Source: an uncultured Gammaproteobacteria bacterium (lineage in GTDB: Bacteria; Patescibacteriota; Microgenomatia; Levybacterales; GWA1-39-11). From it: a DNA stretch of 64,000 nucleotides. The DNA lies in assembly GCA_964651815.1 (NCBI GenBank), contig CAZYWG010000004.1:36977-100976 (forward strand), read 5' to 3'. The notes under the pieces are model-generated. The model searched no databases. It saw nothing but the letters and a program-made list of their open reading frames with translations, and had not been told where the DNA came from. Positions within the stretch are counted from its first letter, which is position 1; each line of letters begins with the position of its first letter. The translations under genes and the position numbers were made by a program. Below, piece after piece: positions 1 through 64,000 of the stretch.

Positions 1-375
1 ATTCTTCAAGATGAATTTGTGAAGCCAGTGGATGAAGCAATTATTGACCACGCAAAGAAATATAAGGGGAGAATTATTACGTGTGATTATAATCTTGCTA
101 AAAAAGCAAAAATTTCAGGAGTTGTTGCAATCGATCTTTATGAAATGACAAATATTTTAAAAACCCAAGCGCTTCCCGGGGAAGAATTTTTTGTCAAAAT
201 AGTCCAAGAGGGTAAAGGAATCGGGCAGGGAGTTGGATATTTGCCTGATGGGACAATGCTTGTTGTAGAACAGGGGAAAACCTTCGTTGGAAAAACGATA
301 AAAGTTGAGGTTTCACGCATCATTCAAACCGACGCAGGAAAAATCCTCTTCTCAAAAATAAAAGCGGGGGATTAA
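1..375 (+). CDS. PIN-TRAM domain protein, C-terminal fragment (5' end outside window)
   Basis: The reading frame is open from base 1. The C-terminus has a TRAM-like beta-rich segment (GEEFFVKIVQEGKGIGQGVGYLPDGTMLVVEQG...GKTIKVEVSRIIQ). The preceding segment (IITCDYNLAKKAKISGVVAIDL) resembles the end of a PIN domain, as in YacL-like proteins. Confidence 0.5.
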   Translation: MLQDEFVKPVDEAIIDHAKKYKGRIITCDYNLAKKAKISGVVAIDLYEMTNILKTQALPGEEFFVKIVQEGKGIGQGVGYLPDGTMLVVEQGKTFVGKTIKVEVSRIIQTDAGKILFSKIKAGD

Positions 376-448
376 CATTTGGACAATCGGGATTTCTTGA
401 AACTTACCTTCAAATCCTCTACAATTAAATTTCCTCTTTTTATTAAAC

Positions 449-1930
449 ATGAAAAAATTAACAAAAATTATTGCAACGGTTGGACCATCAACTGATTCGG
501 AAGAGAAAATTTCAAAGCTTATTGATCTTGGGGTTAATATTTTCCGATTCAATGTAAAACATAATGATCTACCCTGGCATAAAGAGAAGATTGGGCTTGT
601 CAAAAAATTAGCCTCTGAAAAAGATATTGCAGTTGGCACACTTCTTGATTTACAAGGGCCTGAGATCAGAACAGTTGTGCCACATTCGTCGGATAATTCT
701 CCAGAAGAAGAGGGTTGTATTGAAATTGAAAAAGACGAGCACGTATTTGTTGGTGAAACACAAGATCCTGAGTTCAAAGACAAAAAATTTACAATTAGTC
801 ATCTCGAAGTTCTAAAGCATTTAACAGGTGGGCAGAGAATTGTTGTTGAAGACGGGCGGGCAACGTTTCGGGTAGAAAGAGTAACAAATGCCGGAGCAAT
901 TCTTGTTTCGGAAGGCAAACAAGAACTTAAAAACAAGAAGACGTTTAATCTACCGGGGGCTACTTATCCAATGCCTACATTGACAGATAAAGACCGCGAA
1001 GCAATTAAAATGGCTGCTGAAATTAGGGTGGATTTCGTGGCTTTGTCTTTTGTCAGGACAGATCAAGATGTTTTGGACCTCAAAGACTTGATGAAAAAAG
1101 AGGGCCTTCCGGCAAGGGTTATATCTAAAATTGAGACGAGGATTGCAATCGAAAATCTGGATGCTATAGTTGCCGCATCAGAAGGAATAATGGTGGCGAG
1201 AGGTGATCTTGGAATTGAAATTCCAATTGAACAAGTACCTTTTTACCAAAAACTCATGATTAAAAAATGCCTTGAGCGTGGGATACCTGTGATAACGGCT
1301 ACTCAAATGCTTATTTCCATGACAAATGCTTCCTATCCAACACGTGCAGAAGTTTCTGATGTTGCAAATGCTGCCTATGATTTGACCGATGCCGTTATGT
1401 TATCAGAAGAAACTGCAGTTGGGCATTATCCCGAGGAAACAGTTAAAACTATGTCTGGCACGGTTGAGTTTTCAGAAAAACAAAATATTTTGCGTGATAC
1501 TCGAAACATTTTTGATTACGACATACTAGATTCGGAAGAAATGCTTTGTGACACCGCTTACAACCTTTATCTCAAGTTTGAAGAAGAAAAAGAGCCAATT
1601 GGGGGTTTTATTGTGTTCTCTGAAACTGGCAGAACAGGCCGAAAGCTCTCCCGTTATAGAGCAAAAGCTCCCATTTACGTTTTTACTCCCAGTTCAAAAG
1701 TGCGCGACGGATTGACTATGAGTTTTGGAGTCATGCCTTTTATACAACCGAGTAAAATGCCTGGTACTAATGCAATCAGGATAGAGGATATGAAAGAAAC
1801 TTTTGCATTTTTAATTAAAAAAGAGCATGTAAATCCTGACAAACGCTATATTCTGCTGTATGGAGATAACTGGAATGTAGCAGGAGGAATTTCGACAATT
1901 AAAATAGTTTACCCCAAAAATCTTGACTAG
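449..1930 (+). CDS. pyk: pyruvate kinase
   Basis: Pyruvate kinase signatures are present: IIATVGPS, LDLQGPEIRT, MVARGDLGIEIP. The length (493 aa) fits PK with a C-terminal regulatory domain. Confidence 0.9.
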   Translation: MKKLTKIIATVGPSTDSEEKISKLIDLGVNIFRFNVKHNDLPWHKEKIGLVKKLASEKDIAVGTLLDLQGPEIRTVVPHSSDNSPEEEGCIEIEKDEHVFVGETQDPEFKDKKFTISHLEVLKHLTGGQRIVVEDGRATFRVERVTNAGAILVSEGKQELKNKKTFNLPGATYPMPTLTDKDREAIKMAAEIRVDFVALSFVRTDQDVLDLKDLMKKEGLPARVISKIETRIAIENLDAIVAASEGIMVARGDLGIEIPIEQVPFYQKLMIKKCLERGIPVITATQMLISMTNASYPTRAEVSDVANAAYDLTDAVMLSEETAVGHYPEETVKTMSGTVEFSEKQNILRDTRNIFDYDILDSEEMLCDTAYNLYLKFEEEKEPIGGFIVFSETGRTGRKLSRYRAKAPIYVFTPSSKVRDGLTMSFGVMPFIQPSKMPGTNAIRIEDMKETFAFLIKKEHVNPDKRYILLYGDNWNVAGGISTIKIVYPKNLD

Positions 1931-2179
1931 AAAATAGTTTTCACGGTACTTATAAATCCTGTGAAAATTGCGTCGTAACGGGGTCAATTTTATTTTTTTA
2001 ACTCAAAGAGGTACAAAGTACTATTCTCTGTTTCATAACCGCAGTTTTTGTGTCAAACAGTTCCCCAAATAAAAAGGAGTAAAAAAAGTCTAGTGTGCTA
2101 TTTGTTTATTTGGCCTGAAATCATTTCCTTAGGTGGGAATAAGAAAGTTTACACTGAAAAATTTTTTGCTTGCAAATTT

Positions 2180-2400
2180 AGGTAGAGGTAAGAAAGCCTG
2201 CCCAACTCTCCTACCTCAATTAAATCTGAAAGCTAAAAAAAATTTTTAAGTGCCTGCACCTCAGAATCCTTTTCGTTTTCTGAGTCTAGCGACAACTCTC
2301 CTATCCCCATTAAAAAAACAATTTACAGACCCTTCACCTCAGAAAACTTTTGTTTCTGGGTCTAACTATACCTTTTCTACCCCTATTTAATTCTCCAAAA
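2180..2400. repeat. imperfect tandem repeats of about 75 bp, each with a conserved hairpin, in a convergent intergenic region
   Basis: Unit 2 (~2245-2315) and unit 3 (~2320-2395) share the pattern cacctcagaaNNcttttNgtttctgNgtctaNc...tcctaNccccatt(t)aa. Each unit contains a stem: ctcagaa/ttctgag in one and cagaaa/tttctg in the other. A partial third copy (ctctcctacctcaattaaa) lies at ~2205-2225. A related pair of repeats, gcctaaag(ac/tt)taaagc, lies at 2557-2580 and 2648-2675. Confidence 0.4.
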
Positions 2401-3093
2401 GTTTGGCAGGCACACTTTTCAAGACATGAAAAATGTTTCTCTGACAGTCCAAATTAATTGTTTTTGCTTCGTCAACTTTTCTTGACAAAACTTTTCACAT
2501 TTGTTAATTTTACTTTCAATAGCATAGTCTTTTCCTGCCTAAAGACTAAAGCTTACTTTTTAAAAGAGCATTGCTTTTCGTACTTAAGGTTTTATTTCAC
2601 AGTAGCGAAAGTGATGCTCTTTTTCTTTTGTCGGAAGGTTTTCACCTGCCTGTTTGCCTAAAGTTTAAAGCCTGCTTGATCAAAGTAACGTAACTCTAAA
2701 ACTCAATCCTTTTTCAACCAATTTTAAAATTTCGTCGCGTCCTGCACGTTCAACAGATTCTTGGTAAAAATCCACATTTTTTCGGGGTTTCATTTTGTTT
2801 CGTTTTTTAAGGAGTTTTAAAATATTCATGGCTATTTATTAAGTATAGCACAATTCACTAAGTGGTGCAACCTATAGCAAAAAATCATTCAAAAAGTAGT
2901 AGGCCTAGAATAAATTACATGTCAATTTAGATTGATTTATCAACCAATTTTGTTTAAGCATATAAAAATGTGGATAACCCAGGGAAAACTATTTTGCTCC
3001 TTGACAAAGCGTAATTTTGCCACTTTTTTAGTGAGATTAGGAAAGTTCAAAAGAAAGTAAATTTATTTTAGTTGTAACAACAATCGCGGGGTA

Positions 3094-6000
3094 TTAATTA
3101 ATTCTTTTGATTTTAATATTAAGCGCTTTTATAACAATAGTAATTATGACTATAAAAAGTAGTCCGAAGCCAATATATTCAAGATATTGAGGGAGATAGG
3201 CTATGACAATTGATTGTTCGTTTGAAATAAGCCAGCCGTTTTCCCAGGAATTTACTTCAAAATGTTGTTTGACTTCTTTTCCGAAGATAAAAGGAAAGAA
3301 TTGGTTTAAAAAGTTTGAGTTAGTAACGTAGTAAGCCTTCCAGCCGTGGTCATAACTTTGAGAAAGAACTAGATTAGCTTGTAGCTTGGAGCTGTTAGCT
3401 TTTAGGTTTACGATATACAGGCTTTCGTTTGGGTGCGAGACATTCTTAATTTGAGCTATCGTAGAACCAGAATTATTATTGTTTCCAGATTGGAAAGATA
3501 TATTTTCTATAAATTTTGACGGAATAGGGTAAACTTCAAGGGAAGAAAACTCGTTTTGGACAAGATCATTTCCAATTGCGCTGTTATCTAAGTGAAAAGA
3601 GTATCCTAGACCCCCACTTTCCATAGTCGGAACGCTAAGCGCTTGTGCCCCATGACCGTCAAGGTAAATATCAACTGGCGCCACTTTTTCATCCTCATTC
3701 AAGACCCAAAAATGAAGTGGACGGCCTGATAAATTTTGAGAGTTTACAAAAAGAGCGTAGCCTTGATCGTGCGACAATGTTGCAGAATAGAATGACAAAC
3801 ATTTACTTGAGTTTTTATCTGAAATATTAGCAACACCATTTACAAACGATGTGTTTGCCGCGCCGCTTCTGAAAGAATTACAGTTTTCAAATCTACCATC
3901 CACGCCTTTTGCTTTATATGAAAGGTAAGAATCATCAATCTTTGGGATAATAACAGAAATTACATGCGTTCCAGCACCAATCTTAATCTCTGATCCTTGT
4001 GTAAAAAGGTTTTCATAATCTGAGGAAGAAATTGTTGCTTGGCTAGCGACATCTTCACCCGACAAAACAATTTGATTATCAAGTGACATAAGAAGAAAGG
4101 TTGTGCCGATGGTCTTTGAACTTGGTAAGTTATCTGAAATTGTAATATTTGTTGTCCCGTTGATATTTATTACAGCTGGAAATGTAGCGGTGTTTGAAAT
4201 TGAGAAAAGTGGGATAGTAGTTTCATTTCCCCATACTTTTTTGCCATCTATTAATATTTGTGGAGTTTGAATTCTTGCATTGATTTGAATATTTCCATTT
4301 TCATCAACGTTCTTATAGAAGGAAGCAGAAACAATTTTTTCAACCTCTTGAAAATTTGGAACGACAAGATTTGAATCTTTTTGCAAGTTGATATTTGTTT
4401 GTAACGCAATATTAGTAGGGTTATTTTTAAGACTATACTGTGTTCGGTCGAGCATTTTTTGAGAAAAAAGCGAGAAAGGGTAGAGATAGTTATTAGTTAA
4501 TAGGGAATAGTTATTAGGTTTTGAAACGTAGTTACCCATTGTTGAGTAGGCAGGGTCATTTGTTTTCCAAGTAGGTGAATTAACGTTTGAAATATTTGCC
4601 GGAGCAGTAAATACAAATGAATTGGGTTTATCTTTGAGCGCAATTTTATAGATCTTTATCTTGCCGAATGTCGCGTCTAGTTTTGCTCCCGGTATTCTCG
4701 AGAGCAAATTTTCAGTTTCCGGATAAAAAAGGGAGTGCGGCGCCGGCGGATAAATAACATTTTCATCGAGCATAACAAATGAAATCTGGTACTTATTTAT
4801 TACATCTTCAAGCGCTTTGTAATTGTTGGAATAAAGTGCTGCAGAAAGCTGGTAATAATAACTTTCAGAGTCTTGTGACCAGACGTCAAAAGCCCTATCC
4901 AGAACTGGTTGATTCAAGCCATACCAGATAAATCCCGAGCCGCCCGACCCTTGGTCACCCCATCTATAAAATGTCCATCCCCAAAAAGTGTTTTGAGGTA
5001 AATTTGCAATTCGAGCATTTTGGTTTTGGTGTTTAAAATAGTCAAAAGTCTCAAAATATTCGTTTGGTATTTTTACCGTTACTTTATTGTAGAAAAGATT
5101 ACCGTTGAAGGCAGGGAGTGCAATCAAAAGAATCAAAAGGCAGGGAATAGATAATAGAAAATAGTTAATAGTTTTTTTAAGCTTTGAGTTATGAGTCTTA
5201 ATAATACTTATTAAAAAATCAAGAATAAATGATGTTCCAAGAGAAAGCATAATAGAATATGCTAATGCTGCAAGGAGCGAGAATTTTGTAAATGGGAAAC
5301 GGAATGCTTCACCTAAGAGAGGTAGAAATCTAAATGCCTGGTCAAAAAGAGCAAAAGGTTGGGTGCCGGTTGCAAGCATAGTGAAGGCAAAAAGGAAAAT
5401 TGCGGCATATGCTATCTTTGTTCTTTGCTCGTAGTTTTTAGTTCGCATCTTTAGCAAAGAGTGAATAAAACCTACAAGAATTATTCCAAAAAGTAGGAAA
5501 CCCGCGGCTGGGATAATGGGATTTGAAAAATGCGCTTTCCAAGGGGCAAGCATAAAAGTGTTGTTTCCGTTTATGTTAGGATCCACATTGTTAAACCAAA
5601 AGCCCTTGAGTAAAGCAGTATCTGGAAGAGTACCAAACTCCTTGTTTTGTGCAAAAATTACGCCAGACGACATTTGATTTATTTTGGCCGTTAGTGCCAC
5701 GCCTGAATTTGTAACAGTAAAATAAAAGAAAGGTAAAAGCCAAAAGGCATTGACAAGAAAAATTATCAAATAAAGTTTGGCGGCACGTGTCAGAAAAGAA
5801 ACGCGATTAGATTCAAATAGAAAATTCACAAATACGTAAATTGAAAGCGCAATCATCAAAACAACAAATAAGGTGGGGATATAGGCGCTCGGCGCGGCGA
5901 GTAAAAGAATAACTACCAAAAAAGCTAGCCGTTTTCTGCTTGGCTTCTCAAGGTAAAGTATGGATGACAGCAAGAACCATGGAAGCGCAGCAAAATGAGC

Positions 6001-6495
6001 TGTAAACGCCTCAAATGGCGCATAAAATGTTTGTAGTGTGCCAATGTTGAGCGTATAAAAAAGTGCACCAATAAATGAAATCCATTGACCCCGTGCCCCT
6101 TGGGCAAATCGGGGTTGACCATTTTTGAAAAGATGTTTGATCAGAAAGTAAGCCCCAACTCCTCCCAAAAAAAGCATAGTGAAAGTGGAAATGTACCTTG
6201 CTAAATTCATTGGGAAAACAAACATCAGGACCAATACGTAAATTTGTCTGACTAAATCAGAGGCGTGTCCCATGCCACCAAGGAGGCCAAGTGACTGATA
6301 TTCTTGCCATACGGCAAATAGAGACCTTTGGATATTCGTCCAAATAGAAAGTTCCGGCATCAGGTTATCCCAACCGATTAGAAATGTTCCTGGTTTGAAG
6401 TTGAGCGCAAACAAGACTACGTTTAGGGCAAGAAGGCCCAAGACAGGCCAATATTTGATAATTTCCAATTTTAAATTTCCAATTTTAAATTTCAT
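3094..6495 (-). CDS. large polytopic membrane protein, putative GT-C/YfhO-like glycosyltransferase with a large extracytoplasmic C-terminal region
   Basis: The N-terminal ~450 aa contain more than 10 hydrophobic helices. A GWDNLMPE motif sits in the first loop, paralogous to the GDGWDNYEY of the downstream gene. It lies in an operon with GT2 and GT4 genes. Confidence 0.5.
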   Translation of the reverse strand: MKFKIGNLKLEIIKYWPVLGLLALNVVLFALNFKPGTFLIGWDNLMPELSIWTNIQRSLFAVWQEYQSLGLLGGMGHASDLVRQIYVLVLMFVFPMNLARYISTFTMLFLGGVGAYFLIKHLFKNGQPRFAQGARGQWISFIGALFYTLNIGTLQTFYAPFEAFTAHFAALPWFLLSSILYLEKPSRKRLAFLVVILLLAAPSAYIPTLFVVLMIALSIYVFVNFLFESNRVSFLTRAAKLYLIIFLVNAFWLLPFFYFTVTNSGVALTAKINQMSSGVIFAQNKEFGTLPDTALLKGFWFNNVDPNINGNNTFMLAPWKAHFSNPIIPAAGFLLFGIILVGFIHSLLKMRTKNYEQRTKIAYAAIFLFAFTMLATGTQPFALFDQAFRFLPLLGEAFRFPFTKFSLLAALAYSIMLSLGTSFILDFLISIIKTHNSKLKKTINYFLLSIPCLLILLIALPAFNGNLFYNKVTVKIPNEYFETFDYFKHQNQNARIANLPQNTFWGWTFYRWGDQGSGGSGFIWYGLNQPVLDRAFDVWSQDSESYYYQLSAALYSNNYKALEDVINKYQISFVMLDENVIYPPAPHSLFYPETENLLSRIPGAKLDATFGKIKIYKIALKDKPNSFVFTAPANISNVNSPTWKTNDPAYSTMGNYVSKPNNYSLLTNNYLYPFSLFSQKMLDRTQYSLKNNPTNIALQTNINLQKDSNLVVPNFQEVEKIVSASFYKNVDENGNIQINARIQTPQILIDGKKVWGNETTIPLFSISNTATFPAVININGTTNITISDNLPSSKTIGTTFLLMSLDNQIVLSGEDVASQATISSSDYENLFTQGSEIKIGAGTHVISVIIPKIDDSYLSYKAKGVDGRFENCNSFRSGAANTSFVNGVANISDKNSSKCLSFYSATLSHDQGYALFVNSQNLSGRPLHFWVLNEDEKVAPVDIYLDGHGAQALSVPTMESGGLGYSFHLDNSAIGNDLVQNEFSSLEVYPIPSKFIENISFQSGNNNNSGSTIAQIKNVSHPNESLYIVNLKANSSKLQANLVLSQSYDHGWKAYYVTNSNFLNQFFPFIFGKEVKQHFEVNSWENGWLISNEQSIVIAYLPQYLEYIGFGLLFIVIITIVIKALNIKIKRIN

Positions 6496-6512
6496 TTTAG
6501 TTTATTTTGTCT

Positions 6513-8600
6513 TTAATTAAGTTTATATACGGTAGCTGCGCTATCATCATAAATTTGACTGATGGCAGGCAAATTAGGAACGTAATTTGCGTCCGACTCA
6601 ACATATCTATACCAAATGGAAAAAGCAGCATCATGAACCTGTTTTTTTGAAACAAAACTTAGCGTAGAGCCCCCGGCAACCGGAAAATTAATTGTATTTT
6701 TTGGTGAAAGCTCAATGGCGTATTTTTGATAAGTACTATTCCATGAATAGTTATTTGAAATGGGTACACCATTTATAGTAATTGAAAAGTCTGACTTAAT
6801 TGATGGGTCAAGGAATACACCATCAACATAAAAAATTCCGTCATATGGTAAATAAACATTAAATCTTGAATATCCGTCCAAAGATTTACCTGTAATTTGT
6901 TTTTCCTCAGAATCAGAAGTTAGAGCCGCGCTCTTTGTAAAAGGGACGAGATTAGTCAATTCAGTTCTGACGTTTGTGCAGACAGAATGGTAAAATTTGT
7001 CATCTTTGTGAACAACTAGCGTGTTAATCCCGTAGCTTTTAAGAGAGCTTATCATTTGCCTATTTTTAATGTCCTCTTCAACCGAGTCAATCGTATTTGG
7101 TAAAAGACGTTGTTCGTCACAAATAAAACGGGTTAATAACGTCTGAATCACAAAGGATTTTTGGAGACTTCCATCAGCAGACCAGTGGAAATATCCGTTG
7201 ACAATAGGCTTGTCATAATACAGGGAGAGCATGTTGTACCTCGAATAATAAAGATTGACCGGAATATCAACAACGGCTGAAGTTTTGCTTTGTTTTACAA
7301 CATCTATATATTTTGCCCCGGAAAGCGTGTCGGTGGAATAAAAAGTTGCAGGTAGTCGTTCTAAAATACAGAAAATTAAGACAGCCGCAATTATTAAGTT
7401 TTTCTTTTTTGTGAGAGAGTTTAAAAATAGCAAAATGGCCGCTGTTTCAAAAAAGTAAAAGAGCACTACAAATCTTCCGGTTTCAATTATTGATGAGAAA
7501 GGCGGAACTTTTATAAGGAAATTATAAATGTATAGAGGGGAAGCGCTTGGGGCTCCAAAAGAAAGAAGCAAAAAGATAGAAAAAATACTCACCAAAAATA
7601 GTTTAATTTTTGTGTTCGACTTAACAATAAATGCTAGGAAAATAAGTATTTCTATGAATCCTGAAAAGACCGCTTTTTCTATAGAGAAGGGTGTAGGGCT
7701 CGCAACAATTTTTGAGACAAGTAATTTAAGGTATGAGTTGGGAAGAATGTAATCAAAAAACGAAGGACTTATATCTTTTAAAAATATTGATCTATCCAAA
7801 AAAACAAATGAACCTGTCATCAATGCAAAAATGTAAGGGAAATATAAAACGCTAAAAACCAATACGAAAACAATAATTGGAAGTTTGAGGTTATTTTTAG
7901 AATCAATTATTTTCTTAACAAGTCCAAATAGAATGCTCTTATCAATAAAAAATGTTGCAACTATTACTGCGACAAGAGATAAGAAAAGCATTATTAAGTA
8001 TTGAAGAGAAGAGAGAGCGATAAGAATAATTGCCCCAAAAAACAAAAAGAAATCCCTTTTTTGGATACTTTGAGTCCTGAGCATATTAAGAACGGCATAA
8101 GCAAACAATGGAAAACCACCCACAAAAAGAAGATTAGGATGAGAAGCAGCTTTGGCAATTGTATAAAAAGAGAATCCATAAATTATGGCTCCCGCTGCCC
8201 CGAGGATTCTGGATTTCGTGAGGGAGGCGAAAAACAAATAGCTTAATGCGCCATTAAGTGTCATAAGAATTAATATTGTCAGGTTATATCCTAACGGCAT
8301 ACTAAAAATGAGGGTCAGTAGAGCCCCTGTTACAACTGTTAGGTACGAGTCAAAACCGCGTGAGAAATCAAACCCCACAGGGTAACGCCATAAATGTTGA
8401 TAGACAAAAGGGTAATGCAGCTCTTTTATCTGATTTGCGGCAAGCATTTGATATGAAGCATATTCATAATTATCCCAGCCGTCACCAATAAAACTTTTAT
8501 TTAGTTTTAAGATAGAAGGAAAGGTAAACATGACGCTTAAAAGAAGCGAAATACCAATTACAGCGAAAATGATTTTAAATTTTAAACTCAAAATTTTCAT
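6513..8600 (-). CDS. polytopic membrane protein, putative GT-C-like (ArnT/PMT/YfhO-type) glycosyltransferase
   Basis: Multiple TM helices are present. An acidic GDGWDNYEY motif after TM1 fits the GT-C first-loop pattern. It lies in an operon with GT2 and GT4 genes. Confidence 0.5.
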   Translation of the reverse strand: MKILSLKFKIIFAVIGISLLLSVMFTFPSILKLNKSFIGDGWDNYEYASYQMLAANQIKELHYPFVYQHLWRYPVGFDFSRGFDSYLTVVTGALLTLIFSMPLGYNLTILILMTLNGALSYLFFASLTKSRILGAAGAIIYGFSFYTIAKAASHPNLLFVGGFPLFAYAVLNMLRTQSIQKRDFFLFFGAIILIALSSLQYLIMLFLSLVAVIVATFFIDKSILFGLVKKIIDSKNNLKLPIIVFVLVFSVLYFPYIFALMTGSFVFLDRSIFLKDISPSFFDYILPNSYLKLLVSKIVASPTPFSIEKAVFSGFIEILIFLAFIVKSNTKIKLFLVSIFSIFLLLSFGAPSASPLYIYNFLIKVPPFSSIIETGRFVVLFYFFETAAILLFLNSLTKKKNLIIAAVLIFCILERLPATFYSTDTLSGAKYIDVVKQSKTSAVVDIPVNLYYSRYNMLSLYYDKPIVNGYFHWSADGSLQKSFVIQTLLTRFICDEQRLLPNTIDSVEEDIKNRQMISSLKSYGINTLVVHKDDKFYHSVCTNVRTELTNLVPFTKSAALTSDSEEKQITGKSLDGYSRFNVYLPYDGIFYVDGVFLDPSIKSDFSITINGVPISNNYSWNSTYQKYAIELSPKNTINFPVAGGSTLSFVSKKQVHDAAFSIWYRYVESDANYVPNLPAISQIYDDSAATVYKLN

Positions 8601-8608
8601 ATATGTTT

Positions 8609-9925
8609 TTAATTAACGATTTCCTCGTAATATTTTTTTCCAATTTTTTCCCATGCGCGCGCCCGCCTTGCGAACGCCGCAAACTTAACAATTTTTCCCA
8701 TCAGTTTTGAATTAGTCCTAATTTTTGAAAGTTTATTGGCAAAGTCACCATTAAAATCTTCAAAAACAAGGTTGTCTATTTTAAGGTGTGCTTCGTTCAG
8801 CATCTCCTTCATGTCGTCAGCCATTAGTACGTCACGGAGCTTTGGAGAAAGTAAGAACGGTTTTTTGAATGAGAGAGCAATTGAAAGAGGCCCACTTGAT
8901 GACATAAATGTTCTGTATGGAAAAACCACCAAATCTGCAGCTTTAAAATACATTGGAATATCGCGTTCCTTAACAAAACCGGTTACCATAAAACCATTCT
9001 TTTTAGATTCATTCATAATTCCTTTAATATATCTTTGGTAATAATTTTTGTCCGTGTGATTTGGATTTGGTCCACCGGCCAAAACAAGAGCAATATCGCG
9101 CCCTTTATTTTTTTTCTTAATGTCATTTATTGCATGTACCAACCAATCAGTCCCTTTGTACCAAGCAAGAAAACCAAATGACAAAATGACAAAAGAATTG
9201 TTTTTAACCCCAAGCTTCTTCCTGGCTTCTATTCTTCCCGGGATATTTTTAAACTCTTCAACACCGTGAGGAATAACAACGATTTTTCTTGTTTCCCCCC
9301 GTGCAGATAAAGATTCTTTAAGCCCTTCCTCAAATACAATAACTTTAGTGGCTATGAATAATATGTAAGAATAAAACAACTTCAAAACCACGTCCATTAA
9401 ATCTGTTGTAAAAGATCTTTGAGAAAGATTTATATGTGGAGCAATATCTTCAAGATCATCAATTACCTGATGCATGACAAAAATAATCCTTTTGCCCATG
9501 AGTTTTAATACAGCAAGAAAGATTGGGAAGGGCAGAATATATAAAAGATTACCAAACATTGCAAGCTCAAATTCTATAAGGACTGTTTTTGAGTCGTTGT
9601 TTGTAGTTTTTAGTATTTCCCGGAGAAGAGTGGGAAACGCCGTGAAAGAATTCCTTTTCCATAATCTTTTGACTTGAATTCCCCTTTCAGTATAGTCATT
9701 TTCCGCGTCAAGCTTTTCCGCCAAAACCTCAATTGATAGCTTGTTTTTTTCAACGCCGGCCCGCCTAGACTCGCCATCGATTTCTGAGTCGAGGCTGGCA
9801 GCGCCTAAAATAGCACGGAAAGTATTTTTGGCATATGACGCGATTCCCACAACTTGTTCTCCGTGGGTTTTGCCGCGTGCCGGATAAGATGTAATAGCAA
9901 TAATTTTGTTTTTCATATTATGCAA
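8609..9925 (-). CDS. glycosyltransferase family 4 (GT-B, 'group 1')
   Basis: The C-terminal domain has the GT4 pattern (ILSFGFLAWYKGTDWLVHAIN...ALVLAGGP...FMVTGFVKERDIPMYFKAADLVVFPY). Confidence 0.8.
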   Translation of the reverse strand: MHNMKNKIIAITSYPARGKTHGEQVVGIASYAKNTFRAILGAASLDSEIDGESRRAGVEKNKLSIEVLAEKLDAENDYTERGIQVKRLWKRNSFTAFPTLLREILKTTNNDSKTVLIEFELAMFGNLLYILPFPIFLAVLKLMGKRIIFVMHQVIDDLEDIAPHINLSQRSFTTDLMDVVLKLFYSYILFIATKVIVFEEGLKESLSARGETRKIVVIPHGVEEFKNIPGRIEARKKLGVKNNSFVILSFGFLAWYKGTDWLVHAINDIKKKNKGRDIALVLAGGPNPNHTDKNYYQRYIKGIMNESKKNGFMVTGFVKERDIPMYFKAADLVVFPYRTFMSSSGPLSIALSFKKPFLLSPKLRDVLMADDMKEMLNEAHLKIDNLVFEDFNGDFANKLSKIRTNSKLMGKIVKFAAFARRARAWEKIGKKYYEEIVN

Positions 9926-10781
9926 ATAAATTAGTTATACTAGCCCATTTGATTTTCTTGATAAGGCGCTTATGGCTGGGTTTTATCTCAATAACCTTAA
10001 TAATCGATTTTAGGGCATTATTTAATGGTAGCACGCTATGTACCACGTTGTGTACCGCTCCGTGGTACCAGCGGACCTGCGCAAGTTCAAAAAGAGTTTT
10101 TAATACTGCTACTTTAAGGTCTACTTTTGTTCTTTCATCATTTGCCCATGTGACGGCTACTTCCTGGACAAAGAAACCGTTTTGCAGGGCGAGAAATAAA
10201 ATCTCGGCATCATATCCCCATCCATTAATTCTTGCTTCTGTAAAAATTTTTCTTGTTGCATTTTTTGAAAAAGCTTTAAATCCGCAGGTAAAATCAGTAA
10301 CATCAACCTGTAAAACAAATTGAGTAAGACTGGTAAATACTCTTCCCATAAGCTCACGATACAAAGGTTGATGGCGCGTTACAGTTGAGTGACCATTTTT
10401 TCTTGTTCCAATAATAACGCTTACCCCTTTTGCCATGAAAGGCGAAAGCTTTCTTAGTTCTGAAAGTGGCGTTGACATATCAGCATCAAAGAATAGAGTA
10501 TAGTCAGAATTTGACGCTAACATCCCAAGTTTTATTGCGTTTCCTTTTCCGCGGTTTTTCTTATAACTTATGACTGATAACTTTTGGCTCATAACTTCTG
10601 GCAAATTGAATATCCAAGTCCTGATGAGTTCAAAAGTTCTATCTGTTGATCCATCATCAACAAAAATAATTTGACTAAGTTTTAATCCACGCGGCAACCT
10701 TACCCGCTTTAAGGCTTCAAATGTCTTATCAATTCGCTTTTCCTCGTTATAAACGGGAATGACAAAAGATATTGTTTTCAT
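9918..10781 (-). CDS. GT2 polyprenol-phosphate glycosyltransferase (GtrB/CsbB/DPM1-like)
   Basis: GT2 signatures: ISFVIPVYNEE, FVDDGSTD, NRGKGNAIKLGM, DADMSTP. The longest ORF starts at 10847, but the internal ATG at 10781 (MKTISFVIPVYNEE) is the conventional GT2 N-terminus. The 3' end overlaps the GT4 start by 8 bp. Confidence 0.8.
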   Translation of the reverse strand: MKTISFVIPVYNEEKRIDKTFEALKRVRLPRGLKLSQIIFVDDGSTDRTFELIRTWIFNLPEVMSQKLSVISYKKNRGKGNAIKLGMLASNSDYTLFFDADMSTPLSELRKLSPFMAKGVSVIIGTRKNGHSTVTRHQPLYRELMGRVFTSLTQFVLQVDVTDFTCGFKAFSKNATRKIFTEARINGWGYDAEILFLALQNGFFVQEVAVTWANDERTKVDLKVAVLKTLFELAQVRWYHGAVHNVVHSVLPLNNALKSIIKVIEIKPSHKRLIKKIKWASITNLFA

Positions 10782-10849
10782 ATTTTTGTTCTTATTAAGA
10801 ACTCCTAAACCAGCAAATCTCTTTGTGAGCTTAGGAATAAGGTACACAG

Positions 10850-11200
10850 TTTGTGGGTTCTCGGAGCGAGGGGCTTGTCAAAGTGACAAACTTTTTCTCG
10901 TTTTGAGACCTTATTCTTTTGGCAAGAAGCTAATCGGTCACGATCGTTCTTTGTTCGCATGCAATACGCGAGTTTTAGAACATTCGGTTCCTTTCGTTCT
11001 TGTCTAATAGGTTCGTTGCCGAACATGCTTGTCTCCTTTCTGAGACTGCACGGTGCTTACCGATAAATCCGTCCCCACAAGGGAAGGAGCCAGTCTTTGC
11101 CTGGTTTGGCAAAGTAGGCGTCCAATCCCTGTGAGGCGTGAGCTCACATTACGTCAGACGTAATCCAGTGAGTGAACTCACAAGTAACCCCCGGACGGAG
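10850..11200. other. intermediate-GC structured noncoding segment at the left junction of the GC-rich island
   Basis: There are no convincing ORFs here. The segment has dense palindromes and hairpins: gtgagctcac, attacgtc-a-gacgtaat, and gttcg-ttgc-cgaac. Confidence 0.3.
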
Positions 11201-12880
11201 CTAGCCACGCTGCGCAGTCGCCTCGCAGGTCTTGTTCCCAGAGCCTGAAACGGTCTTGTTAGTCGCACCGTCCCAGTTGTTGAAAACATACCCTGCGGGG
11301 ATGTCGAAATACGCACACGTTCCACCGCCATGGATCTTGACCTTGCCGTCGTCGAGCTGATCGTAACCGGTCACAGTGTTGCAACCAGTCTTGCACCAAC
11401 CCTTAACGACCTCGGGCGTAAGTCCAGAAGCGGCAGGAGCTGCGGTCTGCTGAGCGGGCGGAGCGGAACCCTGGGCCGGAGCCTGGGGCTGAGCCGTCTG
11501 CTGAGCGGGAACCGACTGCTGAGTACCGGTCATGGCTGATACCGGGCTGATAGGCATCGGAGCTGAAGCGGGAGCCGCAACACCGGAAGCCGAAGCCAAG
11601 TGACAGTCGTGGGCAGACGTGATGACCGGAGGGACAGTCCCAACAGCCACGTAGTCGCCACACCGGTACTCGTCGTCCATGCGTGCCCACTTGCCCGCCA
11701 ACCCAGGAACAAAGTCCACGGGGGCGTCGTAGAGCGTGGCTTCCGCGACACGGAATCCAGCGTTCACGTTGGCAGGACCCCAGATGCGGACTGATGACTT
11801 GCGGTTGTTGAGAGCCGCGTTGTCAAGCCACACGTCCAGGACCTTGCCGGCTGGCACGTTCATCTCGTAGCCTGGCAAAAACACGTCGTTCTGACGCATC
11901 CCAACCATCTTGTACGAGTCGTGCACGAAATCACCGTTGGCGCGCTGCAAAGGCCACCACTGCTCAGCAGGGCCTCCGATAACGTTGCCGTTGACGGTGA
12001 AGGGCGTGAACCCGGCCTGAGTCGCCTGCGCCTTGATGCAGGGGATATTGGGCGAGTTCGTCGCGCAGCTGTTGCTGTTGGCCTGCTGGTTTGCGGGCGT
12101 GGGCGAAAGCTGCGGTGCCGTCTGCGTGGGTACTACCGTGGCAGGGACCTGCGTCGCCTGAGGGGCGGGCGGGTTGCCGGCGGGTACCGTAGGCAGAGTG
12201 GCGGGCGTCGACGAGGGTGCGGGCGTGCTAGCCGGCTTGACAGGCGTAGGCGTAGGAGCCGTAACCTGACCGGGCTTAGCTTCGTCGAGAGCCGAAACGA
12301 TGTCGCGAGCCTTGACGTCAGCGTCGAGGTTCTTGATAGTCGTCACAGCTTCGTCCTGAGACAATCCACGATCGCGGGCACTGGCATAAGCGCCTGAGAT
12401 CTTCTTGGCGTCCGGGACGTCTACGTCGTGGCTCTCCAGAGCGGTCTCGGCCTTGCCGGCGTCCTTGTTGTCGGGCGCGAGGCTATGCAAAGCGCTCGTA
12501 GAGTCGTCCCGCAGATGCGAGCCGCCGCCATTGTTGTCGTTACCACCACCGTTGAAGAACGGGATGATGACAAACCAGGCGAGCACGGCCAGCACGGCGA
12601 GTCCAGCAACAGGCATCCAGTTGCGACGGAAAAAGTCCACCAGGCCGTTGCCACGAGGCGGAGCCTCCCAATCAATCTCTTCAGCGAGACCAACGGGTAC
12701 GTTCGCGTTGAGAGCGAACTGGTTCAGGTAGTTACGCAGAATCTGGCGAGCCTGAGCCGCGGTGGCGTCATCAGGTACATTCAGACCAGCGTTCGTCAGA
12801 AGGTTGATGGCTGCAATGATCCGCAGGAGGACATCCAACGGAGCCTGATCCACCAACCGGTTAAGATCGCGATAACGCAT
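11201..12880 (-). CDS. single-pass membrane protein with an anti-sigma-factor-like architecture
   Basis: A cytoplasmic N-terminus of about 90 aa precedes one TM helix (WMPVAGLAVLAVLAWFVIIPFF). A Pro/Thr/Ala-rich linker (TAPTPTPVKPASTPAPSSTPATLP...) follows, then a Cys-containing extracytoplasmic domain. The DNA is high-GC with Actinobacteria-like protein composition. An ECF sigma gene lies upstream on the same strand. Confidence 0.5.
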   Translation of the reverse strand: MRYRDLNRLVDQAPLDVLLRIIAAINLLTNAGLNVPDDATAAQARQILRNYLNQFALNANVPVGLAEEIDWEAPPRGNGLVDFFRRNWMPVAGLAVLAVLAWFVIIPFFNGGGNDNNGGGSHLRDDSTSALHSLAPDNKDAGKAETALESHDVDVPDAKKISGAYASARDRGLSQDEAVTTIKNLDADVKARDIVSALDEAKPGQVTAPTPTPVKPASTPAPSSTPATLPTVPAGNPPAPQATQVPATVVPTQTAPQLSPTPANQQANSNSCATNSPNIPCIKAQATQAGFTPFTVNGNVIGGPAEQWWPLQRANGDFVHDSYKMVGMRQNDVFLPGYEMNVPAGKVLDVWLDNAALNNRKSSVRIWGPANVNAGFRVAEATLYDAPVDFVPGLAGKWARMDDEYRCGDYVAVGTVPPVITSAHDCHLASASGVAAPASAPMPISPVSAMTGTQQSVPAQQTAQPQAPAQGSAPPAQQTAAPAASGLTPEVVKGWCKTGCNTVTGYDQLDDGKVKIHGGGTCAYFDIPAGYVFNNWDGATNKTVSGSGNKTCEATAQRG

Positions 12881-13212
12881 TGTAGCGTCCCTTCTCTACG
12901 AGCTTTCAGCTCATAGGTGTGCGGGAGGGGTTCTTCCTCTGACATTCGTCAAAGATTCCTCCTATTAACCTCATTCCGATGTTATCGGGACGGGCTCGCT
13001 GCCGATTCTACCGTTCAAGACGGAGTACTTATACGGCACGCTATTTAGCATCTAACGGTTTTGTTCATCGCATCTCCTTGATACGTGCTAGCCGTTGCGC
13101 TTGCTACCTTCCCGCGTGTGCTTACTCTGGTGCTTCTTGCTCAGCCACTTGCTGCGCTTATGCGTTCTCAGAGCATTGTCCACGTGGGCGGTCCGAGGCT
13201 TTTTGTTGGCCA

Positions 13213-13563
13213 TCAGAATCCTCCCAGGGAGTTGACTTCTACACGAACAGTGCGTTTCCGCGTGTGAATCGTGCGACCCACGAACGTGCGTCTCGAGCGT
13301 GAAGCTCCCAGAAATGCCAACTCGTCATCGTCGTCTTCGTCCTCGAAGAACAACATGTCGGGCGGGCTGCTTGCCTCAGGTTCGGCGGTGTCTTCAGAAG
13401 CTTGAGCCTCGTCATCGAGAACTCCTCCGATGCCGTTCTTGCGAAGGGCTTCGAGTGCTTCTGCTAACCTTGCCTGTTCTGCGGCGTTTCGTTTCTGGCG
13501 AACGTTCTGGTCGCGGGCGCTGCGCTTGGCCATCTTATGATTTCCCTTTGCGTTGTCGTCCAC
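13213..13563 (-). CDS. small highly charged protein (hypothetical)
   Basis: The ORF lies in the GC-rich block between the ECF sigma gene and the anti-sigma-like gene. It has a basic N-terminus (MAKRSARDQNVRQKRN) and an acidic stretch (FFEDEDDDDE). The start may be the internal Met at 13533. I recognise no family motif. Confidence 0.3.
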   Translation of the reverse strand: MDDNAKGNHKMAKRSARDQNVRQKRNAAEQARLAEALEALRKNGIGGVLDDEAQASEDTAEPEASSPPDMLFFEDEDDDDELAFLGASRSRRTFVGRTIHTRKRTVRVEVNSLGGF

Positions 13564-13752
13564 CGTGGGTGGGCATTACGCGTGGGGGCGGCGCAGACGT
13601 TCGGCGAGGCGGAGGCTTATCACTCGCTGACTGGTTTGCACCGGTCAGTTGATTAGCTTGTCGCCTGCCTTTTTTCGGTTCCTTAGACACTCTCTATCCT
13701 CCTGCGGGGCTGAAAGACTTCCAGTAGTCAATCGATGCTCCCTCGGGGGACT

Positions 13753-14298
13753 TCAGGCAAGAAGCTTGCGGAGATCCGCTAGCGTTCTGAACTGAAGCAC
13801 ACGTGTCACGGGGACAGTCATACCGAGCGCGGTAGCCGCCTCTTCGTAATCTTTGTCCTCGTAGAACCGCAACCTGACCAGCTTTCGCTTGTCACTAGGA
13901 AGCTTACCAACAGCGTCGCGAACGAGTTGCTCGTCCTCTAGCTGAAGAATAACAGCTTCAGGGTTGTGGTTCTGTTTCTCCTCCATGATGTCATCATCAA
14001 GCCGGTCGTTATCCCGCTTGCGCATGTGACTGATTGTCACGTTGTGCGCTATACGAAGTAACCAGCCTGCGAAAGCGTGACGATCCCTGCAACAGCCGAC
14101 TGCCTGCCAAGCCTTGAGAAAGGTCTCGGAGGTAAGGTCGTCTGCAACGTGGTTGTCACATACCATGAAGTAGATGTGTCGGTAGACACGCGTAGAGTAA
14201 CGACCGTAGAGTTCTCCGAACGCATCTGCGTCGCCTGCCGTAGCACGCAACACAAGATTTTGTTCTTCGTTCTCTCCGGTAAGAGCCAGAGTGGTCAT
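13753..14298 (-). CDS. ECF-type RNA polymerase sigma factor (sigma-70 regions 2 and 4)
   Basis: Region 2-like segment: FGELYGRYSTRVYRHIYFMV...SETFLKAWQAV. Region 4-like segment: KRKLVRLRFYEDKDYEEAATALGMTVPVTRVLQFRTLADLRKLL. A GAGG motif precedes the ATG. Confidence 0.85.
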   Translation of the reverse strand: MTTLALTGENEEQNLVLRATAGDADAFGELYGRYSTRVYRHIYFMVCDNHVADDLTSETFLKAWQAVGCCRDRHAFAGWLLRIAHNVTISHMRKRDNDRLDDDIMEEKQNHNPEAVILQLEDEQLVRDAVGKLPSDKRKLVRLRFYEDKDYEEAATALGMTVPVTRVLQFRTLADLRKLLA

Positions 14299-14645
14299 GC
14301 CACCGCCTCGCTTTCGCGAGAGTGTACCTGACTACTGGCTCGTAAGAATTCGGGCACTTCGTCCAGACTGCTTTTCGGCAGAGGCGTCTTGAAGACGTTG
14401 CCATTGGCGGTCGGGATGAGGAGAGAGTCGCGGGACTGTTCAAGCGGGCAGAGTGCCAACTGTAAGACAGCGTCCGTGAAGCTCCTCAAGTGCTCCGAGT
14501 CAGACCTGATGTCTGCCACACGATACTCGAACTTAATCGGGTATGTATCAAGTAAACTCAGGATGAGCTTCTTGACCCCGTGGGCAATCAGTTCAGGCGG
14601 CAACTCGCAAGCGAGAGCCTTGGGGGCGGGGTTGTTGCGGGGCAT
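14295..14645 (-). CDS. hypothetical protein translationally coupled to the ECF sigma gene
   Basis: Its stop overlaps the sigma start by 4 bp (ATGA). It is high-GC. No motif recognised. Confidence 0.4.
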   Translation of the reverse strand: MPRNNPAPKALACELPPELIAHGVKKLILSLLDTYPIKFEYRVADIRSDSEHLRSFTDAVLQLALCPLEQSRDSLLIPTANGNVFKTPLPKSSLDEVPEFLRASSQVHSRESEAVA

Positions 14646-14953
14646 GGAACCTATCCTTTTGGATTTCAGAATCGAGCTTGCCGTTTATACACCGTCCCTT
14701 ATTTTTCTATACCTTCCTCTCTTTCTTTGCTAATCAATGGCCGAATAAAACGCACCTTTTTCAAGTGTCAAACACCACGCACCATGCGCAGTTTCATGAC
14801 ATGGTACGCTGGGTTTAACACCTTATTTCATCTCGCTTATCGCGGGATTAAAGATGCGCTATATTCGGCCACCGAAGTCTTATATATGTATATATAAGGA
14901 AAGGGAGGATTAATAAATTCATTTGTACTCCAAATGAGTACTATTATCGGTTA

Positions 14954-14974
14954 GTTCCAATTTTAAATTGGAAC
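14954..14974 (+). terminator. near-perfect 21-bp palindrome followed by a T-run
   Basis: The sequence is gttccaattt-t-aaattggaac, followed by ctctttt. It sits at the switch from GC-rich to AT-rich sequence. Confidence 0.3.
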
Positions 14975-15443
14975 TCTTTTACACTAATGAAATTTTTCAT
15001 CAGTGTTTCGAAATGTGTTTGAATAACACATTTCTCAACCTATTAGAATATATCTACTTTTCATCACAATGATACGACTCCTCGTTTTTAACTCGGAGTG
15101 ACAAAATATGTTTAAATAACACATTTTGTCAAGCGTGATTACGCAAATAGATATTCTGTGTACCTTTTGTTAAAGAACAACTAATAACTTGTAACTTAAA
15201 ACTTAAACTAGCTATGCTTTTAAGCCAGATAAGTCCAGTTACTCACTACTAGAATATACCGTCCTAAAAAAGGCACTTCTGTCGTTCCAATAGAACAACA
15301 GTCTGTGACCTTGTAAGGTCGGAGTAAGTGGTTTCAAGCGAAGTTTATTTTGAAGGTTTGTTTTTTGGGTCTTCTGCGGGCGCTGAACTGAAAGTGAAGT
15401 TGAAACTGCTTGAAACTGCTCCCTCCTGCCTTAAGGTAGGGTT

Positions 15444-16142
15444 TTAATTAATTTTCTTTTTAAGAAAGAATCCGAGTGCTCCGGACGAAATTAGTCCGAA
15501 TAATATGTCTGTTTCAGGCCCAGTAGATGGTACTTGATTAACAGTTGGTTTTTGAAAGATTTGTGGTGTGTTAGGCGTTGTTACACCAAGAATATTTTTT
15601 TCAATACAAACCTGAGAATTATCAGTTGCTTGCTGACCATCGGTTGAAGTTGCAGTTACATTGTTTATGACACAAGTGACAGCTTGGTTGTTTGGTAATT
15701 GTGCGCCGTCTGCTGTTTTTGCAGTTATAATGAATTCTGCTTTTTGACCTTTTGGAAGTGAGTTAACTACAAAGTTTATTTGAGATGCACCTGCATTGGA
15801 ATTTCCAACACCAGATACAAAGGTTAAGAATTGTGGGAAGGTATCAACAACATTAAGGTTTGAAATGTCAGTATCTCCTGTGTTTTCTACAACTATTTTA
15901 AAGTTTACGTTTTGGTTTGGAGCAAAGCGAGGATCATTAACAGTAAGGTTGTCAACAAAATCTCCGCCGCCTTTTCCAGGCTTTTGGACTAATTTGTTGA
16001 TTGTGAATTTAATTTGTGATTGACAGACTTGTCCACCACCATAAACTATTTGACAGTTAGACTGTCCACCAGAAGCGAGTGCGTTTCCTGCAACAGAAAA
16101 CAAAAGAGTTGCGGCAAAGACAAAAGTTAAAAGTTTTTTCAT
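15444..16142 (-). CDS. DUF11-like repeat-domain surface protein with a C-terminal sortase-type sorting signal
   Basis: Signal peptide MKKLLTFVFAATLLFSVAGNALA. A DUF11-like segment (NFKIVVENTGDTDISNLNVVDTFPQFL) is present. The C-terminus is VPSTG + hydrophobic stretch + KKKIN. The start was chosen at the Met preceding the signal peptide (16142) rather than the longest ORF (16190). Composition is host-like (AT-rich) even though the gene is embedded in the GC-rich island. Confidence 0.6.
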   Translation of the reverse strand: MKKLLTFVFAATLLFSVAGNALASGGQSNCQIVYGGGQVCQSQIKFTINKLVQKPGKGGGDFVDNLTVNDPRFAPNQNVNFKIVVENTGDTDISNLNVVDTFPQFLTFVSGVGNSNAGASQINFVVNSLPKGQKAEFIITAKTADGAQLPNNQAVTCVINNVTATSTDGQQATDNSQVCIEKNILGVTTPNTPQIFQKPTVNQVPSTGPETDILFGLISSGALGFFLKKKIN

Positions 16143-16689
16143 AAATTCAAACGATTTGTGAATTGTAGCATAACAAAAAGCATTTGTCAAGTGCTATAGG
16201 ACGTGATGTGTAGTTAATAGTTTATAGTGAATAGCTAATAGGTGAAAATTAATAAGATGGGGCCTTGATATATATAATAGGTAGAGTGGGTTGGTAATAA
16301 AGAGCAACTGTATTATAGGACTCTTTGTAAGAGTTGGGTAAAAAGAGACGGGTAGCGGGACTTAGCAGAAAGCTGTCTACGAGTTATATAAACCTCGGGC
16401 CTGTCCTCCTCCGGTCAATAAATTCATCCGCCTTAGTAAAAACTTCGGCGAGATAGATCGTAAACAGCTTCCTGCTCACTACGCTTCTACGTGGTAAAAA
16501 TGTAAAACGGGGGGCCCTGAAGGGATATACTGGTGTGAACCAGGGCAGAGAAGCAGTGCTATCTCAACCATCCCCCCAGGGCCTTGTCCCCATGACAAAG
16601 TCAATGAATTACGTTCATCACGCGTGTGGGTTGTACCTCATCGGTACTTTATGAAGGATCCCACAAGAACCCCGATTTAAGGTTTTCTC

Positions 16690-17694
16690 CTATCCGTTTT
16701 TGAGGCAGGGTATGCCCCACAGGCTTTCGCCGGCTGCAATCCACGTTGCCTTGCTAGGGTTGTCAGTCCTGCCTACGGTTCCACAAGTCCATTCGCCATG
16801 ATAGGCGTTTAGCCACGTGTCAAAGTAGACAGTTGCCTCAGCGAAGTTCATCTTGAAGGCCGGGCCGACCACAGTGATGCTAGGAGCATGCGTGACAGTA
16901 TCAGCAGGAAGGTTGAGAAACTCGTTGCTTTTAGAGCTGAGTTTGCATCCCTGCGTCAAGAAACCAAACTGGTCTCGAGCCTGCTTCCACGAGTCCGACG
17001 GGCCCCCTATCACAGCTGACATGGTCTGACAGAAATAGTCGCCATTGGCATACTTGTGTCCGTTGGCATCTACGGTTCCGTCAGAGTTGAATATGGGGTG
17101 TAGGACCTGACCACTGCCTCCCTTGATGGGGGGTAGAGGCTGGGAGTCCTTTTGTGTTTTCCCAACAGTGCCCGCAGGTGTACCAGCAGGAAGCCTGTTG
17201 AGATAGAACATGCCCCATTCAACATCAGGTAACGACAGAGTGTTGCCGCTCTCGACCTCTCCGGTGACGCGCTTGCCATGCGTGTCGACGGTGTACGACA
17301 GGACATAGATGCGTCCGTCGTTGTTGTAGCTGAAGTTCGCGGGAATTTCTAGTGTCACAGTCTCGCCGTAGTCCATTGTAGCCTGGTTGGCCGCGTCATG
17401 GAAACGAGAATCAGTGTTGCACGTTGCACACCAGCTTTTGACCGTGAGGCCAAAGAGGCTGGGGGCGCACTCCTGCTTACCGCACATAGGAAACGTGGCC
17501 GAAGCCGCGCTAGCGGAAGTGGGAGTGTTTGCCGGGCTGTTGGCAGTGACTTTCGTGTTGGTTGGCTTTGTGTTGTTGATGGGCGCACTCGTCTCGTTGT
17601 CGGTTGTCGTTGACTTGGACGTGTGCGAACCGCCGCAGGCCACTGCGAGAAGCAGCAGAGCCCCGAGAGCCAGAGAACCAATTCGAGTTGTCAT
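16690..17694 (-). CDS. lipoprotein (hypothetical), high-GC
   Basis: Signal peptide with a lipobox (LLLAVAC|GG). It is Thr/Asn/Pro-rich after the Cys and has multiple Cys residues. A strong SD (taGGAGGacac) lies upstream of the ATG. Confidence 0.6.
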   Translation of the reverse strand: MTTRIGSLALGALLLLAVACGGSHTSKSTTTDNETSAPINNTKPTNTKVTANSPANTPTSASAASATFPMCGKQECAPSLFGLTVKSWCATCNTDSRFHDAANQATMDYGETVTLEIPANFSYNNDGRIYVLSYTVDTHGKRVTGEVESGNTLSLPDVEWGMFYLNRLPAGTPAGTVGKTQKDSQPLPPIKGGSGQVLHPIFNSDGTVDANGHKYANGDYFCQTMSAVIGGPSDSWKQARDQFGFLTQGCKLSSKSNEFLNLPADTVTHAPSITVVGPAFKMNFAEATVYFDTWLNAYHGEWTCGTVGRTDNPSKATWIAAGESLWGIPCLKNG

Positions 17695-17710
17695 TTCGTG
17701 TCCTCCTAGA

Positions 17711-17965
17711 CTAACGTGAATTCGTGCTTGCCGATTTGTAAATCACCTCGTAGTGAGGTGTGTGGGTAGGCTCCTTGTGTGGGAGTATGTTCTCCAGGTT
17801 GATGAACCCGATGACCATTACCACTGTGAGCATCCCAGCTACTGTCCATACGCCTGCGCGCAGAACTTTGTCTTCATTAGCCGTTTTCTGGCGCTGGTGC
17901 TCGATCATCATGACCAAGACACAAACCAGAGCCAAGCCGATCCAAACCGCGGGGTGTTCGAACAT
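17711..17965 (-). CDS. small two-TM membrane protein (hypothetical), high-GC
   Basis: Two hydrophobic helices (VWIGLALVCVLVMMI and VWTVAGMLTVVMVIGFI). An SD (aaaGGAGAcac) lies 8 nt upstream. Confidence 0.4.
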   Translation of the reverse strand: MFEHPAVWIGLALVCVLVMMIEHQRQKTANEDKVLRAGVWTVAGMLTVVMVIGFINLENILPHKEPTHTPHYEVIYKSASTNSR

Positions 17966-18170
17966 TTGTGCGTGTCTCCTTTAAGACTACGAATGTGTCT
18001 GTCTCAACGAGTGTTGAGCGTAGACTGTGCCTGCCGATGTGTTTTTAGCGGGGTTTATGTCAGATTTTTGATTCGATCAACTCCTTATGCTATCCGCTAT
18101 AACTTCTCCATACCCAAAGTGGGTACATGGCTAACTTCTCATGAAGCGCAATCTGAATGTTAAATTATAC

Positions 18171-18192
18171 TGGATTCCCGCGTTCGCGGGAA
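18171..18192. repeat. GC-rich perfect hairpin at the right edge of the island
   Basis: attcccgcg-ttc-gcgggaat, a 9-bp stem. Confidence 0.4.
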
Positions 18193-19112
18193 TGACAGTG
18201 TAACATCCACAGTGCGCCTCACAAAAAATGCCTAAAAAACCTTAAATCTTACTTTCTATTGTCAAAGAGCTTTGTCATGGCTCGCTTACCACAAGCTTCG
18301 TCATACATGCCTATATAGGCACAAGATCTAGCTTGTCTGGGCGAGCAGCAATTACCTCTTGCAGCCATAAATTCAGCTATTGAATTGAGGCTACTTGAAA
18401 TAAAGCTCCGCTGAACAGTTTTGAGTCTAATCAGCGAAAGAGTGCAGAGGATAGAGATTCTGAAATAAATTCAGAATGACAATTAATCCTGCGCACACTC
18501 TTTCGGCGATTAAGTTCTGGTTTAATTTTGCTATATCCTTCAGGCACTTAACGTGCCTTGTAGGATGTTGGCTCTGGCGCACTTGAAAAACAAAGTTTTC
18601 ATCGTACTTTTTGCTTAGCGCGAACTCTCATAGGATCAGACATATCTATTAATCCTTCGCTAACGCTCAGGATGATGGTTTAACACCATCAAAAAACCAG
18701 CCTCTGTCTTGGTGGCCACAAGTCTTGCGAAAAAACGCAAGTCTTGTGAATTCCAAATACGGACAGGTGTATAGGAAAACCAAGCTATTAGCTGGTAATT
18801 AACTTACAGGCTCTTTTTTTAAAGTACGCTCGTGCCTACAATAGGCACAAAGTGAGTAAGTATATCAAGAACTATAGGATTTGTCAATATACCTACGCAC
18901 GAAATTTTATTGAGTAATTTCGTGCCTAAAATCTTACCCAAGATTGGGAGCAGCTTTTAGCTATAAGCTGTTAACTTTTAGATCGAACAATCAGGCGATC
19001 TATTACTTAACCCTAAATCATATTACGGGATATTAAATCATAGTCTAAATATATATAAATATGGCTAAATATGTCTTTAGCCTCGATTCCTAAATCGGTG
19101 TTAGAAAACTCT

Positions 19113-19140
19113 TGACAATTGGGGTGGGGCATGTGATAAT
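19113..19140 (+). promoter_or_regulatory. sigma-70-like promoter upstream of rho
   Basis: TTGACA, a 16-nt spacer, then TGtGATAAT (extended -10). A ~120-nt leader with a cttcga...tcgaag hairpin follows before the rho ATG. Confidence 0.4.
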
Positions 19141-19266
19141 AGTCTTGCTTCGAGATCTTCTTCGAAGATGTTCTCCGGATTCAAGTTTTAAGTAAAATTT
19201 TGCCAAAGAGCCGGTCGGAACATTTAAATTTTCATATTTACATTTGATTTTTTATACCTAAATTCT

Positions 19267-20718
19267 ATGCCAGTACGAAGTACTAAATCTGCAAAGATTG
19301 TTAAAGCAAAAACCCTAGAGCCCAAGGAATTGGAAGATGTTAAGGTGACTGAGCCTCAGAGTGAGGCTAATATCGAGTCTATCGAAACTCCTACCACAGT
19401 TCCTTCGGAAGAGGCTACAGTCATGCCTCCTGAGCCTATGAGGTCGGAAGAATCTGGTAATTCAGATAACAGAATGAATGTGGACATGGATTCGCAGGCG
19501 CAAGACAGGTCAGATCGTGGCCAATCGTCATCTTATCAGCCTCGTGGAAGATATTCAAGAGATAGTTATAATGACAGACCGGACCGTGAGGTAGACGTGC
19601 GTGCTGACGAAGTCACCGTGCCTGTTTCAGGAATTCTTGATATCCAGCATGAGGGACACGGATTTCTCCGTCCCAAATTCCGTGCCTCCGACCGTGATAT
19701 TTATATTTCAGCCTCACAAATTAGACGTTTTTGGCTAAGAGGCGGAGATTTAGTTGAAGGGGTTGGGCGTCCTCCAAAAGATAATGAGCGGTATTTTGGC
19801 CTTTTAAAAATAGAAAAAGTAAATGGAGATGAGCCTGATAAATCGCTTCGCAGGCCCCATTTTGATGATTTAACGCCTATTTACCCAAAAGAGCAAATTA
19901 TGCTCTCAACCGGAAAAACGCCTCTTTCAACCAGAATTATAGATATAGTATCTCCAATTGGATTTGGGCAGCGTGGAATGATAGTCTCGCCCCCAAAAGC
20001 CGGTAAAACAACCATTATTAAAGAGGTGGCAGCAGGTATTTCAGCCAATTACCCTGACGTTCACTTAATGGCTGTTTTGATAGGTGAGAGGCCTGAAGAG
20101 GTAACAGACATCTCAAGAAGCGTAAGGGGTGAGGTTGTAGCCTCAAATTTTGATGAATCTCCTGAAACACAGACTAGAATTGCCGAGATTGCCATGGAAC
20201 GTGCTAAGCGCCTGGTTGAGCGTGGAGTACGCGTGATAATATTACTTGATTCTATTACGAGGCTGGCTCGTGCCTATAATTTGTCCATTGATCCTTCCGG
20301 TCGTACGCTCACGGGTGGATTTGACCCTGCGGCTTTATATCCTGCAAAGCGTTTCTTTGGAGCTGCTAGAAATTGTGAAGAAGGCGGCTCGCTTACTATA
20401 ATTGGAACAGCCTTGGTTGATACAGGATCACGCATGGATGACTTGATATTCGAGGAATTTAAGGGTACTGGGAACATGGAAGTACACTTGGATCGTCGTC
20501 TTGCGGAAAGAAGAATTTGGCCGGCAATTAATGTAGAGCGCTCCGGAACCCGTGCTGAGGAATTGATACTTGACGAAGAAACCCTCAAAAAAGTAACAAC
20601 TTTGAGGCGAATGATTGATGTATTAGGGCAGGATGAAAGAACAGAGGTATTGATGGAAAGAATTGCAAAGACAGAAAATAATAAAGAATTCCTCGAAGCC
20701 CTCGGAAAAGGCGAATAA
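19267..20718 (+). CDS. rho: transcription termination factor Rho, with a ~110-aa charged N-terminal insertion
   Basis: Rho OB-fold segment (ILDIQHEGHGFLRPKF...YISASQIRRFWLRGGDLVEG). P-loop GQRGMIVSPPKAGKTT. The C-terminal RecA-like region is conserved. The N-terminus is acidic and Arg/Ser-rich. Confidence 0.9.
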   Translation: MPVRSTKSAKIVKAKTLEPKELEDVKVTEPQSEANIESIETPTTVPSEEATVMPPEPMRSEESGNSDNRMNVDMDSQAQDRSDRGQSSSYQPRGRYSRDSYNDRPDREVDVRADEVTVPVSGILDIQHEGHGFLRPKFRASDRDIYISASQIRRFWLRGGDLVEGVGRPPKDNERYFGLLKIEKVNGDEPDKSLRRPHFDDLTPIYPKEQIMLSTGKTPLSTRIIDIVSPIGFGQRGMIVSPPKAGKTTIIKEVAAGISANYPDVHLMAVLIGERPEEVTDISRSVRGEVVASNFDESPETQTRIAEIAMERAKRLVERGVRVIILLDSITRLARAYNLSIDPSGRTLTGGFDPAALYPAKRFFGAARNCEEGGSLTIIGTALVDTGSRMDDLIFEEFKGTGNMEVHLDRRLAERRIWPAINVERSGTRAEELILDEETLKKVTTLRRMIDVLGQDERTEVLMERIAKTENNKEFLEALGKGE

Positions 20719-20788
20719 AAACCTAATTTAGCTCCGGATTCTCTTGCATCTCCCTTGACATATAAAAATTTAGAGTTAGAATCTAGGC

Positions 20789-21358
20789 ATGACTCAAATA
20801 GAAAGCGACTCCCTACTTGCAGCAGCATACAAGCGTGAGCATTTGGAAAGTGGACTTGCTGTTTCAGCAAGGGCATTGCAAGAGAAACGTAATAATGTAC
20901 CCCTGGTTTGGCCTGAATGGTTCAAGGAAGACGGCCAATTTTTAAGTGAGACAGGAGCACTCGATGCATTAAGGAGAGCTCGCAACCGTCTTTTGGTGGA
21001 ATACAAAGACGCAAGAATAATTGTATCTCCAACCGATGAGCTTGGAATGGAATCGACTCCGAGACTTTTTTTAATTTGGGGGAATCAGGAAAGGCCGAGA
21101 AAATGGAGCGTCCATTGGATGTTTAATGCTGTAGGTGTATATCCAAAAAAAGATGAAAACGGGAAAAGGCTAGGGGTTGTATTTGACGGTAGTCGCGGAT
21201 ACGTAGCAACATTAGGGGAGTCCGAATTAACTGGCGAATCATTTGACGCGTCGATAGTGAAGGCTGCTAATGGGTCAGGCTTGATATCTGGATATCCTCC
21301 TACAAGTCCGTTCAGATTTGTCAAACAAAGAAAAATTGCTGCGGCGACAATCAGATAG
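20789..21358 (+). CDS. hypothetical protein
   Basis: An intact 189-aa ORF downstream of rho. No motif recognised. Confidence 0.35.
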   Translation: MTQIESDSLLAAAYKREHLESGLAVSARALQEKRNNVPLVWPEWFKEDGQFLSETGALDALRRARNRLLVEYKDARIIVSPTDELGMESTPRLFLIWGNQERPRKWSVHWMFNAVGVYPKKDENGKRLGVVFDGSRGYVATLGESELTGESFDASIVKAANGSGLISGYPPTSPFRFVKQRKIAAATIR

Positions 21359-21366
21359 AGTTCTAT

Positions 21367-22272
21367 CTATTGTAGGAAACTGAGGGGGTTGTAGAAGCTT
21401 CCGCCGCCTCTTACTTCAAAGTGAACGTGAGGACCTGTTGTCCTTCCTGTCAATCCAATCCAGCCAACAACACTTTTACCAGCAGCGACCGTTTGACCCA
21501 CAGAAACATTTACGCCAGACATGTGTGCATAGAGTGTTGTATAACCGTTGTCTCCATGAATTAGGACATGTGTGCCATAGCCGCCATTGTATCCGCTTGT
21601 GAAGACCTCAGAAACCGTCCCATTTGAAGATGCAACGATTGGTGAACCGTAAGGCGCTGCTATATCTGCAGCTTGGTGGTACCAAGAGAACCCTTGTGTG
21701 ACAAGGCCGTGAATTGGCCATGTAAATCCACCGGCTGATATAGATACCGGGCCGGTTGCTATATATTGCGTACGAATTACACGAGGCGCTTCCTGCGGTG
21801 GAACGCCGTCCGGGACAATTAATATCTCTCCTTCAATGAGGGAGAATGTCTGCGGATTTGCAAAGTCGTTGAAAGGGAAATCAACAATACTTTGCGCATC
21901 AATACCATATTTTTTAGCAATTGTGTATACTGTCTCGCCCCTTACAACCTTATGAGAGACACCGGTTACTGGGAGGACATCCAATTGGTCGCCTGCCGTA
22001 ATTGTGTCTGAAGTGAGGCTGTTTTGCCATTTTATAGTATCTGTTGAGACGCCAAATTTTTTGGCAACTGTTGAAATAGTATCTCCATTTTGGACGGTAT
22101 AGGTTAATATTTTGTCTCTGGGTTTTTGGCTTGTTTGAGTATTGAATACGTCAACAGAAGTAATAGATGAATCCGTAGCGCCTTGGGCAAATGAAAGATT
22201 TTTATTTTGGCCAAAAAGATTTGTGTCTGAGATAAACGGAGAGAAAATGACACCAAGAGTAAGAACCGTCAT
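21367..22272 (-). CDS. LysM-domain M23 family peptidase (peptidoglycan hydrolase)
   Basis: Two LysM repeats (YTVQNGDTISTVAKKFGVS...; HKVVRGETVYTIAKKYGID...). M23 motifs: YHQAADIAAPYGSPIVAS, HVLIHGDNGYTTLYAHMS, GRTTGPHVHFEV. The longest ORF runs to 22587, but its N-terminal ~105 aa are not protein-like. The start at the Met of MTVLTLGVIFSPF (22272) is inferred. Confidence 0.75.
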   Translation of the reverse strand: MTVLTLGVIFSPFISDTNLFGQNKNLSFAQGATDSSITSVDVFNTQTSQKPRDKILTYTVQNGDTISTVAKKFGVSTDTIKWQNSLTSDTITAGDQLDVLPVTGVSHKVVRGETVYTIAKKYGIDAQSIVDFPFNDFANPQTFSLIEGEILIVPDGVPPQEAPRVIRTQYIATGPVSISAGGFTWPIHGLVTQGFSWYHQAADIAAPYGSPIVASSNGTVSEVFTSGYNGGYGTHVLIHGDNGYTTLYAHMSGVNVSVGQTVAAGKSVVGWIGLTGRTTGPHVHFEVRGGGSFYNPLSFLQ

Positions 22273-22757
22273 AGCGCTTATATGCAAGAAAATTCTATTT
22301 CTGCGGCCACGTTTTATTAAAATGTTTCTGACTAAGCTTCCTTTTGATCCCTCAAAGCGAGCTGAAATGAAAATTATTTTATCCTTAAGATATATGTTAA
22401 GAAAGGAAACAAATCCCTTAAACTGGTGGAATAAGTAAACATATGATTGCCTTGAGAATATGGATTTGAAAGTAACTTTTGCCTCGTTTATAAGTTGCAT
22501 GTGATTGAATAGCGTTGAAAATAGGTCTTGGGCTCTAACTTCAACCGAAAGCTGAATAGGGTTCGGCCGCGGCACAAATACAAGCATCTATCTCGCTAAG
22601 CGGGATAGAAGAGCCATTAGCTTACCAGAAATGACAAGAAAAAGTCAAACCCCGAGCAGACAATAGTTATTAGTTAATAGGGAATAGTTTATAAAATCGA
22701 GCATTTGAAGATGACTTCTCAATTTCTGCTTTAACAACCAATCAGTTATTATATATT

Positions 22758-24890
22758 CTACTGCGTGGGGGAGGGTGCAGGAGATGTTGTTGGACTTGGA
22801 GTCACTGTTTCAGAAGGTGGAGGAGAGATTTTAATTGGTGGTTTTTGTGGCGGTAAATTACCAGGGGACGGTAGAGCAAGTGGAGTTTGCTCGGTTTGTG
22901 GTGTTACATTACCAGCGGAGGCCTTTTGTTGTCCGAGTTTATCTTCTATAACCTTGATTTCACCATTTATTCTTGTAAGATTAGCCTGATTCCCAACTGA
23001 CAATTGTTTTACAACATTGTATGCCGCGAGTGCATTCTGTAAGTCATTCTTCTGTTCATATACGTGGCCCAAATTGTAATAGGCGTTGGCAAAGTCACGT
23101 TTTAACTGTATGGCAATTTGGAATTGTTGTTGTGCTTGATCCCATTGTTTAAGTTGGTAATATATACCTCCAAGTTGAATGTAGAGCTGTGGGTTGTAAG
23201 GGTCTAGTGCTATTGCCTGGTTGACAGATGCAACTGAGAATTGATCGGCATTTTGGCCTACATTTATCAAATTTCTGTAGATTTCTCCAAGATTCTGCCA
23301 ATTGACTGAGTTGAGAGGGGAGAGTACAACTGCATTTCTCCCGGAGTTTATACTTTGCTGGAGAAGCGCGATTATATTTTGCTGTACCGTTGTGCTTGGA
23401 GTAGTTCCGGGTTTAACAGACGCCGCAAGAGAATTAGCAAGCGCTAAATTAACTTGAGAAAAGATTCTGTGATAATCTGATCTGTAAGGAAATTGATTAA
23501 TGGCTTGTGTTTGGAGAGTATATGTTGCCTGGCCATTATTTGCTTGGGCCGCGCGTAGAGAACTCGCAAAAGCCATATCAGAAATCATGAATTTAACACT
23601 GTAAAATCCTACAAACCCTACAACAAGAAGTACAACAACAAAGACTATAACCGGGAATATAGGGCTTTCTGCACGAGTGCTCCCTCTTTCTCCTTCTGGG
23701 GTTGCTTCAAAAGTAAGCATACCGCTCTTAGTTGAAACCAATGATAATGTAACTTCATAAACTCTTTTGTCCTGTTCTACATTAAGTTGTGCAAAATATA
23801 GCCCTATTAGTATAAATAAGGAAGCGACAGTAATAAATGAGAATGGAAGCAGGATTGAGAGCACAAATGAGACAAAAAGGGCAATAAATAAAGGTCTATT
23901 AACGCCGCGAGTCTTAATGATCGTAAAGACTATTGCAAGGAAGGAAAGGGCACCTAGTATTCCGCTTGTTGCAATAAGCTCTAAGAAGTAGGAAGAAGAA
24001 AAAGAGAAGGAAAGGTTCCAAATGTTTTGCTCGAGGTTAAAGGACGCCAACTTATATTTTGTGAAGTCGGCCAAGAAAGTTCCATATCCTGATCCAAAAA
24101 GCAGGGCATATAGGAATCTGGTAGCGTCTTGGCTTATTGCGGCAAAGGCTGTTTGGAAACCATAAGCATATGGAAGTAGAATTGGTTTGTTTGGGAGAAA
24201 GATAATCTGATCAGCGATTACCAAAATTCCAATAACTGCACATACTGCTGCAGCCGCTTGAATAAATACTCCGTAATCGTTTGCTATGGATGAGTCTCTT
24301 GCTATTTTTAATCCTATGTTAAATCTGTTTCCAATGTAAAGTGCTGCTAAGATTAAGACTGGGATGAGGTATATCAATTGCTGAATTGATGAACCAGTTG
24401 TGTTAAACAATTGGTTTTGCAACGACGCGAAAGGTAACAAATAAATTTTAAAATTGTAAAGCGCGGTTATTATAGCGGATGCTGCTGCACCCAATAAATA
24501 TGCGTAAAGTGCCATATTGAAAGCACTTTTTGTGCGGATTGTATTTATAAGAACTATAGAGAACAAAATAGCTGCAACCGTTGGGACAGTTTGAAGAAGA
24601 GAATCATATCTATTTACTGAAAGAATAGAGGACACTGTTATAACTATTGCAAATATTACGAGAGTTAAATTTACAGGAGCAACCGTCACAACAATTTTGC
24701 GGTCAATGATTATTTTAACTCCCCAGAGGACAAGCAAGATGCTGGTTGCAGCCAACACCAAAAATTGTTTTGGAATTATAAAAGAGTCAGTTGTATTGAT
24801 GAGAAAGAAAAGAGGGAGTAAAAATAATGTTATTAAAATAACAACATTAGATACACGATCAAGATACGAAATAAATTCTTTTTTGTCCAT
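22758..24890 (-). CDS. O-antigen-ligase-like (Wzy_C-type) polytopic membrane protein with C-terminal TPR repeats
   Basis: More than 10 TM helices. The segment SGYGTFLADFTKYK...SSYFLELIATSGILGALSFL resembles the Wzy_C core. The C-terminal ~200 aa form TPR-like repeats (AYYNLGHVYEQKNDLQNALAAY...). Confidence 0.55.
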   Translation of the reverse strand: MDKKEFISYLDRVSNVVILITLFLLPLFFLINTTDSFIIPKQFLVLAATSILLVLWGVKIIIDRKIVVTVAPVNLTLVIFAIVITVSSILSVNRYDSLLQTVPTVAAILFSIVLINTIRTKSAFNMALYAYLLGAAASAIITALYNFKIYLLPFASLQNQLFNTTGSSIQQLIYLIPVLILAALYIGNRFNIGLKIARDSSIANDYGVFIQAAAAVCAVIGILVIADQIIFLPNKPILLPYAYGFQTAFAAISQDATRFLYALLFGSGYGTFLADFTKYKLASFNLEQNIWNLSFSFSSSYFLELIATSGILGALSFLAIVFTIIKTRGVNRPLFIALFVSFVLSILLPFSFITVASLFILIGLYFAQLNVEQDKRVYEVTLSLVSTKSGMLTFEATPEGERGSTRAESPIFPVIVFVVVLLVVGFVGFYSVKFMISDMAFASSLRAAQANNGQATYTLQTQAINQFPYRSDYHRIFSQVNLALANSLAASVKPGTTPSTTVQQNIIALLQQSINSGRNAVVLSPLNSVNWQNLGEIYRNLINVGQNADQFSVASVNQAIALDPYNPQLYIQLGGIYYQLKQWDQAQQQFQIAIQLKRDFANAYYNLGHVYEQKNDLQNALAAYNVVKQLSVGNQANLTRINGEIKVIEDKLGQQKASAGNVTPQTEQTPLALPSPGNLPPQKPPIKISPPPSETVTPSPTTSPAPSPTQ

Positions 24891-25406
24891 TGGTAAAACT
24901 TTACAAGGATTTTAATTGTTTGTCAACCCCTTTAAAATAAAAAGCCAGACATCATGATTTTGATCAAAACATTTTGTTTAGCTTGATTAAAGGCTCTAAT
25001 TTAATTCGTCCTTAAATTTTAAAATTCAAAAAAGCTCTTATCAAAACTTACCCAAAATGATTTATCCCATCTTCCGAAAATCCTGTTCGTAAGATAAGAG
25101 TTTGAAAAAACGCGATAGTGAAACTTCTTCATTAACCTGATTATAAATTAGTATGTGAAGGATAAATTTAAAAATAGTCTCTTGTGGAACGTTTTATAAA
25201 TTATATAGATGGTCTCGATATTCCAATAGTCGCTATATATATGTAGGCCAGGCATCGCCGGTTAACAAATTGTACAAATTTGAGCGCTGCACAAAGGGCC
25301 GTAATCCTGAAAAAAGTTTTTCAGGAACGAGCCCTTAGGCACGAATGGTTTGTTGAGTGGAAAAAATGCCTTGCACGTCACAGCTTTTTTATGCTAGCAT
25401 AAAGTT

Positions 25407-28400
25407 ATGGCTGCCCAACCATCAAAATCTGGAATTAAGAAGTTAGAATTAAGAATTAAGAAATCTCTCGCACGCGCTAACAAATATTCCAAATCAAGTG
25501 GGTTTACATTAATTGAGCTTGTTGTTGTAATTGCAATAATTGGAGCACTTTCAACAGGATTATATTCGGCCGTTACTTCACCCAAAGTTAAACAACGTGC
25601 GCAAGATGCGGTACGTTTGCGAGATATAAACCAAATAAAAACAGCCGTTGAATTATACTACCAAGACCATAATTGTTATCCGGCTGCAAGTGACAATGCT
25701 TTTGCAAACTCTCTGACTAATACTGGGACTAAAGCGTGGGTTGAAGGAAGTACAAAATATATGAGCATCGTCCCGCTTGATCCAACTGATAACCCATATA
25801 TTTATAAAACCGATTCGTCAAGCTGTCCGCAATATATGACGCTTTTTGCCAAATTATCTCAGCCCGCAGCCAACTTTACCGCATGCAACATTCCTTCCTA
25901 CACCAAGACAAATGCTACTTGTATACCGAGTACGGCAACTGCACCCCTTGATACAACCTGGGGTTGTGTTTCATCCGGAAGCATTGCATGTGGAGCAGGT
26001 CCAACGCCAACGCCATTTATCTGTTCAGGCGATTCAGATTGTACAGGAGGAAAAGTATGTGTTAACGGTTCATGTGTCCAACCAGGTGCGCCACCACCAA
26101 CCAGCAACAGTTCTGTATTTATTTCTCAAGGATCACCTCCGGCATTAATGAATCTAGGGGCGACCGCAAATATTTCTTTCACATATAAAAATAATGGTGC
26201 AACAACTTGGTCACCCGCTGGCATTTATGAGCTTGGTTCTCAAAATCCGCAAGACAATACAACATGGGGAAATAGCAGAGTCCCTATGACAGCAGGATCT
26301 AGCATTATTCCCGGAAAGAGTTACACATTTTATGCCACCATAACAGCGCCTTTAGTTGGGGGTATTTATAATTACCAGTGGCAAATGTTGCAAAGCAAAA
26401 TTACTATTCCTTCAACTGGCCTTGTATCATATTGGAAAATGGATGAGACAACAGGTACTGCCGTTGCAGATTCAAAAGGGACAAGCACGGGGACTGCAAC
26501 CGGGACAACAATTGTTCCGGGAATATTTAACAATGCGAGGTCATTTAATGGAACAAGTGATTATATAAGTACTAACTATTCTAGCAACTTCGATGTAGCT
26601 CCATCTGGGCTAAGTGTAGGCATGTGGATAAAGCCTACTACTACACTCCAAGCAGGACTTCCCGGAGGGGATCCGTACAAGGTTTTTGCGAGTTCGTATG
26701 ATTGTTCGGTTAATAAGGGGTGGAATGTGGCATATGATGGGACGTCAGGGCAATTATATGTGGCTTTGGGAAATGGGACAACAGGCGCAGCAATTGTTAG
26801 AAGTACTGTTCAAACATTATCAGCCGGCAGTTGGTATCATGTAGTTTTTATTGCTTATCCAAATTCAACTTCAAGTAAAATATATCTAAATGGTGTAGAT
26901 GTAACCGGTACAACTTCTTCGTTTGGATACTCTCCACCTACGGGTTCTATGACAATAGGTAGACAAACAACGAATACCTGCACTTCAAATTACCGCTATG
27001 TAAATGCAACTCTTGACGATATCCAAATTTATAATCGCGCGTTGATTCAAACTGAGATATCGGGATTATATACATCTACTCCATTTGGGGATAAAACTAC
27101 CAATACAACAGTCCTTGTTGTGCCTAATGATCTGGTTGTAGATGCGGATCAGGACGGATATTATACATCTAGCCCGGCACCTGCAGCGTATCCTGTAATT
27201 GCTGCGCAGGTTGTTAATGGAAGGACGTATTACAAAACTGCTACATCTGGGTACCAATATGTTTCCGCTTCAGCAACAACTACTCTCGGCGGAAGTGACT
27301 GTAATGATGGGAGTGCCAATATTTTCCAAAACGTTGCAAACATAGCAACTGATGCTGACTTAGACGGTTATTATACCGGTGCGCCTTCAACACAATGCGT
27401 TGGAGCAACTTACGCAACGGAAGTATCTAGTGGACAGGTGGGGCATTGGGCGATGAATGAAAATTCAGGTAGTTCTGTGGCTGATTCATCATCCGGTAAT
27501 AATAATAGTGGGAATACTTGGGGAGCGCCAATCAGTGGGCTTCTAGCTTGGTGGAAAATGGATGAAGGGGCTAATAATAATGCATTTGATTCAAGTGGTA
27601 ACAATAACACGGCAACTTTTACAAATACTTCTTGGACAGGAGGAAAATTAAGTAGTGCGGAAAGTTTTAATGGCAGTAATGCAAACGGTTCGTCCGGGAG
27701 CATTGCTGGAATAGCAGGCGATCACGCATGGACTATTTCAACCTGGGTGAATACAACAGCGAACCCTAATTTTGCCTGGGGTACTTTGCTGGAGGTGGGA
27801 AATGCTACATGTGACAAAAACCCGGTCCTTTTAAGAAATCCGAGCCAACAATACATAGTAGGCTTCAGAAACGGAACTCAAATTTCTACAACCGGCTTGT
27901 CCATTGGTACATGGGGGCATTTAACAGCTGTTTACACGGGAAGTCTTGGTACTTTAAGTTTGTATTTTAACGGGCAGCTTGTTGCAGGCCCTACACCAGT
28001 CGCTGCAGCAGGCAACGGAGACGGTGGGAAAGTAAATTTTGGGAATGATGCGTGTGGTATGGGCCATTATTTCAATGGTAAGCTTGATGATGTCCATATC
28101 TACAACCGAGCCCTTACGTCTACAGAAGTTGGTAATCTGTATAGCAATGCAGGCGCGGGTGGACCAACAAGGTCTATTTCGGGTATCGGTTTGAATGGGT
28201 CCGGACAATACGTTCAAATTGATAATCCTAGTTCTGGATCTCTAAATCCATCAAGCGCAACAATCACCGGCTGGTTTCAGGCAAGCAATTTAGCCAAGCC
28301 GTCTGGCTGGCAGACAATATTTTTTAAAGGCAATTACGATTGCACGACGGGTTGTGAAGATAGACAGTACGCATTATTTCTTAATAATAACGGAAGTTTA

Positions 28401-30983
28401 ACATTTTCATCCACTTCAGTAAACAATATTGGGTCAACACAGTCCGCATGCTCTACGGCTGCGGGATTAATAAGCCCTGGTAAATGGTACCATGTAGCTG
28501 CTGGAATAAATAGCGCGGCGTCAAATATGTATATATATGTTAACGGGTTTTTAGCAGGAGGGGGTTGCCCATATAATACTTCCGGGATTCGGACAACAAC
28601 GGGTCCATTTTTGATTGGAGCGAATACAACATGGGATTCATCTTTAGGACTAAACGGTTCAGTTGATGAATTCAGAATTTACAACCGTTCCATTTCCGCG
28701 TCTGAAATTTCCCAGACTCATCAGTATGGTAATTATTATATGGATGCAAGCGGTAACTATACACAAATTTTGGCTTCAAAAGCGTCAGGCGGAAGTGACT
28801 GTAATGACGCTTCGCCCGGAAACTATATAAGCTTGACTGGGTATGCAGATGCGGATGGGGACGGGCACTCGGTTAATACTCCAACAGTGTTTTGTGGAGG
28901 GCCTAATTTACCAGCGGGTTACCTGACTACTCCCGGTGGCGACTGTAATGACTTTAATGCAAATGTTTTTCAAAACCTGGCGAGTGGAGTAACAGATAGT
29001 GACCATGACGGATATTACGCGGGGGGTGCAGCATCACCTGATTGTGTGGGTGATGCAGTCGCTGCTTGGGTTGGTAGCGGACAAGTAGGATTTTGGAATA
29101 TGGATTATAACGGGTCCGAGCCTGATTTTTCCCAAACTTACGGACATACTTATATAGCTAATACCGGTTCTTTACAGGGTTATGCTCTTCAGGGGACAGG
29201 GCCATACGGAGATCAACCCACTTACTTTAATGGAACTAACGGTTATATGTCTGTACCAGACTCACAAGACATGAGACTTGGCACATATACGGTTTCTGTA
29301 TGGTTATATATGCCGGTCCAGAATGAATATTTTAAGGGGGTTGTTGGAAAACCCGGGAGAAATTACAATATGTGGGTTGGGAATGCAAACAACGCTGATG
29401 GTACAGGTGCAGCGTTTGTCCACCACAGATTTTATGACACAGTTAATGGGGGTAATGACGGGTGCCCAAATACCGGATATGTTGTTCAATTTAATACATG
29501 GAATCATATAGTTATTACAAATGACGGAGTAACTTGTAAAACTTATGTCATGGTTTCGGGTCCTTCATATTTACCTGTTGTTTCCGGAAGTGTAGCAGGT
29601 TCTCTTGTTACTACTACAGGGCCTACCTATTTTGCAACAAATCTTGATTCGGGTCCGGTAGGTAATTTTCTTAACGGTTATCTCGATGATGTCCAAATTT
29701 GGAATAGAGCGCTAACAGGGGGGGAAATTTATAATCTAAGGTATAACAACTTGCCTTATTATGCATATTATAAGGATGTTTCAGGAAATTATTCACAGCT
29801 TTCATCAACGGACGCACTTGGCGGTGGGGATCCGAATGATGCAAACGTAGCGGTTTGGAAAACTGCCGCAACTTACTATGACAATGACCATGATTCGTTT
29901 GGTCAGAACACTTCTGCAGGTAATCAGTGGGTGGGTTCAACTGCTACAGTTGGATATTCTCTAGATAATACCGATTGTAATGACGGAAATGTCTCTCTTT
30001 TCAGATACCTGACTGGGTATCAGGATTCTGACAATGATGGTTATACAACAGGAGGCGCGCAAAACATTTGCTCTGGAAATTCACTGCCTGCAGGCTGGCG
30101 GGCCGCGCCGAATGGCAATGATTGTAATGATGGGACTGCGGCGCTTTACCAATGGCTAACAGGCTATCAGGATTCGGATATGGACGGATACACAACTGGT
30201 GGAGCGCAAAATATATGCTCCGGAGCTACTCTTCCGTCAGGCTGGCGGGCCGCGCCAACTGCAAATGACTGCGCTGATAATTATGCCTTTATATATCAAT
30301 TGGTCTCCGGTGTATTTTGGTACGATTACGATCATGATTTGTATACTACAGGAGGGAGTGGAACCATATGCGTAGGGCCCGCTGCCATAATTAATACCAG
30401 ATGGGGACAAGCCTGGTACTATATGGATTACTTAGGACAATATTCTATTCCAACTGTAAGCGCGGGAACAGACTGCAATGACGGTAATGCATCTTACTAC
30501 CAATGGCTTTTAAGTTACCAAGATTCAGACGCAGACGGTTATGGGAATCCTTATACAGGCCAATGGCTTTGTTCCGATTCTACTTATTTCCCGGGTTGGG
30601 TTTCAAACGCGCAGGATTGTTATGACGCCAATTGGTACGCAAAGCCCGCGTCACCATATTGGTTTTCGTCTCCAAGACAGGACGGAAGTTATGACTGGAA
30701 TTGTGACGGCGGTTATAGCTACTATTATTACGATTATTATCTTGCTTACTACACAGTTAATATCTATTCTGACGGGTATTCATGTTCTAGTGGCCAAGGT
30801 TTAGCTTGTTATTCAACATACTATCCGGCTTGCGGGGCTTATGTAAATAATGCAAATGGCGCCGGCGGTTGTGCTGGTTATGCCCAGTATCAGTGGTGCG
30901 GCGGAGGTTGTAGCGGATCAAATTATTATTGCAGTTGTCTTTACTCATGTGGTACTTATCCTGCAACTCAGCTTTGTCAGTAG
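25407..30983 (+). CDS. giant type IV pilin-like protein with four LamG-like jelly-roll domains and Cys-rich MopE-like repeats
   Basis: Class III (prepilin) signal peptide with a GFTLIELVVVIAIIGALS N-methylation motif. Four LamG_3-like signatures: LDDIQIYNRALIQTEISGLY, LDDVHIYNRALTSTEVGNLY, VDEFRIYNRSISASEISQTH, LDDVQIWNRALTGGEIYNLRYN. There are many repeats of DCNDG...(D/S)D.DGYYTGG..C.G. The C-terminus is extremely Tyr/Cys-rich. Confidence 0.8.
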   Translation: MAAQPSKSGIKKLELRIKKSLARANKYSKSSGFTLIELVVVIAIIGALSTGLYSAVTSPKVKQRAQDAVRLRDINQIKTAVELYYQDHNCYPAASDNAFANSLTNTGTKAWVEGSTKYMSIVPLDPTDNPYIYKTDSSSCPQYMTLFAKLSQPAANFTACNIPSYTKTNATCIPSTATAPLDTTWGCVSSGSIACGAGPTPTPFICSGDSDCTGGKVCVNGSCVQPGAPPPTSNSSVFISQGSPPALMNLGATANISFTYKNNGATTWSPAGIYELGSQNPQDNTTWGNSRVPMTAGSSIIPGKSYTFYATITAPLVGGIYNYQWQMLQSKITIPSTGLVSYWKMDETTGTAVADSKGTSTGTATGTTIVPGIFNNARSFNGTSDYISTNYSSNFDVAPSGLSVGMWIKPTTTLQAGLPGGDPYKVFASSYDCSVNKGWNVAYDGTSGQLYVALGNGTTGAAIVRSTVQTLSAGSWYHVVFIAYPNSTSSKIYLNGVDVTGTTSSFGYSPPTGSMTIGRQTTNTCTSNYRYVNATLDDIQIYNRALIQTEISGLYTSTPFGDKTTNTTVLVVPNDLVVDADQDGYYTSSPAPAAYPVIAAQVVNGRTYYKTATSGYQYVSASATTTLGGSDCNDGSANIFQNVANIATDADLDGYYTGAPSTQCVGATYATEVSSGQVGHWAMNENSGSSVADSSSGNNNSGNTWGAPISGLLAWWKMDEGANNNAFDSSGNNNTATFTNTSWTGGKLSSAESFNGSNANGSSGSIAGIAGDHAWTISTWVNTTANPNFAWGTLLEVGNATCDKNPVLLRNPSQQYIVGFRNGTQISTTGLSIGTWGHLTAVYTGSLGTLSLYFNGQLVAGPTPVAAAGNGDGGKVNFGNDACGMGHYFNGKLDDVHIYNRALTSTEVGNLYSNAGAGGPTRSISGIGLNGSGQYVQIDNPSSGSLNPSSATITGWFQASNLAKPSGWQTIFFKGNYDCTTGCEDRQYALFLNNNGSLTFSSTSVNNIGSTQSACSTAAGLISPGKWYHVAAGINSAASNMYIYVNGFLAGGGCPYNTSGIRTTTGPFLIGANTTWDSSLGLNGSVDEFRIYNRSISASEISQTHQYGNYYMDASGNYTQILASKASGGSDCNDASPGNYISLTGYADADGDGHSVNTPTVFCGGPNLPAGYLTTPGGDCNDFNANVFQNLASGVTDSDHDGYYAGGAASPDCVGDAVAAWVGSGQVGFWNMDYNGSEPDFSQTYGHTYIANTGSLQGYALQGTGPYGDQPTYFNGTNGYMSVPDSQDMRLGTYTVSVWLYMPVQNEYFKGVVGKPGRNYNMWVGNANNADGTGAAFVHHRFYDTVNGGNDGCPNTGYVVQFNTWNHIVITNDGVTCKTYVMVSGPSYLPVVSGSVAGSLVTTTGPTYFATNLDSGPVGNFLNGYLDDVQIWNRALTGGEIYNLRYNNLPYYAYYKDVSGNYSQLSSTDALGGGDPNDANVAVWKTAATYYDNDHDSFGQNTSAGNQWVGSTATVGYSLDNTDCNDGNVSLFRYLTGYQDSDNDGYTTGGAQNICSGNSLPAGWRAAPNGNDCNDGTAALYQWLTGYQDSDMDGYTTGGAQNICSGATLPSGWRAAPTANDCADNYAFIYQLVSGVFWYDYDHDLYTTGGSGTICVGPAAIINTRWGQAWYYMDYLGQYSIPTVSAGTDCNDGNASYYQWLLSYQDSDADGYGNPYTGQWLCSDSTYFPGWVSNAQDCYDANWYAKPASPYWFSSPRQDGSYDWNCDGGYSYYYYDYYLAYYTVNIYSDGYSCSSGQGLACYSTYYPACGAYVNNANGAGGCAGYAQYQWCGGGCSGSNYYCSCLYSCGTYPATQLCQ

Positions 30984-31000
30984 CGTAAGCAAATTCAATT

Positions 31001-31885
31001 TTATTGAAGTTCAATTCCGGAGGAAGTGGATTTTATAGGCACAAATTTTTTATTTACAGGGTCATACACATCAATTGTCATATCTATATTTGAGTCACCT
31101 ATATTTGCAATAGTTTGGCCTTGAACAATCTGCCCGGAACTAGTTGCTAAATTTGTTTCTTGGGGAAGAATATAATTTACAATCATTTTTCTTTGTGAAT
31201 CCCCTATATCAACAAATATTTTGTATTTCAAAGAGGGAATATCCCCGCGCTCGGAGGGATCAGATATTCCAATTTGTCCTGAAGCTGCAGCGGTAATCTT
31301 TGAGCCCCCTTTTAACGTATATTTGATACCTATAAAATCTTTCCTTGTAGGGGAAGAAATTGCTTCAGCGGTAGGGCAGGGATTTTCTTTTACAGGACAC
31401 CCGATTTTTTTCATCTCCTCGGCGGTTAAGGTAGGAAGAGGAGTAGGAAGCCCTACTATTATTCGTTGAGGGGCTTTAGTTATTTGATTTGTTTTGGGAT
31501 TGTTGTCGGTTTTGTTTACTACTTTATCCGATGATTTTGAAAGGAAAAAATAGTAGGCTATGGCTAAAAAGATAAAAAAGAATACAATCCCAATAATAAT
31601 AGGAATCTTCATGTTATTTTTTTTTTGAGGAGTCGGACTCATTGTCGTTTGGTTTGGTGGAGGCGGCTGAGCGGGTGGAGCCGCAGTGTTTGAGGCGGCA
31701 GGTGGGGTGTTACTAGCACTTTGAACTACGTTTGTGGGTTGAGATACTGGAGGTACACCTTGAGCTACATTTGTAGGCTGCTGCACTACAGGCGGAACAG
31801 TATTTTGAGGTACACTTGCCGGTTGCATGTTTTCGTTTTGAGGATTTTGGTCCATATACCCATAATACCATATGTCAAAACCCAC
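31001..31885 (-). CDS. membrane-anchored protein with a Pro/Gln-rich cytoplasmic N-terminus (hypothetical)
   Basis: A Pro-rich low-complexity N-terminus of about 90 aa precedes one TM helix (IPIIIGIVFFFIFLAIAYYFFL) and an extracytoplasmic domain. It ends convergently with the pilin gene. Confidence 0.4.
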   Translation of the reverse strand: MGFDIWYYGYMDQNPQNENMQPASVPQNTVPPVVQQPTNVAQGVPPVSQPTNVVQSASNTPPAASNTAAPPAQPPPPNQTTMSPTPQKKNNMKIPIIIGIVFFFIFLAIAYYFFLSKSSDKVVNKTDNNPKTNQITKAPQRIIVGLPTPLPTLTAEEMKKIGCPVKENPCPTAEAISSPTRKDFIGIKYTLKGGSKITAAASGQIGISDPSERGDIPSLKYKIFVDIGDSQRKMIVNYILPQETNLATSSGQIVQGQTIANIGDSNIDMTIDVYDPVNKKFVPIKSTSSGIELQ

Positions 31886-31936
31886 CCGTCAATAGAGGAT
31901 TTGATAAAGAGTGTTTGTGATGTTAATATAATTCGA

Positions 31937-33241
31937 ATGAAAAACCAGGAATTTAAAAAAATCAAAAAAATACTCTCATGGGCGTGGAAGAATAAATATT
32001 CAACATTTTACCGTCTCAAATATGAAAAATCAGGTCTTAAGCTTTCCCAAGTGAAATCTATAGAGGATTTTAAAAAACTTCCGTACCTTGAAAGGCAAGA
32101 AATCTCAGAATCCCACCCGTTTGAAAGACTTTTTGTTGCAGAACGGAAACTGCGGGGCGCATCAATAACCAGCGGAACAAGCGGAAAAAAGCCATTGGTT
32201 GTCCTTAAAGACTTTGCTTATTTTTTAGACGGTGTAAAAAAGAAGAGTATGGGGGATGTGTTTACGTACTCTGAAATGAAAAAGTATGGTGCAAAGCGGA
32301 TTTTGACTTTGCGGTCTACAACTGGTCTAAACGTACGTTGGCATGAAGCTCCATCCTCAGCTTTCAGGGTTTTTGCAGATTTTAACAATCTTGCTATGTG
32401 CGCCGAGATTGCCAGTCTTTGCCGCGCCGACTCAATTGAAGCAAGCCCTACAACTCTATATTTTTTAGCACCATTCCTTAAGGAAAAAGGTCTTTTGGAA
32501 AAGATTAAATACATAAAGATGTTCGGGGAATTTTGCTCAAACCAAAGATACCAAGTTCTCAGGACTACTTATAAAAACGCCTATTTTTCCTCGCATTATA
32601 TAAGTAGCGAAGACTGGATGCGGGGTTGGCAGTGCAAATATCTGGCGGAAAAAAGTGCCTCAATTTTCCATAAATTCCCAGGAATTTACATAGAGTCGCT
32701 AGATATCAAAACTGGGCAGGAAGCAACTCTTGGCACGAGCGGAGAATGCGTAACAACTAGCTTGCTTAAGATGCCGTTTGTTGTAATTCGCTATAAAACC
32801 GGGGATTTGATTACGTTTATACCGCAAAAGTGCAAGTGCGGAAGCCGGGAGCCGATTTTTGAGGTCCACGGAAAAATCGGTATAAATAATTTACCCCTTC
32901 AGGGTACAATGCTTACCACTTCTCAGTTTGAGAAAGCCCTGGACTTGCTTGGTAATAAAATAAAACGTGACTTTAAGGTGCATATTTTTGAACATATTAA
33001 TCAAGGCAGGATTGTGTACAGACTTGAAATTCATTTAGTACCTAAAGATAGTAAATTAGTTGCAAATAAGCAATTTGCAACAACAGCGGCTAGGCTCATC
33101 CAGGAAAACTTCTTTATAGGAGCAAAACTTACCCTCAATGATGCAGTTAAAAAAGGTTTATTTTTACCCGTTACCGTCAAGCTTGTTGAGAGTATCCCGT
33201 TTGAACAGAAGAGAAGAGCATTTGAAATCCACTATAAATAA
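31937..33241 (+). CDS. adenylate-forming enzyme of the PaaK/CapK (phenylacetate-CoA ligase-like) family
   Basis: P-loop-like ITSGTSGKKP (compare SSGTTGKP). LPYLERQEI... upstream is typical of PaaK-family N-termini. The start was set at ATG 31937 (MKNQEF...), because the longer ORF from 31721 overlaps the upstream gene and is not protein-like. Confidence 0.55.
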   Translation: MKNQEFKKIKKILSWAWKNKYSTFYRLKYEKSGLKLSQVKSIEDFKKLPYLERQEISESHPFERLFVAERKLRGASITSGTSGKKPLVVLKDFAYFLDGVKKKSMGDVFTYSEMKKYGAKRILTLRSTTGLNVRWHEAPSSAFRVFADFNNLAMCAEIASLCRADSIEASPTTLYFLAPFLKEKGLLEKIKYIKMFGEFCSNQRYQVLRTTYKNAYFSSHYISSEDWMRGWQCKYLAEKSASIFHKFPGIYIESLDIKTGQEATLGTSGECVTTSLLKMPFVVIRYKTGDLITFIPQKCKCGSREPIFEVHGKIGINNLPLQGTMLTTSQFEKALDLLGNKIKRDFKVHIFEHINQGRIVYRLEIHLVPKDSKLVANKQFATTAARLIQENFFIGAKLTLNDAVKKGLFLPVTVKLVESIPFEQKRRAFEIHYK

Positions 33242-33637
33242 TGTCTTATTAAAAGAAGCTGCTGCAGCTCATAAACAAGCAGTCGTTTGTAAGTTTTTGT
33301 TTGCCATCAATAATAGATGCAATCTGTGAGCGGTCTTTTTGTGCAAGTTTTTCACTACAGTCAATTTCCTGAGGGTTTTGTCCAACGTTCACATTTTTAT
33401 GAAGATTTTGCCTCAAAACTTTATTTGATATATCGCCTTCAATGAGAATAAGCGAGGATGCAAGTGATATAAATACCAAAACTGCAAACGCTCGAGGCAT
33501 AATATCAAAGATATCAATTTTTGCTCGACTTTTATTTCTTTTGCTCACTTATTTATCAAAACATAAGATATCTCTCATTGTCAAGAAAAAAATATTTGGT
33601 TATACTCATTTTACAAAGATTTTAACTTAATTTCTGA

Positions 33638-35311
33638 ATGAAAAGGAAAAATACATTTTTAATTCCCGCAACAATCATTTTTTTAATAGTTATTTGTATC
33701 ATTTTTATATATAAGTTTATATATAGTGACACTTTAAGTAACTTAAATAATGAAATATCCGGAAACGCCAAATATATATCATTGGAAAGCCAAACAGAAG
33801 GAATGAATAATTCAATCCCGGAAGGTAAGGGTATAAATTACTCATTACAAAACCTTTTAAAAACAAATAAGAGGCTTGCATCCTTCTACAAATGGAATCT
33901 TGAAGATCCTCTTTTTTGGGGGCCCGGTTTTGACCCTGTTATGCTTGAGAAAAGCGTGAATGAGATAAATTCTGAACAGGTAAAGTTTCTTAAATTGACA
34001 GGCGGGAGCGCACAGATCTATCCTATCACATTCCTTCAAAAAGTAGCCAAAACGGCCAAAATTTATACCAGTTTTTTAGCTAATCCTTCTGAAGAATCTG
34101 CAAGTACACTCATTTTTTCACAACTTGATACAGTTAAAGAGTACCAAAAAGCCTTGGAGATCCTAAAGGCACAAATATCAAAAGAAGAAGATATACCGCT
34201 TATAGGATTCAGTATGAGAGTGGATAAATACGTTACATTATCAGACCTTGATGTGTTGCTTGATAATGCAACCCTTCTTAGGAGTGAAATTGTAAAAAGA
34301 GAAGGGTGCCTTAAAGGAATAGACGCGTGTAAAATACCTTCTCTCGTCTTTAAGCAGCCGGATCCTATGGGTTTTGTGTCTAAAAAACCAGAATCCGTTG
34401 AAAAAAAAATAGTTTATTTTCCCATAAAATCCGATGAATTAATCAACGGGCCATATGCTTCAGATACACCATGCTATGGATGGGGAAGCAGTTTTACTTA
34501 CCCCAAACATTATTTCTATATTGGCCGTGAAAAGCTTCAAGACGGGAGGATTATCGCAAATATCCAACTAGCCGACAATATCTTCTTTAAAAAAATTCCT
34601 TCAAACGCCGTAAACCCGGTGGAAAAAGTTTTCCTTAATAAAGGTATTCCTTACATTATGACAGCATCTACAAATCTCTATTTATGCCCTTACAGCGGTA
34701 ACCTTTCTGAGGTAAATACCCTTGATTTTTTCTTATATACAAAAAAACCCCTGATGCAGGAAGTCTATGATGTTTCAAGGAGAAAAGAATTTAATGCTGC
34801 AAGAAAAGCGGAGGACGATTTTTTCAAAAACAAATTCCCTTCATACGCAGAAGCACTTTATCTTGCGCAAAATTATGCGTATACTTACAGGTTTGTACAA
34901 GATAACGGTCTACTTGAAGATAGACCTGATTTGAAATATGAACTACTTAACCGTTACTTGATGATTCAAAGAAAGCTGGCAGGTATAGACCAAATCTTTA
35001 ACTATTCACTGGTTTTTATAAGTGACACACGTCAGATTGCCCAAGTTTTACAAGGACGCGAGAAAACACAGCTTTTAAGCCTAATGTACGCATATAAAAA
35101 CTTTTACGGACTTTTTTTCCTCCCGTTTTCGAGCTCTTTTTACTACGAGAAGACTAATCTTTCATACTCTCAAAAAATTAACGTCAAAGGGGTAGTAGGA
35201 GAAAACGGAGCATATATTGATTATATAAGCGCGGTTAAGAAATACAATAATTCCGATATAGCCAAATGGTTTACTTCACGCCAATCCATATTCGATTCGC
35301 TCAATAAATAA
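33638..35311 (+). CDS. N-terminally membrane-anchored hypothetical protein (557 aa)
   Basis: One N-terminal TM helix (FLIPATIIFLIVICIIFIY) followed by a large, presumably extracytoplasmic, region. No motif recognised. Confidence 0.4.
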   Translation: MKRKNTFLIPATIIFLIVICIIFIYKFIYSDTLSNLNNEISGNAKYISLESQTEGMNNSIPEGKGINYSLQNLLKTNKRLASFYKWNLEDPLFWGPGFDPVMLEKSVNEINSEQVKFLKLTGGSAQIYPITFLQKVAKTAKIYTSFLANPSEESASTLIFSQLDTVKEYQKALEILKAQISKEEDIPLIGFSMRVDKYVTLSDLDVLLDNATLLRSEIVKREGCLKGIDACKIPSLVFKQPDPMGFVSKKPESVEKKIVYFPIKSDELINGPYASDTPCYGWGSSFTYPKHYFYIGREKLQDGRIIANIQLADNIFFKKIPSNAVNPVEKVFLNKGIPYIMTASTNLYLCPYSGNLSEVNTLDFFLYTKKPLMQEVYDVSRRKEFNAARKAEDDFFKNKFPSYAEALYLAQNYAYTYRFVQDNGLLEDRPDLKYELLNRYLMIQRKLAGIDQIFNYSLVFISDTRQIAQVLQGREKTQLLSLMYAYKNFYGLFFLPFSSSFYYEKTNLSYSQKINVKGVVGENGAYIDYISAVKKYNNSDIAKWFTSRQSIFDSLNK

Positions 35312-35316
35312 TACGT

Positions 35317-35982
35317 TTACTTTCTTATTGTATCTGTAGGTTTTGGTGGGGGAGGCGGTACTTTTATGGAAGAGGAACGGGAAGCCTGTGGTAATTCGGG
35401 GCTTGGAAGTGCTTTAATTTTATCAAGCTCAGATTTATTTATGGGATTACCTTTAAGAATCAAATAGGTAAGTTCTTTCATGCTTGAAATTTCCGGTGGC
35501 AAAGCCTCAAGTTTATTATTTGACATGTCAAGAAGCTGGAGCTTCTTGAGTTTTGAAATCGTAGTGGGCAAAGAAGAAATTTTGTTGCCTGATAGATTAA
35601 TTCCTATTAGGTTTTGCAATGAAAGAAGTTCTTCAGGGAAGTGCGTGAACTTATTATTGCTCAAGTCTATTTGAGTAAGCTTTGAGAGTTTTGATATTCC
35701 GGAGGGAAATGTGGATAGATTTTTGTATGATAAATCCAAGGCGCAAGCTTGTTTTACATGAGCTAATGCCGTTTCCAGGTTCGTGAATCTTGCACACTCA
35801 ACTTTGGAGTTTAAAGTGGAACCGGTATTGGAAATTGTTTCCTTTGAGGATTGATTTTGCGAGTTATTTAGCCTTAGAAACATTAAAACCCCGAGTGCTG
35901 CAATAACGACTAATGAAGTGAAACCAAATACAAGGGTTTTTACTCTTATTTTTGCAATTTTTGATATCATATTTCGGGTCAT
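35317..35982 (-). CDS. membrane-anchored leucine-rich repeat (LRR) protein
   Basis: An N-terminal TM helix followed by LRRs: LDLSYKNLSTFPSGISKLSKLTQIDLSNNKFTHFPEELLSLQNLIGINLSGNKISSLP...LDMSNNKLEALP. The tail is Pro-rich (VPPPPPKP). Confidence 0.7.
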   Translation of the reverse strand: MTRNMISKIAKIRVKTLVFGFTSLVVIAALGVLMFLRLNNSQNQSSKETISNTGSTLNSKVECARFTNLETALAHVKQACALDLSYKNLSTFPSGISKLSKLTQIDLSNNKFTHFPEELLSLQNLIGINLSGNKISSLPTTISKLKKLQLLDMSNNKLEALPPEISSMKELTYLILKGNPINKSELDKIKALPSPELPQASRSSSIKVPPPPPKPTDTIRK

Positions 35983-36053
35983 ATATGTATTCTAAATATA
36001 TCTTGGGCCAAATGTATTTTAAAGTCAAGAAGATTTCTCAAAATTTAATAACA

Positions 36054-36719
36054 CTATTTTAGCGAAGAGGTAGGGCTCGCAGGTTTATAATCTAAAGGTA
36101 GTAATTGATACACTGCGTGTACTCTGGATTTATCAGCCTTGTCTATATCATTTCCAATCAGATTGAGTGATGGAATTGAGTTAAGATATTTTGAGTCTTC
36201 AGGTAATTTAGTAATTTTATTGTTTGATAAATCAAGAACCTGAAGGCGTTTCAGATTAGAAATACCTAACGGGATCTCTTTTATTTGGTTGTTTGCAAGA
36301 TCTATTTCTACGATACTCCGAAGCGACAAAAGTTCTTCCGGAAAAACAGTAAATTTATTTTTGTTAAGAATTATTGTATTAAGGTGGGTTAAACTGGTAA
36401 TTCCGGGAGGCAGAGTTTTAAGATTTTTTCTAGATAGGTCAAGTATGCATGCCTGATCGATATATTTTAGAGCATAATTTAAGTCCGTGAATTTCGCGCA
36501 AGTAACTTTTGGATTTAGAGTTGGTTCAGCTACAGACTGAGATGTTTTGATAGATCCGGGAACAGATGGATTCTTAAAAAATGATTTAATCTGGTTAAAA
36601 AACAAAATACCACCCACAAGAGCAATGATTATAGCCATAAGCCCTATGACTGTAAATGTTTGGATTGGAACCGCACCTTTCTGACTTTCTGTTTTAGACA
36701 TAATTTTATATTCGTACAA
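36054..36719 (-). CDS. membrane-anchored LRR protein, paralog of the adjacent gene
   Basis: Same architecture and identical length (221 aa). LRRs: LDLSRKNLKTLPPGITSLTHLNTIILNKNKFTVFPEELLSLRSIVEIDLANNQIKEIP...LDLSNNKITKLP. Confidence 0.7.
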   Translation of the reverse strand: MYEYKIMSKTESQKGAVPIQTFTVIGLMAIIIALVGGILFFNQIKSFFKNPSVPGSIKTSQSVAEPTLNPKVTCAKFTDLNYALKYIDQACILDLSRKNLKTLPPGITSLTHLNTIILNKNKFTVFPEELLSLRSIVEIDLANNQIKEIPLGISNLKRLQVLDLSNNKITKLPEDSKYLNSIPSLNLIGNDIDKADKSRVHAVYQLLPLDYKPASPTSSLK

Positions 36720-36773
36720 ATGGCCGATTATGTCAAGTTCTGAAACGGCAAAGGTGCTCGGGAATCCTATATT

Positions 36774-39700
36774 TTAATTAACTATTATCCAATTAAACTT
36801 TATATCTTGCGTTGCAGGCCTATCAATCCCAACTGTAAAAGAGAGCCCCGCCTCTTGGCGAAGAAGATATAATACCTCATTGTTGCTACTTCCGGTGGGA
36901 GTAATGTAAATCAAAGATTTATCAGTGACCTGGGAATCATAAATAGTCAGTTCTCCAGAATATTGTTTTATCGCCGCCGTGCCTGCAGACCCGGTTGCTA
37001 CAACTTCAGTATCTGAGATTGCGTAGGCCGGCGCGGCAAATGAAAGGTTCAATTTATTAAACGTTCCGGATCCAGAGGCTACAACGTTTCCGATGCTGTT
37101 TATTGCTAAAATGGCCGCATCAGACGAATTTTTTATTAAAAGGTCTGAATCGGGTAGGGGAGAGATAATATTTGTCCGGATCCTTCCTTTAACGCTTAAG
37201 TCACCCGCAATTTCTGCATTTCCGGCAACTTTAAGCGTTCCGTCAGTCTCAATTCTAACGGCACCCGCAAGGAAAGAAACGGCTCCCTGCCTTAGAGGTT
37301 CAATTTCAAGATCTTGCCCAAGCGTATCAATTGAATTGGATCCAATCATAAGTGTTGTCCCAACCCAAATCCCGTCGTTTGCTGTCACTTGACCAAAAGT
37401 TGCAGGGCCAAGACTAATTAGTCCTTGACGGAATGTGCCAAAATCTGCGTTGAAGTTTGAAACGTCAACGTAATCTATGTTTGTGATTTTTGCCTGGCCA
37501 GTCATTATATTTGCCATATCGGTAAATCCGCCTGAAGTTTGGGCAACCGTTTCATGATAGTTAGAAACATATTGACCAGAAGGCGTTGAAGTATTGGTGC
37601 TTCCCAAAATATTTTGAATACGCGAATCAAGTCCTTGAATAGAATTTGCCTGGATATTATTAGCGTAAAGCGTACCTGAGATTGTAGCGTAGGACGCATT
37701 TAAGTTATCAGCTGTGAGATTTCCTGAGAGTGTTGCATTTCGAGCCGCTAAATCACCCTGCGTGTAGACATTACCTTTGTTATCAATTGAGGCTACAGTT
37801 GCAGACTCTGTTGCATTTCTTGAGCTATGAATTTCGAGTTCCGAATTATTTAGTCCGAGAGAAATGTTTGAATCAGCAGCAAGTGGGCTTATTACATTGG
37901 TTTCAACTTGATTGGCACTTGCAAGAGGAGAAACAATATTTGAATTAGGAATTATGTCGGCGAGAGAGCCTGTTGAACTAATTGTTTGTTTTACCACTTG
38001 CTGAATGTAGTCGGAGAGAGATTGCCCGGCAATTGTTACAGAGTTAGTTGCAACTGCCAATGAATTGGTAGTTAAGCTCCCGGCGACATTCACGCTTTGG
38101 GCAATGACATTCACAAAGTTTTGAGTTGTCGCAGCGGCCGCAGCGTAAAGTTCTTGAATTGCCTTAACAACCTTCCATATTGATGGTTCTTCAACCATTA
38201 AGTAACCGTTTGATCCGGTATGAACCATTTCTGGGAATACATTCTGTACTTCTTGAGCAATAACACCTGTTAATCTATTGCCCGAGGTTTTTACAGTATA
38301 TTCTCTGATTCTAAGTTTGGATAGATCGGATAATGTGTCACCTGAATCAACTATATCTGTTTTAAGCCGTTCATCAGAAGAACATGTTACTGTTTCAGAC
38401 CCTGCTTGTGGGTTGTGGTCACAAGTTCCATCAGCATCCTGAAGCCTAAGCACATTTGTATTGGCGGCTGAGTTTATTTGGAGAGCTACTTGAGGGTCGT
38501 TTGTACCTATCCCCACATTCCCACCGGCGCCATTAACGCTTTGGATTATGAGATTACCAGATATCGAAGCAGTTACGGGTCCGGAGGAATTTACATTGAA
38601 AATTGCAAATTTGGCAGAAGACGTGGATTGGCCACCAATTACAAAGTCGGCTGTCGTATTGTTGGGGTAGAGCAGGCCGTTTGTTTGATTCCAGAATAAA
38701 TCATTTGATGAAACAGCTCCCGTGCATGTTCCCCACGAAGGATTTGATGCTCCGGAGATTAAACAAAGACCTGAGGTAGAAGTTGTTGCTTGACCAAGGT
38801 CGCCCGTGGCATAGCTTCCATAAAGCGCGCCGTTTTGGCCTGTGAAGTTTGGGAGATTAATTCCCTGTGCCGCTCGCCCGATTTTTATGGTTGTTGCATT
38901 AGATGAGCCTATTGAAAGAGTACCCGTTGAAATAGTATCAATAGATACGCCCGGTGAAAGAGAAAGGTCCCCGTTATTCTGAATCAAGAATCTTAGTGTA
39001 CCACTTGATGACGCGGCAAAAATGTCCCCGCCTGAAGTATGGTTATCAACTATAAAAGCCGCAGCGGCAGAAGTTGTTGCAATTACTGCAAATTGATCGT
39101 CAACCTCAACGGCCCCTGGGATTGACCCGGCGTTTGTTGAGTTAATAATTGGTTTTTGAAGGTCAATTCTACCAAGCCCGTCAGGCGCCACTTGTATATC
39201 TGCGTTAGTGGAGGCGTTTGTTGTCAAAATTAAGGGTTGCCCCGAAATTTTAAATTGTCCGCCCGTTGCCTGAAAGGTTGGAGAAGCCTTACCGCCTATT
39301 GTTAAATTACCGGATGAGTCAAGCGCTAAGACTACATTTGAAGTTCCGGCCGTGGTGTCTGTAATTGGACGCATCCCTTGAAGTGACTCCGAATTAGCAG
39401 CATATGCTACCGTTGCGAGTTGCTGGCGAGGAGCAAGCTCATCAGTATCTTCAACGGTTATTCCAAGAAATAGCCTAGAATTATCAGTAAACAAGTTATT
39501 TGGAATAGTGCAAGGAGTTTTCTGGACAGCGAGTGGTTGATTCAAGCAAGGCGCTCCGTCTCCTAATAACTCGTTAAAAACCCCATTTTCATCAGGAATC
39601 ACTTGGTCAACCTCTTGCCACACAAGATGTCCTGCGCCGGTTGCTGTTGTGTCGTTATAAATTGTAAACCGAATGTTTGTTGGCTGAGTTATGGCCGCAT

Positions 39701-40907
39701 CGTTTTTGTCAGTAAGCCTACCCTGAAATGAGAGTATTCTAGGTGGAGCAACAGAAGAAGCCAGCGCCTTTTGGGTTTGTGGCGCAAAAAGGCCTGTATA
39801 TATAATGTAGCCCAGGACCGAAGCATATATCATAAGAACTGCAACATGTAAATAATGAGCGACTGTATACTTATGATAGCTTAAGTACCATTTAGGTCGA
39901 GAATAACTTGCGTGATGTAATATTTGTTTGTATAGCGGAAGTCCTACAAGTGATACTGTTTGAGGCGAATATTGTTGCTTTGAATAGCTTTTAACATAGG
40001 TGGCCAATACTTTCCCTGACTTCCCACTATTTGAAGAAATTTTGTCATTCAGCTTTGATAAGTTAATCCCGTTTGCAATTTTTGTGGCTACTTTTTCTTC
40101 TAAAATTAAGTATGGTAGAAAAAGTTTCTGCAAGAGTCTGAGCGGCGGGAAAGGAGAAAATTTAATGAGATCCTCAACTGGTGTTTCTACAGATTTGATT
40201 TCTTCAAGATTTACTCCAGAATTAGCCTCAGGATTTTTGATTTCTTCAAGCGTAGGATTCACAAAGCTAGGAATATCACGTAGCGGTTCCGCCTCCTGGG
40301 AGTGAGTTGTACCTCCGCTTACAAAAGAAATGTAGCGTCTAATAGAGGAGAGCTTGCGATTGATGCTACTAGGTGATAAGCCAAGAATTGATGCTAACCT
40401 TTCTTTATATATTTCAATTGTTTGAGGATCGAGGACAGGATTATTATCTTTTCCTTTTGGGGCGCTTTCAGAAAGCCATGTTGTAAAAGCATTTATATCA
40501 ACCATGTAGTTTTTCATGGTTAAAGCAGATGCACCACTTTGATATAGATGGTTCTTAAAGTTTTTTAAGTCCCAGGGATCACTCGAAATTAATTCCCGGA
40601 CTTTGGTTTTAGATATTTCATCAAAAGGATCTGCGTCAATTAAGCTCTTGTCCTTTAAGTACTTTGTAAATTTTCTTAAAGTAGATATGTATCTTTCTGT
40701 TGACCTAGGCGAATTAGAATTGCTTTGATTTTGGAAGAGAGTAATAACCTCATCATTTATATCCTCCGCAGAAAACTCATTTTCATAGTAAGTGCTGTAC
40801 CAATTTAAAAACTTATTGATGTCTGACACATAATTCTTAGCAGTAACAGCAGATACTCGTTTCTGCGAAATTAAGAAGGATTTAAAATCATTGATAAGAT
40901 CATTCAT
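36774..40907 (-). CDS. giant membrane-anchored fibre-like surface protein with two N-terminal recombinase core-binding-like domains and a tail-fibre intramolecular-chaperone-like domain
   Basis: Residues 1-40 and ~110-150 match the phage-integrase N-terminal SAM-like pattern (LINDFKSFLISQKRVSAVTAKNYVSDINKFLNWY; LKNFKNHLYQSGASALTMKNYMVDINAFTTWL). A single TM helix lies at ~aa 345-370. About 1000 aa of Ser/Thr/Gly/Asn-rich sequence follows. A segment (SDERLKTDIV...LRIREYTVKT...GVIAQEVQNVFPEMV...AIQEL) matches the peptidase S74 / endosialidase-chaperone signature. Confidence 0.6.
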   Translation of the reverse strand: MNDLINDFKSFLISQKRVSAVTAKNYVSDINKFLNWYSTYYENEFSAEDINDEVITLFQNQSNSNSPRSTERYISTLRKFTKYLKDKSLIDADPFDEISKTKVRELISSDPWDLKNFKNHLYQSGASALTMKNYMVDINAFTTWLSESAPKGKDNNPVLDPQTIEIYKERLASILGLSPSSINRKLSSIRRYISFVSGGTTHSQEAEPLRDIPSFVNPTLEEIKNPEANSGVNLEEIKSVETPVEDLIKFSPFPPLRLLQKLFLPYLILEEKVATKIANGINLSKLNDKISSNSGKSGKVLATYVKSYSKQQYSPQTVSLVGLPLYKQILHHASYSRPKWYLSYHKYTVAHYLHVAVLMIYASVLGYIIYTGLFAPQTQKALASSVAPPRILSFQGRLTDKNDAAITQPTNIRFTIYNDTTATGAGHLVWQEVDQVIPDENGVFNELLGDGAPCLNQPLAVQKTPCTIPNNLFTDNSRLFLGITVEDTDELAPRQQLATVAYAANSESLQGMRPITDTTAGTSNVVLALDSSGNLTIGGKASPTFQATGGQFKISGQPLILTTNASTNADIQVAPDGLGRIDLQKPIINSTNAGSIPGAVEVDDQFAVIATTSAAAAFIVDNHTSGGDIFAASSSGTLRFLIQNNGDLSLSPGVSIDTISTGTLSIGSSNATTIKIGRAAQGINLPNFTGQNGALYGSYATGDLGQATTSTSGLCLISGASNPSWGTCTGAVSSNDLFWNQTNGLLYPNNTTADFVIGGQSTSSAKFAIFNVNSSGPVTASISGNLIIQSVNGAGGNVGIGTNDPQVALQINSAANTNVLRLQDADGTCDHNPQAGSETVTCSSDERLKTDIVDSGDTLSDLSKLRIREYTVKTSGNRLTGVIAQEVQNVFPEMVHTGSNGYLMVEEPSIWKVVKAIQELYAAAAATTQNFVNVIAQSVNVAGSLTTNSLAVATNSVTIAGQSLSDYIQQVVKQTISSTGSLADIIPNSNIVSPLASANQVETNVISPLAADSNISLGLNNSELEIHSSRNATESATVASIDNKGNVYTQGDLAARNATLSGNLTADNLNASYATISGTLYANNIQANSIQGLDSRIQNILGSTNTSTPSGQYVSNYHETVAQTSGGFTDMANIMTGQAKITNIDYVDVSNFNADFGTFRQGLISLGPATFGQVTANDGIWVGTTLMIGSNSIDTLGQDLEIEPLRQGAVSFLAGAVRIETDGTLKVAGNAEIAGDLSVKGRIRTNIISPLPDSDLLIKNSSDAAILAINSIGNVVASGSGTFNKLNLSFAAPAYAISDTEVVATGSAGTAAIKQYSGELTIYDSQVTDKSLIYITPTGSSNNEVLYLLRQEAGLSFTVGIDRPATQDIKFNWIIVN

Positions 40908-41824
40908 AAAAACTCGAGCCTATTTTTGTAAATATTTCTAGTTTTGTGAAAACTGAGGCTATGAAATATTTAAATAAATAATATCCCCGCAAGTAGAATT
41001 GTTATCAGGTCAGCTTTGGAATTATACTGATTATACAAGTTATTTACTGCGTGAATAAAGCTTAGCTTAATATCTCGAGCGTTGTCAATAACCCAGAGTA
41101 AAGTAGAATGGTAAATTTGATATTAATTGATACACTTATTTGGGCAAAAATGTCTTGTGAAAAGGTAAATTATAGGTATGAAAAGCTTGTGAAGCGACTA
41201 TTACCGAATTTTCACGATCTATAGAATATATAATTGTAGATTAAACTATATCATTAGGTTTGTTTTTTGATCTGATATACTTTGATACGCACAGTCAAAA
41301 TATATCTGCTAATAAGATACTATTCTGTAAAAATAGAAATACTATATATAAAACAGACTAGTATGAAGATTCTTAGACAAGACTTGCTGAGATCATCTTT
41401 ATCACTTCCACTGGGTATATGATAAACAAAATACATGATAGTTTTTACCTATGCTATCAGTCTGATTTAAATTTGGGTTTCTGTGGTGAGACGAGAGATG
41501 TTCTAATCTGTTAAGGTTAGCTTCATTTTAGATTAACGAAATAAAACCGAAAGCCATATCAAGGTTATTTACTCCAAGATGTATCAATTGACTCTCTCTC
41601 TGAGTACTTGATAAAAATTAAGATTAAGCACTAAATATAATGCAACCTGTAGTTTAAGTTCATTCCCGCAGCGCTTAAAAATTAGCTTCATAGTAATTTT
41701 AAGAAGGCTGATTTCGTATTTTTTTCGTCTTTCTTGTACGTTGAGATTACCATTATTTGAAAGAATTTATAAAAAGGGACTTTGATTGCGTAGGTATTTG
41801 TAGATAATAAAGAAGTGAAAGTGT

Positions 41825-42817
41825 TTATACTTTCTTTTTCACTTTTACATATACGCCAATAATTATGAATGAGAAGAGAGTGAAAGCAAATATGAGATAT
41901 ATCGGTAAAGAGATAAAAGACACACTTCTCTGGAAAGTGGGTCCATTTTCTGATAGCTTTACATTCAAACTCGCTGTGTATATTCCGAACAAAAACTTTT
42001 TGGGTAGAATCATAACCGGATGGTCTTGGCTAAGACTTGATTGATAGTCTAATTCTGTTTTTGATGGTAGAGCTTGTAGAGTATCAATGATGTATCTTTT
42101 AGAGTGCGCCGGTACGTATTGTGGGAGTATCTCTATAAATCCTTGATCACGGCCAAACATATCTCTTATACTAACTCTGCCGCGAGGCTGGAAGTAGTTG
42201 TCTCCGTCGTTTCCAATAAGTAGAGTAAAAGGGACCGGCCCATTTGTTACAAAAAAAGGCACGTTGAATTGAGATATGCTACCTTTGAATTGTTCCCTTT
42301 CTCCAATAGATAGTATTAGATTTGTCCCTATACCGCCCAGAGTGGTAGAAGAGGATATGGCTGAAGTGTTAGTATTTGATACAAATAGCACTGAAATGTA
42401 ATAGTCACCAGAAGCAATAGATGGATCAACATATAATCTTAGAGTCAATGATTTTGACTGGAAAGGATTGAGCTTGAGGGTGTTTAGCTCCGTTTCACCG
42501 TCATAAACTTTCAGTTTTTTGAAAATTAGGTTGTATCTGTCTTCAATTTGATTATCGGGTAAATATTCAATCTGGCCATTTGCCTTGGTCGAAAGCCTAA
42601 ATGTTTTAAAGTTTAAAGCTAAGTTTTGTGTGGTCTCACTTTTATTTTGAATTGTTACTTTAGCTTCGACGTTGGCAGGTGGTTTAGCATTTACTACAAT
42701 AATAGGTGGGGAAATACCCAGAGAAAACGTGTTACTCTCAGCGTACAATCTATGAGCAAGAACAAAAAACATAAGAAGAATTAAAGATAATATTGTTACG
42801 TTTTTTTTGGTTGTCAT
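41825..42817 (-). CDS. secreted protein with a C-terminal TM anchor and basic tail (possibly DUF916/DUF3324-like)
   Basis: Signal peptide ILSLILLMFFVLAHRLYA. A C-terminal hydrophobic helix is followed by KVKKKV. The family assignment is tentative. Confidence 0.35.
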   Translation of the reverse strand: MTTKKNVTILSLILLMFFVLAHRLYAESNTFSLGISPPIIVVNAKPPANVEAKVTIQNKSETTQNLALNFKTFRLSTKANGQIEYLPDNQIEDRYNLIFKKLKVYDGETELNTLKLNPFQSKSLTLRLYVDPSIASGDYYISVLFVSNTNTSAISSSTTLGGIGTNLILSIGEREQFKGSISQFNVPFFVTNGPVPFTLLIGNDGDNYFQPRGRVSIRDMFGRDQGFIEILPQYVPAHSKRYIIDTLQALPSKTELDYQSSLSQDHPVMILPKKFLFGIYTASLNVKLSENGPTFQRSVSFISLPIYLIFAFTLFSFIIIGVYVKVKKKV

Positions 42818-43178
42818 AAACTATAGTATAGCAAAAGACCAAATATTGGGCTAATTTAAGGTTTTCACGCATAATAACGATGCGAAATTTCTTCATAGTG
42901 CGGTAATTTTAATCCCGCGCGGGGAATAATTTTGTAAAAAGTGACCATATCAAACTGAACTTATGCTTCAATATTTTTAGGTATCGAGAAATAGCAAAGA
43001 AGAGATAAAAGTGTTAACAAATTAGAATAGTACTTTGGATTGTTAAATCAAGGTAAAGTTAAAAATGAAAGTTGAGAAGGGAAAAGTGTAAGTGGAATCT
43101 ACTCAATTAAACTCGATTTTTGCCTTAATATTAAAGTTTTATTAAATTTGAAAAATTAAGATTTAAATTAAAACGATT

Positions 43179-43931
43179 TTAAATTGAAGGTGTGGCGATA
43201 TAGATAATTGTATTTTGATATATACCAGCAGGTTGGGTGCCTGCAATGTTCAATTTATAAGTGGTTTGGGATTTTGCCTTCGCTGGCGTTTTATTGTTAC
43301 TCATAATAACTACACTTTGTTGATTTTTTGATAGATTAGAAAAGTGCTTGTAATAAGTTTGATCCGTGAAGTCAATATTACAATCAAGACTCAAAAGGTT
43401 GTCGCATCTATAGCCGAAGCCGTAAGTGAGTGGTGAAGACCAGGTTGCTGATGTAGCTTCAGTGCAATTACCCTTGTCGCAAGTTGTATCTGGAATAAAC
43501 GCTCCAGAAGGAGTTGCTTTTAGCTCGTGATCTTCGCTTGCAATAACCTGATAACCAGATTGTGAGCCTGGATCAATTGTCAGAGTGTTAGTCCTAGTGA
43601 TAGGTTCTCCTGGTTTTAATTCATCAAAATTGATGGAGTTATTTGAAATAGAGAATGAGAAAGCATTGGAATTATTTAAGTATTGAAAACCTGATTGGAG
43701 AGTGTAGTTAGTCCCTTTATAAAAACCCGGTGCACTTTGACCTGAAGTGAAAGTTATATTTGTTTGACTATTAGAAGCACGGCCAGAAAAAGAATTGAGG
43801 TTTCCCTCCTCAATTTTATAAGCACCATTAGACATTGTTTGTGCGCTGGCTGAGAAGGGTAAAATATATATAAACGCTATTAAAGATATCAGAAGTAAAC
43901 AATTGACTCGTTGCCTATCACAGTTTTTCAT
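43179..43931 (-). CDS. secreted hypothetical protein (possibly WxL-like)
   Basis: Signal peptide LLLISLIAFIYILPFSASA. The start was chosen at Met 43931 to avoid overlap with the upstream gene. It is Ser/Asn/Thr-rich. Confidence 0.35.
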   Translation of the reverse strand: MKNCDRQRVNCLLLISLIAFIYILPFSASAQTMSNGAYKIEEGNLNSFSGRASNSQTNITFTSGQSAPGFYKGTNYTLQSGFQYLNNSNAFSFSISNNSINFDELKPGEPITRTNTLTIDPGSQSGYQVIASEDHELKATPSGAFIPDTTCDKGNCTEATSATWSSPLTYGFGYRCDNLLSLDCNIDFTDQTYYKHFSNLSKNQQSVVIMSNNKTPAKAKSQTTYKLNIAGTQPAGIYQNTIIYIATPSI

Positions 43932-43932
43932 T

Positions 43933-44568
43933 CTATTGGTCCTCAGTTTTTTTACGCAGGTCTTTTGCTTTTTCAACTATGTCATCAATTTCATTCAGCG
44001 CATCTTCATTTTTTGTATGACTTTTGAGTGTTTGAGCGTCTTCAAGTATTTGTCCTGTCTTGTCTTCAACCTCAGCTTCCAATTCCTCCCGCTTTTTAAA
44101 CTCTCGGCCAAAGAAATATGAAATAGGTGCAAGGAACGCAAGCGAGCCGAGCTTGATCAGGTTTGTGGTAAGGTCACCATCTGACAGTGATGGGAAAAAG
44201 ACAACCCAGAGGCCCAAAAGTAAAATAAACACTGTAGGTGGTTCAAAAAGAAAGACGAGCCCAAAAAGAAGGAAGTATAGAAGGAAGTATAGATTTGAAC
44301 CGAGACCGCCTGTCAGGAAAATGGCAATCAAAAGAATTAATGTAACAACAAAAACCTCTTTATTTGATCCTATCAAAATCTCTTCAGCCAATTGCCCGGC
44401 TTTGATTTTTGATTTACCCATGCGCTGGCGAATTATCAGAAATATTACAGATACTATAATAAGGAAGCCCAATATCGGGATCATGTAGAACGCAAGGTCA
44501 GTTGAATTTATTAAAAGCATTGTCCCAAGAGCGAGAAGGAGAGTAATTGATTGAAACAGTAGCTTCAT
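43933..44568 (-). CDS. polytopic membrane protein with a charged coiled-coil-like C-terminal tail (hypothetical)
   Basis: 4-5 hydrophobic helices, then KKREELEAEVEDKTGQILEDAQTLK.... Confidence 0.4.
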   Translation of the reverse strand: MKLLFQSITLLLALGTMLLINSTDLAFYMIPILGFLIIVSVIFLIIRQRMGKSKIKAGQLAEEILIGSNKEVFVVTLILLIAIFLTGGLGSNLYFLLYFLLFGLVFLFEPPTVFILLLGLWVVFFPSLSDGDLTTNLIKLGSLAFLAPISYFFGREFKKREELEAEVEDKTGQILEDAQTLKSHTKNEDALNEIDDIVEKAKDLRKKTEDQ

Positions 44569-44676
44569 AGAGATAGTATATAGTATGAAGTATTAAGTAT
44601 AAAGTATTAAGTATAAAACTCACCAGGTTTAACTCGAAGGATTGAGGTTTAAACCTAGAAAAGATATAATTGGGTT

Positions 44677-47313
44677 ATGGGTAAAGCAAGTTCGGCACAA
44701 GATGGAAATCAAATTGAGAAATACATTCCTTCCAAAATCGAGAAGAAGTGGCAGGATAATTGGGAAGCCAACAGAGTCTATTCTGTAAGCCTTGACCAAA
44801 TTAAGAACCCTTTCTACGTTTTAGTTGAATTCACCTATCCGTCAGGAGACCTGCACATGGGCCATTGGTTTGCTTTCTCAATTCCTGATATGTATGCGCG
44901 GATGAAGAGAATGCAAGGATTTGATGTTTTTTTCCCCAACGGCTTTGACGCATTTGGATTGCCTGCTGAGAACGCGGCTATAAAACGGAATATTCACCCA
45001 AAAGACTGGACTTTATCAAACATACAACGAATGAAAGGTCAATTTAGGCTCATGGGCGCTTCATATAATTGGGACAATGAAGTTATTACTTGTTTGCCTG
45101 AATATTACCGCTGGAACCAATGGATATTTTTGAAAATGGCAGAAAAAGGAATAGCATATCGAGCCAAAACTCTATCAAACTGGTGTCCAAATGATCAAAC
45201 TGTATTAGCGAACGAACACGTTGAGGATGGAAAGTGTTGGCGATGCGGGGCAGTGGTAATCCAAAAAGAAGTGGAGCAGTGGTTCCTAAAAATTACGGCT
45301 TATGCGGATAGGTTGCTTTGGCCTTCCGAAGCTTCAGCGAAGGAGGGTAAATCTGAAAACGTAGATTGGCCTAAATCAGTAAAGGAAGGTCAGAATTCGT
45401 GGATTGGCAAATCGGAAGGTGCACTGATAGAATTTAAAGTTGATAATTTAGACCGTCAAATCAACCTTAAATCGGCTGAGCTCAAAGTGTTTACAACCCG
45501 TCCAGACACACTTTGGGGGGCAACTTTTGTTGTTTTAGCTCCTGAACACCCTATAGTCGATTCACTTTTGAAGGGAAAAGGTAAAATTGAAAAGGGAAAA
45601 GTTAAAAAGAACGAGACAGCAAATGATATAGAAAGTATGGATTTAGATATTGATAATCGTGAAGATATAATCTCGAGCGTTAAAAAATATGTTGAGGTGT
45701 CATCTAAGAAAACAGAACTTGAAAGGAAAGAAAATAAAGAAAAGACAGGCGTTTTTACAGGCCTATATTGTACTAATCCAGCCTCAGGTGAAAAGATCCC
45801 TGTTTGGGTAGCAGATTATGTTCTGTCTGGATACGGAACCGGAGCAATTATGGCTGTACCTGCGCATGATGAGCGAGATTTTGAATTCGCAAAAAAATAT
45901 AAATTACCTATAAAACAGGTTATTGTGCCTGATGATGAATTTGCTGAGTTCGATAAAAACGTTGACAAGTCAGGGGAGCTAAAGCAGCCATATTTAGGTG
46001 AGGGTGGAATTGTTAATTCCGGGGATGACTGGAATGATTATCATGTTCCTGCGGCACTTCCAAAGATAATTGATGATGTTGAGAAAAAAGGAATAGGAAA
46101 GCGCCAGGTCCAATACCATCTACACGACTGGTCGGTATCTCGCCAGAGATATTGGGGTACGCCAGTGCCTATGATCAATTGCGGTAACTGCGGAATCGTA
46201 CCTGTTCCAGAAAAAGATTTGCCGGTTGAGCTTCCTTATGATGTTGACTACCAACCAAAGGGACGCGCGCCGCTTGCGACAAATGAGGAATGGATGCGAG
46301 TCAAATGTCCAAAATGTGAAGGAGACGCGACTCGTGACCCTGAGACTCTTGACACGTTCTTTGACTCCTCATGGTATATGTTTAGATACCTTTCACCACA
46401 CTTTGATGGGGGTTTATTCGACCAGAATATAGAAAAAAAAGTGATGCCAGTAAATATTTACTTTGGCGGAGCGGAGCATACATTAGGACACACACTTTAT
46501 TCGCGCTTCTTCACAAAATTCTTTAAAGATACGGGTTTAACTGATCTTGAAGAATACGCTAAAAGGCGGATTCAGCACGGAATAATTTTAGGTCCTGACG
46601 GGCAGAAAATGAGCAAGTCCCACGGTAATGTTATCAATCCAGATGACCAAGTGAAACAATATGGAGCAGACGCTGTAAGAATTTATTTAGCATTCTTGGG
46701 GCCTTATGACCTTGTTGCACCCTGGAATGCCGGCGGAATAGAAGGTATCCACCGTTTCTTAAAAAGAGTTTGGGGATTATATGACAAGATCCAAGATCCC
46801 CTTTCCAAAAAACAAGAATTGACACAGGATGACTTACACGAGATGCATAGGACTATTAAAAAAGTTACGGATGATATAGAAGGTGTTAAATTAAATACAG
46901 CTATAGCTAGCCTAATGGAGTGGCTGAACCATTTATCCCGTAAAGAGTTGGTTTCAATTGAGGAATACCAAACGTTCCTGAAATTACTTGCGCCTTTTGC
47001 TCCTCATATGACTGAAGAGCTATGGGAAAGGGAATTAAAGGAATCAAGTGTCTCAGAGGTATCAGGGGGGGGCTCGATTCATATTCAAAAATGGCCTATT
47101 CTTGATGAGAAATATTTACAGCAGTCAGAATTGACAATTGCCATCCAAGTGAATGGGAAAAGAAGGGGAGAGATTAGAATTCAGAACTCAGAATCTATAG
47201 TGCAGAATTTAGTTGAAGAGAAGTCAAAAGAAGTCATTCGAACCCATTTGGAAGGCCAAGAAATACGCAAAGTTATCTACGTGCCTGGCAAGATTATAAA
47301 TTTCGTAATCTAA
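44677..47313 (+). CDS. leuS: leucyl-tRNA synthetase
   Basis: HIGH-region variant PSGDLHMGH. Also DAFGLPAEN, CWRCG and the KMSKS motif (QKMSKSHGN). A Lys-rich insertion is present. Confidence 0.9.
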   Translation: MGKASSAQDGNQIEKYIPSKIEKKWQDNWEANRVYSVSLDQIKNPFYVLVEFTYPSGDLHMGHWFAFSIPDMYARMKRMQGFDVFFPNGFDAFGLPAENAAIKRNIHPKDWTLSNIQRMKGQFRLMGASYNWDNEVITCLPEYYRWNQWIFLKMAEKGIAYRAKTLSNWCPNDQTVLANEHVEDGKCWRCGAVVIQKEVEQWFLKITAYADRLLWPSEASAKEGKSENVDWPKSVKEGQNSWIGKSEGALIEFKVDNLDRQINLKSAELKVFTTRPDTLWGATFVVLAPEHPIVDSLLKGKGKIEKGKVKKNETANDIESMDLDIDNREDIISSVKKYVEVSSKKTELERKENKEKTGVFTGLYCTNPASGEKIPVWVADYVLSGYGTGAIMAVPAHDERDFEFAKKYKLPIKQVIVPDDEFAEFDKNVDKSGELKQPYLGEGGIVNSGDDWNDYHVPAALPKIIDDVEKKGIGKRQVQYHLHDWSVSRQRYWGTPVPMINCGNCGIVPVPEKDLPVELPYDVDYQPKGRAPLATNEEWMRVKCPKCEGDATRDPETLDTFFDSSWYMFRYLSPHFDGGLFDQNIEKKVMPVNIYFGGAEHTLGHTLYSRFFTKFFKDTGLTDLEEYAKRRIQHGIILGPDGQKMSKSHGNVINPDDQVKQYGADAVRIYLAFLGPYDLVAPWNAGGIEGIHRFLKRVWGLYDKIQDPLSKKQELTQDDLHEMHRTIKKVTDDIEGVKLNTAIASLMEWLNHLSRKELVSIEEYQTFLKLLAPFAPHMTEELWERELKESSVSEVSGGGSIHIQKWPILDEKYLQQSELTIAIQVNGKRRGEIRIQNSESIVQNLVEEKSKEVIRTHLEGQEIRKVIYVPGKIINFVI

Positions 47314-47334
47314 CTGTTAACCTCAATTATCCAT

Positions 47335-48045
47335 TTGCTTCTTGATTCATGTATCTTGATTTTATATTCTAATCTTATGGAAGATTCCTCAGACAATTTT
47401 CAGGAAAGGGCAATGGAATTTGCCAGGAAGAATTGGGTAGTTTTAGCTTTATTTTCAGGTGGCGTTGTTCTATTGCTTATTGGTTTGATACAGTTACTTG
47501 GACCAAAGACATCTGCTTCTAATTCTTCTTTTCAGAATGAGGCGGAGGTGGCTGGTGCTGCCAGTGAAAGTTCTAACAGCGCAAAAATAAAAATTGATGT
47601 TGAAGGAGAGGTACAAAACCCCGGAGTTTATAATTTACCTCTAAATGCGCGAGTTCAGGATGCTTTGATTGCGGCAGGAGGTTTATCTCAAGATGCAGAT
47701 AGAATATTAGTTGAGAAGACAATTAATTTGGCGCAGAAATTGATTGATGGCCAGAAAATTTATGTTCCATCAGAACAAGACGCGGGCGGTGGCGCTTCAA
47801 GCGGAGTTGGCGCAAGTTTGGGAACATCCGGCGGTAAAACCGCTTCAGATCTAAGTATAAACGGAGGGCTTGTTTCAATTAATTCCGCAAGTGAACAAGA
47901 CCTAGATAGTCTCCCGGCTGTAGGCCCTGTAACCGCGCAAAAAATAATTGACAACAGGCCTTATAGTCAGCTTGATGACCTAGTTGCCAAGAAGGCGGTG
48001 GGGAAGGCAACATTTGAAAAGATAAAGGATTTGATAAGTTTATAG
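47335..48045 (+). CDS. comEA: competence protein ComEA (SLBB + helix-hairpin-helix DNA-binding domain)
   Basis: An N-terminal TM helix, an SLBB-like segment (IDVEGEVQNPGVYNLPLNARVQDALIAAGG), and a C-terminal HhH (DLDSLPAVGPVTAQKIIDNRPYSQLDDL). Confidence 0.75.
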   Translation: MLLDSCILILYSNLMEDSSDNFQERAMEFARKNWVVLALFSGGVVLLLIGLIQLLGPKTSASNSSFQNEAEVAGAASESSNSAKIKIDVEGEVQNPGVYNLPLNARVQDALIAAGGLSQDADRILVEKTINLAQKLIDGQKIYVPSEQDAGGGASSGVGASLGTSGGKTASDLSINGGLVSINSASEQDLDSLPAVGPVTAQKIIDNRPYSQLDDLVAKKAVGKATFEKIKDLISL

Positions 48046-48080
48046 GTCTAGCTCGCGCTTTCCTATGTTGAAATGCAAAA

Positions 48081-49070
48081 TTGATGAAAAAAATTGTAAC
48101 ATTACTAATTGTTATTCTTGGAGTTCGGTTGATGTTCTTTTATTTAAATTCTCCTATTAAAACTTCCCAAAAAGCTATTCATCCTCAAGCTACCATTTTT
48201 ACCAGTATAAAGCAGAGTATAAAATCAACTTATAGTCAGAATTTAAGTGCACAAAATGCCGGACTTCTGATGGGAATAGTATTCGGAGAAAAAGATATGG
48301 ATAAACAGTCTGTGAAAATATTTCAAAAGACCGGGGTGTTACATATTATTGCCGCCTCAGGCATGAACGTTAGCATGCTAGTGAGTTTTCTGCTGGCATT
48401 TCTACTTATCTTTTTGAGGCGCCAACAAGCACTTGTTGCAACATTTGTGGCAATAATTTTTTACACGGCATTGGCTGATTTTCAGCCATCTATTGTTAGA
48501 GCTGCAATTATGGGCGGTTTCGCTATTGGCGCAGGAATTATTGGGAGACAAAACAGCGCCATATTTACATTGATTATTACAGCTTTTGTTATGATATTTT
48601 GGGATCCTGCCGTTTTAGTCTCGATAAGCTTTATTTTATCCTTTGCCGCAACTGCCGGAATTGTACTTTTTGAACCCATATTTAAAAAGTATTTTAAAAA
48701 CCCGCTCCTCGAAGATTTTAGGACAACGTTTGCCGCGCAAATTGCAACAACGCCTATAATATTATTCTTTTTTGGCACCTATTCACCTATTTCAATTCTG
48801 GTAAATCTTCTTGTTTTGTGGACAGTTCCACCACTAATGTTGTTAGGAGGGATTGCTGCCATGTTTTCTTTCGCGCCAATTCTTTCCAAACCTATCCTTT
48901 TGCTTTGTATGCCACTCTTAACATACTTTATGAACGTCACCGGATTTTTTGCACAAAGCGCACCACAGATTAGTATAAAAGAGACACCGTGGAGTCTGAT
49001 AGGTGGATATTATTTGATATTAATTGCTATATTATTTTATACTTATCGGAGAAAAAGTATAGTAGTTTGA
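48081..49070 (+). CDS. comEC: ComEC/Rec2-family competence channel, short form lacking the C-terminal metallo-beta-lactamase domain
   Basis: Competence-domain signature (NAGLLMGIVFGEKDMDKQSVKIFQKTGVLHIIAASGMNVSML) with multiple TM helices. It is only 329 aa. Confidence 0.7.
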   Translation: MMKKIVTLLIVILGVRLMFFYLNSPIKTSQKAIHPQATIFTSIKQSIKSTYSQNLSAQNAGLLMGIVFGEKDMDKQSVKIFQKTGVLHIIAASGMNVSMLVSFLLAFLLIFLRRQQALVATFVAIIFYTALADFQPSIVRAAIMGGFAIGAGIIGRQNSAIFTLIITAFVMIFWDPAVLVSISFILSFAATAGIVLFEPIFKKYFKNPLLEDFRTTFAAQIATTPIILFFFGTYSPISILVNLLVLWTVPPLMLLGGIAAMFSFAPILSKPILLLCMPLLTYFMNVTGFFAQSAPQISIKETPWSLIGGYYLILIAILFYTYRRKSIVV

Positions 49071-49248
49071 TCCATTTCTAAAAGTTTTTATAATCGTGAG
49101 TTTTCCCGTGAAATTTTTAGGGAAAAATCTGGGCTCAAATTAAAAACCACTTTTTAGTTTTAGTTGCCAAGACAAGCTATTTCTATCTGTTTAAATCTTT
49201 ATCAAATAACAAGCTTTACTGATAACAATTTTTTGGGATTTTTGCATT

Positions 49249-49815
49249 TTAAACCTTCAATTTTGAGGCGCGTTTTGTTCCGGAGTCTGTAATAGTTGGA
49301 TTGTTAGCTTGGACTATTTTGTCAAAATCACTAACAATCCGTTTGAAGCGTGGGGTCAAAGCAGAAGCATTCTGATCTAACGTAGAAAGAACGAGTGGTT
49401 TTTTTGATCCGCTTTTTTCAAATAGAAAAATACCTACATCTCCAAGTTGGGTTTGGGCAAATAACGCGAAAATCGAACCTTTAGTTAATGTAATAGGTAT
49501 TTCTGATATTGGAATTGGTACATCATATTCGAGTTTTACGTCAAATTCATATTCCTGATAGTGTTCATAAACATTTCCATCGGGCTGCAATGCAACAATT
49601 CCCCAACCGCCGCTACCTTCTCTAACTTGGTTACCTAAAATTGTGTCAGATTCTACTCTGTATATATCGCTTCTAGCTCCAGCGTCACCAATGAAGTATT
49701 TTCCAGGCCTAAAAACAGTTTCAGAATCAAGGGCACGCGCCGGTACAACTAAGAATTGGGGATTATATTGTTTTTGTGCCTCTGACTCTGACAGAAGGGC
49801 AGTTTCAACAGGCAT
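49249..49815 (-). CDS. hypothetical protein
   Basis: An intact 188-aa ORF. No motif recognised. Confidence 0.35.
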   Translation of the reverse strand: MPVETALLSESEAQKQYNPQFLVVPARALDSETVFRPGKYFIGDAGARSDIYRVESDTILGNQVREGSGGWGIVALQPDGNVYEHYQEYEFDVKLEYDVPIPISEIPITLTKGSIFALFAQTQLGDVGIFLFEKSGSKKPLVLSTLDQNASALTPRFKRIVSDFDKIVQANNPTITDSGTKRASKLKV

Positions 49816-49884
49816 GTAGAGTGTATTATTGCATTTGAAACCTCTGAGAATTGAAAGAGATTTGAAAGAAAATGAAAAGAATAC

Positions 49885-50136
49885 TTACTGCGCGTTTGAT
49901 CCAGGAGGTTTAGGTTTCCCGGGTCTTGCTTTAAGTGGTGGTTGACGAGTAGGTTCTTGAGAGCGTGGGGTTTTATTGGGAAAACGGATTTGAAACTCCT
50001 TTAAGGTTTTTAGATACGCCTGTACATTAGGATCGTCAGGTGAATCGCCTATATCCTCAAAATTTATATTAGTCTCGGGTTTTGAAGAGCGGAAGACAGG
50101 CTTTTTATGATGAGGACTTTTATCTTCCTCTTTCAT
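49885..50136 (-). CDS. small Pro/Lys-rich hypothetical protein
   Basis: An 83-aa ORF in-line with the upstream gene. It has low complexity. Confidence 0.3.
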   Translation of the reverse strand: MKEEDKSPHHKKPVFRSSKPETNINFEDIGDSPDDPNVQAYLKTLKEFQIRFPNKTPRSQEPTRQPPLKARPGKPKPPGSNAQ

Positions 50137-50278
50137 AAGTTGGATTATAATACTTTTAAAAATAAATTCCAGACTTTCTAAAAAAAAGAGCTTTAAGCAT
50201 TTGCCACTTGAATTGAATGCTATGCTGTGATAGCCTTGAATTAGGAATTAGTTTTTTTCTAATCTAGTAGTTTTTTTT

Positions 50279-50647
50279 ATGAAGACAGTACTCATTGTTG
50301 ATGATGAACCCCAAGCAGTAGGCGTTTTCCAAACCGCATTGTCGTCCTCCGGATACACGGCTCTTGTTGCAAACAGCGGAAAAAAAGCCCTAGAAACCAT
50401 AAAAGAGCAGAAGATTGATGCCATACTGTTGGATGAGATGATGCCTGATATGTCAGGAAATGATCTAATAAAAACATTAAAACAGGATAAAATGTATGAG
50501 AATATACCAATTATAATACTCACCAATTTTGGAAATGAAGAGCTTGTAAAAGAGGCAATAAGTGCCGGTGCGCGAGACTACATTTTGAAATATCAAATTT
50601 CTCCACTTGATCTGGCTGCAAAGATCAAGAGTTTGACGGGAGAGTAG
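50279..50647 (+). CDS. stand-alone response-regulator receiver (REC) domain protein
   Basis: VLIVDDEP...DAILLDEMMPDMSGNDL...ILTNFG. The conserved Asp pocket is present. There is no output domain. Confidence 0.8.
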   Translation: MKTVLIVDDEPQAVGVFQTALSSSGYTALVANSGKKALETIKEQKIDAILLDEMMPDMSGNDLIKTLKQDKMYENIPIIILTNFGNEELVKEAISAGARDYILKYQISPLDLAAKIKSLTGE

Positions 50648-50687
50648 AGATTGACAACTGACAATTGACAGTTAACAATTTGACTAT

Positions 50688-51056
50688 ATGAAGAGCATAC
50701 TAATTATTGATGACGATAAACAGGTTGCAACAGTTTTTCAGGTTGCGCTGACTTCTAGTGGTTTTAAAGTCATGACCGCGCCTGATGGCAAAACAGGAAT
50801 TAATATAGTTAAGCAACAGCCGTTTGATCTTGTACTTCTTGATGAAATGATGCCCGATATGTCCGGAAATGAAGTTCTAAGGACTTTAAAAGAGGATGAT
50901 GCAACAAAAGCAGTACCGGTTGTGATGCTTTCAAATTTTGGAAACAATGATATGGTAAAAGAGGCGCTTGATACAGGAGCTCTTGATTATATTCTGAAGT
51001 ACCAAGTTTCCCCCACAGATCTCCCCGTAAAGATAAAGGAAATAATAGGCGAGTAG
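50688..51056 (+). CDS. stand-alone REC domain protein, paralog of the upstream gene
   Basis: ILIIDDD...DLVLLDEMMPDMSGNEV...MLSNFG. It has the same 122-aa length as the upstream gene. Confidence 0.8.
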   Translation: MKSILIIDDDKQVATVFQVALTSSGFKVMTAPDGKTGINIVKQQPFDLVLLDEMMPDMSGNEVLRTLKEDDATKAVPVVMLSNFGNNDMVKEALDTGALDYILKYQVSPTDLPVKIKEIIGE

Positions 51057-51216
51057 AGTGAGCCAAGGAATAATTTTCAATTTTAAGTTTAAAATTTGAA
51101 ATCAATATTAAATATTTTAAGAATTAAATTTTAAAAATTCATTAAAAATTAAAAATTTCGAATTGAAAATTTATCTCCATCTTGCTTCTTGTCCCCCTAT
51201 TAGATATGCTTAATTC

Positions 51217-52428
51217 ATGGTTGCAATTTTTCTAACGCTAACTACCTTCTTTTTTGCCTCAATTGCAATTTATCTTTCGTATGCTGATGCAAGAAAAGAG
51301 AGGAAGATGCTTATACAAGAAGGAGAAATTGAGTCTCTTAACAAGACACTCCGGCTTGAAGAATCAAAGCTAGAATCTTTAATTTTAAGCCTCCCAGTGG
51401 GAACCATTCTTTTTACACAAAAAGATGATTTGCTCCAAGCATTTGTAGTCAACCAAGCTGCACGAGACTACTTAAGGCTAGTGAATGAGATAGGCGCAAG
51501 TGAGATATTGAATGTTTTTGATAAATCAATAAATATAGAAGATGTTATAAAAAGTGTTTTTACAACAACGCATGGGGTTTATATTCCGGATACAAAGATT
51601 TTTGACCGTGATTTCAAGCTGTTTGTAAACCCCGTTTTTGTTCAGGGAGCGCATGATCTAATTGGTGTTGCACTCATTATTCATGAAACAACGGCCGACA
51701 AAAAGCTTGAGAAGGTAAGAATGGATTTTACTGATATGATGATTCACGAACTTAGAGCCCCAACAACGGCAATTCGCGGTGCTGCAGCACTTCTTTTGTC
51801 AAACGCTCTTGGACCGGAAGAAAAAGAAAAAATGCCCCGCCTAATTTTAGATAGTGCAAATGATATGCTTGCAACTGTCTCTGATTTTCTTGATATGTCT
51901 AGAATTGATGAGGGTAAATTTAAGTTAAATACTGCGAAATCAGACCTCGTTAAAATCATTTCCGACCATGTTGATGTCTTTTGCTATGCCGCGCGGGAGA
52001 AAAATATAAACATCAATTTTGATAAAAACACCAAAATTACTCAATTTTTCTTTGACCCAATCAGAATTGGGCAAGTCATAAATAATCTTTTATCAAACAG
52101 TATCAAATTTACTGATCAGGGCGGAAAAATAGATATAAAGGTGGAGGAAAAAGATGGAAATGTGGTAATTGAAGTAGATGATACAGGAATTGGCATACCG
52201 GAAACCAAAAAACCTATGCTCTTCAAGAAATTCGGGCAAATTAACCAGCGCTTAGGCCAGGGAGCCTCCTCTGGTCTTGGTCTTTATATTTCAAAAGAGA
52301 TAGTTGAAGCGCATAACGGCAAAATTTGGCTTGAATCGGAAGAGAGTAAAGGTACAAAAGCATATTTCTCCTTACCAATAGTTACAGAAGAAAAACCTGC
52401 TGTGCCGGTTGCTTCGCTTTCGAATTAA
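51217..52428 (+). CDS. sensor histidine kinase (HisKA + HATPase_c)
   Basis: N-terminal TM helix. H-box MMIHELRAPTTAI. N/G boxes NLLSNSIKFT, DDTGIGIP, GLGLYISKEIVEAHNGKIW. Confidence 0.8.
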   Translation: MVAIFLTLTTFFFASIAIYLSYADARKERKMLIQEGEIESLNKTLRLEESKLESLILSLPVGTILFTQKDDLLQAFVVNQAARDYLRLVNEIGASEILNVFDKSINIEDVIKSVFTTTHGVYIPDTKIFDRDFKLFVNPVFVQGAHDLIGVALIIHETTADKKLEKVRMDFTDMMIHELRAPTTAIRGAAALLLSNALGPEEKEKMPRLILDSANDMLATVSDFLDMSRIDEGKFKLNTAKSDLVKIISDHVDVFCYAAREKNININFDKNTKITQFFFDPIRIGQVINNLLSNSIKFTDQGGKIDIKVEEKDGNVVIEVDDTGIGIPETKKPMLFKKFGQINQRLGQGASSGLGLYISKEIVEAHNGKIWLESEESKGTKAYFSLPIVTEEKPAVPVASLSN

Positions 52429-52437
52429 GATTAGCTT

Positions 52438-53340
52438 ATGGTCTACAGTCAAGAGACTTCAGCAAGGATTATCATTTTCTCTTTCGGATTCTTCGCATTA
52501 TTATTCTTTTCCGTTACTTTCTCGACTAAAACCTACGCTGCAGCGAATTACGTTAGCGTTGGTGCACAAGTTCCAGGACCTGTAGCAACTATCTCGGGTA
52601 TTGCTTCGCCAAATGCTTTTATAACAGCTTCATCTAGCGCGCAAGTTTTAGGATCAACCAGCTCCGATTCTCAAAGTAATTTCTCTTTTGTAAGTTTAGG
52701 ACTTTTTAATGGGATAAAAGAGTTATGTTTTGACATGACTGACTTTAAAAAGCTTGGAAATTCACTTTCATGTCTTACTTTTGCCCCACTTTACGTAAAC
52801 AAAGAGTTTCAAAACGTATTTTTACCACCAACTATTGGTCTTTCCGCAAATAAGATTACTACCGGTGGGAGTGTAACAATTCAAGGATATAGCATAGCGC
52901 TTGCCGCAATAGAAATAAGAGTAAGAGGTTCTAAAAATTTTGCTTTAAGTGCTGATAAATCAGGCCTTTATAGTTACAGCTATCAAAATGTACCGGCCGG
53001 GACTTACCATATATCAGCTGCCGCAATTTACAAAAAGCAAAAATCACTTGAGCCTAAAAATGAAGTTGAACTTATTGTGTCATCAAGCGCGGTAGGTACA
53101 ACCCGCGAAGCAGGTAAAGTTAAGACATATTTAAGCCCGTGGCTAATATTTTTTATATTTTTAATTGTACTTATTCCTGCTCTTGGATTTTTGGGAGTCA
53201 GGACTGAGCAGGGAAAGGTCCTTTGGTATAAGTTTTTAAACACAAAAATTGGGATGAAAATAAGAGGTTTTATGAGTAAGATTCGTGGCGCAATGCAAAG
53301 GAAGAAAGAAAAGAAGGTTATAAAAGTTAATGGTGAATAG
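52438..53340 (+). CDS. secreted protein with a C-terminal TM anchor (hypothetical)
   Basis: A signal-anchor-like N-terminus and a C-terminal hydrophobic helix followed by a basic tail. Confidence 0.4.
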   Translation: MVYSQETSARIIIFSFGFFALLFFSVTFSTKTYAAANYVSVGAQVPGPVATISGIASPNAFITASSSAQVLGSTSSDSQSNFSFVSLGLFNGIKELCFDMTDFKKLGNSLSCLTFAPLYVNKEFQNVFLPPTIGLSANKITTGGSVTIQGYSIALAAIEIRVRGSKNFALSADKSGLYSYSYQNVPAGTYHISAAAIYKKQKSLEPKNEVELIVSSSAVGTTREAGKVKTYLSPWLIFFIFLIVLIPALGFLGVRTEQGKVLWYKFLNTKIGMKIRGFMSKIRGAMQRKKEKKVIKVNGE

Positions 53341-53423
53341 TTAATAGTTTAATTCTCAATGCTTTCGATCTCCTATTACCTAATCTCTATTTCGATTAAA
53401 TCGTGGTTAACTATTTACCCTCC

Positions 53424-54647
53424 TTACTGCAGGCTGATGCGGTAAAGATTATATGGTACGTCGCTTGATAAACGGAAGACAAACGCAATACTTGATCCAT
53501 CCGGCCATGGGAAAACAAGAGAATCAACAAATGGTGCGTCAAATACTGTTGTTTTGTTGCCGCCGTCGTATTCCATGATTTCAATCTTTGAACCTTGTGC
53601 AAAAATGACATGTTTTGAATCTGAGTGCCATAAAAAATTAGGCGCTTCTTTTGGAGAGTTTTTTAGTCCCGTTATATCAAAGATGAGGTAATTTTTATCC
53701 TCCTTTATATCATAAATGTAAACGTTTCCTTGTTTTAGCTCTCGATTATCCGGTGTGGAGTTGAGGGATGGTACTTTTTGCTTTAAGACATACGGGAGAG
53801 TTGCTGAAACACTTGCAGTATATAAAACTTTGTCCCCTAGAGGCGATGGTGACATATTTCCAAAGTAAGCTGTGGCAACAGGACGGAGATTTCTAGGTAG
53901 TGAATCATTAAGTTTCTTGTTTATAGCCATTTTTTCCTGGTCAAAAGTGCGCTCCGTAGCCTCTATTATATTAGTAATATCCTGAGCGTTTTGATCCTGT
54001 GCCTGGGCGTTAAGAAGATATGTAGCATTTGGAAGTTTTGCCAAAACTTGCTTGCTGTCAGGGCTAAAGCTGATGTCAGCTCCTGAGAAATTATCCAAAA
54101 CATCGCTTACTATTTGTGTGCCACCAGTACCTAAGAATACAAATGGACCTGCATTCATATTCATAACATAAATCCCATTTTGTGTTGCCGAGGTAGAAGC
54201 AACGGTGTAGGCAAGATAAGTGTGGGTTGGGTCCATAATAACAGACTTTACGCCAATGGTTGTTATCCCCTCAAGTTTTGGAGCGCTAGGTAAAAGAAGG
54301 GCATCAGCCTCTGAAACAAGACCGTTTTTAATGGTTATTTTTTTATGCCAGTCTATGTAGCCGTCTTTTTGGATAGTAACCTCATATTCTCCGGGGGAAA
54401 GATTAATAGTGTTATTTGTTGCGGTGGTTAAATGACTATTTATCAGGACTCGCGCGCCGTCCGGGCGAGAAGTCGCAACAAAAAGCCCTGTCCCTTCAAT
54501 AAACTTACCTCCAGTATTGCCGCTAAAATCAAATCTATAGCCGCGTGCAAAAAGGATGGCAACAATTGTGCCTATCACAATAAACGCACCAATAAATATT
54601 CCGGAGATTAGTATTCGTTTCATGGAGCTGATTCTATTATAGTTCAA
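53424..54647 (-). CDS. membrane-anchored PEGA-domain / beta-propeller (TolB-like) protein
   Basis: N-terminal TM helix. PEGA-like segment LFVATSRPDGARVLINSHLTTATNNTINLSPGEYEVTIQKDGY. Propeller-like repeats (FSPDSKQV..., LWHSDSKHVIF...). Confidence 0.55.
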   Translation of the reverse strand: MNYNRISSMKRILISGIFIGAFIVIGTIVAILFARGYRFDFSGNTGGKFIEGTGLFVATSRPDGARVLINSHLTTATNNTINLSPGEYEVTIQKDGYIDWHKKITIKNGLVSEADALLLPSAPKLEGITTIGVKSVIMDPTHTYLAYTVASTSATQNGIYVMNMNAGPFVFLGTGGTQIVSDVLDNFSGADISFSPDSKQVLAKLPNATYLLNAQAQDQNAQDITNIIEATERTFDQEKMAINKKLNDSLPRNLRPVATAYFGNMSPSPLGDKVLYTASVSATLPYVLKQKVPSLNSTPDNRELKQGNVYIYDIKEDKNYLIFDITGLKNSPKEAPNFLWHSDSKHVIFAQGSKIEIMEYDGGNKTTVFDAPFVDSLVFPWPDGSSIAFVFRLSSDVPYNLYRISLQ

Positions 54648-54689
54648 ATCGGCTTTATTGCAAGGAAACGTGGGGGTTGCTAGTCTTAC

Positions 54690-55544
54690 CTATTTAGCAA
54701 TCACACTGATTGAGCTTTGGGAAGAGTTGCCCGCCGCATCATATGCCTTTGCTGATATAACATATGTTTTATTTTTGGGATTCGGCACTTTCCAGGCACA
54801 ACTATATGGTGAAGAAGGATCTGCGCACGTAAGTATATTGTTAATATAAAACTCAACTTTTGTTACTCCTACGTTGTCAGTTGCCGTTGCGGCAATGTTT
54901 ACAGTACTTTTAGGCGTTACCGCTACACCCACAACTGGGAATACTATAGTAACAGTAGGTGATGTACGGTCAACCGGAATTGGAGTGGGAGTCGGTGTTG
55001 ACGTTGGGGTGGGGGTAAGCGTTGGAGTGGGAGTCGGTGCGGGAGTGGATGTGGGAGTTGGAGTAGGCGCGATTCCCGTGAGCGTCACAAAAACCGGAAT
55101 TGAGGACGTAAAATTTTGTGATGAAGTCCTGGCTGTTACAAAAATATCTCCACTGCCCAAGGCCAAAGGATAAAATGAAGCAATTGAGCCTTGCCCCACA
55201 ATGCTTCCAACGCCGCCAACAGAGCTTATTCCCCATTCATAAGTCACTCCAGAATATATAGGATTATTACTTGAGTCATATGCCAAGACAGACAGATTGA
55301 CCTGTTTTGTAGTTGGTTTAGTTGCAAAACCGGAAGGATTGAAGTCAAGACGCGCAATAGTAGAATCAGATGCTCTTATTTGCACAGTTTGGTGGCTTTT
55401 ATAACTGTTAGGCAAAAGAAATACTAGTGCCGCCACCAGGAAAAAGAATACCAGAGTCACTCCAATAATTGGAAAATCCTGCCTGGAATAAGGGGGGTTG
55501 ATGGTTTTTCTATAATGAGCAATTAAGTCGTTAGTTTTTTTCAC
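54690..55544 (-). CDS. membrane-anchored surface protein with a Pro-Thr linker and C-terminal Ig-like domain
   Basis: One TM helix. A (TPTP)n linker precedes a C-terminal beta-rich domain (TVNIAATATDNVGVTKVEFYIN). Confidence 0.45.
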   Translation of the reverse strand: MKKTNDLIAHYRKTINPPYSRQDFPIIGVTLVFFFLVAALVFLLPNSYKSHQTVQIRASDSTIARLDFNPSGFATKPTTKQVNLSVLAYDSSNNPIYSGVTYEWGISSVGGVGSIVGQGSIASFYPLALGSGDIFVTARTSSQNFTSSIPVFVTLTGIAPTPTPTSTPAPTPTPTLTPTPTSTPTPTPIPVDRTSPTVTIVFPVVGVAVTPKSTVNIAATATDNVGVTKVEFYINNILTCADPSSPYSCAWKVPNPKNKTYVISAKAYDAAGNSSQSSISVIAK

Positions 55545-55831
55545 GAGAACTTATATATTATTGTGCCCATATCTCATACCAATTGTCAATGAGAGGTATT
55601 TTATTCTTTTGACATATTGAATCTTTTTTACATGCGTGCTATAAAAAACATATCCCTGCCATACTGGCAATGGGTTCGTTTTGGTGAAAAATGATAGGGA
55701 AAAGATAGGGTTTGAATACTTCTAGCAAAACCCGATTGGCTAAAGGGTACGTAGCCAGACTCAAGCTTTAAAATTTAAAAGATCAAAAATTGAATGAATA
55801 TTACAAATTTCAAGTTAAAAATTAGTTAAGT

Positions 55832-56842
55832 ATGTTCGGAAACAAACGCGTTGGAATTGATCTAGGCACAGCAAATATTCTAGTTTACTTGGCGGGCGAG
55901 GGTGTGGTTTTAAATGAACCAACAGTTGTTGCAGTCCGTGCCGATGATAACAAAGTTGTTGCCGTTGGAGTAGAGGCAAAAGAGATGCTTGGTAGGACTC
56001 CGGGAAATATTGTCGCTACGCGTCCCCTCAAAGACGGAGTAATTGCCGATTACGTCATAACTCAATCCATGCTCTCATATTTTATAGATAAAGTCTGCGG
56101 GCGTTCAAGGTTTGCAAAGCCCGAGGTTATGGTTTGTATACCGTCAGGTGTTACCCAAGTTGAAAAACGTGCAGTTTTAGACGCTACGGCTGCAGCTGGG
56201 GCAGGGAACGTTTACTTGATAGAAGAGCCGCTTGCGGCAGCAATTGGTGCAAAAATCCCCATTGCGCAGGCCGCAGGGCATATGATTCTTGATAGCGGCG
56301 GTGGAACAACAGATATAGCGGTTATTTCACTCGGTGGAGTAGTAGTGCATAAGTCAATTAGGGTTGCAGGAAATAAAACTGAAGAAGCCATTGCCAACTA
56401 TATTCGGAAGCGTTTTAATCTGCTTGTTGGGGAGCGTTCCGCAGAAGATATAAAAATGAAGATGGCAAACGCTATTGTAGATAAAGCGGACATCCAGACC
56501 ATGGAAGTAAAAGGAAGAGACAGTGTGACCGGGCTACCGAGGGCGATAGTGATATCTGAAGTTGAAGTAAACGAAGCTATACAGCCAATTCTTAAAGCTA
56601 TGATTTCTGCAATTAAGGAAGTATTTGAAATAACACCTCCAGAACTTGCCTCTGATATTATCGAGAAGGGGATAGTACTATCGGGTGGTACATCACTCCT
56701 TAAAAATCTTGATAATTACATAGCTCGTGAGACCGGCGTTCCGGCCTATGTTGCTGAAGATCCACTTTATTGCGTTGTTAGAGGAGTGGGAGTTGCCCTA
56801 GAGAATTTGGAGTTGTATAAGAGAAGCATTAATAAGGACTAA
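55832..56842 (+). CDS. mreB: rod-shape-determining actin homolog MreB
   Basis: GIDLGTANILVY... and LDSGGGTTDIAVISLGG. The length (336 aa) is typical. Confidence 0.9.
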   Translation: MFGNKRVGIDLGTANILVYLAGEGVVLNEPTVVAVRADDNKVVAVGVEAKEMLGRTPGNIVATRPLKDGVIADYVITQSMLSYFIDKVCGRSRFAKPEVMVCIPSGVTQVEKRAVLDATAAAGAGNVYLIEEPLAAAIGAKIPIAQAAGHMILDSGGGTTDIAVISLGGVVVHKSIRVAGNKTEEAIANYIRKRFNLLVGERSAEDIKMKMANAIVDKADIQTMEVKGRDSVTGLPRAIVISEVEVNEAIQPILKAMISAIKEVFEITPPELASDIIEKGIVLSGGTSLLKNLDNYIARETGVPAYVAEDPLYCVVRGVGVALENLELYKRSINKD

Positions 56843-57127
56843 AGTTCGAATCACGAATAAAGATTTAGAAATTATGAATGTGAACTGATAGCTTATAGTT
56901 TAAACTCGAATATAAATAAGCGTACGAGATTTTTCAATTAAAAAAGCCTTGTTTTAAATAACTAGAATCTTATATTATGATGAATTATGAATACAAAATA
57001 ATAAATCATGAATGATAGATTACCCCAGGTTTTAACCTCGAATTCAGTGAATAAAAAAAATACACGCAAACTAAAAATCTAACAATTAATAAATTGATAT
57101 AATTTAGACTTGTAGTATAATATTCCC

Positions 57128-57868
57128 ATGCTCAAAACAATTGAAATCCTAGGGGTAAAAATAACAGCAGAAAATGAGGGTAAGATCCTAGAGTTATTAA
57201 GATCGGAACTTAACAAGCCTAAGAAAGATCGCCGGAAGTTAGTGATTTTTACACCCAACCCAGAACAGATTTCCTCAGCAGCAGGAAATGCTAGCCTCAA
57301 AGAGATGTTGAACAGTGCAGATATCAATTTGCCCGACGGAATAGGTGTAATTGGGGGTGCGAGTTTACTTGGAAGGAAGCTCGAGGCTAGAATTGCAGGG
57401 GTAGACTTCATGGAAAGTCTTGTGAAAAGTGATTCAAAACAGCCCGTCGTAACAGGCTTTTTTGGAGGCCAACCTGGGGTAGCAATCGAAGCTGCCAATT
57501 GCTTACAAAAAATTGCGCCAAAAATGGCTATAGGATATGCCTCAGACACTTTCGATAAGGATAGAATGATCCATTCTGATATAGATATCCTATTTGTAGG
57601 TCTTGGTTTTCCGAAACAAGAAAAATGGATACTCGCCCATAAAAATGAAGTTCCGGCGAGCATAATAATGGCGGTTGGTGGGTCATTAGACTTTTTGTCA
57701 GGAAGAGTTCCACGGGCCCCAAAGTTTGTTCGTAAGCTCGGTGCGGAGTGGTTATTTAGATTAACAATTCAGCCATGGAGGATAATTCGCCAGGCACGAC
57801 TTTTGCATTTTGGGGGGCTAATTTTGAAAGAAGCAGTAAGTAATCGGTTGAAAAACGATAAAAAATAA
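57128..57868 (+). CDS. WecB/TagA/CpsF-family (GT26) glycosyltransferase
   Basis: LFVGLGFPKQEKW and GGSLDFLSGRVPRAPKFVRKLGAEWLFRL match the GT26 signature. Confidence 0.8.
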   Translation: MLKTIEILGVKITAENEGKILELLRSELNKPKKDRRKLVIFTPNPEQISSAAGNASLKEMLNSADINLPDGIGVIGGASLLGRKLEARIAGVDFMESLVKSDSKQPVVTGFFGGQPGVAIEAANCLQKIAPKMAIGYASDTFDKDRMIHSDIDILFVGLGFPKQEKWILAHKNEVPASIIMAVGGSLDFLSGRVPRAPKFVRKLGAEWLFRLTIQPWRIIRQARLLHFGGLILKEAVSNRLKNDKK

Positions 57869-57939
57869 GTATTTAACTTCCAGAGCAAACTTTTTTTATT
57901 TTTCTTTTGTACAAACAAGATCAGCTTTTTTATACGTTC

Positions 57940-58150
57940 TTTTCGACAGCGAAAAGAACCAAAAGCTGCTCGACCCACAAGTCGAGCTAATTTTTCTTCA
58001 CTAGCGGGGGAAACCTTCCCACCTCCACGATCTTGATCGTTGTCAAGACGTGGGGCTCCCCCCTGTACGCTCGGTCGAAAAATTACTCTCACATTCGTTT
58101 GGGTCGTTCTTGTTGTAAAGGTCGAGTTAGACACATTGATCAATCTTAAA
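57940..58150. other. GC-rich hairpin-dense noncoding patch (candidate structured RNA or integration-site remnant)
   Basis: Hairpins include cttttcg-acag-cgaaaag, gctcgac-ccacaa-gtcgagc, and cttga-tcgttg-tcaag. The GCTCGACC/GGTCGAGC complement recurs three times. The only overlapping ORF (57769-58311, minus) is not protein-like. Confidence 0.25.
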
Positions 58151-58408
58151 CAAAGTACGCTTCTCAAAATTCTTAGATTAGTTGTAAAAGCGCTCTTACA
58201 TATAAATTTACACTGCTTGGGTGCTTTCCAAAAATAATCCCAAAGTAATTTTGGTCTATTGAACCTCCAAAAAGTTCTGGACAAACTGTCGAGAATTTGA
58301 ACTTTTATCAAAGAAAATAACTTAGAGTATTTTTACTGCTTGACACCATTGATGTCATTTGCTAGTCTAGGTGCATATAATATATAGAGTTAATTCCTTT
58401 TATATAGT

Positions 58409-58621
58409 ATGCCACACCAAAATATATCAATCGACAACCTACCAGATCTACTCACAGTTCGTGAGGTAGCTGAAATTTTAAGAGTTTCTCCATTAACTAT
58501 CAAAAGATGGGGGAAACGGGGAAAACTTCCGGCAATTAGAATCAATTCGCGCGGCGACCGCAGGTACAAAAAAGAAGCAGTCCTCTATCTACTCGGAATC
58601 CAGGCTAAAACCGAAGTTTAG
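58409..58621 (+). CDS. excisionase/AlpA-family helix-turn-helix DNA-binding protein
   Basis: LLTVREVAEILRVSPLTIKRWGKRGKLPAIRI matches the Xis/HTH_17-type wing-HTH. Confidence 0.55.
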   Translation: MPHQNISIDNLPDLLTVREVAEILRVSPLTIKRWGKRGKLPAIRINSRGDRRYKKEAVLYLLGIQAKTEV

Positions 58622-58669
58622 TAACAATTAACAATTGACAATTAACAATTGACGACTAATACTTAAATA

Positions 58670-59548
58670 ATGTCTTCAGCTTCAAATCAACTCAAAGCAA
58701 TTCAAAAGTTCGAATCAAAGTGGAAAGAGAATAAGTTTGTTTGCGTGGGTTTAGATGTGGAGTATGACAAGCTCCCCGAAGTTTTTCGAAATTCTAAAAA
58801 TAGGGCAGAAGCAACCCTCGAATTTAACAAAAAGATAATCGATTCAACGTACGATTTAGCCCTTTGTTACAAGCCAAATTCTGCTTTTTATGAAGGAGAA
58901 GGCGCAGACGGCTTGGTCGTTCTCAAAAAAACGGTCGAATATATTAAAGAAAAGGATAATTCGATCCCAATAATTTTAGACGCAAAGCGTGCCGATATTG
59001 GTAACACAAACAAGGGTTATGTCAAAATGGCATTTGATGACTTTGAATTTGACGCAATTACGGTCAACCCATATCTTGGGACAGACTCACTCCAACCATT
59101 TCTGGACCAGAGTGACAAACTAATTATAATTTTATGTAAAACTTCAAATCCAGGGGCCGGCGAAATTCAAGATTTACAAATTTTGGGAAAAGAATTTGGT
59201 GAGCTTGGAGAGGAAGCGATCAAACTCTATCAAATCATAGCGTTTTTTGCAAAAACGAAGTGGAATTCAAATGGAAACGTTGGTTTGGTAGTGGGCGCCA
59301 CATATCCTGAGGAATTGAGCTCAGTCAGAAAAATAGTAGGGGATATGCCAATCCTTATGCCGGGCATAGGAAGTCAGGGTGGAGATATCGAAAAATCTGT
59401 CAAAGCCGGTCTTGATTCGAATAAGCAGGGGATAATAGTCAACTCATCCCGTGGAATAATTTATGCCTCTAATGGCCCGGATTTTGCAGAGGCTGCGCGC
59501 GAAGCGACAAAGAAGCTTAATGAGGAGATTATTGGATCTATAGTTTAA
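58670..59548 (+). CDS. pyrF: orotidine 5'-phosphate decarboxylase, type 2
   Basis: VCVGLDVEYDKLP..., ILDAKRADIGNTNKGY, and a C-terminal Gly-rich loop (MPGIGSQGGD). Confidence 0.8.
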   Translation: MSSASNQLKAIQKFESKWKENKFVCVGLDVEYDKLPEVFRNSKNRAEATLEFNKKIIDSTYDLALCYKPNSAFYEGEGADGLVVLKKTVEYIKEKDNSIPIILDAKRADIGNTNKGYVKMAFDDFEFDAITVNPYLGTDSLQPFLDQSDKLIIILCKTSNPGAGEIQDLQILGKEFGELGEEAIKLYQIIAFFAKTKWNSNGNVGLVVGATYPEELSSVRKIVGDMPILMPGIGSQGGDIEKSVKAGLDSNKQGIIVNSSRGIIYASNGPDFAEAAREATKKLNEEIIGSIV

Positions 59549-60210
59549 TAAGTCTGTGGCTGCGGATTTTCTGAAGAGGCTTGATCAATTATATCCGCTA
59601 GAGTTTTGATAGCTAACTCATCTGGTGGTACGAGATCTGTAGCGAGGGGTTGGAGCATTTCATGCCCAGGTTCCGCATATATAGCTTTGAATACAGAGGC
59701 TACTGCTGTAACGTGTGTATCGGCACTTTGAGGAACGAGATTTCCATCTTTCATAATCATCTTCTGGATAGAAATAGGCTTAGGTTTTTTGACCCTTCTA
59801 AGAGTTTTCAGATTTTCGGGTGTTGGAACTACATCTTCTTTGTAAGCAAGTCTTAAGGCGGTTTTAGTACCGCGACCAACATTGATTCTTATTCCGCTTC
59901 CATTAATATTTCTTCCATCATATGGTTTAACCTTCCCATCGAGGGTGATAATCCCTCCGGTTTCAAGATAGAGGTTGGTGACTTGTTCAACACCTGTTCT
60001 AATTCTTTCAGCAATTTGGCCAAAGATCTCGTTGTCAAAGATAACCTCTTGATGCTCAAGCCAATTAATAACTCTTCCGGTTCTTGTCGCAGGCTGTAAA
60101 GCCTTTTGTTCTCCCGACTGATGCATCTGACCATCTCCTTGACCGGGTGTTTCGGGTATTCTTCCCATAGGAGTCACGATTATACCAAGTAAAAAAAGAT
60201 TTTTAAACAC
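59545..60210 (-). CDS. hypothetical secreted protein
   Basis: Hydrophobic N-terminus (FLLGIIVTPMG). No motif recognised. Its stop overlaps the pyrF stop region by 4 bp. Confidence 0.35.
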   Translation of the reverse strand: MFKNLFLLGIIVTPMGRIPETPGQGDGQMHQSGEQKALQPATRTGRVINWLEHQEVIFDNEIFGQIAERIRTGVEQVTNLYLETGGIITLDGKVKPYDGRNINGSGIRINVGRGTKTALRLAYKEDVVPTPENLKTLRRVKKPKPISIQKMIMKDGNLVPQSADTHVTAVASVFKAIYAEPGHEMLQPLATDLVPPDELAIKTLADIIDQASSENPQPQTY

Positions 60211-60247
60211 CTAATTTATGATTTGGTTTTATGCGTTTGGTTTCAGC

Positions 60248-61021
60248 TCACCTGAGGATTAACAGGAAATAAACAATCGAAAGAACAATTCTATATATTC
60301 CAAAGCCGATGAAGTTGTTAGATTTAACATAACCCACGAGCCATTTAATTGCAAATATTGCAACAACAAATGAGACTATAAATCCTACTAAAAGTAACAT
60401 CCATTCGTTGGTATTAAAATGAAAACTTGAACTTTTTAAGTCAAGTAGGGTTGCAGCAAGCATTGTTGGGACCGCGAGTAAAAATGAAAATTCCGTTGCG
60501 TTTTCTCGTGATATTCCAAGAAGCATTCCGCCAATAATTGTTGATGCCGAGCGTGATACACCAGGGATGACAGCAATTGACTGAAATAGGCCTATTACAG
60601 CGGCTTTTTCATAGGTAATTTCTTTGTCTTCCGTCTGTTTTTTGCCGCGGCGTTTAAATAATAATTCAACCCCAATTAATGCAATACCACCAATGAGAAG
60701 TGAGAGCAAGACAATACTAGGATTACCGATTAAATAATGTTTTATAAATTTATAGAGAATGAATCCAACAACCGCGGTTGGAATAAAAGCTACCAAGACG
60801 CGCTTTCCTAGTTCAAAATCTTTCTTCATTTTCCCCGAATACAAAACAATTACAGCAAGTATTGCGCCAGATTGAATTACAATTTCAAACGTTTTCACAA
60901 AGTCAGTTTGCGCGATTTGAAGAAGGTTCGAAACCAAAATAAGGTGGCCGGTAGAAGAGACTGGAAGGAATTCGGTAATTCCCTCAACTATTCCTAGAAT
61001 GATGGCATGGAAGAAGTTCAT
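60248..61021 (-). CDS. uppP: undecaprenyl-diphosphatase (BacA/UppP)
   Basis: GIVEGITEFLPVSSTGHLIL, and PGVSRSASTIIGGMLLG. Confidence 0.9.
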   Translation of the reverse strand: MNFFHAIILGIVEGITEFLPVSSTGHLILVSNLLQIAQTDFVKTFEIVIQSGAILAVIVLYSGKMKKDFELGKRVLVAFIPTAVVGFILYKFIKHYLIGNPSIVLLSLLIGGIALIGVELLFKRRGKKQTEDKEITYEKAAVIGLFQSIAVIPGVSRSASTIIGGMLLGISRENATEFSFLLAVPTMLAATLLDLKSSSFHFNTNEWMLLLVGFIVSFVVAIFAIKWLVGYVKSNNFIGFGIYRIVLSIVYFLLILR

Positions 61022-61067
61022 GCGAATAGTGTATCAAAAGTATCAAGGGTACCACAAGTATCATGGG

Positions 61068-62414
61068 TTAGTCGCCGATGCGGCTAGTCCCAATGGATCT
61101 AAAGAAAATGTTAAGGTCGCGTTCATCAACTTTTCCGTCAAAATTTAAATCTGCAAGTGCTTTTTGTGGGCAGTTACCAAGGCCGTAACATGAAAGTATG
61201 ACGTTGTAGTCTGACAAGTCTAGAGCGTTATCTTGTATACCATCCAAACCCGTAAAGTCTCCGGCTGCAACTAGTGTTGGTACGATTTTAGAAGTGGTAC
61301 CTGTTGTAATTTGCACTATCCCTAGATCTTTCCACAAGCTGTTGTTAAGCCGCGCCTTTACGTGCAGTTGATAGGTTCCGGCAGACACGGGAATACTGGC
61401 AACAAAAGTAGCGTTTATTGCATGAAAATTGAAGTTTGCCTTGGCACTCGTTGTTGCGCTATCTGCGGCCGCGGGATTGAAAAATTGGACCTCGCCGCTT
61501 ACGGAGTTTTGCTCTAAGAGAGGGTGCGGATTTTCTCCTAAAGCCGTATTTAATCCAACTCCTGGGGCAATCAAAGAGATTGAAAGGAGAGTTGGCCCCG
61601 GCGTTGGCGAAGCAGTGGGAGTTGGAGTGGCGGATGGCGTTCCAATTAATATAGAGGTAGGCGTCGGTGTCGGAGTTGCAGAAGTAGTTGCGGTGGGAGT
61701 AGGTGTTGGTGTTGCAGTGGCGGCTGGAAGAGTAGGGGTAGGTGTAGAAGTTGGGCTTGGTGCAACAGTTGGAACCGTACCACCGTCGTTTACCTCTCCA
61801 AATGTTACAACCCACCGTTCAGATAATCCTCCTGATCCGATTGTTGATTTACCCACACCTATTGCCTGCCAATTCCTTGGTAAAGTACCTCCTGACGTAT
61901 TACTGATTTGATTTAAGAGTACAACGTTATGCTCAGGTGAATTTTCCCAAGATGACAAGGCAACCTGTGGCGGAACAAGAGAAGATGCAGCAACAACGCC
62001 AGATGAAGTTGTGGCATTCGGATAACCGCAATCGCCGTTTCTTTGCGGGTCTAGGCGTCCCAAGGAATCAGTATGAGAATTTATATTGCCATGTGTTGCC
62101 ATATCTGTTGCCATCCACTGCGCCGCACGCGTAAGAGTAGCAGAGATTGGCAGAACTGATAAATTATGCTGTTGCCTGTATTGGTTTAAGATTGTTGCGA
62201 GTGTTTGTTCATCTTGATCCATGGCAAAGTCCGCGTCGTTCACAGTGCAATTAGTAGCAGTACTAGACGTTCTAAACAAAATCCTGTTGTGTTTATTTTT
62301 GCTCCTCGCAATTATTGAAATAGTAAAGGGAATAGAGAGAATTAGCGTTGCAACAAATAGAAAAAGCACAACGCGAGAATAAGAGTGGAAAAATTTTTCA
62401 AATAAATTAAGCAC
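61068..62414 (-). CDS. secreted CAP/SCP-domain protein with a Pro-Thr linker and dockerin-like C-terminal repeat
   Basis: CAP-like segments (LNQYRQQHNLSVL..., LSSWENSPEHNVVLL). (PTPT)n linker. C-terminal DLNFDGKVDERDLNIF resembles a dockerin/EF-hand Ca-binding repeat. Confidence 0.55.
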   Translation of the reverse strand: MLNLFEKFFHSYSRVVLFLFVATLILSIPFTISIIARSKNKHNRILFRTSSTATNCTVNDADFAMDQDEQTLATILNQYRQQHNLSVLPISATLTRAAQWMATDMATHGNINSHTDSLGRLDPQRNGDCGYPNATTSSGVVAASSLVPPQVALSSWENSPEHNVVLLNQISNTSGGTLPRNWQAIGVGKSTIGSGGLSERWVVTFGEVNDGGTVPTVAPSPTSTPTPTLPAATATPTPTPTATTSATPTPTPTSILIGTPSATPTPTASPTPGPTLLSISLIAPGVGLNTALGENPHPLLEQNSVSGEVQFFNPAAADSATTSAKANFNFHAINATFVASIPVSAGTYQLHVKARLNNSLWKDLGIVQITTGTTSKIVPTLVAAGDFTGLDGIQDNALDLSDYNVILSCYGLGNCPQKALADLNFDGKVDERDLNIFFRSIGTSRIGD

Positions 62415-62510
62415 AATTTAATAATAGTGGCTTGACGCTTTGAATGTCAACGATGTTAGATTGAATTTGGAATTAGGAATTATGGAAAAGAACCGATTTT
62501 AACTCGTTAA

Positions 62511-63968
62511 TTAATAAGAATTGGTGGGAATTTTTTGGGGAGCCTGTGTTGGAATCACAAATCCCTCTGCGCTTTTAATCATGTCAAAATATTTTCCTGT
62601 GCAGCCGCCTTTTTGAACATCTATTGGCGAGAAAACGCTTGTTCCATTTCGATTTAAGATATTTGCTAGGTCGCTGTTTATAAATACACAGCTTCCTGTA
62701 GACCCAAGATATTGTTGAACAAGGTTTGATGTCTCCTGTGAAATTTTCTCGCTTTTAGCATTTGTCACGTTTCTTGGAAGTATAAAATATTGAGAAACAA
62801 GGTTTGCGTTAAGAACGCATTTAGATTGATCTAGAGGTTGGATCTCGTAATTAGTAGTTATTTTAGAAGTAGTAGTTAATCCGTTTACGTTAAAATCCAA
62901 TGCCTGTTTGACCTGGACTTTTGTTGGGATACATGTCTCGGCATTTTTTTCAAAGCAGGAAAGTCCAGGGTTCATTGCCGCAGCACCTTCCGCTGTTAGG
63001 TCGTCACTCATACAATCAACCGGCTTGCTTATAGTCCCCATTTTATTTGAAGTCGCGAGATTTTTATAAACGTTTGCCAAATTTAAAAGTGTTGGGCCAA
63101 CAAATATCGCAAAAACAATAATAAGTGTAATCGGAAGCACAGTCAAAATATAAAAGAAAGTTTTGAGCTTGGTACTTGGATTAAATACAAAATTACCCTT
63201 GATGGCTTTCAAATTATCATATATTAAGAAAGTATAAATTATAGCAATTGGGCCTATCACAAATCCAAACGGTATAAAAATGAGTGAAGAAATTGATGGC
63301 AATTTAAGGAAAGCAAATGCAAAACCCGCGGACGCAAAAACTATTTCTACAACTATAAAAAGAAAAACCAGAAAAAGGTATCTTAGGAAAACGGCCCAAA
63401 AATAACCTCTTACATACTCACGGCTTTTGAGAAGAGCATTCATGCCGCCCGTTCCTTCACCAATTAATACAAACACAGCCGGAGCAAACCAAATTGCAAA
63501 AATAATCCCCGGAATAACAAAAAAGATGTAACCGCAAAATACTATTAAAGCTGAAAGTACAGAGACCCAAAAGTAGGGGAGGACCTTTTTGAAAGACGCC
63601 TGAATTAATTCTTTTAGGGAGCGATCCTCACGATAATAAACAATTGACGCAATAAGTGCAATGTTCATGAGTGTTTGGACAAATATTGACACAAAGAAAA
63701 ATATTATGGCCAAAATGATTAATACTCCAATAAGAATGGGGGACTTTGATACCAATCCAATAATGACACCAATAACCCCTACAAATATAAAGACACTTGT
63801 AAGTGCCCATGAGATGGCAAGGGATAAGACAAGTAAAATAATTATTGTCCTGAGCCTTAATTTATAGATGAGCCAGGCGTCCTGCAATAATTTAATTGGG
63901 CCCGGTAAACTTTGTGTTGTTTTAGTTGCCATATTAGTTAGTGTGTCATAAAAATTCTTTCGGTGCAA
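62511..63968 (-). CDS. polytopic membrane protein with a C-terminal extracytoplasmic domain (hypothetical)
   Basis: About 8 hydrophobic helices in the first ~300 aa, then a Cys-containing soluble domain. Confidence 0.4.
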   Translation of the reverse strand: MHRKNFYDTLTNMATKTTQSLPGPIKLLQDAWLIYKLRLRTIIILLVLSLAISWALTSVFIFVGVIGVIIGLVSKSPILIGVLIILAIIFFFVSIFVQTLMNIALIASIVYYREDRSLKELIQASFKKVLPYFWVSVLSALIVFCGYIFFVIPGIIFAIWFAPAVFVLIGEGTGGMNALLKSREYVRGYFWAVFLRYLFLVFLFIVVEIVFASAGFAFAFLKLPSISSLIFIPFGFVIGPIAIIYTFLIYDNLKAIKGNFVFNPSTKLKTFFYILTVLPITLIIVFAIFVGPTLLNLANVYKNLATSNKMGTISKPVDCMSDDLTAEGAAAMNPGLSCFEKNAETCIPTKVQVKQALDFNVNGLTTTSKITTNYEIQPLDQSKCVLNANLVSQYFILPRNVTNAKSEKISQETSNLVQQYLGSTGSCVFINSDLANILNRNGTSVFSPIDVQKGGCTGKYFDMIKSAEGFVIPTQAPQKIPTNSY

Positions 63969-64000
63969 TTTTTATCTACACATAGGTGTAGTTGAACCTC

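Follow-up and report, generated by a model that had tools for sequence, protein, structure and literature searches.

GC-rich DNA within an AT-rich genome could be a recent import, it could be an error of assembly, or it could be a standing feature of the locus where it lies. We addressed this question in a 64,000-nt stretch (the window) of a Levybacteria genome, a member of the CPR with a reduced genome, as had been supposed, where an earlier note had described two foreign-looking blocks on either side of an AT-rich gene. The composition jump is real. In 1-kb windows, GC was 0.59, 0.61, 0.55, and 0.49 across 11 to 15 kb and 0.45 and 0.55 across 16 to 18 kb, versus 0.31 to 0.47 in the remaining 58 kb. 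In 300-nt windows, block 1 exceeded 0.52 from ∼10.95 kb, reached a maximum of 0.68 (12.0–12.3 kb), lay mostly at 0.53 to 0.60, and had fallen to 0.36 by 14.7 to 15.0 kb; block 2 ran at 0.497 to 0.58 across ∼16.35 to 18.0 kb and never exceeded 0.58. Therefore, the earlier description of both blocks as above 60% GC is valid only at ∼11.25 to 12.75 kb and in one window near 13.5 kb, and the low-GC gap between them is wider than the ∼1.35 kb first given, at ∼1.65 kb. The contrast is sharpest in GC3: 0.58 to 0.70 in the six minus-strand island ORFs versus 0.23 to 0.41 in all 34 other ORFs of the window. Composition-normalized tetranucleotide usage also set the blocks apart from host DNA (r = 0.09–0.24, versus 0.86–0.90 among host segments), so their foreign appearance was borne out, as was the placement of all island genes on the minus strand.

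These composition steps are sharp and sit at noncoding, hairpin-rich junctions, as might be expected if high-GC contigs had been joined to an AT-rich one during assembly or binning. The left junction (10848..11200, GC 0.49), which separates the GT2 gene from block 1, is the hairpin-rich 3′ flank of a 559-aa gene; the right edge of block 2 carries the predicted hairpin at 18.17 kb, a GC-rich palindrome (ATTCCCGCGTTCGCGGGAAT, 18174..18193) present once in the window and followed by TATAAT on the minus strand. We compared the window with Logan per-run contigs (SRR9179560 and SRR9179562), made with a different assembler, three of which matched it at 100% over 2602 to 15429 (contig L001, which crosses the left junction), 15983 to 18199, and 16353 to 23051. 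Because these contigs span all four junctions (10.85, 14.9, 16.4, and 18.2 kb), the window is not a chimera; the independent contigs retrieved gave no cover at 15429 to 15983, inside the host-type DUF11 gene. The same AT/GC/AT arrangement and gene order recur in 24 other assemblies from different groups and assemblers (IDBA, SPAdes, and MEGAHIT names), and the chimera that the earlier note had left as an option can be set aside with near certainty.

The gene between the blocks encodes a DUF11/CLIPPER surface protein of 232 aa (15444..16142, minus strand) that carries a signal peptide and, at its C terminus, a PxTGPE motif, transmembrane (TM) helix, and basic tail. It has host composition, as first described (GC3 0.23), and its start at the ATG at 16142 is favored because a promoter-like site lies at 16190 to 16162 on the minus strand. 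We found 19 syntenic GTDB loci, and the conserved gene order is LysM-M23 peptidase, Rho, DUF11, a slot, GT2, GT1, a polytopic membrane protein, and a ∼1100-aa protein. A GC-rich block (0.9–4 kb, GC 0.52–0.63) follows the DUF11 gene in 24 independently assembled relatives besides the window, beginning 270 to 810 nt past the DUF11 stop at the 23 loci measured. Because every relative examined has a GC-rich block in this slot, the stretch is not a recent one-off import, and the DUF11 gene, taken at first for an interruption of the island, is the conserved anchor that the slot adjoins. We put at about three in four the probability that the two blocks represent, in this genome, a variable slot beside DUF11 that is common to all sampled Candidatus Levybacteria.

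Slot gene content differs in family between lineages and includes many unrelated singletons; one slot gene is an ordinary, housekeeping-type SPFH/Band 7 gene with a GC3 of 0.68. The singletons and the SPFH/Band 7 gene fit repeated imports as well as turnover in place. Read by eye, most slot proteins have a TM helix or lipobox anchor, Pro/Thr/Ala linkers, and a Cys-containing ectodomain. Some cassette types, four plus that of locus L010, share an N-terminal motif, W(V)NDPTRTxxDLR...LGL...G...LRxRI, ahead of differing ectodomains. The blocks are mosaic: L030 and L034 reach 99% identity across 300 nt of the block, with flanks at 80 to 87%; L031, the closer relative when judged by flanks, is 26 to 58% identical inside the block; and L006 and L007 are 86% identical in one slot protein domain (the X domain, below) and 46% in DUF11. 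Cassettes are exchanged among Levybacteria, with the outer flanks remaining collinear.

In this genome, the slot gene next to GT2 encodes an envelope protein of a family that we call X (559 aa; 11201..12880, minus strand; GC3 0.70). Its cytoplasmic N terminus carries a HeH/SAP-like motif; the rest comprises a single TM helix, linkers of Pro/Thr/Ala, a beta-sandwich domain of 160 aa that contains Cys (residues ∼268–430), and a small C-terminal domain. X orthologs occupy the same slot in six other lineages, with GC3 at 0.67 to 0.72 across all seven; the X domain is 62 to 94% identical among them, and the flanking proteins are 43 to 83% identical. Searches of 5.8 G proteins and of 1.84 G representatives found no X homolog above 50% identity outside the slot. 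A remnant of the ancestral X start (MSEEEPLPHT...; 12796..12945, minus strand), with a strong AGGAGG Shine-Dalgarno site, now reads as an overlapping uORF of 49 codons; compared with L010, a net insertion of ∼14 nt has put it in a different frame from the main ORF.

Upstream of X lies a sigma factor operon found only in this genome and in one other lineage (L010/L011). Its central gene (13753..14298, minus strand; 181 aa; GC3 0.58) encodes a BldN-like group 4 ECF sigma factor, the identification being borne out by Pfam Sigma70 r2, r4_2, and r4 domains; it passed TIGR02937, and its best NCBIfam model, TIGR02952 (BldN), scored 110.8 bits, below the cut-off of 206.45. The preceding 116-aa ORF, s116a (14295..14645, minus strand), overlaps the sigma start (ATGA) and is kept with sigma in L010/L011 at 60 to 73% amino acid identity. 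Downstream of sigma are an acidic 116-aa ORF of no family (13213..13563, minus strand; 106 aa from the ATG at 13533), not conserved in L010, and a conserved, very basic 41-aa ORF (MANKKPRTAHVDNALRTHKRSKWLSKKHQSKHTREGSKRNG; 13088..13213, minus strand), whose start overlaps the stop of the ORF before it (TGATG), which also has a gene call in Logan contig L005, and which a conserved leader of ∼140 nt separates from the X gene. The 41-aa region is 88% identical to L010/L011 over 310 nt and the sigma gene is 75% identical. Good Shine-Dalgarno sites had been ascribed to all island genes; they are strong for the 41-aa ORF and two block 2 genes, the lipoprotein and the 84-aa ORF, whereas s116a, sigma, and the X gene have sites of moderate or weak strength.

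Block 2, on the Rho side of DUF11, encodes a 334-aa lipoprotein (16690..17694, minus strand; GC3 0.64; in Logan contigs L002 and L003) with a Thr/Pro/Ser-rich linker and the LAVAC lipobox that had been noticed, reading ...LLLAVAC|GG, and, upstream of it, an 84-aa ORF that by eye resembles a two-TM membrane protein (17711..17965, minus strand; GC3 0.66). A search of 5.8 G proteins returned only the lipoprotein's own sequence; the small domain at the C terminus of X is weakly similar to it (E = 8e-4). Block 2 has no recognizable sequence counterpart in any relative, and it is placed in the same system as the slot by position, composition, and protein style alone.

We asked whether these genes look actinobacterial, as the earlier note had proposed. 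The closest named relatives of sigma are proteins of Frankiales MAGs, 35 to 38% identical, and a high-GC bacterium is the probable ultimate source of the sigma module; neither X nor the lipoprotein has a recognizable actinobacterial homolog. A single recent actinobacterial acquisition by this genome, later split by insertion of a host DUF11 gene, would account for the GC3 contrast, the BldN-like sigma, and the Ala/Pro/Thr-rich linkers and lipobox. It is nevertheless very improbable given that every relative examined has a GC-rich slot beside a DUF11 gene that is a conserved neighbor, that X is orthologous across lineages, and that no island protein matches an actinobacterial one better than sigma does, at 35 to 38%.

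A broader version of import is that the DUF11-adjacent site is an integration hot spot, which each lineage filled separately and fairly recently from high-GC bacteria, so that GC-richness marks unameliorated foreign DNA; the donors could be organisms on which Levybacteria live. The widely different slot contents with their many singleton families and the GC-rich SPFH gene agree with this, as do the nearest non-island relatives of sigma, which are 44 to 48% identical to it and lie in contigs of 66% GC, its named relatives, which are from Frankiales, and the pooled island tetranucleotide signature, which resembles that of the high-GC contigs of the sigma relatives (r = 0.65). Horizontal transfer and genomic islands are also described as common in Patescibacteria (PMC12455944). 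Against it, all seven lineages with X orthologs in the slot still show an X GC3 of ∼0.7, the N-terminal motif is common to cassettes with different ectodomains, neither X nor the lipoprotein has a homolog above 50% identity outside the slot in either protein set searched (5.8 G and 1.84 G), and the best non-island sigma relative is only 48% identical (the best island relative, P0007 in L010/L011, is 65%). At the locus we found no tRNA, att repeats, nearby integrase, phage or defense families, or viral relatives, and among the 24 loci there was no partly ameliorated intermediate. We consider separate recent filling unlikely.

We conclude that GC-richness is a long-lived property of the cassette pool and not a signature of recent transfer. 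The window blocks resemble the pooled islands of other loci in composition-normalized tetranucleotide signature (r = 0.72 and 0.49). A polarized third-position test counted 23 S>W and 7 W>S changes, implying an equilibrium GC3 of ∼0.60 from too few events to tell slow decay from equilibrium, with a method that returned 0.40 on flanks where the true value is ∼0.30. Our working guess is that GC-biased gene conversion at a recombination hot spot, together with an originally high-GC ancestry, keeps the slot GC-rich.

The slot is also preceded by a previously undescribed leader hairpin (14755..14826, minus strand; 72 nt), which sits in the AT-rich spacer just ahead of the GC rise and ∼110 nt before the first island ORF. 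The region 14730 to 14880 (minus strand) folds at −75.9 kcal/mol (z = −10.5). The hairpin has no Rfam match, and a model of it (R1) matched the sense strand once at each of 25 loci and nowhere else in 431 kb, with 96.6% canonical pairs and compensatory changes at 16 of 19 helix pairs. Two tandem copies of GCAGTTTCA (sense), 24 to 42 nt past the DUF11 stop (15401..15419, minus strand), are complementary to its apical loop, and loop and site covary across lineages. Many G-U pairs of the helix are retained on the sense strand, which scores 89 bits versus 33 for the other strand; both features point to RNA. The two elements might instead be the inverted repeats of a fim-like invertible promoter that switches the island in phase variation: they are 7 to 11 nt long, bracket a 200- to 600-nt AT-rich spacer with promoter-like sites on both strands, and covary as two inverton ends would, and Logan unitigs of two runs both end at 15429, ∼10 nt beyond the outer repeat. 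This seems improbable to us, since none of 25 assemblies has a flipped spacer, contig L001 is continuous through both repeats, no recombinase gene lies nearby, and one repeat is in the loop of that strand-biased helix.

In the variable-slot reading, transcription would run from DUF11 or the spacer through the leader hairpin, whose loop would pair with the DUF11 3′ UTR. The slot proteins would be displayed at the surface under diversifying pressure from hosts or phages, and the adjacent glycosyltransferases may glycosylate them. This genome's slot holds the X-family protein behind the BldN-like sigma operon, with block 2 as an orphan on the Rho side of DUF11.

Among known systems, the sigma factor resembles Streptomyces BldN in being small, with regions 2 and 4 only, and in its best model match, although it falls under the equivalog cut-off. 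The arrangement recalls ECF sigma/membrane anti-sigma pairs, in which a single-pass membrane protein with a cytoplasmic N terminus is encoded downstream; unlike in those pairs, no anti-sigma domain was recognized in X or the small ORFs, and in six lineages X orthologs are present with no accompanying sigma, so anti-sigma activity is not the main role of X. The locus shares with fimS-type invertible promoters, and with long-range RNA loop-linear pairings, short inverted complementary elements around a promoter-bearing spacer upstream of surface-protein genes; it differs in that we observed no inverted orientation or recombinase and in that one of the elements falls within the loop of an RNA helix that covaries. 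In the CPR, a Gracilibacterium genome has one locally hypervariable Pro/Thr-rich gene thought to be under diversifying pressure (mBio 2019, PMC6851277); that variation is within a population and in a tandem-repeat region of one gene, whereas the anomaly of the Levybacteria slot is one of composition, and whole ectodomains and genes there are swapped out from one lineage to the next. Composition-predicted islands are reported in CPR genomes, with most transfers occurring between Patescibacteria (mSystems 2025, PMC12455944); term searches of that paper returned no conserved position-specific GC-rich slot, Levybacteria locus, or leader RNA.

Replacement-type flexible genomic islands, such as the O-antigen and other surface-structure loci of marine bacteria and enterobacteria, are typically AT-rich and encode polysaccharide pathways. 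Like the Levybacteria slot, they occupy the same chromosomal position in relatives with different, often unrelated genes in each, specify cell-surface products, are exchanged with collinear conserved flanks, and keep an atypical base composition. Unlike them, the Levybacteria slot deviates upward by ∼20 GC points, is kept across a whole candidate phylum or order and not among strains of one species, encodes proteins with a shared anchor module, and is preceded by a conserved structured RNA.

Sliding-window GC resolved two GC-rich blocks in an otherwise AT-rich window: block 1 at ~10.95–14.75 kb (GC mostly 0.53–0.68) and block 2, on the Rho side of the DUF11 gene, at ~16.35–18.0 kb (GC 0.50–0.58), compared with 0.31–0.47 in the rest of the 64-kb window. 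The six minus-strand block ORFs had GC3 values of 0.58–0.70 vs 0.23–0.41 in all 34 other window ORFs, and composition-normalised tetranucleotide usage also set both blocks apart from host DNA. These measurements bear out the two blocks described in the earlier note, whose estimate of above 60% GC holds at ~11.25–12.75 kb and not in the remaining block DNA. Several of its other observations were reproduced: the DUF11 gene between the blocks has host composition (GC3 0.23), the predicted ECF sigma factor contains Pfam regions r2 and r4, the lipoprotein carries a lipobox (LAVAC followed by GG), and the hairpin at 18.17 kb is a single-copy palindrome (18174–18193). Good Shine-Dalgarno sites had been claimed for all genes; they are strong for some and moderate for others. 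The underlying observation is sound, but the choice it was framed as, between a recent import and an assembly chimera, is wrong on both counts.

A chimera is ruled out at all four junctions by Logan contigs, per-run assemblies made by another assembler which we retrieved by exact-protein look-ups. From run SRR9179560, contigs L001 and L003 cover window positions 2602–15429 and 15983–18199; from run SRR9179562, L002 covers 16353–23051 and L005 starts at 15429. All four are 100% identical to the window, and taken together they span the junctions at 10.85, 14.9, 16.4, and 18.2 kb. For positions 15429–15983, inside the host-type DUF11 gene, exact-protein DUF11 look-ups have no independent cover on record; gene order across this interval agrees with the conserved synteny of relatives. 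In two different runs the Logan unitigs stop exactly at position 15429, and the contigs recovered after them begin at 15983 and 16353, so DUF11 was not contiguously assembled in either run. The break may reflect strain-level DUF11 variation or structural polymorphism at an adjacent repeat.

The neighbours in the window are typical of CPR genomes (a pilin-like giant protein, LeuRS, pyruvate kinase, Rho, and a LysM-M23 peptidase). Using aligned sequences of the DUF11 neighbour as the query, we recovered 19 loci from GTDB species representatives, and every informatively titled locus among them is Candidatus Levybacteria or Levyibacteriota. L018, L020, L021, L024, L026–L034, and L036 come from TPA_asm MAGs titled 'uncultured Gammaproteobacteria bacterium' and have Levybacteria-type synteny and proteins; these titles look like placeholder taxonomy. 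Six metagenomic contigs (L006–L009, L037, and L038) were located via X, the 559-aa envelope protein encoded at 11201–12880 (minus strand). In all 19 GTDB loci the genes run TPR protein, LysM-M23, Rho, DUF11, a variable interval we call the slot, GT2 and/or GT1, a ~1100-aa protein, and pyruvate kinase. A GC-rich block lies 3' of DUF11 in all 19 GTDB loci and in the six metagenomic contigs; counted as relatives of the window, 24 of 24 loci carry it. Automatic segmentation of 23 loci placed the block start 270–810 nt past the DUF11 stop, with a length of 0.9–4 kb and a GC of 0.52–0.63 vs 0.36–0.46 elsewhere in each locus. Segmentation failed for L033, whose profile shows the same GC rise, and L038 was inspected by GC profile alone.

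Because a GC-rich block follows DUF11 in all loci examined, the island is a lineage-wide feature. The same-site block in 24 of 24 related loci contradicts a recent foreign acquisition, and a related genome without the insert was not found among them. Likewise, the DUF11 gene, which had been read as interrupting the island, is the conserved anchor of the slot. On its Rho side, L018 carries six GC-rich ORFs (1–3500, GC3 0.69–0.78) and L021 shows a weaker elevation (6000–10000, GC 0.46–0.53); these genes are unrelated to the block 2 genes of the window, and the Rho–DUF11 interval may be a second slot that is occasionally used.

A recent horizontally transferred island would have atypical composition, which is present, but the locus is not empty in relatives and has neither mobility hallmarks nor close donor homologues. 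The window contains no tRNA or tmRNA gene, the island has no flanking direct (att-like) repeats >20 nt, and no integrase catalytic domain turned up in the island, in its flanks, or in ten large ORFs scanned across the window. A 1377-aa protein (36774–40907, minus strand) has an odd architecture of two N-terminal phage-integrase SAM-like domains plus Peptidase_S74 (endosialidase chaperone); here too, an integrase catalytic domain was not detected. We rejected a phage origin, since IMG/VR scans returned no relatives of X (by alignment), the lipoprotein, or the sigma factor, PHROGs matched a generic sigma family alone, and PADLOC returned nothing. An integron cassette array was also rejected; there is no integrase, and each locus has one conserved hairpin, upstream of the whole block. 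Close homologues from a donor lineage were lacking for all three proteins: the best non-island relative of the sigma factor is 48% identical, X has 32–37% identity outside its own clade, and the lipoprotein has zero relatives. The Actinobacteria-like character ascribed to the island proteins extends to the sigma factor, whose named relatives are Frankiales MAG proteins (35–38%), and not to X or the lipoprotein.

On the minus strand, the AT-rich DNA that separates DUF11 from block 1 has a very stable predicted fold (14730–14880, −75.9 kcal/mol, z = −10.5). Its core is a 72-nt leader hairpin (14755–14826, minus strand) conserved in 25 loci. Compared with five relatives, 99.1% of alignment cells are paired, compensatory changes occur at 10 of 19 pairs, and none of 500 shuffles did as well. 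A covariance model of the hairpin, derived from this alignment, gave exactly one sense-strand match per locus in these 25 (the window, L006–L009, L018–L035, L037, and L038), always between DUF11 and the GC-rich block, and its only other matches in 431 kb were antisense shadows of the same hairpins. The 25-sequence alignment, which is biased towards structure because it is model-fitted, has 96.6% of cells paired and double changes at 16 of 19 pairs, with slid controls at 27–44% paired. The many G-U pairs, together with scores that are far higher on the sense strand, indicate that the hairpin acts as RNA. Rfam 15 gave no gathering-score match in the window and none at 14755–14826 even at E ≤ 1; we attribute a RAGATH-10 match at 14353–14428 (24 bits vs a gathering score of 41.2, E = 0.53) to chance.

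The apical loop of the hairpin is complementary to a site 21–47 nt past the DUF11 stop (73 nt in L034; 15401–15419 in the window), and loop and site covary between lineages. The loop/site pairs are UGAAACUGC/GCAGUUUCA, UUGAAACAGC/GCUGUUUCAA, AUGAAAGCUGC/GCAGCUUUCAU, UAAAGCUGC/GCAGCUUUA, AAGCUGCC/GGCAGCUU, AGAGACA/UGUCUCU, and AAACUAC/GUAGUUU. A match of equal length was seen in 0–11% of control windows elsewhere per locus, the exception being L035 (6-nt match, control 41%). This complementarity suggests long-range RNA pairing in a putative DUF11–island co-transcript. The two elements could instead be the inverted repeats of a fim-like invertible promoter, as their spacing (7–11 nt complementary elements 200–600 nt apart) and the promoter-like sites between them would allow, but the spacer was never found flipped (25 of 25 assemblies are collinear) and there is no recombinase near the locus, making this the less likely explanation. 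We therefore favor long-range RNA pairing, and the hairpin with its covarying partner is a candidate new cis-regulatory RNA.

Besides itself, X has only four homologue clusters among 5.8 billion proteins, and exhaustively searching 1.84 billion representatives with a profile of its 160-residue domain gave 20 proteins. All close X homologues with readable context lie in the same slot, with GC3 of 0.67–0.72. Between X-bearing genomes, the flanking proteins are 43–83% identical overall (Rho 79–83%, LysM-M23 58–63%, GT2 58–64%, GT1 49%, DUF11 43–50%, ~1100-aa protein 44%), so synonymous sites must be saturated; despite this divergence, the GC3 of X is unrelaxed. The ancestral start of X (MSEEEPLPHT with a strong AGGAGG Shine-Dalgarno; 12796–12945, minus strand) no longer shares the reading frame of the main ORF. 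Relative to L010 (1394–1639), the shift is caused by a net insertion of ~14 nt, which also introduces a TAG, and the disruption is real since two Logan runs agree on the sequence. Translation must either restart at the internal ATG at 12880, where the ORF now begins, or couple to a 49-codon overlapping uORF.

Searching GTDB species representatives with two conserved motifs did not find X; their slot is filled by other families. In other Levybacteria the slot holds different GC-rich genes, including an SPFH/Band 7 gene, which fall into at least five small families plus many singletons. The motif W(V)NDPTRTxxDLR...LGL...G...LRxRI (HeH/SAP-like) is common to the X proteins and to proteins of L025/L026, L029, L035, and L010, whose ectodomains differ. 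Read by eye, most slot proteins continue after the motif with a TM helix or lipobox, Pro/Thr/Ala linkers, and a Cys-containing ectodomain. X and the lipoprotein share a single weak BLASTP match (E = 8e-4) over a ~45-residue C-terminal module, and the X-domain profile did not detect the lipoprotein.

Exchange of these cassettes is visible in L030, L031, and L034. By their flanks, L034 and L031 are closest (86–97% nucleotide identity) and L030 is the outlier (80–87%). Inside the slot, L030 and L034 are 98–99% identical over 300 nt (L030 8860–9100) vs 26–58% for L031, which points to a very recent cassette transfer between L030 and L034, two GTDB species representatives. Short conserved blocks bracket this cassette, at L030 ~7943–8042 (overlapping the 5' part of the leader hairpin) and ~9201–9300. 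L006 and L007 are 86% identical in the X domain and 46% in DUF11, with the opposite trend for L006 and L008 (65% vs 61%). Given the flank/insert incongruence in both sets of loci, we conclude that the slot is a recombination hot spot with cassettes circulating in the lineage. Features of a replacement island are present: the same site between conserved flanks, differing content, and phylogenetically incongruent flanks and inserts.

In the window, X is preceded by a sigma operon that consists, in this order, of s116a (a 116-aa ORF at 14295–14645, minus strand), the ECF sigma gene, one small basic and one 116-aa acidic ORF, and a conserved 41-aa basic ORF with a leader that is likewise conserved. 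The 181-aa sigma factor has Pfam Sigma70_r2 (1e-16), r4_2, and r4, as expected of ECF (group 4) factors, and passes the TIGR02937 sigma70-ECF cut-off (80.4 vs 42.9 bits). Its best NCBIfam model, the BldN equivalog TIGR02952, scores below its cut-off (110.8 vs 206.45 bits); by these scores the protein is BldN-like and not a demonstrated BldN. In a search for an adjacent anti-sigma factor, neither s116a nor the 116-aa ORF, any of the small ORFs, or X matched a Pfam or NCBIfam family; X has a predicted cytoplasmic N terminus and TM helix, and its orthologues occur without the sigma gene. The same sigma module was found only in L010 and L011, short contigs of GC 0.53–0.55 (sigma 65%, s116a 60–73% identical). 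The extremely basic 41-aa ORF (13088–13213, minus strand) and its ~140-nt leader (12946–13087) are 88% identical to L010/L011 at the nucleotide level, vs 75% for the sigma gene, pointing to a small protein or RNA under strong constraint, which would include a CCGT-loop-ACGG hairpin. The next sigma relatives (44–48% identical) sit in uniformly 66% GC contigs, adjoining Tad-pilus genes. For the sigma module, we consider an old high-GC, possibly actinobacterial, ancestry plausible and a recent transfer implausible. Upstream of the island genes, a search for the ECF-type promoter motif GAAC-N14-19-CGT found nothing convincing.

Block 2 encodes an 84-aa ORF resembling a membrane protein and the lipoprotein, for which we found no homologues at all. 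Rho and block 2 are separated by 1.3 kb of noncoding DNA, which contains two TGCCTA-N2/3-TAGGCA palindromes (18308–18321 and 18833–18847) that occur nowhere else in the 64 kb (0.02 expected). A promoter-like site (18859–18887, minus strand) is near-consensus (TTGACA-17-TATACT with TG), and one of the palindromes lies just downstream, such that the two could form an operator–promoter pair.

Directly downstream of the slot (3094–10847, minus strand) are GT2, GT1, a polytopic-looking 695-aa protein, and the ~1100-aa protein, the last two without a family; the order is the same in L006 and L019–L036. Below-cut-off NCBIfam matches of GT2 include PgfS, ArnC, and DPM-type polyprenyl-phosphate sugar transferases, and the downstream genes could be a glycosylation module for Pro/Thr-rich slot proteins. 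A 1858-aa protein elsewhere in the window (25407–30983, plus strand) has an N-terminal pilin methylation motif and a T2SSG domain followed by four Laminin_G_3 domains, and by this architecture is a predicted giant pilin-like adhesin, a type of protein that CPR genomes are seen to encode.

We considered why the slot stays GC-rich. A polarised count of third-position changes in X gave 23 S>W and 7 W>S on 145 S and 30 W sites, an implied equilibrium GC3 of ~0.60 from few events; on host genes the same count implied 0.40 for a true value of ~0.30, i.e., it carries a parsimony bias. The slot is compatible with being near its own compositional equilibrium. Our preferred guess is that GC-biased gene conversion at an exchange hot spot keeps it there. 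The main rival is a continuous supply of slot DNA from unsampled high-GC donors. The tetranucleotide signature of the pooled islands, which correlates with the two window blocks (r = 0.72 and 0.49), is unlike that of the host and closer to the 66% GC contigs (r = 0.65).

The slot is conserved, recombining, GC-rich, and variable, and it encodes predicted membrane- or lipid-anchored proteins behind a conserved leader RNA. TM helices, lipoboxes, Pro/Thr linkers, and Cys-rich ectodomains can be read from these proteins, which would be surface-displayed and under diversifying selection, with linkers possibly O-glycosylated by the products of the conserved downstream genes (GT2, GT1, and the 695-aa protein). 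Transcription would enter the slot through the leader hairpin, and the ECF sigma factor may add an extra regulatory layer in the window genome. A more far-reaching reading, to which we give roughly three chances in ten, is of a candidate-phylum-wide GC-rich locus (~+20 points, GC3 ~0.7) actively held against AT-biased substitution, possibly because cassette exchange makes it a hot spot of localised GC-biased gene conversion. In this reading a new RNA element would gate expression of the locus, with the apical loop of the covarying leader hairpin pairing over 200–600 nt with the upstream DUF11 3' UTR.

The locus is more interesting than either a recent import or a chimera. Composition-based island callers or MAG curators would call the region recent HGT or contamination, neither of which holds; it is a stable lineage-wide feature, and therefore trimming it as a chimera loses real genes, which probably matter for host interaction. 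Its orthologous GC-rich genes, undecayed in AT-rich genomes diverged to ~50% protein identity, offer a natural test of amelioration theory, and if GC-biased gene conversion or selection is the cause, an effect of this size is unusual among bacteria. Candidate determinants of partner recognition or phage evasion in these uncultivated episymbiont-like organisms are the variable envelope proteins and also the ECF sigma factor, a class rare in this small-genome (CPR) lineage.

Targeted literature searches returned no description of this locus. Published work on horizontal transfer in Patescibacteria describes composition-called islands in general terms (PMC12455944), and in a Gracilibacterium one Pro/Thr-rich gene is known to be hypervariable (PMC6851277). 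The closest likeness is to replacement-type flexible genomic islands, in which different surface-related genes occupy the same site between collinear flanks and are exchanged between lineages. Unlike those islands, this locus combines an upward shift in composition with conservation across a whole candidate phylum and a dedicated leader RNA.

Follow-up and report, generated by a model that had tools for sequence, protein, structure and literature searches.

The window, a stretch of 64,000 nucleotides, contains a GC-rich cassette with a BldN-like sigma factor immediately 5' of the gene for a 559-aa membrane protein (X). The cassette is compositionally foreign. X belongs ancestrally to a cell-surface and glycosylation cluster that is conserved in Patescibacteria. 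The best explanation is that a foreign sigma cassette has been wired into this surface cluster, and its probability is put at roughly 55%. The host is an AT-rich, ultra-small member of the Patescibacteria (CPR) with ~37% GC, and the best match of the LeuRS encoded in the window is a 'Patescibacteria group bacterium' (58%). The cassette is known from two lineages, the window genome and the metagenomic L004/L005, and consists of up116, the sigma factor, a variable spacer, the basic 41-aa ORF pep41 and a leader:

14295..14645, minus strand: up116, a soluble orphan protein of 116 aa and candidate sigma partner
13753..14298, minus strand: ECF (group IV) sigma factor of 181 aa, BldN-like, without N-terminal pro-extension
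13214..13752, minus strand: variable spacer of doubtful coding status
13535..13690, minus strand: 51-aa ORF starting with GTG, inside the first gap
13213..13563, minus strand: small basic/acidic ORF, 116 aa from GTG or 106 aa from the ATG at 13533, containing MLFFEDEDDDDELAF
13088..13213, minus strand: pep41, an unannotated, very basic ORF of 41 aa (pI 11.9, MANKKPRTAHVDNALRTHKRSKWLSKKHQSKHTREGSKRNG)
12946..13087, minus strand: conserved leader of ~140 nt, about 95% identical to L004/L005

The sigma factor truly belongs to the ECF type, as the preliminary description of the locus had proposed, with matches to Sigma70_r2 (1e-16), r4_2 (1e-7) and TIGR02937 (80 bits, cutoff 43). Its best solved relative is 6dxo_A (E 7e-21), which is BldN of S. 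venezuelae, given that the contact residues named in PMC6101532 match. The nearest homologue is P0007 with 65%, followed by others with at most 48%. In comparison to L004, a pS of 0.41 and a dN/dS of 0.38 were obtained. The ATGA overlap between the up116 stop and the sigma start is real (sequence GGCATGACC). Gene order and minus strand were also borne out, with gaps of 189 nt and 332 nt; the gaps had been given with the correct size, but they are not empty, as the first holds the 51-aa GTG ORF and the second pep41 and the leader. The sole homologue of up116 is a partial ORF in L004/L005 with the same 4-nt overlap and 61% aa identity (pS 0.36, pN 0.24, dN/dS about 0.6), which supports up116 as a real gene. 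It had no family match in any library searched and no further homologue among 5.8e9 proteins. That up116 regulates the sigma factor is doubtful.

The surface cluster of the window is arranged as DUF11/CLIPPER, X, GT2 and GT4, followed by a protein of 695 aa and one of ~1100 aa that has a weak GT-C match. A distant relative (L100) has the order sortase, CLIPPER, X, GT1 and a 958-aa protein. Its identities to the window are 39% for the 958-aa protein (versus the 1133-aa protein), 37% for GT1, 34% for DUF11 and 35% for X. The L100 X has a native GC3 of 0.39 and the same ectodomain, preceded by a TAT/TM signal only and no head. X is also syntenic in the close homologues L002, L003, L094 and L095 and in L102. 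A sigma gene between the CLIPPER gene and X was found in none of these five loci (0/5), and the sigma cassette is thus an insertion. The five sigma-less loci have a different leader at the corresponding position. The surroundings of the cassette are as follows:

10990..14900, minus strand: GC-rich island 1 (55-65% GC, gene GC3 0.58-0.78), which houses all module genes
14738..14871, minus strand: inverted repeat with 22-nt arms (86% complementary) and a 90-nt spacer, just within the upstream edge of island 1 and 5' of up116
14993..15132, minus strand: AT-rich spacer with two palindromes ATGTGTT-N5-AACACAT, 93 bp apart
15444..16190, minus strand: AT-rich DUF11/CLIPPER surface-protein gene, the upstream neighbour of X in all related loci
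16690..17694, minus strand: GC-rich island 2 with a 334-aa lipoprotein-like distant paralogue of X (GC3 0.64)
17711..17965: two-TM ORF of 84 aa, directly 5' of the 334-aa gene

The GC3 of the island genes was 0.58-0.78 versus 0.23-0.41 for the 40 other ORFs of the window. Values above 0.5 were reached by four out of 44 large ORFs in the 64 kb, all of them within islands 1 and 2. The X gene is GC-rich in related genomes too, despite saturated synonymous sites. The 334-aa protein of island 2 contains the X motifs in permuted order, although the hhalign match is weak (E 0.0085), and the Rho-CLIPPER interval that houses its gene in the window measures only ~290 nt in L002. A search for an integrase, a tRNA or flanking direct repeats marking the cassette as mobile gave none. 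It was considered that the GC-rich segment could be a chimeric misassembly or a contamination fused to an AT-rich contig, as the composition changes abruptly at the island borders, both Logan contigs start at one identical point of the AT-rich spacer and one of them stops within the conserved leader. However, the junction between the GC-rich X and the AT-rich GT2 gene was reproduced in a Logan assembly from another run (L001/L096), L002 and L094 run on into the AT-rich GT2 gene as well, and an AT-rich CLIPPER gene is followed by a GC-rich X in five related loci from other samples. With the junction in L001/L096 and the sigma module found again in a second run (Logan contig L097), the island is not chimeric, and such an artefact is extremely improbable.

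The second copy in L004/L005 comprises the up116 homologue with its 4-nt overlap, a 65% sigma factor, small ORFs, pep40, the leader and a SAP-like head starting from MSEEEPLPHT. The linkage seen in the window, of a sigma factor, small ORFs and a protein whose helical head is similar, therefore recurs. The number of independent module copies is two. The L004 contig stops before any TM helix or ectodomain.

The preliminary description had suggested a three-component unit of sigma regulation. In such a unit, the sigma factor would be under joint control of the membrane protein and the small basic/acidic protein, as anti-sigma plus adaptor or anti-anti-sigma. This model is very unlikely. All genes lie on one strand with no predicted terminator between them, the 106-aa ORF was called by gene callers on two Logan contigs and the charge pattern of the protein is unusual. 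On the other hand, the variable spacer could not be aligned to L004, whose spacer of ~310 nt is ~230 nt shorter and holds different small ORFs (45-aa basic, 35-aa hydrophobic), and hence the small charged ORF is not conserved in the sole related module. Its GC3 frame signal is ambiguous and does not favour the ORF, and an antisense ORF of 117 aa covers it. Chance ORFs of such size arise in DNA with 60% GC; 11 ORFs of at least 100 aa overlap 11.2-14.9 kb on both strands. Given the fact that the island has 55-65% GC and long chance ORFs are common there, the small charged ORF is no more than what is expected by chance. It had been described as lacking a recognised family, and it indeed gave no match in any library searched. 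The unit probably does not include the small acidic ORF.

In contrast to the spacer, pep41 and the leader are far more conserved than neutral sites: together they are ~95% identical to L004 on nucleotide level, compared with pS values of 0.41 (sigma) and 0.36 (up116). pep41 comes with a GGAGGA Shine-Dalgarno sequence and a start that overlaps the stop before it (TGATG); its in-frame GC3 is 0.79, and it was called as a gene on Logan contig L097. It shares ~94% nucleotide identity with L004, with synonymous and non-synonymous differences mixed as read from the alignment. No family match and no PDB match were obtained for it. The leader matched no Rfam family at E<=1. A covariance model (R1) matched only the window and L004, and a metagenome scan with a 20-mer of the leader had the L005 contig as its only match. 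According to the structure prediction, hairpins of the leader pair the GGAGG Shine-Dalgarno sequence and enclose a conserved AUG at 12945. These hairpins would occlude both elements and thereby gate the translation of X. The parts of X and an ORF that overlaps its 5' end are as follows:

11201..12880, minus strand: X, 559 aa, with P/T/A-rich linkers
12623..12880, minus strand: cytoplasmic head, residues 1-86, with predicted helices 3-12, 15-29 and 41-58
12557..12619, minus strand: single TM helix, N-in, residues 88-108, from hydropathy and the RR N-terminal flank
11591..12088, minus strand: β-rich Cys ectodomain, residues 265-430, with the motifs NSPNIPC, VIGGPAEQWWPLQ and AEATLY
11204..11425, minus strand: C-terminal Cys module of ~70 aa, WCxxGC...WDG...CE
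12796..12945, minus strand: 49-aa ORF that starts with the conserved MSEEEPLPHT, out of frame (+2) with X

The MSEEEPLPHT start of L004 reads in frame into the head (MSEEEPLPHTTPERDETLKYSELKSEL...). In the window it is out of frame with X, and the Logan assembly agrees with this. The 49-aa ORF is either the ancestral N-terminus severed by a frameshift or an overlapping uORF. Given this shift of the conserved start codon relative to X, the protein may have a truncated N-terminus, or its gene may be in decay. It would even be conceivable that the cassette was recently acquired horizontally and is being lost, with the functional connection between sigma and X already gone; the out-of-frame AUG, the non-conserved spacer with its doubtful small ORFs and the failure to find an ECF promoter motif are in line with this. 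Yet a full-length ORF of X is retained, starting at an in-frame ATG that lies 65 nt 3' of the conserved AUG, the ORFs of sigma and up116 are intact and under purifying selection versus L004 (dN/dS 0.38 and 0.6), and the conservation of pep41 and leader exceeds that of neutral sites by far. A decaying remnant is highly improbable.

The only hydrophobic segment of X spans residues 88-108 (Kyte-Doolittle >1.6) and is directly preceded by RR, which indicates a single-pass protein with N-in orientation, a topology that membrane anti-sigmas typically have. HxxxCxxC is absent, as previously described, and all eight Cys are located C-terminal to the TM helix. The separation from sigma was also correctly described, with ~870 nt and other ORFs in between; this is atypical of sigma/anti-sigma pairs and speaks against a tether. 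HMM searches gave no match to zf-HC2, RskA, RseA or another anti-sigma domain for any of the partners. Neither the head of X nor the small protein has anti-sigma-domain similarity, which counts against the preliminary proposal as far as similarity goes, and X cannot be recognised as an anti-sigma factor.

The AlphaFold model of the head has three helices with a pLDDT of 72-88 (about 80). A SAP/HeH motif is resembled by helices 2 and 3 together with the loop between them, and orthologous heads gave sub-threshold Pfam SAP matches (E 7e-4 and 1e-3). The model had no Foldseek match to an anti-sigma domain, RsbN or SAP at E<2. The SAP-like helix-loop-helix is also present in X heads at sigma-less loci, and the head is thus not specific to sigma-linked loci. 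Sequence comparison revealed an extra N-terminal helix in sigma-linked heads that sigma-less heads do not have. The ectodomain was found in 23 proteins at E<1e-3 among 1.84e9 representatives; its AlphaFold model was of low confidence, with no significant fold match. The C-terminal module also occurs as tandem repeats in the unrelated P0135 and P0139.

Concerning transcription, the AT-rich spacer upstream of up116 may serve as putative promoter and operator of the up116-sigma transcript, judged from its sequence: one of the palindromes overlaps a sigma-70-like site, TTGACA-16/18-CATATT/TATTTT (consensus match only). up116 and sigma would be transcribed from there and would be translationally coupled. 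The GGAAC..CGT promoter proposed earlier was sought in 14,646-14,900 and is absent, and no ECF-type promoter or common bipartite motif was detected upstream of up116, X and the 334-aa gene. Within the island, no promoter-like site was found on the minus strand, and terminator-like matches on this strand are restricted to positions upstream of up116 and inside X. Since neither an intrinsic terminator nor a sigma-70-like site lies between them, X is probably co-transcribed with sigma or sigma-driven. Most likely, the sigma factor would control the surface-protein genes of the locus, as BldN does with sheath proteins in Streptomyces.

Among the candidates for a membrane tether of the sigma factor, the three-helix N-in head of X ranks first, although this assignment is tentative. 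Such a tether would plausibly correspond to RsbN in function, as opposed to a class I ZAS/RskA domain. That there is no dedicated anti-sigma at all is possible to the same degree. It is rather unlikely that the sigma cassette and X are neighbours and not partners, with X as a purely surface or envelope protein. Its SAP-like head would then act otherwise, e.g. by binding DNA or a cytoskeletal element, and sigma would be controlled by up116, as soluble anti-sigma or co-factor in a fixed ratio via the ATGA overlap, or only at transcription. X homologues without adjacent sigma at five syntenic loci, the head-less L100 orthologue, the sub-threshold SAP matches and the conservation of up116 with its 4-nt overlap in L004 are consistent with this. 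Moreover, BldN-like sigmas outside Streptomyces have no recognised RsbN-type partner, as RsbN homologues are confined to this genus (PMC6101532). However, up116 lies 5' of sigma, which is an unusual place for an anti-sigma. An anti-sigma signature is missing from it, and its sequence is under weak constraint only (dN/dS about 0.6). Furthermore, the linkage of sigma, pep41, leader and head is preserved in both known copies, and the extra N-terminal helix distinguishes sigma-linked from sigma-less heads.

Regarding known systems, the sigma factor and X can be compared with BldN-RsbN of Streptomyces venezuelae. RsbN is a class III anti-sigma, a single-pass membrane protein encoded beside bldN, with a three-helix head of ~90 aa that has sequence similarity to nothing (PMC6101532). 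X likewise is a single-pass N-in protein without similarity to known anti-sigmas, with a three-helix head of ~90 aa and a large ectodomain, encoded downstream of sigma. Most RsbN-contacting sigma-2 residues of BldN are conserved in the window sigma, and BldN drives genes of cell-surface proteins, while the window sigma lies within a surface-protein cluster. On the other hand, the window sigma scores 110.8 bits, under the BldN-family cutoff of 206.45, and has no pro-extension. Neither in sequence nor by Foldseek is the head of X similar to any PDB chain, and this includes RsbN. The arrangement of the helices differs: in the head of X, helix 2 follows directly on helix 1 and a loop precedes helix 3, but in RsbN a long linker separates the first two helices. 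Sigma and X are separated by ~870 nt that contain ORFs and the leader, and the host belongs to the Patescibacteria, while RsbN homologues are reported only from Streptomyces.

The class I pairs with a ZAS (RpoE-RseA, SigW-RsiW, SigK-RskA) also have an ECF sigma followed by a membrane protein on the same strand, with single-pass N-in topology, a helical cytoplasmic head and an extracytoplasmic domain. X differs by the missing HMM match to zf-HC2, RskA and RseA_N, the missing HxxxCxxC, a head without structural match to the class I fold (three-helix bundle plus fourth helix) and the non-adjacent genes. In addition, its ectodomain is an ancestral member of the surface cluster and is found without adjacent sigma, too.

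The sortase/DUF11 (CLIPPER)/glycosyltransferase clusters of Patescibacteria (L100, L002, L003, L094, L095 and L102) have the ectodomain in common with X of the window, and the window shows their order of DUF11/CLIPPER, X, glycosyltransferases and ~1100-aa protein. They differ from the window in that the sigma cassette is restricted to the window and, to the extent that its short contig reveals, the L004 lineage. X of the window includes a cytoplasmic head and long linkers rich in P/T/A, its GC3 of 0.70 is not the native composition, and the window adds a second GC-rich paralogue of 334 aa.

The order of ORFs on the minus strand agrees with the preliminary description, namely a 116-aa ORF (up116), an ECF sigma factor of 181 aa, a small charged ORF (116 aa from a GTG) and a 559-aa membrane protein, here called X. 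The stop codon of up116 overlaps the start of sigma in an ATGA (GGCATGACC), and the two gaps were confirmed at 189 and 332 nt. X spans the membrane once, with one hydrophobic segment (residues 88-108) and RR ahead of it. The HxxxCxxC motif is missing and all eight cysteines follow the transmembrane helix on the extracytoplasmic side. The observation as such is confirmed. Its interpretation as a three-component anti-sigma unit stands only in part: there is a real ECF sigma and a linked N-in single-pass protein, but X belongs to none of the known anti-sigma families and the small charged ORF is unsupported.

Features of the window and GC-rich spans at related loci
Window, about 10,990-14,900: GC-rich island 1
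Window, 11201-12880, minus strand: X, 559 aa
Window, 12796-12945, minus strand: 49-aa ORF, out of frame with X
Window, 13088-13213, minus strand: pep41, basic 41-aa ORF
Window, 13213-13563, minus strand: small charged ORF, basic N-terminus and acidic run
Window, 13753-14298, minus strand: ECF sigma, 181 aa
Window, 14295-14645, minus strand: up116, 116 aa
Window, 14738-14871: inverted repeat at the upstream edge of island 1; 22-nt arms, 86% complementary, 90 nt apart
Window, 14993-15132: two 19-bp palindromes, 93 bp apart
Window, 15,132-15,103: sigma-70-like TTGACA-16/18 site, pointing toward up116 and sigma
Window, about 16,400-18,000: GC-rich island 2
Window, 16690-17694, minus strand: 334-aa lipoprotein-like protein
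Window, 17711-17965, minus strand: 84-aa ORF with two transmembrane segments
L002 (sigma-less locus), 10001-11500: GC-rich span
L003 (sigma-less locus), 3900-5500: GC-rich span
L102 (sigma-less locus), 1400-2880: GC-rich span

The ECF call was borne out by HMM matches to Sigma70_r2 (1e-16), Sigma70_r4_2 (1.2e-7) and TIGR02937 (80.4 bits vs a cutoff of 42.9), which places the protein among the ECF (group IV) sigma factors. Its best NCBIfam match is the BldN family TIGR02952 with 110.8 bits, below the equivalog cutoff of 206.45. The closest solved chain is 6dxo_A (E 7e-21). It was identified as BldN of S. venezuelae because V4, E11, A12, F15, Y19, D20 and S23 match the RsbN contacts that are named on BldN (PMC6101532). 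Judged by its sequence, the ECF sigma is real and BldN-like. It begins 13 residues before region 2, and the pro-extension of BldN, which is present in actinobacterial homologues of 230-300 aa, is missing. up116 was considered as a detached pro-domain of this kind and rejected, as it has no similarity to those extensions (phmmer E>2).

Among 5.8 billion proteins, one sigma homologue has 65% identity (P0007) and the next has at most 48%, followed by N-terminally extended BldN-type sigmas of actinobacteria with 35-40%. The homologues at 45-48% identity (loci L006-L011) are followed by RcpC/CpaB and a CpaE-like response-regulator ATPase (Tad/Flp pilus locus); a recognisable anti-sigma gene is absent from these loci. 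The only other copy of the module is found on the metagenomic contigs L004 and L005, which are one sequence from two datasets. Between the window and L004, sigma shows 65% identity with a dN/dS of about 0.38 and a pS of 0.41. The up116 homologue on these contigs has 61% aa identity, a dN/dS of about 0.6 and the identical 4-nt overlap. up116 is a candidate alternative to X as partner of sigma. On the strand opposite to up116, a RAGATH-10 match (14353-14428, plus strand) reached 24 bits vs a gathering score of 41.2 (E 0.48) and is probably due to chance.

The module lies in island 1 with a GC content of 55-65%, compared to a window mean of ∼37%. The GC3 of X is 0.70; sigma has 0.58, up116 0.69 and the 334-aa ORF of island 2 0.64, with module genes reaching 0.78. 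For the window's remaining 40 large ORFs, values lie between 0.23 and 0.41. Eleven ORFs of ≥100 aa on both strands overlap island 1, and ORF length is weak evidence here because GC-rich DNA yields many long chance ORFs. The GC3 frame signal of the small charged ORF is ambiguous, and an antisense ORF of equal length overlaps it; L004 contains no counterpart, and family searches gave no match. The small charged ORF is probably not real or not involved.

The contig was recovered in Logan assemblies of two sequencing runs, and one of these assemblies runs from sigma across the GC-rich X into the AT-rich glycosyltransferase genes. The transition from AT-rich to GC-rich DNA is repeated at related loci from other samples, and a chimera is very unlikely. 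The two Logan contigs matching the window (L096 and L097) share a start point at about 15,429, just past the DUF11 gene, and one of them terminates within the conserved leader of X at ∼13,006. This hints that the leader is perhaps an assembly-graph branch point common to at least two strains or genomes of the sample. Among GTDB species representatives, the best match of the LeuRS of the window (58%) is annotated as “Patescibacteria group bacterium”; other genes encode Rho, an M23 peptidase, a TPR protein, pyruvate kinase and a histidine kinase.

In GC and GC3, the island deviates in the manner of horizontally acquired DNA. The sigma cassette is missing at all five syntenic sigma-less loci (L002, L003, L094, L095 and L102), whereas X is present and GC-rich at each of them. 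Signatures of mobility were not found, as the window contains no tRNA, no flanking direct repeats and no integrase. PADLOC gave zero matches and PHROGs only generic sigma-factor families. In tblastn searches against phages, the ectodomain of X had no match and sigma gave only generic ECF matches of ≤35% identity.

The close homologues of X are just four proteins (P0002-P0005). Searching 1.84 billion representatives exhaustively by HMMER with the ectodomain profile returned 23 proteins, and an X-profile scan of GTDB representatives returned zero relatives. All four close homologues are encoded between the gene of a DUF11 surface protein (CLIPPER) and a GT2 gene, and sigma, up116 and pep41 are all absent beside them. 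The homologue P0127 (L102) directly follows CLIPPER. In the distant cluster L100, which contains the homologue P0130, the order is sortase, CLIPPER, X, GT1 and a 958-aa protein. Identities to the window are 39% for the 958-aa vs the 1133-aa protein, 37% for GT1, 34% for DUF11 and 35% for X; the 1133-aa protein has a weak GT-C match. X of L100 carries a TAT/TM signal only, and further members of the family have lipoprotein or TAT signals or short basic tails. Because the L100 cluster is orthologous and X is syntenic across loci, X is regarded as an ancestral part of a Patescibacteria surface/glycosylation cluster. It is primarily a component of this cluster and its ectodomain is not tied to any sigma-binding head. 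Only one clade has the cytoplasmic head, the P/T/A-rich linkers and the high GC content. In the full-length model, the ectodomain reached a pLDDT of 50-70, and the best Foldseek hit (E 0.06) was cupin/CBM-like noise.

The 334-aa lipoprotein-like protein of island 2 contains ectodomain motifs of X in permuted order, with weak similarity (BLAST E 8e-4, hhalign E 0.0085). The 84-aa ORF lies directly upstream of its gene. In L002, the Rho-CLIPPER interval that corresponds to this site measures only about 290 nt.

The composition of X is difficult to reconcile with its descent. Compared with the four loci of close homologues, X of the window is saturated at synonymous sites (pS 0.68-0.73); its flanking genes, which were comparable vs L002, are saturated to the same degree (pS 0.69-0.73). 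Amino acid identities are also similar, with 50-54% for X, 60% for GT2, 51% for GT1 and 83% for Rho. As saturation and identities of the flanking genes match those of X, it appears vertically descended. Still, X has a GC3 of ∼0.7 in every member of the clade, at no fewer than six AT-rich Patescibacteria loci, with neighbours at ∼0.3; X of the clade outgroup L100 has a native GC3 of 0.39. Ordinary amelioration after a single transfer does not account for this composition, as the difference should be erased. Repeated import or gene conversion involving GC-rich DNA could be the cause, as could selection at the mRNA level. A broader reading would be an actively maintained GC compartment, in which cassette, pep41 and leader form a recombining host-interaction module and X doubles as a new SAP-derived sigma tether. 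We consider this combination quite improbable. Maintaining the compartment would take repeated recombination with GC-rich DNA, GC-biased gene conversion or selection acting directly on the mRNA. One conceivable GC-rich donor would be the DNA of a GC-rich host taken up by an epibiont.

The region between sigma and X differs in its parts. In L004, the spacer after sigma is shorter, non-homologous and contains other small ORFs. The following block has ∼95% nt identity to window 12,919-13,213, and the leader in it corresponds to L004 1252-1420 vs window 12919-13093. The block includes the unannotated pep41, a peptide of 41 aa with a pI of 11.9, a GGAGGA Shine-Dalgarno sequence and a start that overlaps the preceding stop (TGATG). 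Its GC3 is 0.79, and it was called by the gene finder on L097. Compared to a 40-aa ORF of L004, it shows ∼94% nt identity with synonymous and non-synonymous differences mixed. pep41 matched no family, and the idea that it is a known small ribosomal protein or another protein of solved structure was rejected, as no PDB sequence matched.

The leader comprises ∼140 nt between pep41 and an AUG at 12945. Hairpins predicted in it pair with the Shine-Dalgarno sequence that follows and enclose the AUG after it (fold z-score -1.6). The Rfam search assigned the leader to no family; the only Rfam match was the chance-level RAGATH-10 hit inside up116. A metagenome scan for the leader returned only the known L005 contig, and its covariance model R1 was blank in the sigma-less loci. 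The only viral contig that matched a 19-mer of the leader was dismissed as a chance match of 24 nt. Only two distinct sequences of the leader exist, and they contain no compensatory pairs. In L004, the conserved start MSEEEPLPHT (ten codons) reads in frame into a SAP-like head. In the window, it opens the 49-aa ORF out of frame with X, whose ATG lies 65 nt downstream. This points to a putative frameshift or a truncated N-terminus in the window, or else to a uORF that overlaps X.

A scan of 14,646-14,900 for an ECF-type promoter had been proposed, but GAAC-N14-19-CGT sites are absent from this interval and occur at chance frequency across the window. The sequences upstream of up116, of pep41/X and of the 334-aa gene have no bipartite motif in common. 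A consensus scan called the sigma-70-like site upstream of up116, in the AT-rich spacer. One of the two palindromes (ATGTGTT-N5-AACACAT) overlaps it, and palindromes and TTGACA site may form an operator/promoter pair. Within the island, the scan called no promoter-like site on the minus strand, and it placed no terminator-like site in the stretch from sigma to X. Because the promoter-like site lies in the spacer and none in the island, and no terminator separates sigma and X, we infer one transcript. In its simplest form, it would start in the spacer, cover up116, sigma, pep41 and the leader, and continue into X.

The leaders of four sigma-less loci (L002 9880-9940, L003, L094 and L095; columns about 311-366 of alignment A7) contain an invariant TTGACA and a long hairpin. 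L002 differs from the other three by one compensatory change (A-U to G-C) and one wobble change in this hairpin. The scan called no sigma-70 promoter in these leaders despite the invariant TTGACA. By covariance-model search, they are unrelated to the leader of the window. L002 also contains a type III hammerhead ribozyme motif (11565-11638, plus strand) between the GC-rich X gene and the start of GT2. It matched RF00008 with 41.3 bits (E 9.6e-6), under the gathering score of 48.5. At about 5440-5500, L003 shares the CUGAUGAG...CGAAA core, with a compensatory stem II (UCUU/AAGA vs UCCC/GGGA). The motif was not found at the equivalent site of the window.

Patescibacteria have small genomes and the regulation of their surface is poorly understood. 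The more interesting features of the locus are a foreign sigma cassette within a CPR genome, a block of pep41 and leader that is near-invariant, and the unameliorated GC-rich gene. If upheld, a BldN-type ECF sigma in a surface-glycosylation cluster would be a case in which horizontal transfer added regulatory capacity. pep41 and its leader are a candidate new cis-regulatory element. The persistence of a GC-rich gene at one syntenic site despite saturation is hard to square with ordinary amelioration. If the head of X binds sigma, RsbN-like (non-class-I) sequestration would extend beyond Streptomyces and an existing surface protein would have been recruited as anti-sigma.

The head of X (residues 1-86) was predicted by AlphaFold to contain helices at 3-12, 15-29 and 41-58, with a pLDDT of 72-88 in both the full-length and the head-only model. 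The anti-sigma similarity expected for the head and the small charged protein did not materialise: searches against Pfam and NCBIfam (E≤10) gave no class I family (zf-HC2, RskA, RseA_N and related) for X, the head alone, up116 or the small ORFs. A regular-expression search for HxxxCxxC was negative for X, up116, the small ORF and the 334-aa protein. The modelled head also gave no match to the class I fold, a three-helix bundle and a fourth helix superimposing on RseA, RsiW, ChrR or RskA. Against the PDB, the sequence search was blank, as was Foldseek at E<2 for class I anti-sigma, RsbN and SAP alike. X shares the general properties of a membrane anti-sigma factor, being N-in, single-pass and encoded on the same strand as sigma, with the linkage repeated in L004. 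Five syntenic X homologues without an adjoining sigma are a counterpoint to this linkage.

Similarity to SAP (PF02037) was seen for the heads of P0004 (18.8 bits, E 1.2e-3) and L004 (19.6 bits, E 7e-4), both below the gathering score of 23.9, while the head of the window had no SAP match in Pfam. Its helix 2-loop-helix 3 (…NAGLNVPDDATAAQARQILRNYLNQ) aligns by eye with GLGLATGGNATQRRARLRTFLNAQ of P0004. Both sigma-linked heads (window and L004) have an additional N-terminal helix. These features fit either a SAP-like head recruited to bind sigma or an unrelated function. By analogy, the head of X would be an RsbN-like sigma tether, to which we assign a probability of roughly one in three. X is the best candidate for such a tether, but unproven.

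RsbN is a single-pass protein with a three-helix head of ∼90 aa and no sequence similarity to anything, and its gene adjoins bldN (PMC6101532). In the crystal, residues 4-21 and 39-79 of RsbN are ordered (PMC6101532). The tether hypothesis stays alive because of this precedent. The three helices predicted for the X head are spaced differently from those of RsbN, and Foldseek gave no hit to the RsbN chain.

Follow-up and report, generated by a model that had tools for sequence, protein, structure and literature searches.

What kind of protein is encoded by a single open reading frame of 1858 codons that opens with a prepilin leader, and why would a pilin head stand in front of so large a passenger? 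The question arises at positions 25407-30983 (+ strand) of the 64 kb window, the whole stretch of DNA analyzed here, where the giant protein described in the original prediction was recovered as an uninterrupted frame of 1858 aa with an ATG start. This ATG is the sole canonical start 5' of the pilin motif (no alternative ATG, GTG, or TTG precedes GFTLIE). Judged by its sequence, the product (~190 kDa) is a very large modular pilin, in which an ordinary pilin head is fused to a passenger of ~1,650 residues made up of lectin-like and Cys-rich modules. The features are as follows.

25407..25502 (+): leader peptide, residues 1-32, long and basic, ending in Gly(-1), read from the sequence
25503..26006 (+): type IV pilin/GspG-like module, residues 33-200, with F+1, E+5, alpha-1 helix, beta-sheet, and 6 Cys
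26007..26126 (+): small 4-Cys knot CSGDSDCTGGKVCVNGSC between Pro-rich linkers, residues 201-240, with sub-threshold DUF7107 and Dickkopf_N matches only
26127..26411 (+): putative Ig-like (NBR1-type) domain, residues ~241-335 (PF16158, 21 bits, under the 28-bit cut-off)
26547..27062 (+): Laminin_G_3 domain 1, residues 381-552 (74 bits, E 1.9e-20)
27138..27410 (+): repeat cluster A, half unit 578 and one 49-aa unit, 631-668 (unit profile)
27711..28130 (+): Laminin_G_3 domain 2, residues 769-908 (80.5 bits)
28194..28712 (+): Laminin_G_3 domain 3, residues 930-1102 (91 bits)
28797..29057 (+): repeat cluster B, two units, 1131-1172 and 1179-1217 (E 4e-15 and 1e-9)
29229..29729 (+): Laminin_G_3 domain 4, residues 1275-1441 (62.1 bits)
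29829..30584 (+): repeat cluster C, five units, 1475 (degenerate), 1523, 1572, 1621, and 1689 (E down to 3e-25)
30615..30983 (+): C-terminal Cys-rich domain and stop codon, residues 1737-1858, with 12 Cys and 25 Tyr, ending ...LCQ

At the DNA level, no tandem repeats underlie the protein repeats anywhere in the gene, and the only one present is a 7-bp microrepeat in the leader (GAATTAA x4.4). A promoter scan upstream of the gene returned nothing on the + strand, and a terminator scan downstream returned none. The 32-aa leader is much longer than typical type IVa leaders, and the leaders of relatives range from 8 to ~67 aa.

The assignment to the pilins is carried by the head. The prepilin leader with GFTLIELVV, as proposed from the sequence earlier, was confirmed by three profiles above their cut-offs: N_methyl (PF07963; 29.9-33.4 bits, cut-off 21.2), TIGR02532 (25.7 bits, cut-off 16.3), and the T2SSG domain (PF08334; 23.4-28.9 bits, cut-off 21). 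The class III (prepilin) signal KSSG32/F33TLIE37LVVVIAIIGAL combines Gly at -1, Phe at +1, Glu at +5, and a hydrophobic stretch (PF07963, TIGR02532), with the cleavage junction predicted at ...KSSG/FTLIELVVVIAIIG, and conservation of this site was borne out in an alignment of 27 related pilins, where G32, F33, and E37 show little or no variation. The AF2 model of the module likewise looks pilin-like, with residues 35-88 helical and the strands lying within 111-191, at a block-mean pLDDT of mostly 85-94 over residues 31-150 and of 52-80 thereafter; a pilin fold, that is, a long alpha-1 helix on an antiparallel beta-sheet, is predicted. The profile of the module matches solved GspG, PilA, and PilE chains (1e-18 to 1e-9, the best being GspG 5wda at 1.3e-18), while Foldseek returned a weak match of the pilin fold to EpsG (probability 0.99 but E 0.09, TM 0.51). 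Signal motif, GspG-like module, and predicted fold (a long helix followed by beta strands) agree, and the identification as a pilin-type protein with lectin-like modules is supported by both sequence and model.

Two narrower identities were examined and rejected. The T2SS major pseudopilin GspG equivalog (TIGR01710) reached 47.6 bits against a required 88.85, and the TafC fimbrial protein (NF052521) reached 84.7 bits against a required 410, over four stretches that are the LamG domains. TafC is a component of haloarchaeal Tat-fimbriae (PMC11821415) and is defined by Tat-dependent secretion, and a twin-arginine signal is absent from the 1858-aa protein.

Behind the head, Pro/Thr-rich linkers are found at the equivalent place in relatives of this pilin. 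For the Ig-like region, residues ~240-340 share 39-47% identity with the repeated PF16158 domains of proteins P0002-P0006 (E down to 5e-192), and beta strands are predicted by AF2 at low confidence. The claim of four LamG domains was upheld in full, as all four exceed the Pfam gathering cut-off of Laminin_G_3 (PF13385, ConA-like lectin/glucanase superfamily; 27.6 bits, 151-position profile), covering profile positions 1-151, 14-150, 1-151, and 1-150, respectively, with four IYNRAL-type signatures located at residues 541, 898, 1091, and 1431.

Proposed display on a pilus or on the cell envelope

The most likely role of the 1858-aa protein is that of a pilus-displayed glycan adhesin. Spelled out further, we consider it reasonably probable that the protein is a type IV pilin of the modular kind, most probably a minor pilin or one of low abundance, of a low-GC, probably Patescibacteria/CPR bacterium, acting as a tip-displayed adhesin for glycans or surface molecules. 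The class III signal peptide and GspG-like pilin module would then form the carrier, connected through the Pro-rich linker and small Cys knot to the Ig-like domain; beyond it, the four ConA-like Laminin_G_3 domains would be spaced by eight disulfide-containing units of ~49 aa, most of them with a Dx[DN]xDG calcium-loop motif, and the Cys-rich terminal domain would close the protein. Prepilin peptidase would cut after Gly32, and the protein would engage the platform for pilus assembly through its hydrophobic alpha-1 helix. Pili grow from tip to base, and the protein would sit at the tip, a position that is suggested because a passenger of ~1,650 residues cannot pack along the filament body. If the cell is a monoderm, as is assumed for CPR cells, there would be no secretin to restrict how large the protein can be. 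At the tip, the LamG domains, perhaps together with the terminal Cys-rich knob, may recognize glycans or further molecules on the surface of a host or partner cell, with the calcium-stiffened repeats acting as putative spacers. Little is understood of how CPR/Patescibacteria recognize their hosts, a role for which lectin-type minor pilins are candidates at present.

The alternative that survives best is a cell-envelope-anchored adhesin that is no pilus subunit at all, whose class III signal and helix would do no more than allow processing of the PilD type and keep the protein in the membrane while the passenger projects from the cell surface. Such an arrangement would resemble that of sugar-binding proteins of archaea that bear class III signals, or the head would simply take the place of the usual N-terminal anchors found on other LamG-array proteins. 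Consistent with this alternative, a pilin N-terminus occurs in 0/60 other large LamG-array homologues, all of which have plain membrane anchors or signal peptides instead, so the pilin head could serve merely as an anchor here as well. Large LamG/DUF2341 surface proteins of Patescibacteria (such as P0031 and a 1745-aa protein at L015, the syntenic locus of a related genome) have Laminin_G_3 arrays with the same W-K-M/F-D-E start and IYNRAL end, at 24-43% identity to the 1858-aa protein in local alignments, but neither a pilin head nor the repeat-plus-tail cassette described below; at L015, neither the protein with the LamG array nor the one with repeats and tail is a pilin. The passenger is moreover ~4x larger than the one in any modular pilin studied by experiment, with PilB and PilC at ~50 kDa (PMC8179133, PMC9934059). 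The genomic setting points the same way, as the pilin-assembly genes by which the original prediction proposed to check the assignment (PilB, PilC, and PilD) are absent from the 64 kb window, as are PilM/N/O and any other pilin or paralogue of the gene, which stands alone among surface-protein genes. Such a stand-alone position is, however, normal for pilin+LamG genes, which in a Falkowbacteria genome are also found away from the pilus machinery.

What argues against a simple envelope anchor is that a complete globular pilin module has been kept (T2SSG match, conserved Cys pattern, and a sequence 44% identical to that of the 241-aa pilin P0062); conservation of the whole module, and not of the signal alone, would be unnecessary for mere anchoring. 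In addition, smaller members of the same pilin-module clade resemble ordinary modular pilins. The clade joins this module to other passengers in P0062, P0063, and a 321-aa L015 pilin with Big_13, and to the same Cys-rich tail in P0239 (741 aa; pilin, LamG, DUF1554, and tail) and P0300 (1005 aa; pilin, fn3, and tail). Envelope anchoring is the less likely reading, though with an appreciable probability.

Repeats, terminal domain, and the metal question

Counted with a profile built from homologous units, the Cys-rich repeat has a unit of ~49 aa with the pattern DCND…Dx[DN]xDG…C and occurs as eight units (starting at 631, 1131, 1179, 1475, 1523, 1572, 1621, and 1689) and one half unit (578), with unit 1475 degenerate and without both Cys. 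The figure of about 20 repeats given earlier was therefore an overcount of about two-fold, which seems to have arisen from tallying the half-motifs DCND and DxDxDGY (nine of each in the protein) separately. Only two repeats were modeled confidently by AF2, units 1523 and 1572 (~residues 1529-1619), which form beta hairpins with a pLDDT of 80-88, and Foldseek against the PDB returned no match for the repeats or the tail.

The Tyr/Cys-rich end noticed in the original prediction was found as described, with 12 Cys and 25 Tyr in the last 122 aa, and is modeled by AF2 at a block-mean pLDDT of ~27-35. Pfam and NCBIfam searches of this tail domain gave no match, whereas the family assembled around it comprises at least 2,726 representative clusters (50% identity) at E<=1e-3, and its 112-position profile A3 matches the 1858-aa protein, itself also a seed of the profile, at 63.9 bits (E 1.7e-12, residues 1737-1858). 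The head of the family is conserved as DCYDxNxxAxPGQT…RGDGSFDYNCDG, and the family ends in C-x; the domain stops <=5 residues from the protein end in 139/154 tail-domain proteins, and a Cys lies within the last three residues in 134/141. On this sequence evidence, the tail is a member of an unannotated Cys-rich domain family that is almost always C-terminal, and it is also carried by smaller bacterial pilins, archaeal-looking class III signal proteins, and ordinary secreted proteins. The well-defined tail family and the 49-aa Dx[DN]xDG/Cys repeat are practical by-products of this analysis, and each merits a family model and a structure.

A bolder reading, to which we give only a slim chance, is that the repeat-plus-tail cassette, and especially the ~110-aa Cys-rich domain, is an undescribed but widespread extracellular end-piece and the actual receptor-binding knob. 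In this protein, the knob would cap a LamG stalk, stiffened by calcium and tens of nm in length, that extends from the pilus tip and provides an ultrasmall cell with a "fishing line" of long reach for capturing its host.

We regard as very improbable a further alternative, in which the protein would be a MopE-like copper surface protein whose Cys/Asp-rich repeats are members of PF11617 (Cu-binding_MopE) that scavenge copper or other metals. The repeats do begin with DCND, and the DC[ND]D start is common to them and to the PF11617 motif, but the PGxxExC…DxDCDG half of that motif is replaced by …GYxDxDxDGYxxGxxxxC. Searches with PF11617 gave no match at E<=1 for the whole protein and none at E<=10 for two other repeat segments and the tail, while isolated repeats reached at best 12.8 bits (cut-off 27) over profile positions 1-10 of 30 only; across the 1858-aa protein and its close relatives, the range was 12.8-14.4 bits over the same positions. 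Matching only the first third of the motif, and under threshold, the repeats are therefore not members of the MopE motif family, and the link to MopE drawn in the original prediction shrinks to a resemblance at the DCND start, which leaves the copper-binding reading unsupported. Distant cassette relatives (P0157, P0159, and others) do carry canonical PF11617 motifs alongside 49-aa repeats; however, the above-threshold scores of P0157/P0159 come from the canonical sites (e.g., 602-629) and not from typical 49-aa units. His/Met-rich sites are also absent, and the conserved acidic loop is of the classic calcium type, Dx[DN]xDG, a recurrent calcium-binding loop (PMC3123361) to which 7/9 acidic loops here conform. 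A calcium loop is the better inference for these repeats than copper binding.

Relatives and probable origin of the gene

No full-length homologue was found among 5.8 billion proteins, and no full-length orthologue was found in GTDB representative genomes; the named relatives come from Falkowbacteria, Colwellbacteria, Dojkabacteria, Gribaldobacteria, and the "Patescibacteria group." The synteny of L015 is marked by an M23/LysM peptidase flank (73% identical) and a TPR protein flank (61%), and separate genes there encode the LamG array, the repeat-plus-tail cassette, and a pilin module related to the one described here. From these sequences, the gene appears to have arisen through the shuffling of modules at a variable locus of surface proteins, and the syntenic comparison suggests that such adhesins are assembled by shuffling modules among neighboring surface-protein genes.

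A chimeric frame, in which misassembly or sequencing error joined two genes, one for a small pilin and one for a LamG array, might be suspected from the separate genes at L015 and the missing full-length homologue, yet it is barely credible because exactly the same 1858-aa product is present in both NCBI and Logan (taken as independent assemblies) and GC3 is even along all modules (0.23-0.37, similar to the 0.32-0.37 of housekeeping genes), and further because pilin and passenger are joined by the kind of Pro-rich linker usual in modular pilins. At L015, moreover, the genes for the pilin and the LamG array are convergent, so that simple read-through cannot create the fusion, and a smaller pilin+LamG+tail protein exists (P0239).

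Comparison with known systems

Modular pilins are defined by an N-terminal IPR012902 motif and >=1 domain not specific to pilus biology (PMC8179133), and the 1858-aa protein, with N_methyl and 4 x PF13385, falls within this definition. IPR012902-PF13385 is the commonest modular-pilin architecture, with 229 proteins (Raynaud et al. 2021, PNAS, PMC8179133), and pilins with two and with four PF13385 domains, many of them from CPR phyla, are already catalogued (PMC8179133 Dataset S1). The earlier remark on unusual size is upheld, at more than twice the 860 aa of the "most extreme case" by domain count in PMC8179133, but the four-PF13385 architecture is not new. The protein shares with these pilins the class III signal and pilin carrier, the linker, and the grafted non-pilus domains, and goes beyond them in its putative Ig-like domain, its eight units of the 49-aa repeat, and its unannotated Cys-rich terminal domain.

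The closest characterized analogues, supported as such by likeness of design, are adhesive modular or minor pilins. PilC of Streptococcus sanguinis comprises a pilin, an Ig-like fold, and a ConA-like lectin, binds glycans via the lectin module, and has been modeled at the pilus tip with PilA (PMC9934059). The module order here (pilin, putative Ig-like, ConA/LamG-type lectin) is the same, although no similarity in sequence was detectable either to the solved PilC of S. sanguinis or to other lectin pilins; PilC is of 52.8 kDa with one lectin module and a truncated type of pilin module, whereas the 1858-aa protein has four lectin modules, repeats, and a tail behind a GspG-like module. The two minor pilins of the Saccharibacterium TM7x, PilX1 and PilX2, bear large C-terminal lectin-like accessory domains, that of PilX1 being a beta-jelly-roll resembling L-type lectins, and deletion of pilX2 halves host binding (PMC11623550). 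These CPR minor pilins resemble the 1858-aa protein in design, and each has a single accessory domain and lies in a pilus locus, unlike the far larger stand-alone gene described here. The repeat and tail families leave the general picture of type IV pili unchanged. Overall, the 1858-aa protein is an extreme member of a class already catalogued and no new kind of system, and its ~190 kDa, four lectin-like domains, spacers, and terminal knob show how far the grafting of modules onto a pilin can reach.

Pilin head, LamG domains and proposed function

At 25407-30983 (+ strand), the window encodes a single unbroken ATG open reading frame of 1858 aa with the modules listed below; ahead of the pilin motif, only the ATG at 25407 offers a canonical start.

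Table. Modules of the 1858-aa protein, by residue
1-32: leader, long and basic, Gly at its end; Phe33 is +1 and Glu37 is +5
201-240: four-Cys knot between Pro-rich linkers; Pfam matches sub-threshold only
~241-335: Ig-like domain; PF16158 21 bits, below the cut-off of 28
381-552: LamG domain 1; Laminin_G_3 74 bits, scanned singly
769-908: LamG domain 2; 80.5 bits, scanned singly
930-1102: LamG domain 3; 91 bits, scanned singly
1275-1441: LamG domain 4; 62.1 bits, scanned singly
631, 1131, 1179, 1475, 1523, 1572, 1621, 1689: starts of eight ~49-aa Cys-rich units found by profile
1737-1858: C-terminal Cys-rich domain (tail)

The original prediction of a prepilin N-terminus was borne out by N_methyl (29.9 bits for the whole protein, 33.4 for the first 200 aa; cut-off 21.2) and T2SSG (23.4 and 28.9 bits; cut-off 21) of Pfam and by TIGR02532 of NCBIfam (25.7 bits; cut-off 16.3). 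The predicted cleavage site, on whose conservation that prediction depended, is also conserved, with G32, F33, T34, L35, I36 and E37 invariant or nearly so in an alignment of 27 related pilins that have the motifs RD…I…A.ELYY.D…YP and P.DP in common. The NCBIfam models GspG equivalog (47.6 bits, cut-off 88.85) and TafC (84.7 bits, cut-off 410) fell well short. For residues 1-227, the nearest relatives are small pilins. Some of these are named as Patescibacteria or Falkowbacteria, and P0062 (241 aa; 44% identity over 75% of the query) belongs to the set. Leaders among the pilin relatives range from 8 to about 67 aa, the longest including those of P0064 and P0071 (~67 aa). Within the leader coding part (25432-25462; IKKLELRIKK), a 7-bp unit repeated in tandem (GAATTAA x4.4) suggests that leader length may vary through slippage.

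Modelled with AF2, residues 1-345 show a helix (35-88) and, between 111 and 191, several strands. Block-mean pLDDT is mostly 85-94 from residue 31 to 150, except for a drop to 67-75 around 91-110, and falls off beyond 150. A profile built from the pilin alignment matches solved GspG 5wda (1.3e-18), geopilin, PilE and PilA chains, and Foldseek returned EpsG at probability 0.99 but with a weak E of 0.09 and TM-score of 0.51, probably owing to the multi-domain model. We treat the pilin module as established at the level of sequence and prediction.

Four LamG domains had likewise been predicted, and the individual scans agree, as does the Laminin_G_3 match to four stretches of the whole protein (258.8 bits in total, Pfam), with IYNRAL-type signatures at residues 541, 898, 1091 and 1431. 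The Ig-like region shares 39-47% identity with repeated PF16158 domains of the database proteins P0002-P0006.

A predicted class III signal, pilin module, Ig-like domain, four LamG domains, eight Dx[DN]xDG/Cys units and conserved terminal domain are together best read as a pilus-displayed adhesin, an interpretation that we consider probable. PilD would cut after G32 and the protein would join a type IV pilus at its tip. There the LamG domains, perhaps together with the tail, would bind glycans or a host surface and calcium-stiffened repeats would act as spacers. The adhesin interpretation of the original prediction is partly supported: it keeps its pilin head with four LamG domains and loses its count of ~20 repeats. 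An adhesin anchored in the envelope and never polymerised is a possible but rather unlikely alternative. The window contains no PilB, PilC, PilD or PilM, no second pilin motif in any frame and no paralogue of the protein; in a Falkowbacteria assembly (GCA_026396835.1, L017 8950-12137), yceG and rplJ enclose a tandem of three pilin + Laminin_G_3 genes (354, 352 and 363 aa), distant from any pilus assembly genes, so a stand-alone position is normal for this class.

Cys-rich repeats and C-terminal domain

The ~20 Cys-rich repeats first proposed proved to be an over-count, since a profile of 16 units from homologous proteins finds eight, one of them (1475) degenerate and without its two Cys, plus a half unit at residue 578. 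Both half-motifs, DCND and DxDxDG[YH], are present nine times, which probably explains the higher number. The units (consensus DCNDxxxxxWQxLTGYxDADGDGYTTGxxQxVCSGxSLPxGY) form three clusters in the order LamG1 - cluster A - LamG2-LamG3 - cluster B - LamG4 - cluster C - tail, and no DNA-level tandem repeat underlies them in the gene. The region of units 1523 and 1572 is modelled as beta hairpins (AF2 pLDDT 80-88).

A MopE-like metal binder, suggested by the resemblance of the DC[ND]D start to PF11617, is highly improbable: the whole protein has no PF11617 match at E<=1, and isolated repeats, at 12.8 bits (cut-off 27), align to no more than positions 1-10 of the 30 in the profile. Two distant relatives, P0157 and P0159, do score above threshold for PF11617, but through canonical motif sites and not typical 49-aa units, so the likeness is confined to the DC[ND]D start; that resemblance stands, and family membership does not. 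Copper binding finds no support. The conserved acidic loop fits Dx[DN]xDG in 7/9 cases. This motif recurs among calcium-binding loops (PMC3123361), so the units may bind calcium.

The Tyr/Cys-rich end was confirmed, with 12 Cys and 25 Tyr in the last 122 residues. Homologues of residues 1441-1858 carry 49-aa units followed by a Cys-rich tail, and of 1.84 billion representative proteins, 2,726 matched a profile of 15 tails at E<=1e-3, with 193 of them reaching E<=1e-10. The domain ends <=5 residues from the C-terminus in 139/154 proteins examined, and a Cys stands among the last three residues in 134/141 tail-bearing proteins. Its head, DCYDxNxxAxPGQTxxFxxxRGDGSFDYNCDG, is conserved at 86-100% in most positions, and beyond it four or five Cys and a CG pair are kept; no Pfam or NCBIfam model recognises the domain. 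Members of the family include residues 1737-1858 (window 30615-30980) and P0152-P0326, with the head DCYDxNxxAxPGQT…RGDGSFDYNCDG and a near-terminal Cys.

Some carriers have ordinary signal or lipoprotein N-termini and others membrane anchors. Bacterial pilin heads bear the tail in P0162 (546 aa, with the same type of Cys-rich repeats), P0239 (741 aa; N_methyl+T2SSG+LamG+DUF1554+tail), P0243, P0260 and P0300 (1005 aa), and archaeal-like class III N-termini, by eye or one regex, in P0181, P0193, P0219, P0247 and P0269. Tail pLDDT is only about 27-35 (AF2), and Foldseek against PDB found no match for the repeat/tail model. It is doubtful that the domain represents a new and widespread kind of end-piece for receptor binding. 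A VKOR (disulfide-bond formation) gene lies ~4 kb from P0162 (L016 5645-6076) and may have a bearing on how such Cys-rich surface proteins fold oxidatively.

A variable surface-protein locus

The gene is flanked by Rho, an M23/LysM peptidase, a TPR protein, two LRR proteins, a 1377-aa fibre-like protein and three ORFs without Pfam match; LeuRS, ComEA, ComEC, a two-component system and MreB lie farther off, and no tRNA or Rfam match was found in the window. The named relatives and the gene content suggest a probable origin in Patescibacteria. A related contig (L015, Logan SRR23592405) has a syntenic locus at 5106-15960 between M23/LysM (73% identity), TPR (61%) and fibre-protein (51%) flanks shared with the window.

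Table. Genes of the syntenic L015 locus
321-aa pilin with Big_13
1078-aa secreted protein: F5/8-type C, 49-aa repeats and Cys-rich tail
LRR protein
241-aa pilin P0062
1745-aa DUF2341/LamG array, opposite strand, plain membrane anchor

The pilin head matches the two small pilins, the LamG domains match the 1745-aa array, and the repeat-plus-tail cassette matches the 1078-aa protein. These identities are low (24-62%), so the gene is not a recent fusion of those particular genes. Of 60 further large homologues with LamG arrays, not one carries a pilin head. We infer a variable surface-protein locus with module shuffling, in which a pilin head would have taken the place of the array's usual anchor. 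An assembly or fusion artefact is scarcely credible, as an identical 1858-aa product is present in NCBI and in Logan, taken as separate assemblies, and GC3 is even over all modules (0.23-0.37), near that of the housekeeping genes LeuRS, Rho and MreB (0.35-0.37).

Several further features were observed in the window. A perfect hairpin with a 9-bp stem, CCTGAAAAA-AG-TTTTTCAGG (25306-25325), lies within the 516-bp divergent intergenic region 5' of the gene, where a consensus scan of the + strand found no sigma-70-like promoter. Two tandem 221-aa LRR proteins (35317-36719, minus) share 37% identity with the LRR protein of the syntenic locus and so look like a conserved companion of the surface-protein island. 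The 1377-aa ORF (36774-40907, minus) has an N-terminal Phage_int_SAM_1 and a Peptidase_S74 endosialidase-chaperone domain, with no catalytic integrase domain detected; its C-terminal part is the one 51% identical to the fibre-like protein at the same L015 position. ComEA (SLBB + HHH_3) and ComEC (Competence domain), immediately downstream of LeuRS (47335-49070), place DNA-uptake components ~17 kb from the pilin gene, with no ComG or Pil machinery near them. GC-rich islands with sharp borders at 11000-14500 (55-65% GC) and 16500-18000 (52-55%) stand out from the remaining ~37%, and the first, with the two genes below, looks like a recent horizontal acquisition or chimeric stretch.

Table. Genes of the first GC-rich island
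11201-12880, minus: 559-aa Pro/Ala/Thr-rich protein without Pfam match, GC3 0.70
13753-14298, minus: ECF sigma factor

Comparison with known modular pilins

Modular pilins were defined by Raynaud et al. 2021, who counted 1,219 of them in InterPro. The architecture met most often is IPR012902-PF13385 (229 proteins), with two PF13385 copies in nine proteins and four in four, and the 'most extreme' member by domain count has 860 aa. Experimental support for an adhesive or lectin function of the grafted modules exists for PilB and PilC of S. sanguinis, both modelled at the pilus tip, and for PilX2, a minor pilin of TM7x. S. sanguinis PilC (PMC9934059) and the present protein agree in the order pilin - Ig - ConA-like lectin. 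The present protein is a modular pilin much larger than the catalogued ones, and it adds two unannotated elements, the 49-aa repeat and the terminal Cys-rich domain.
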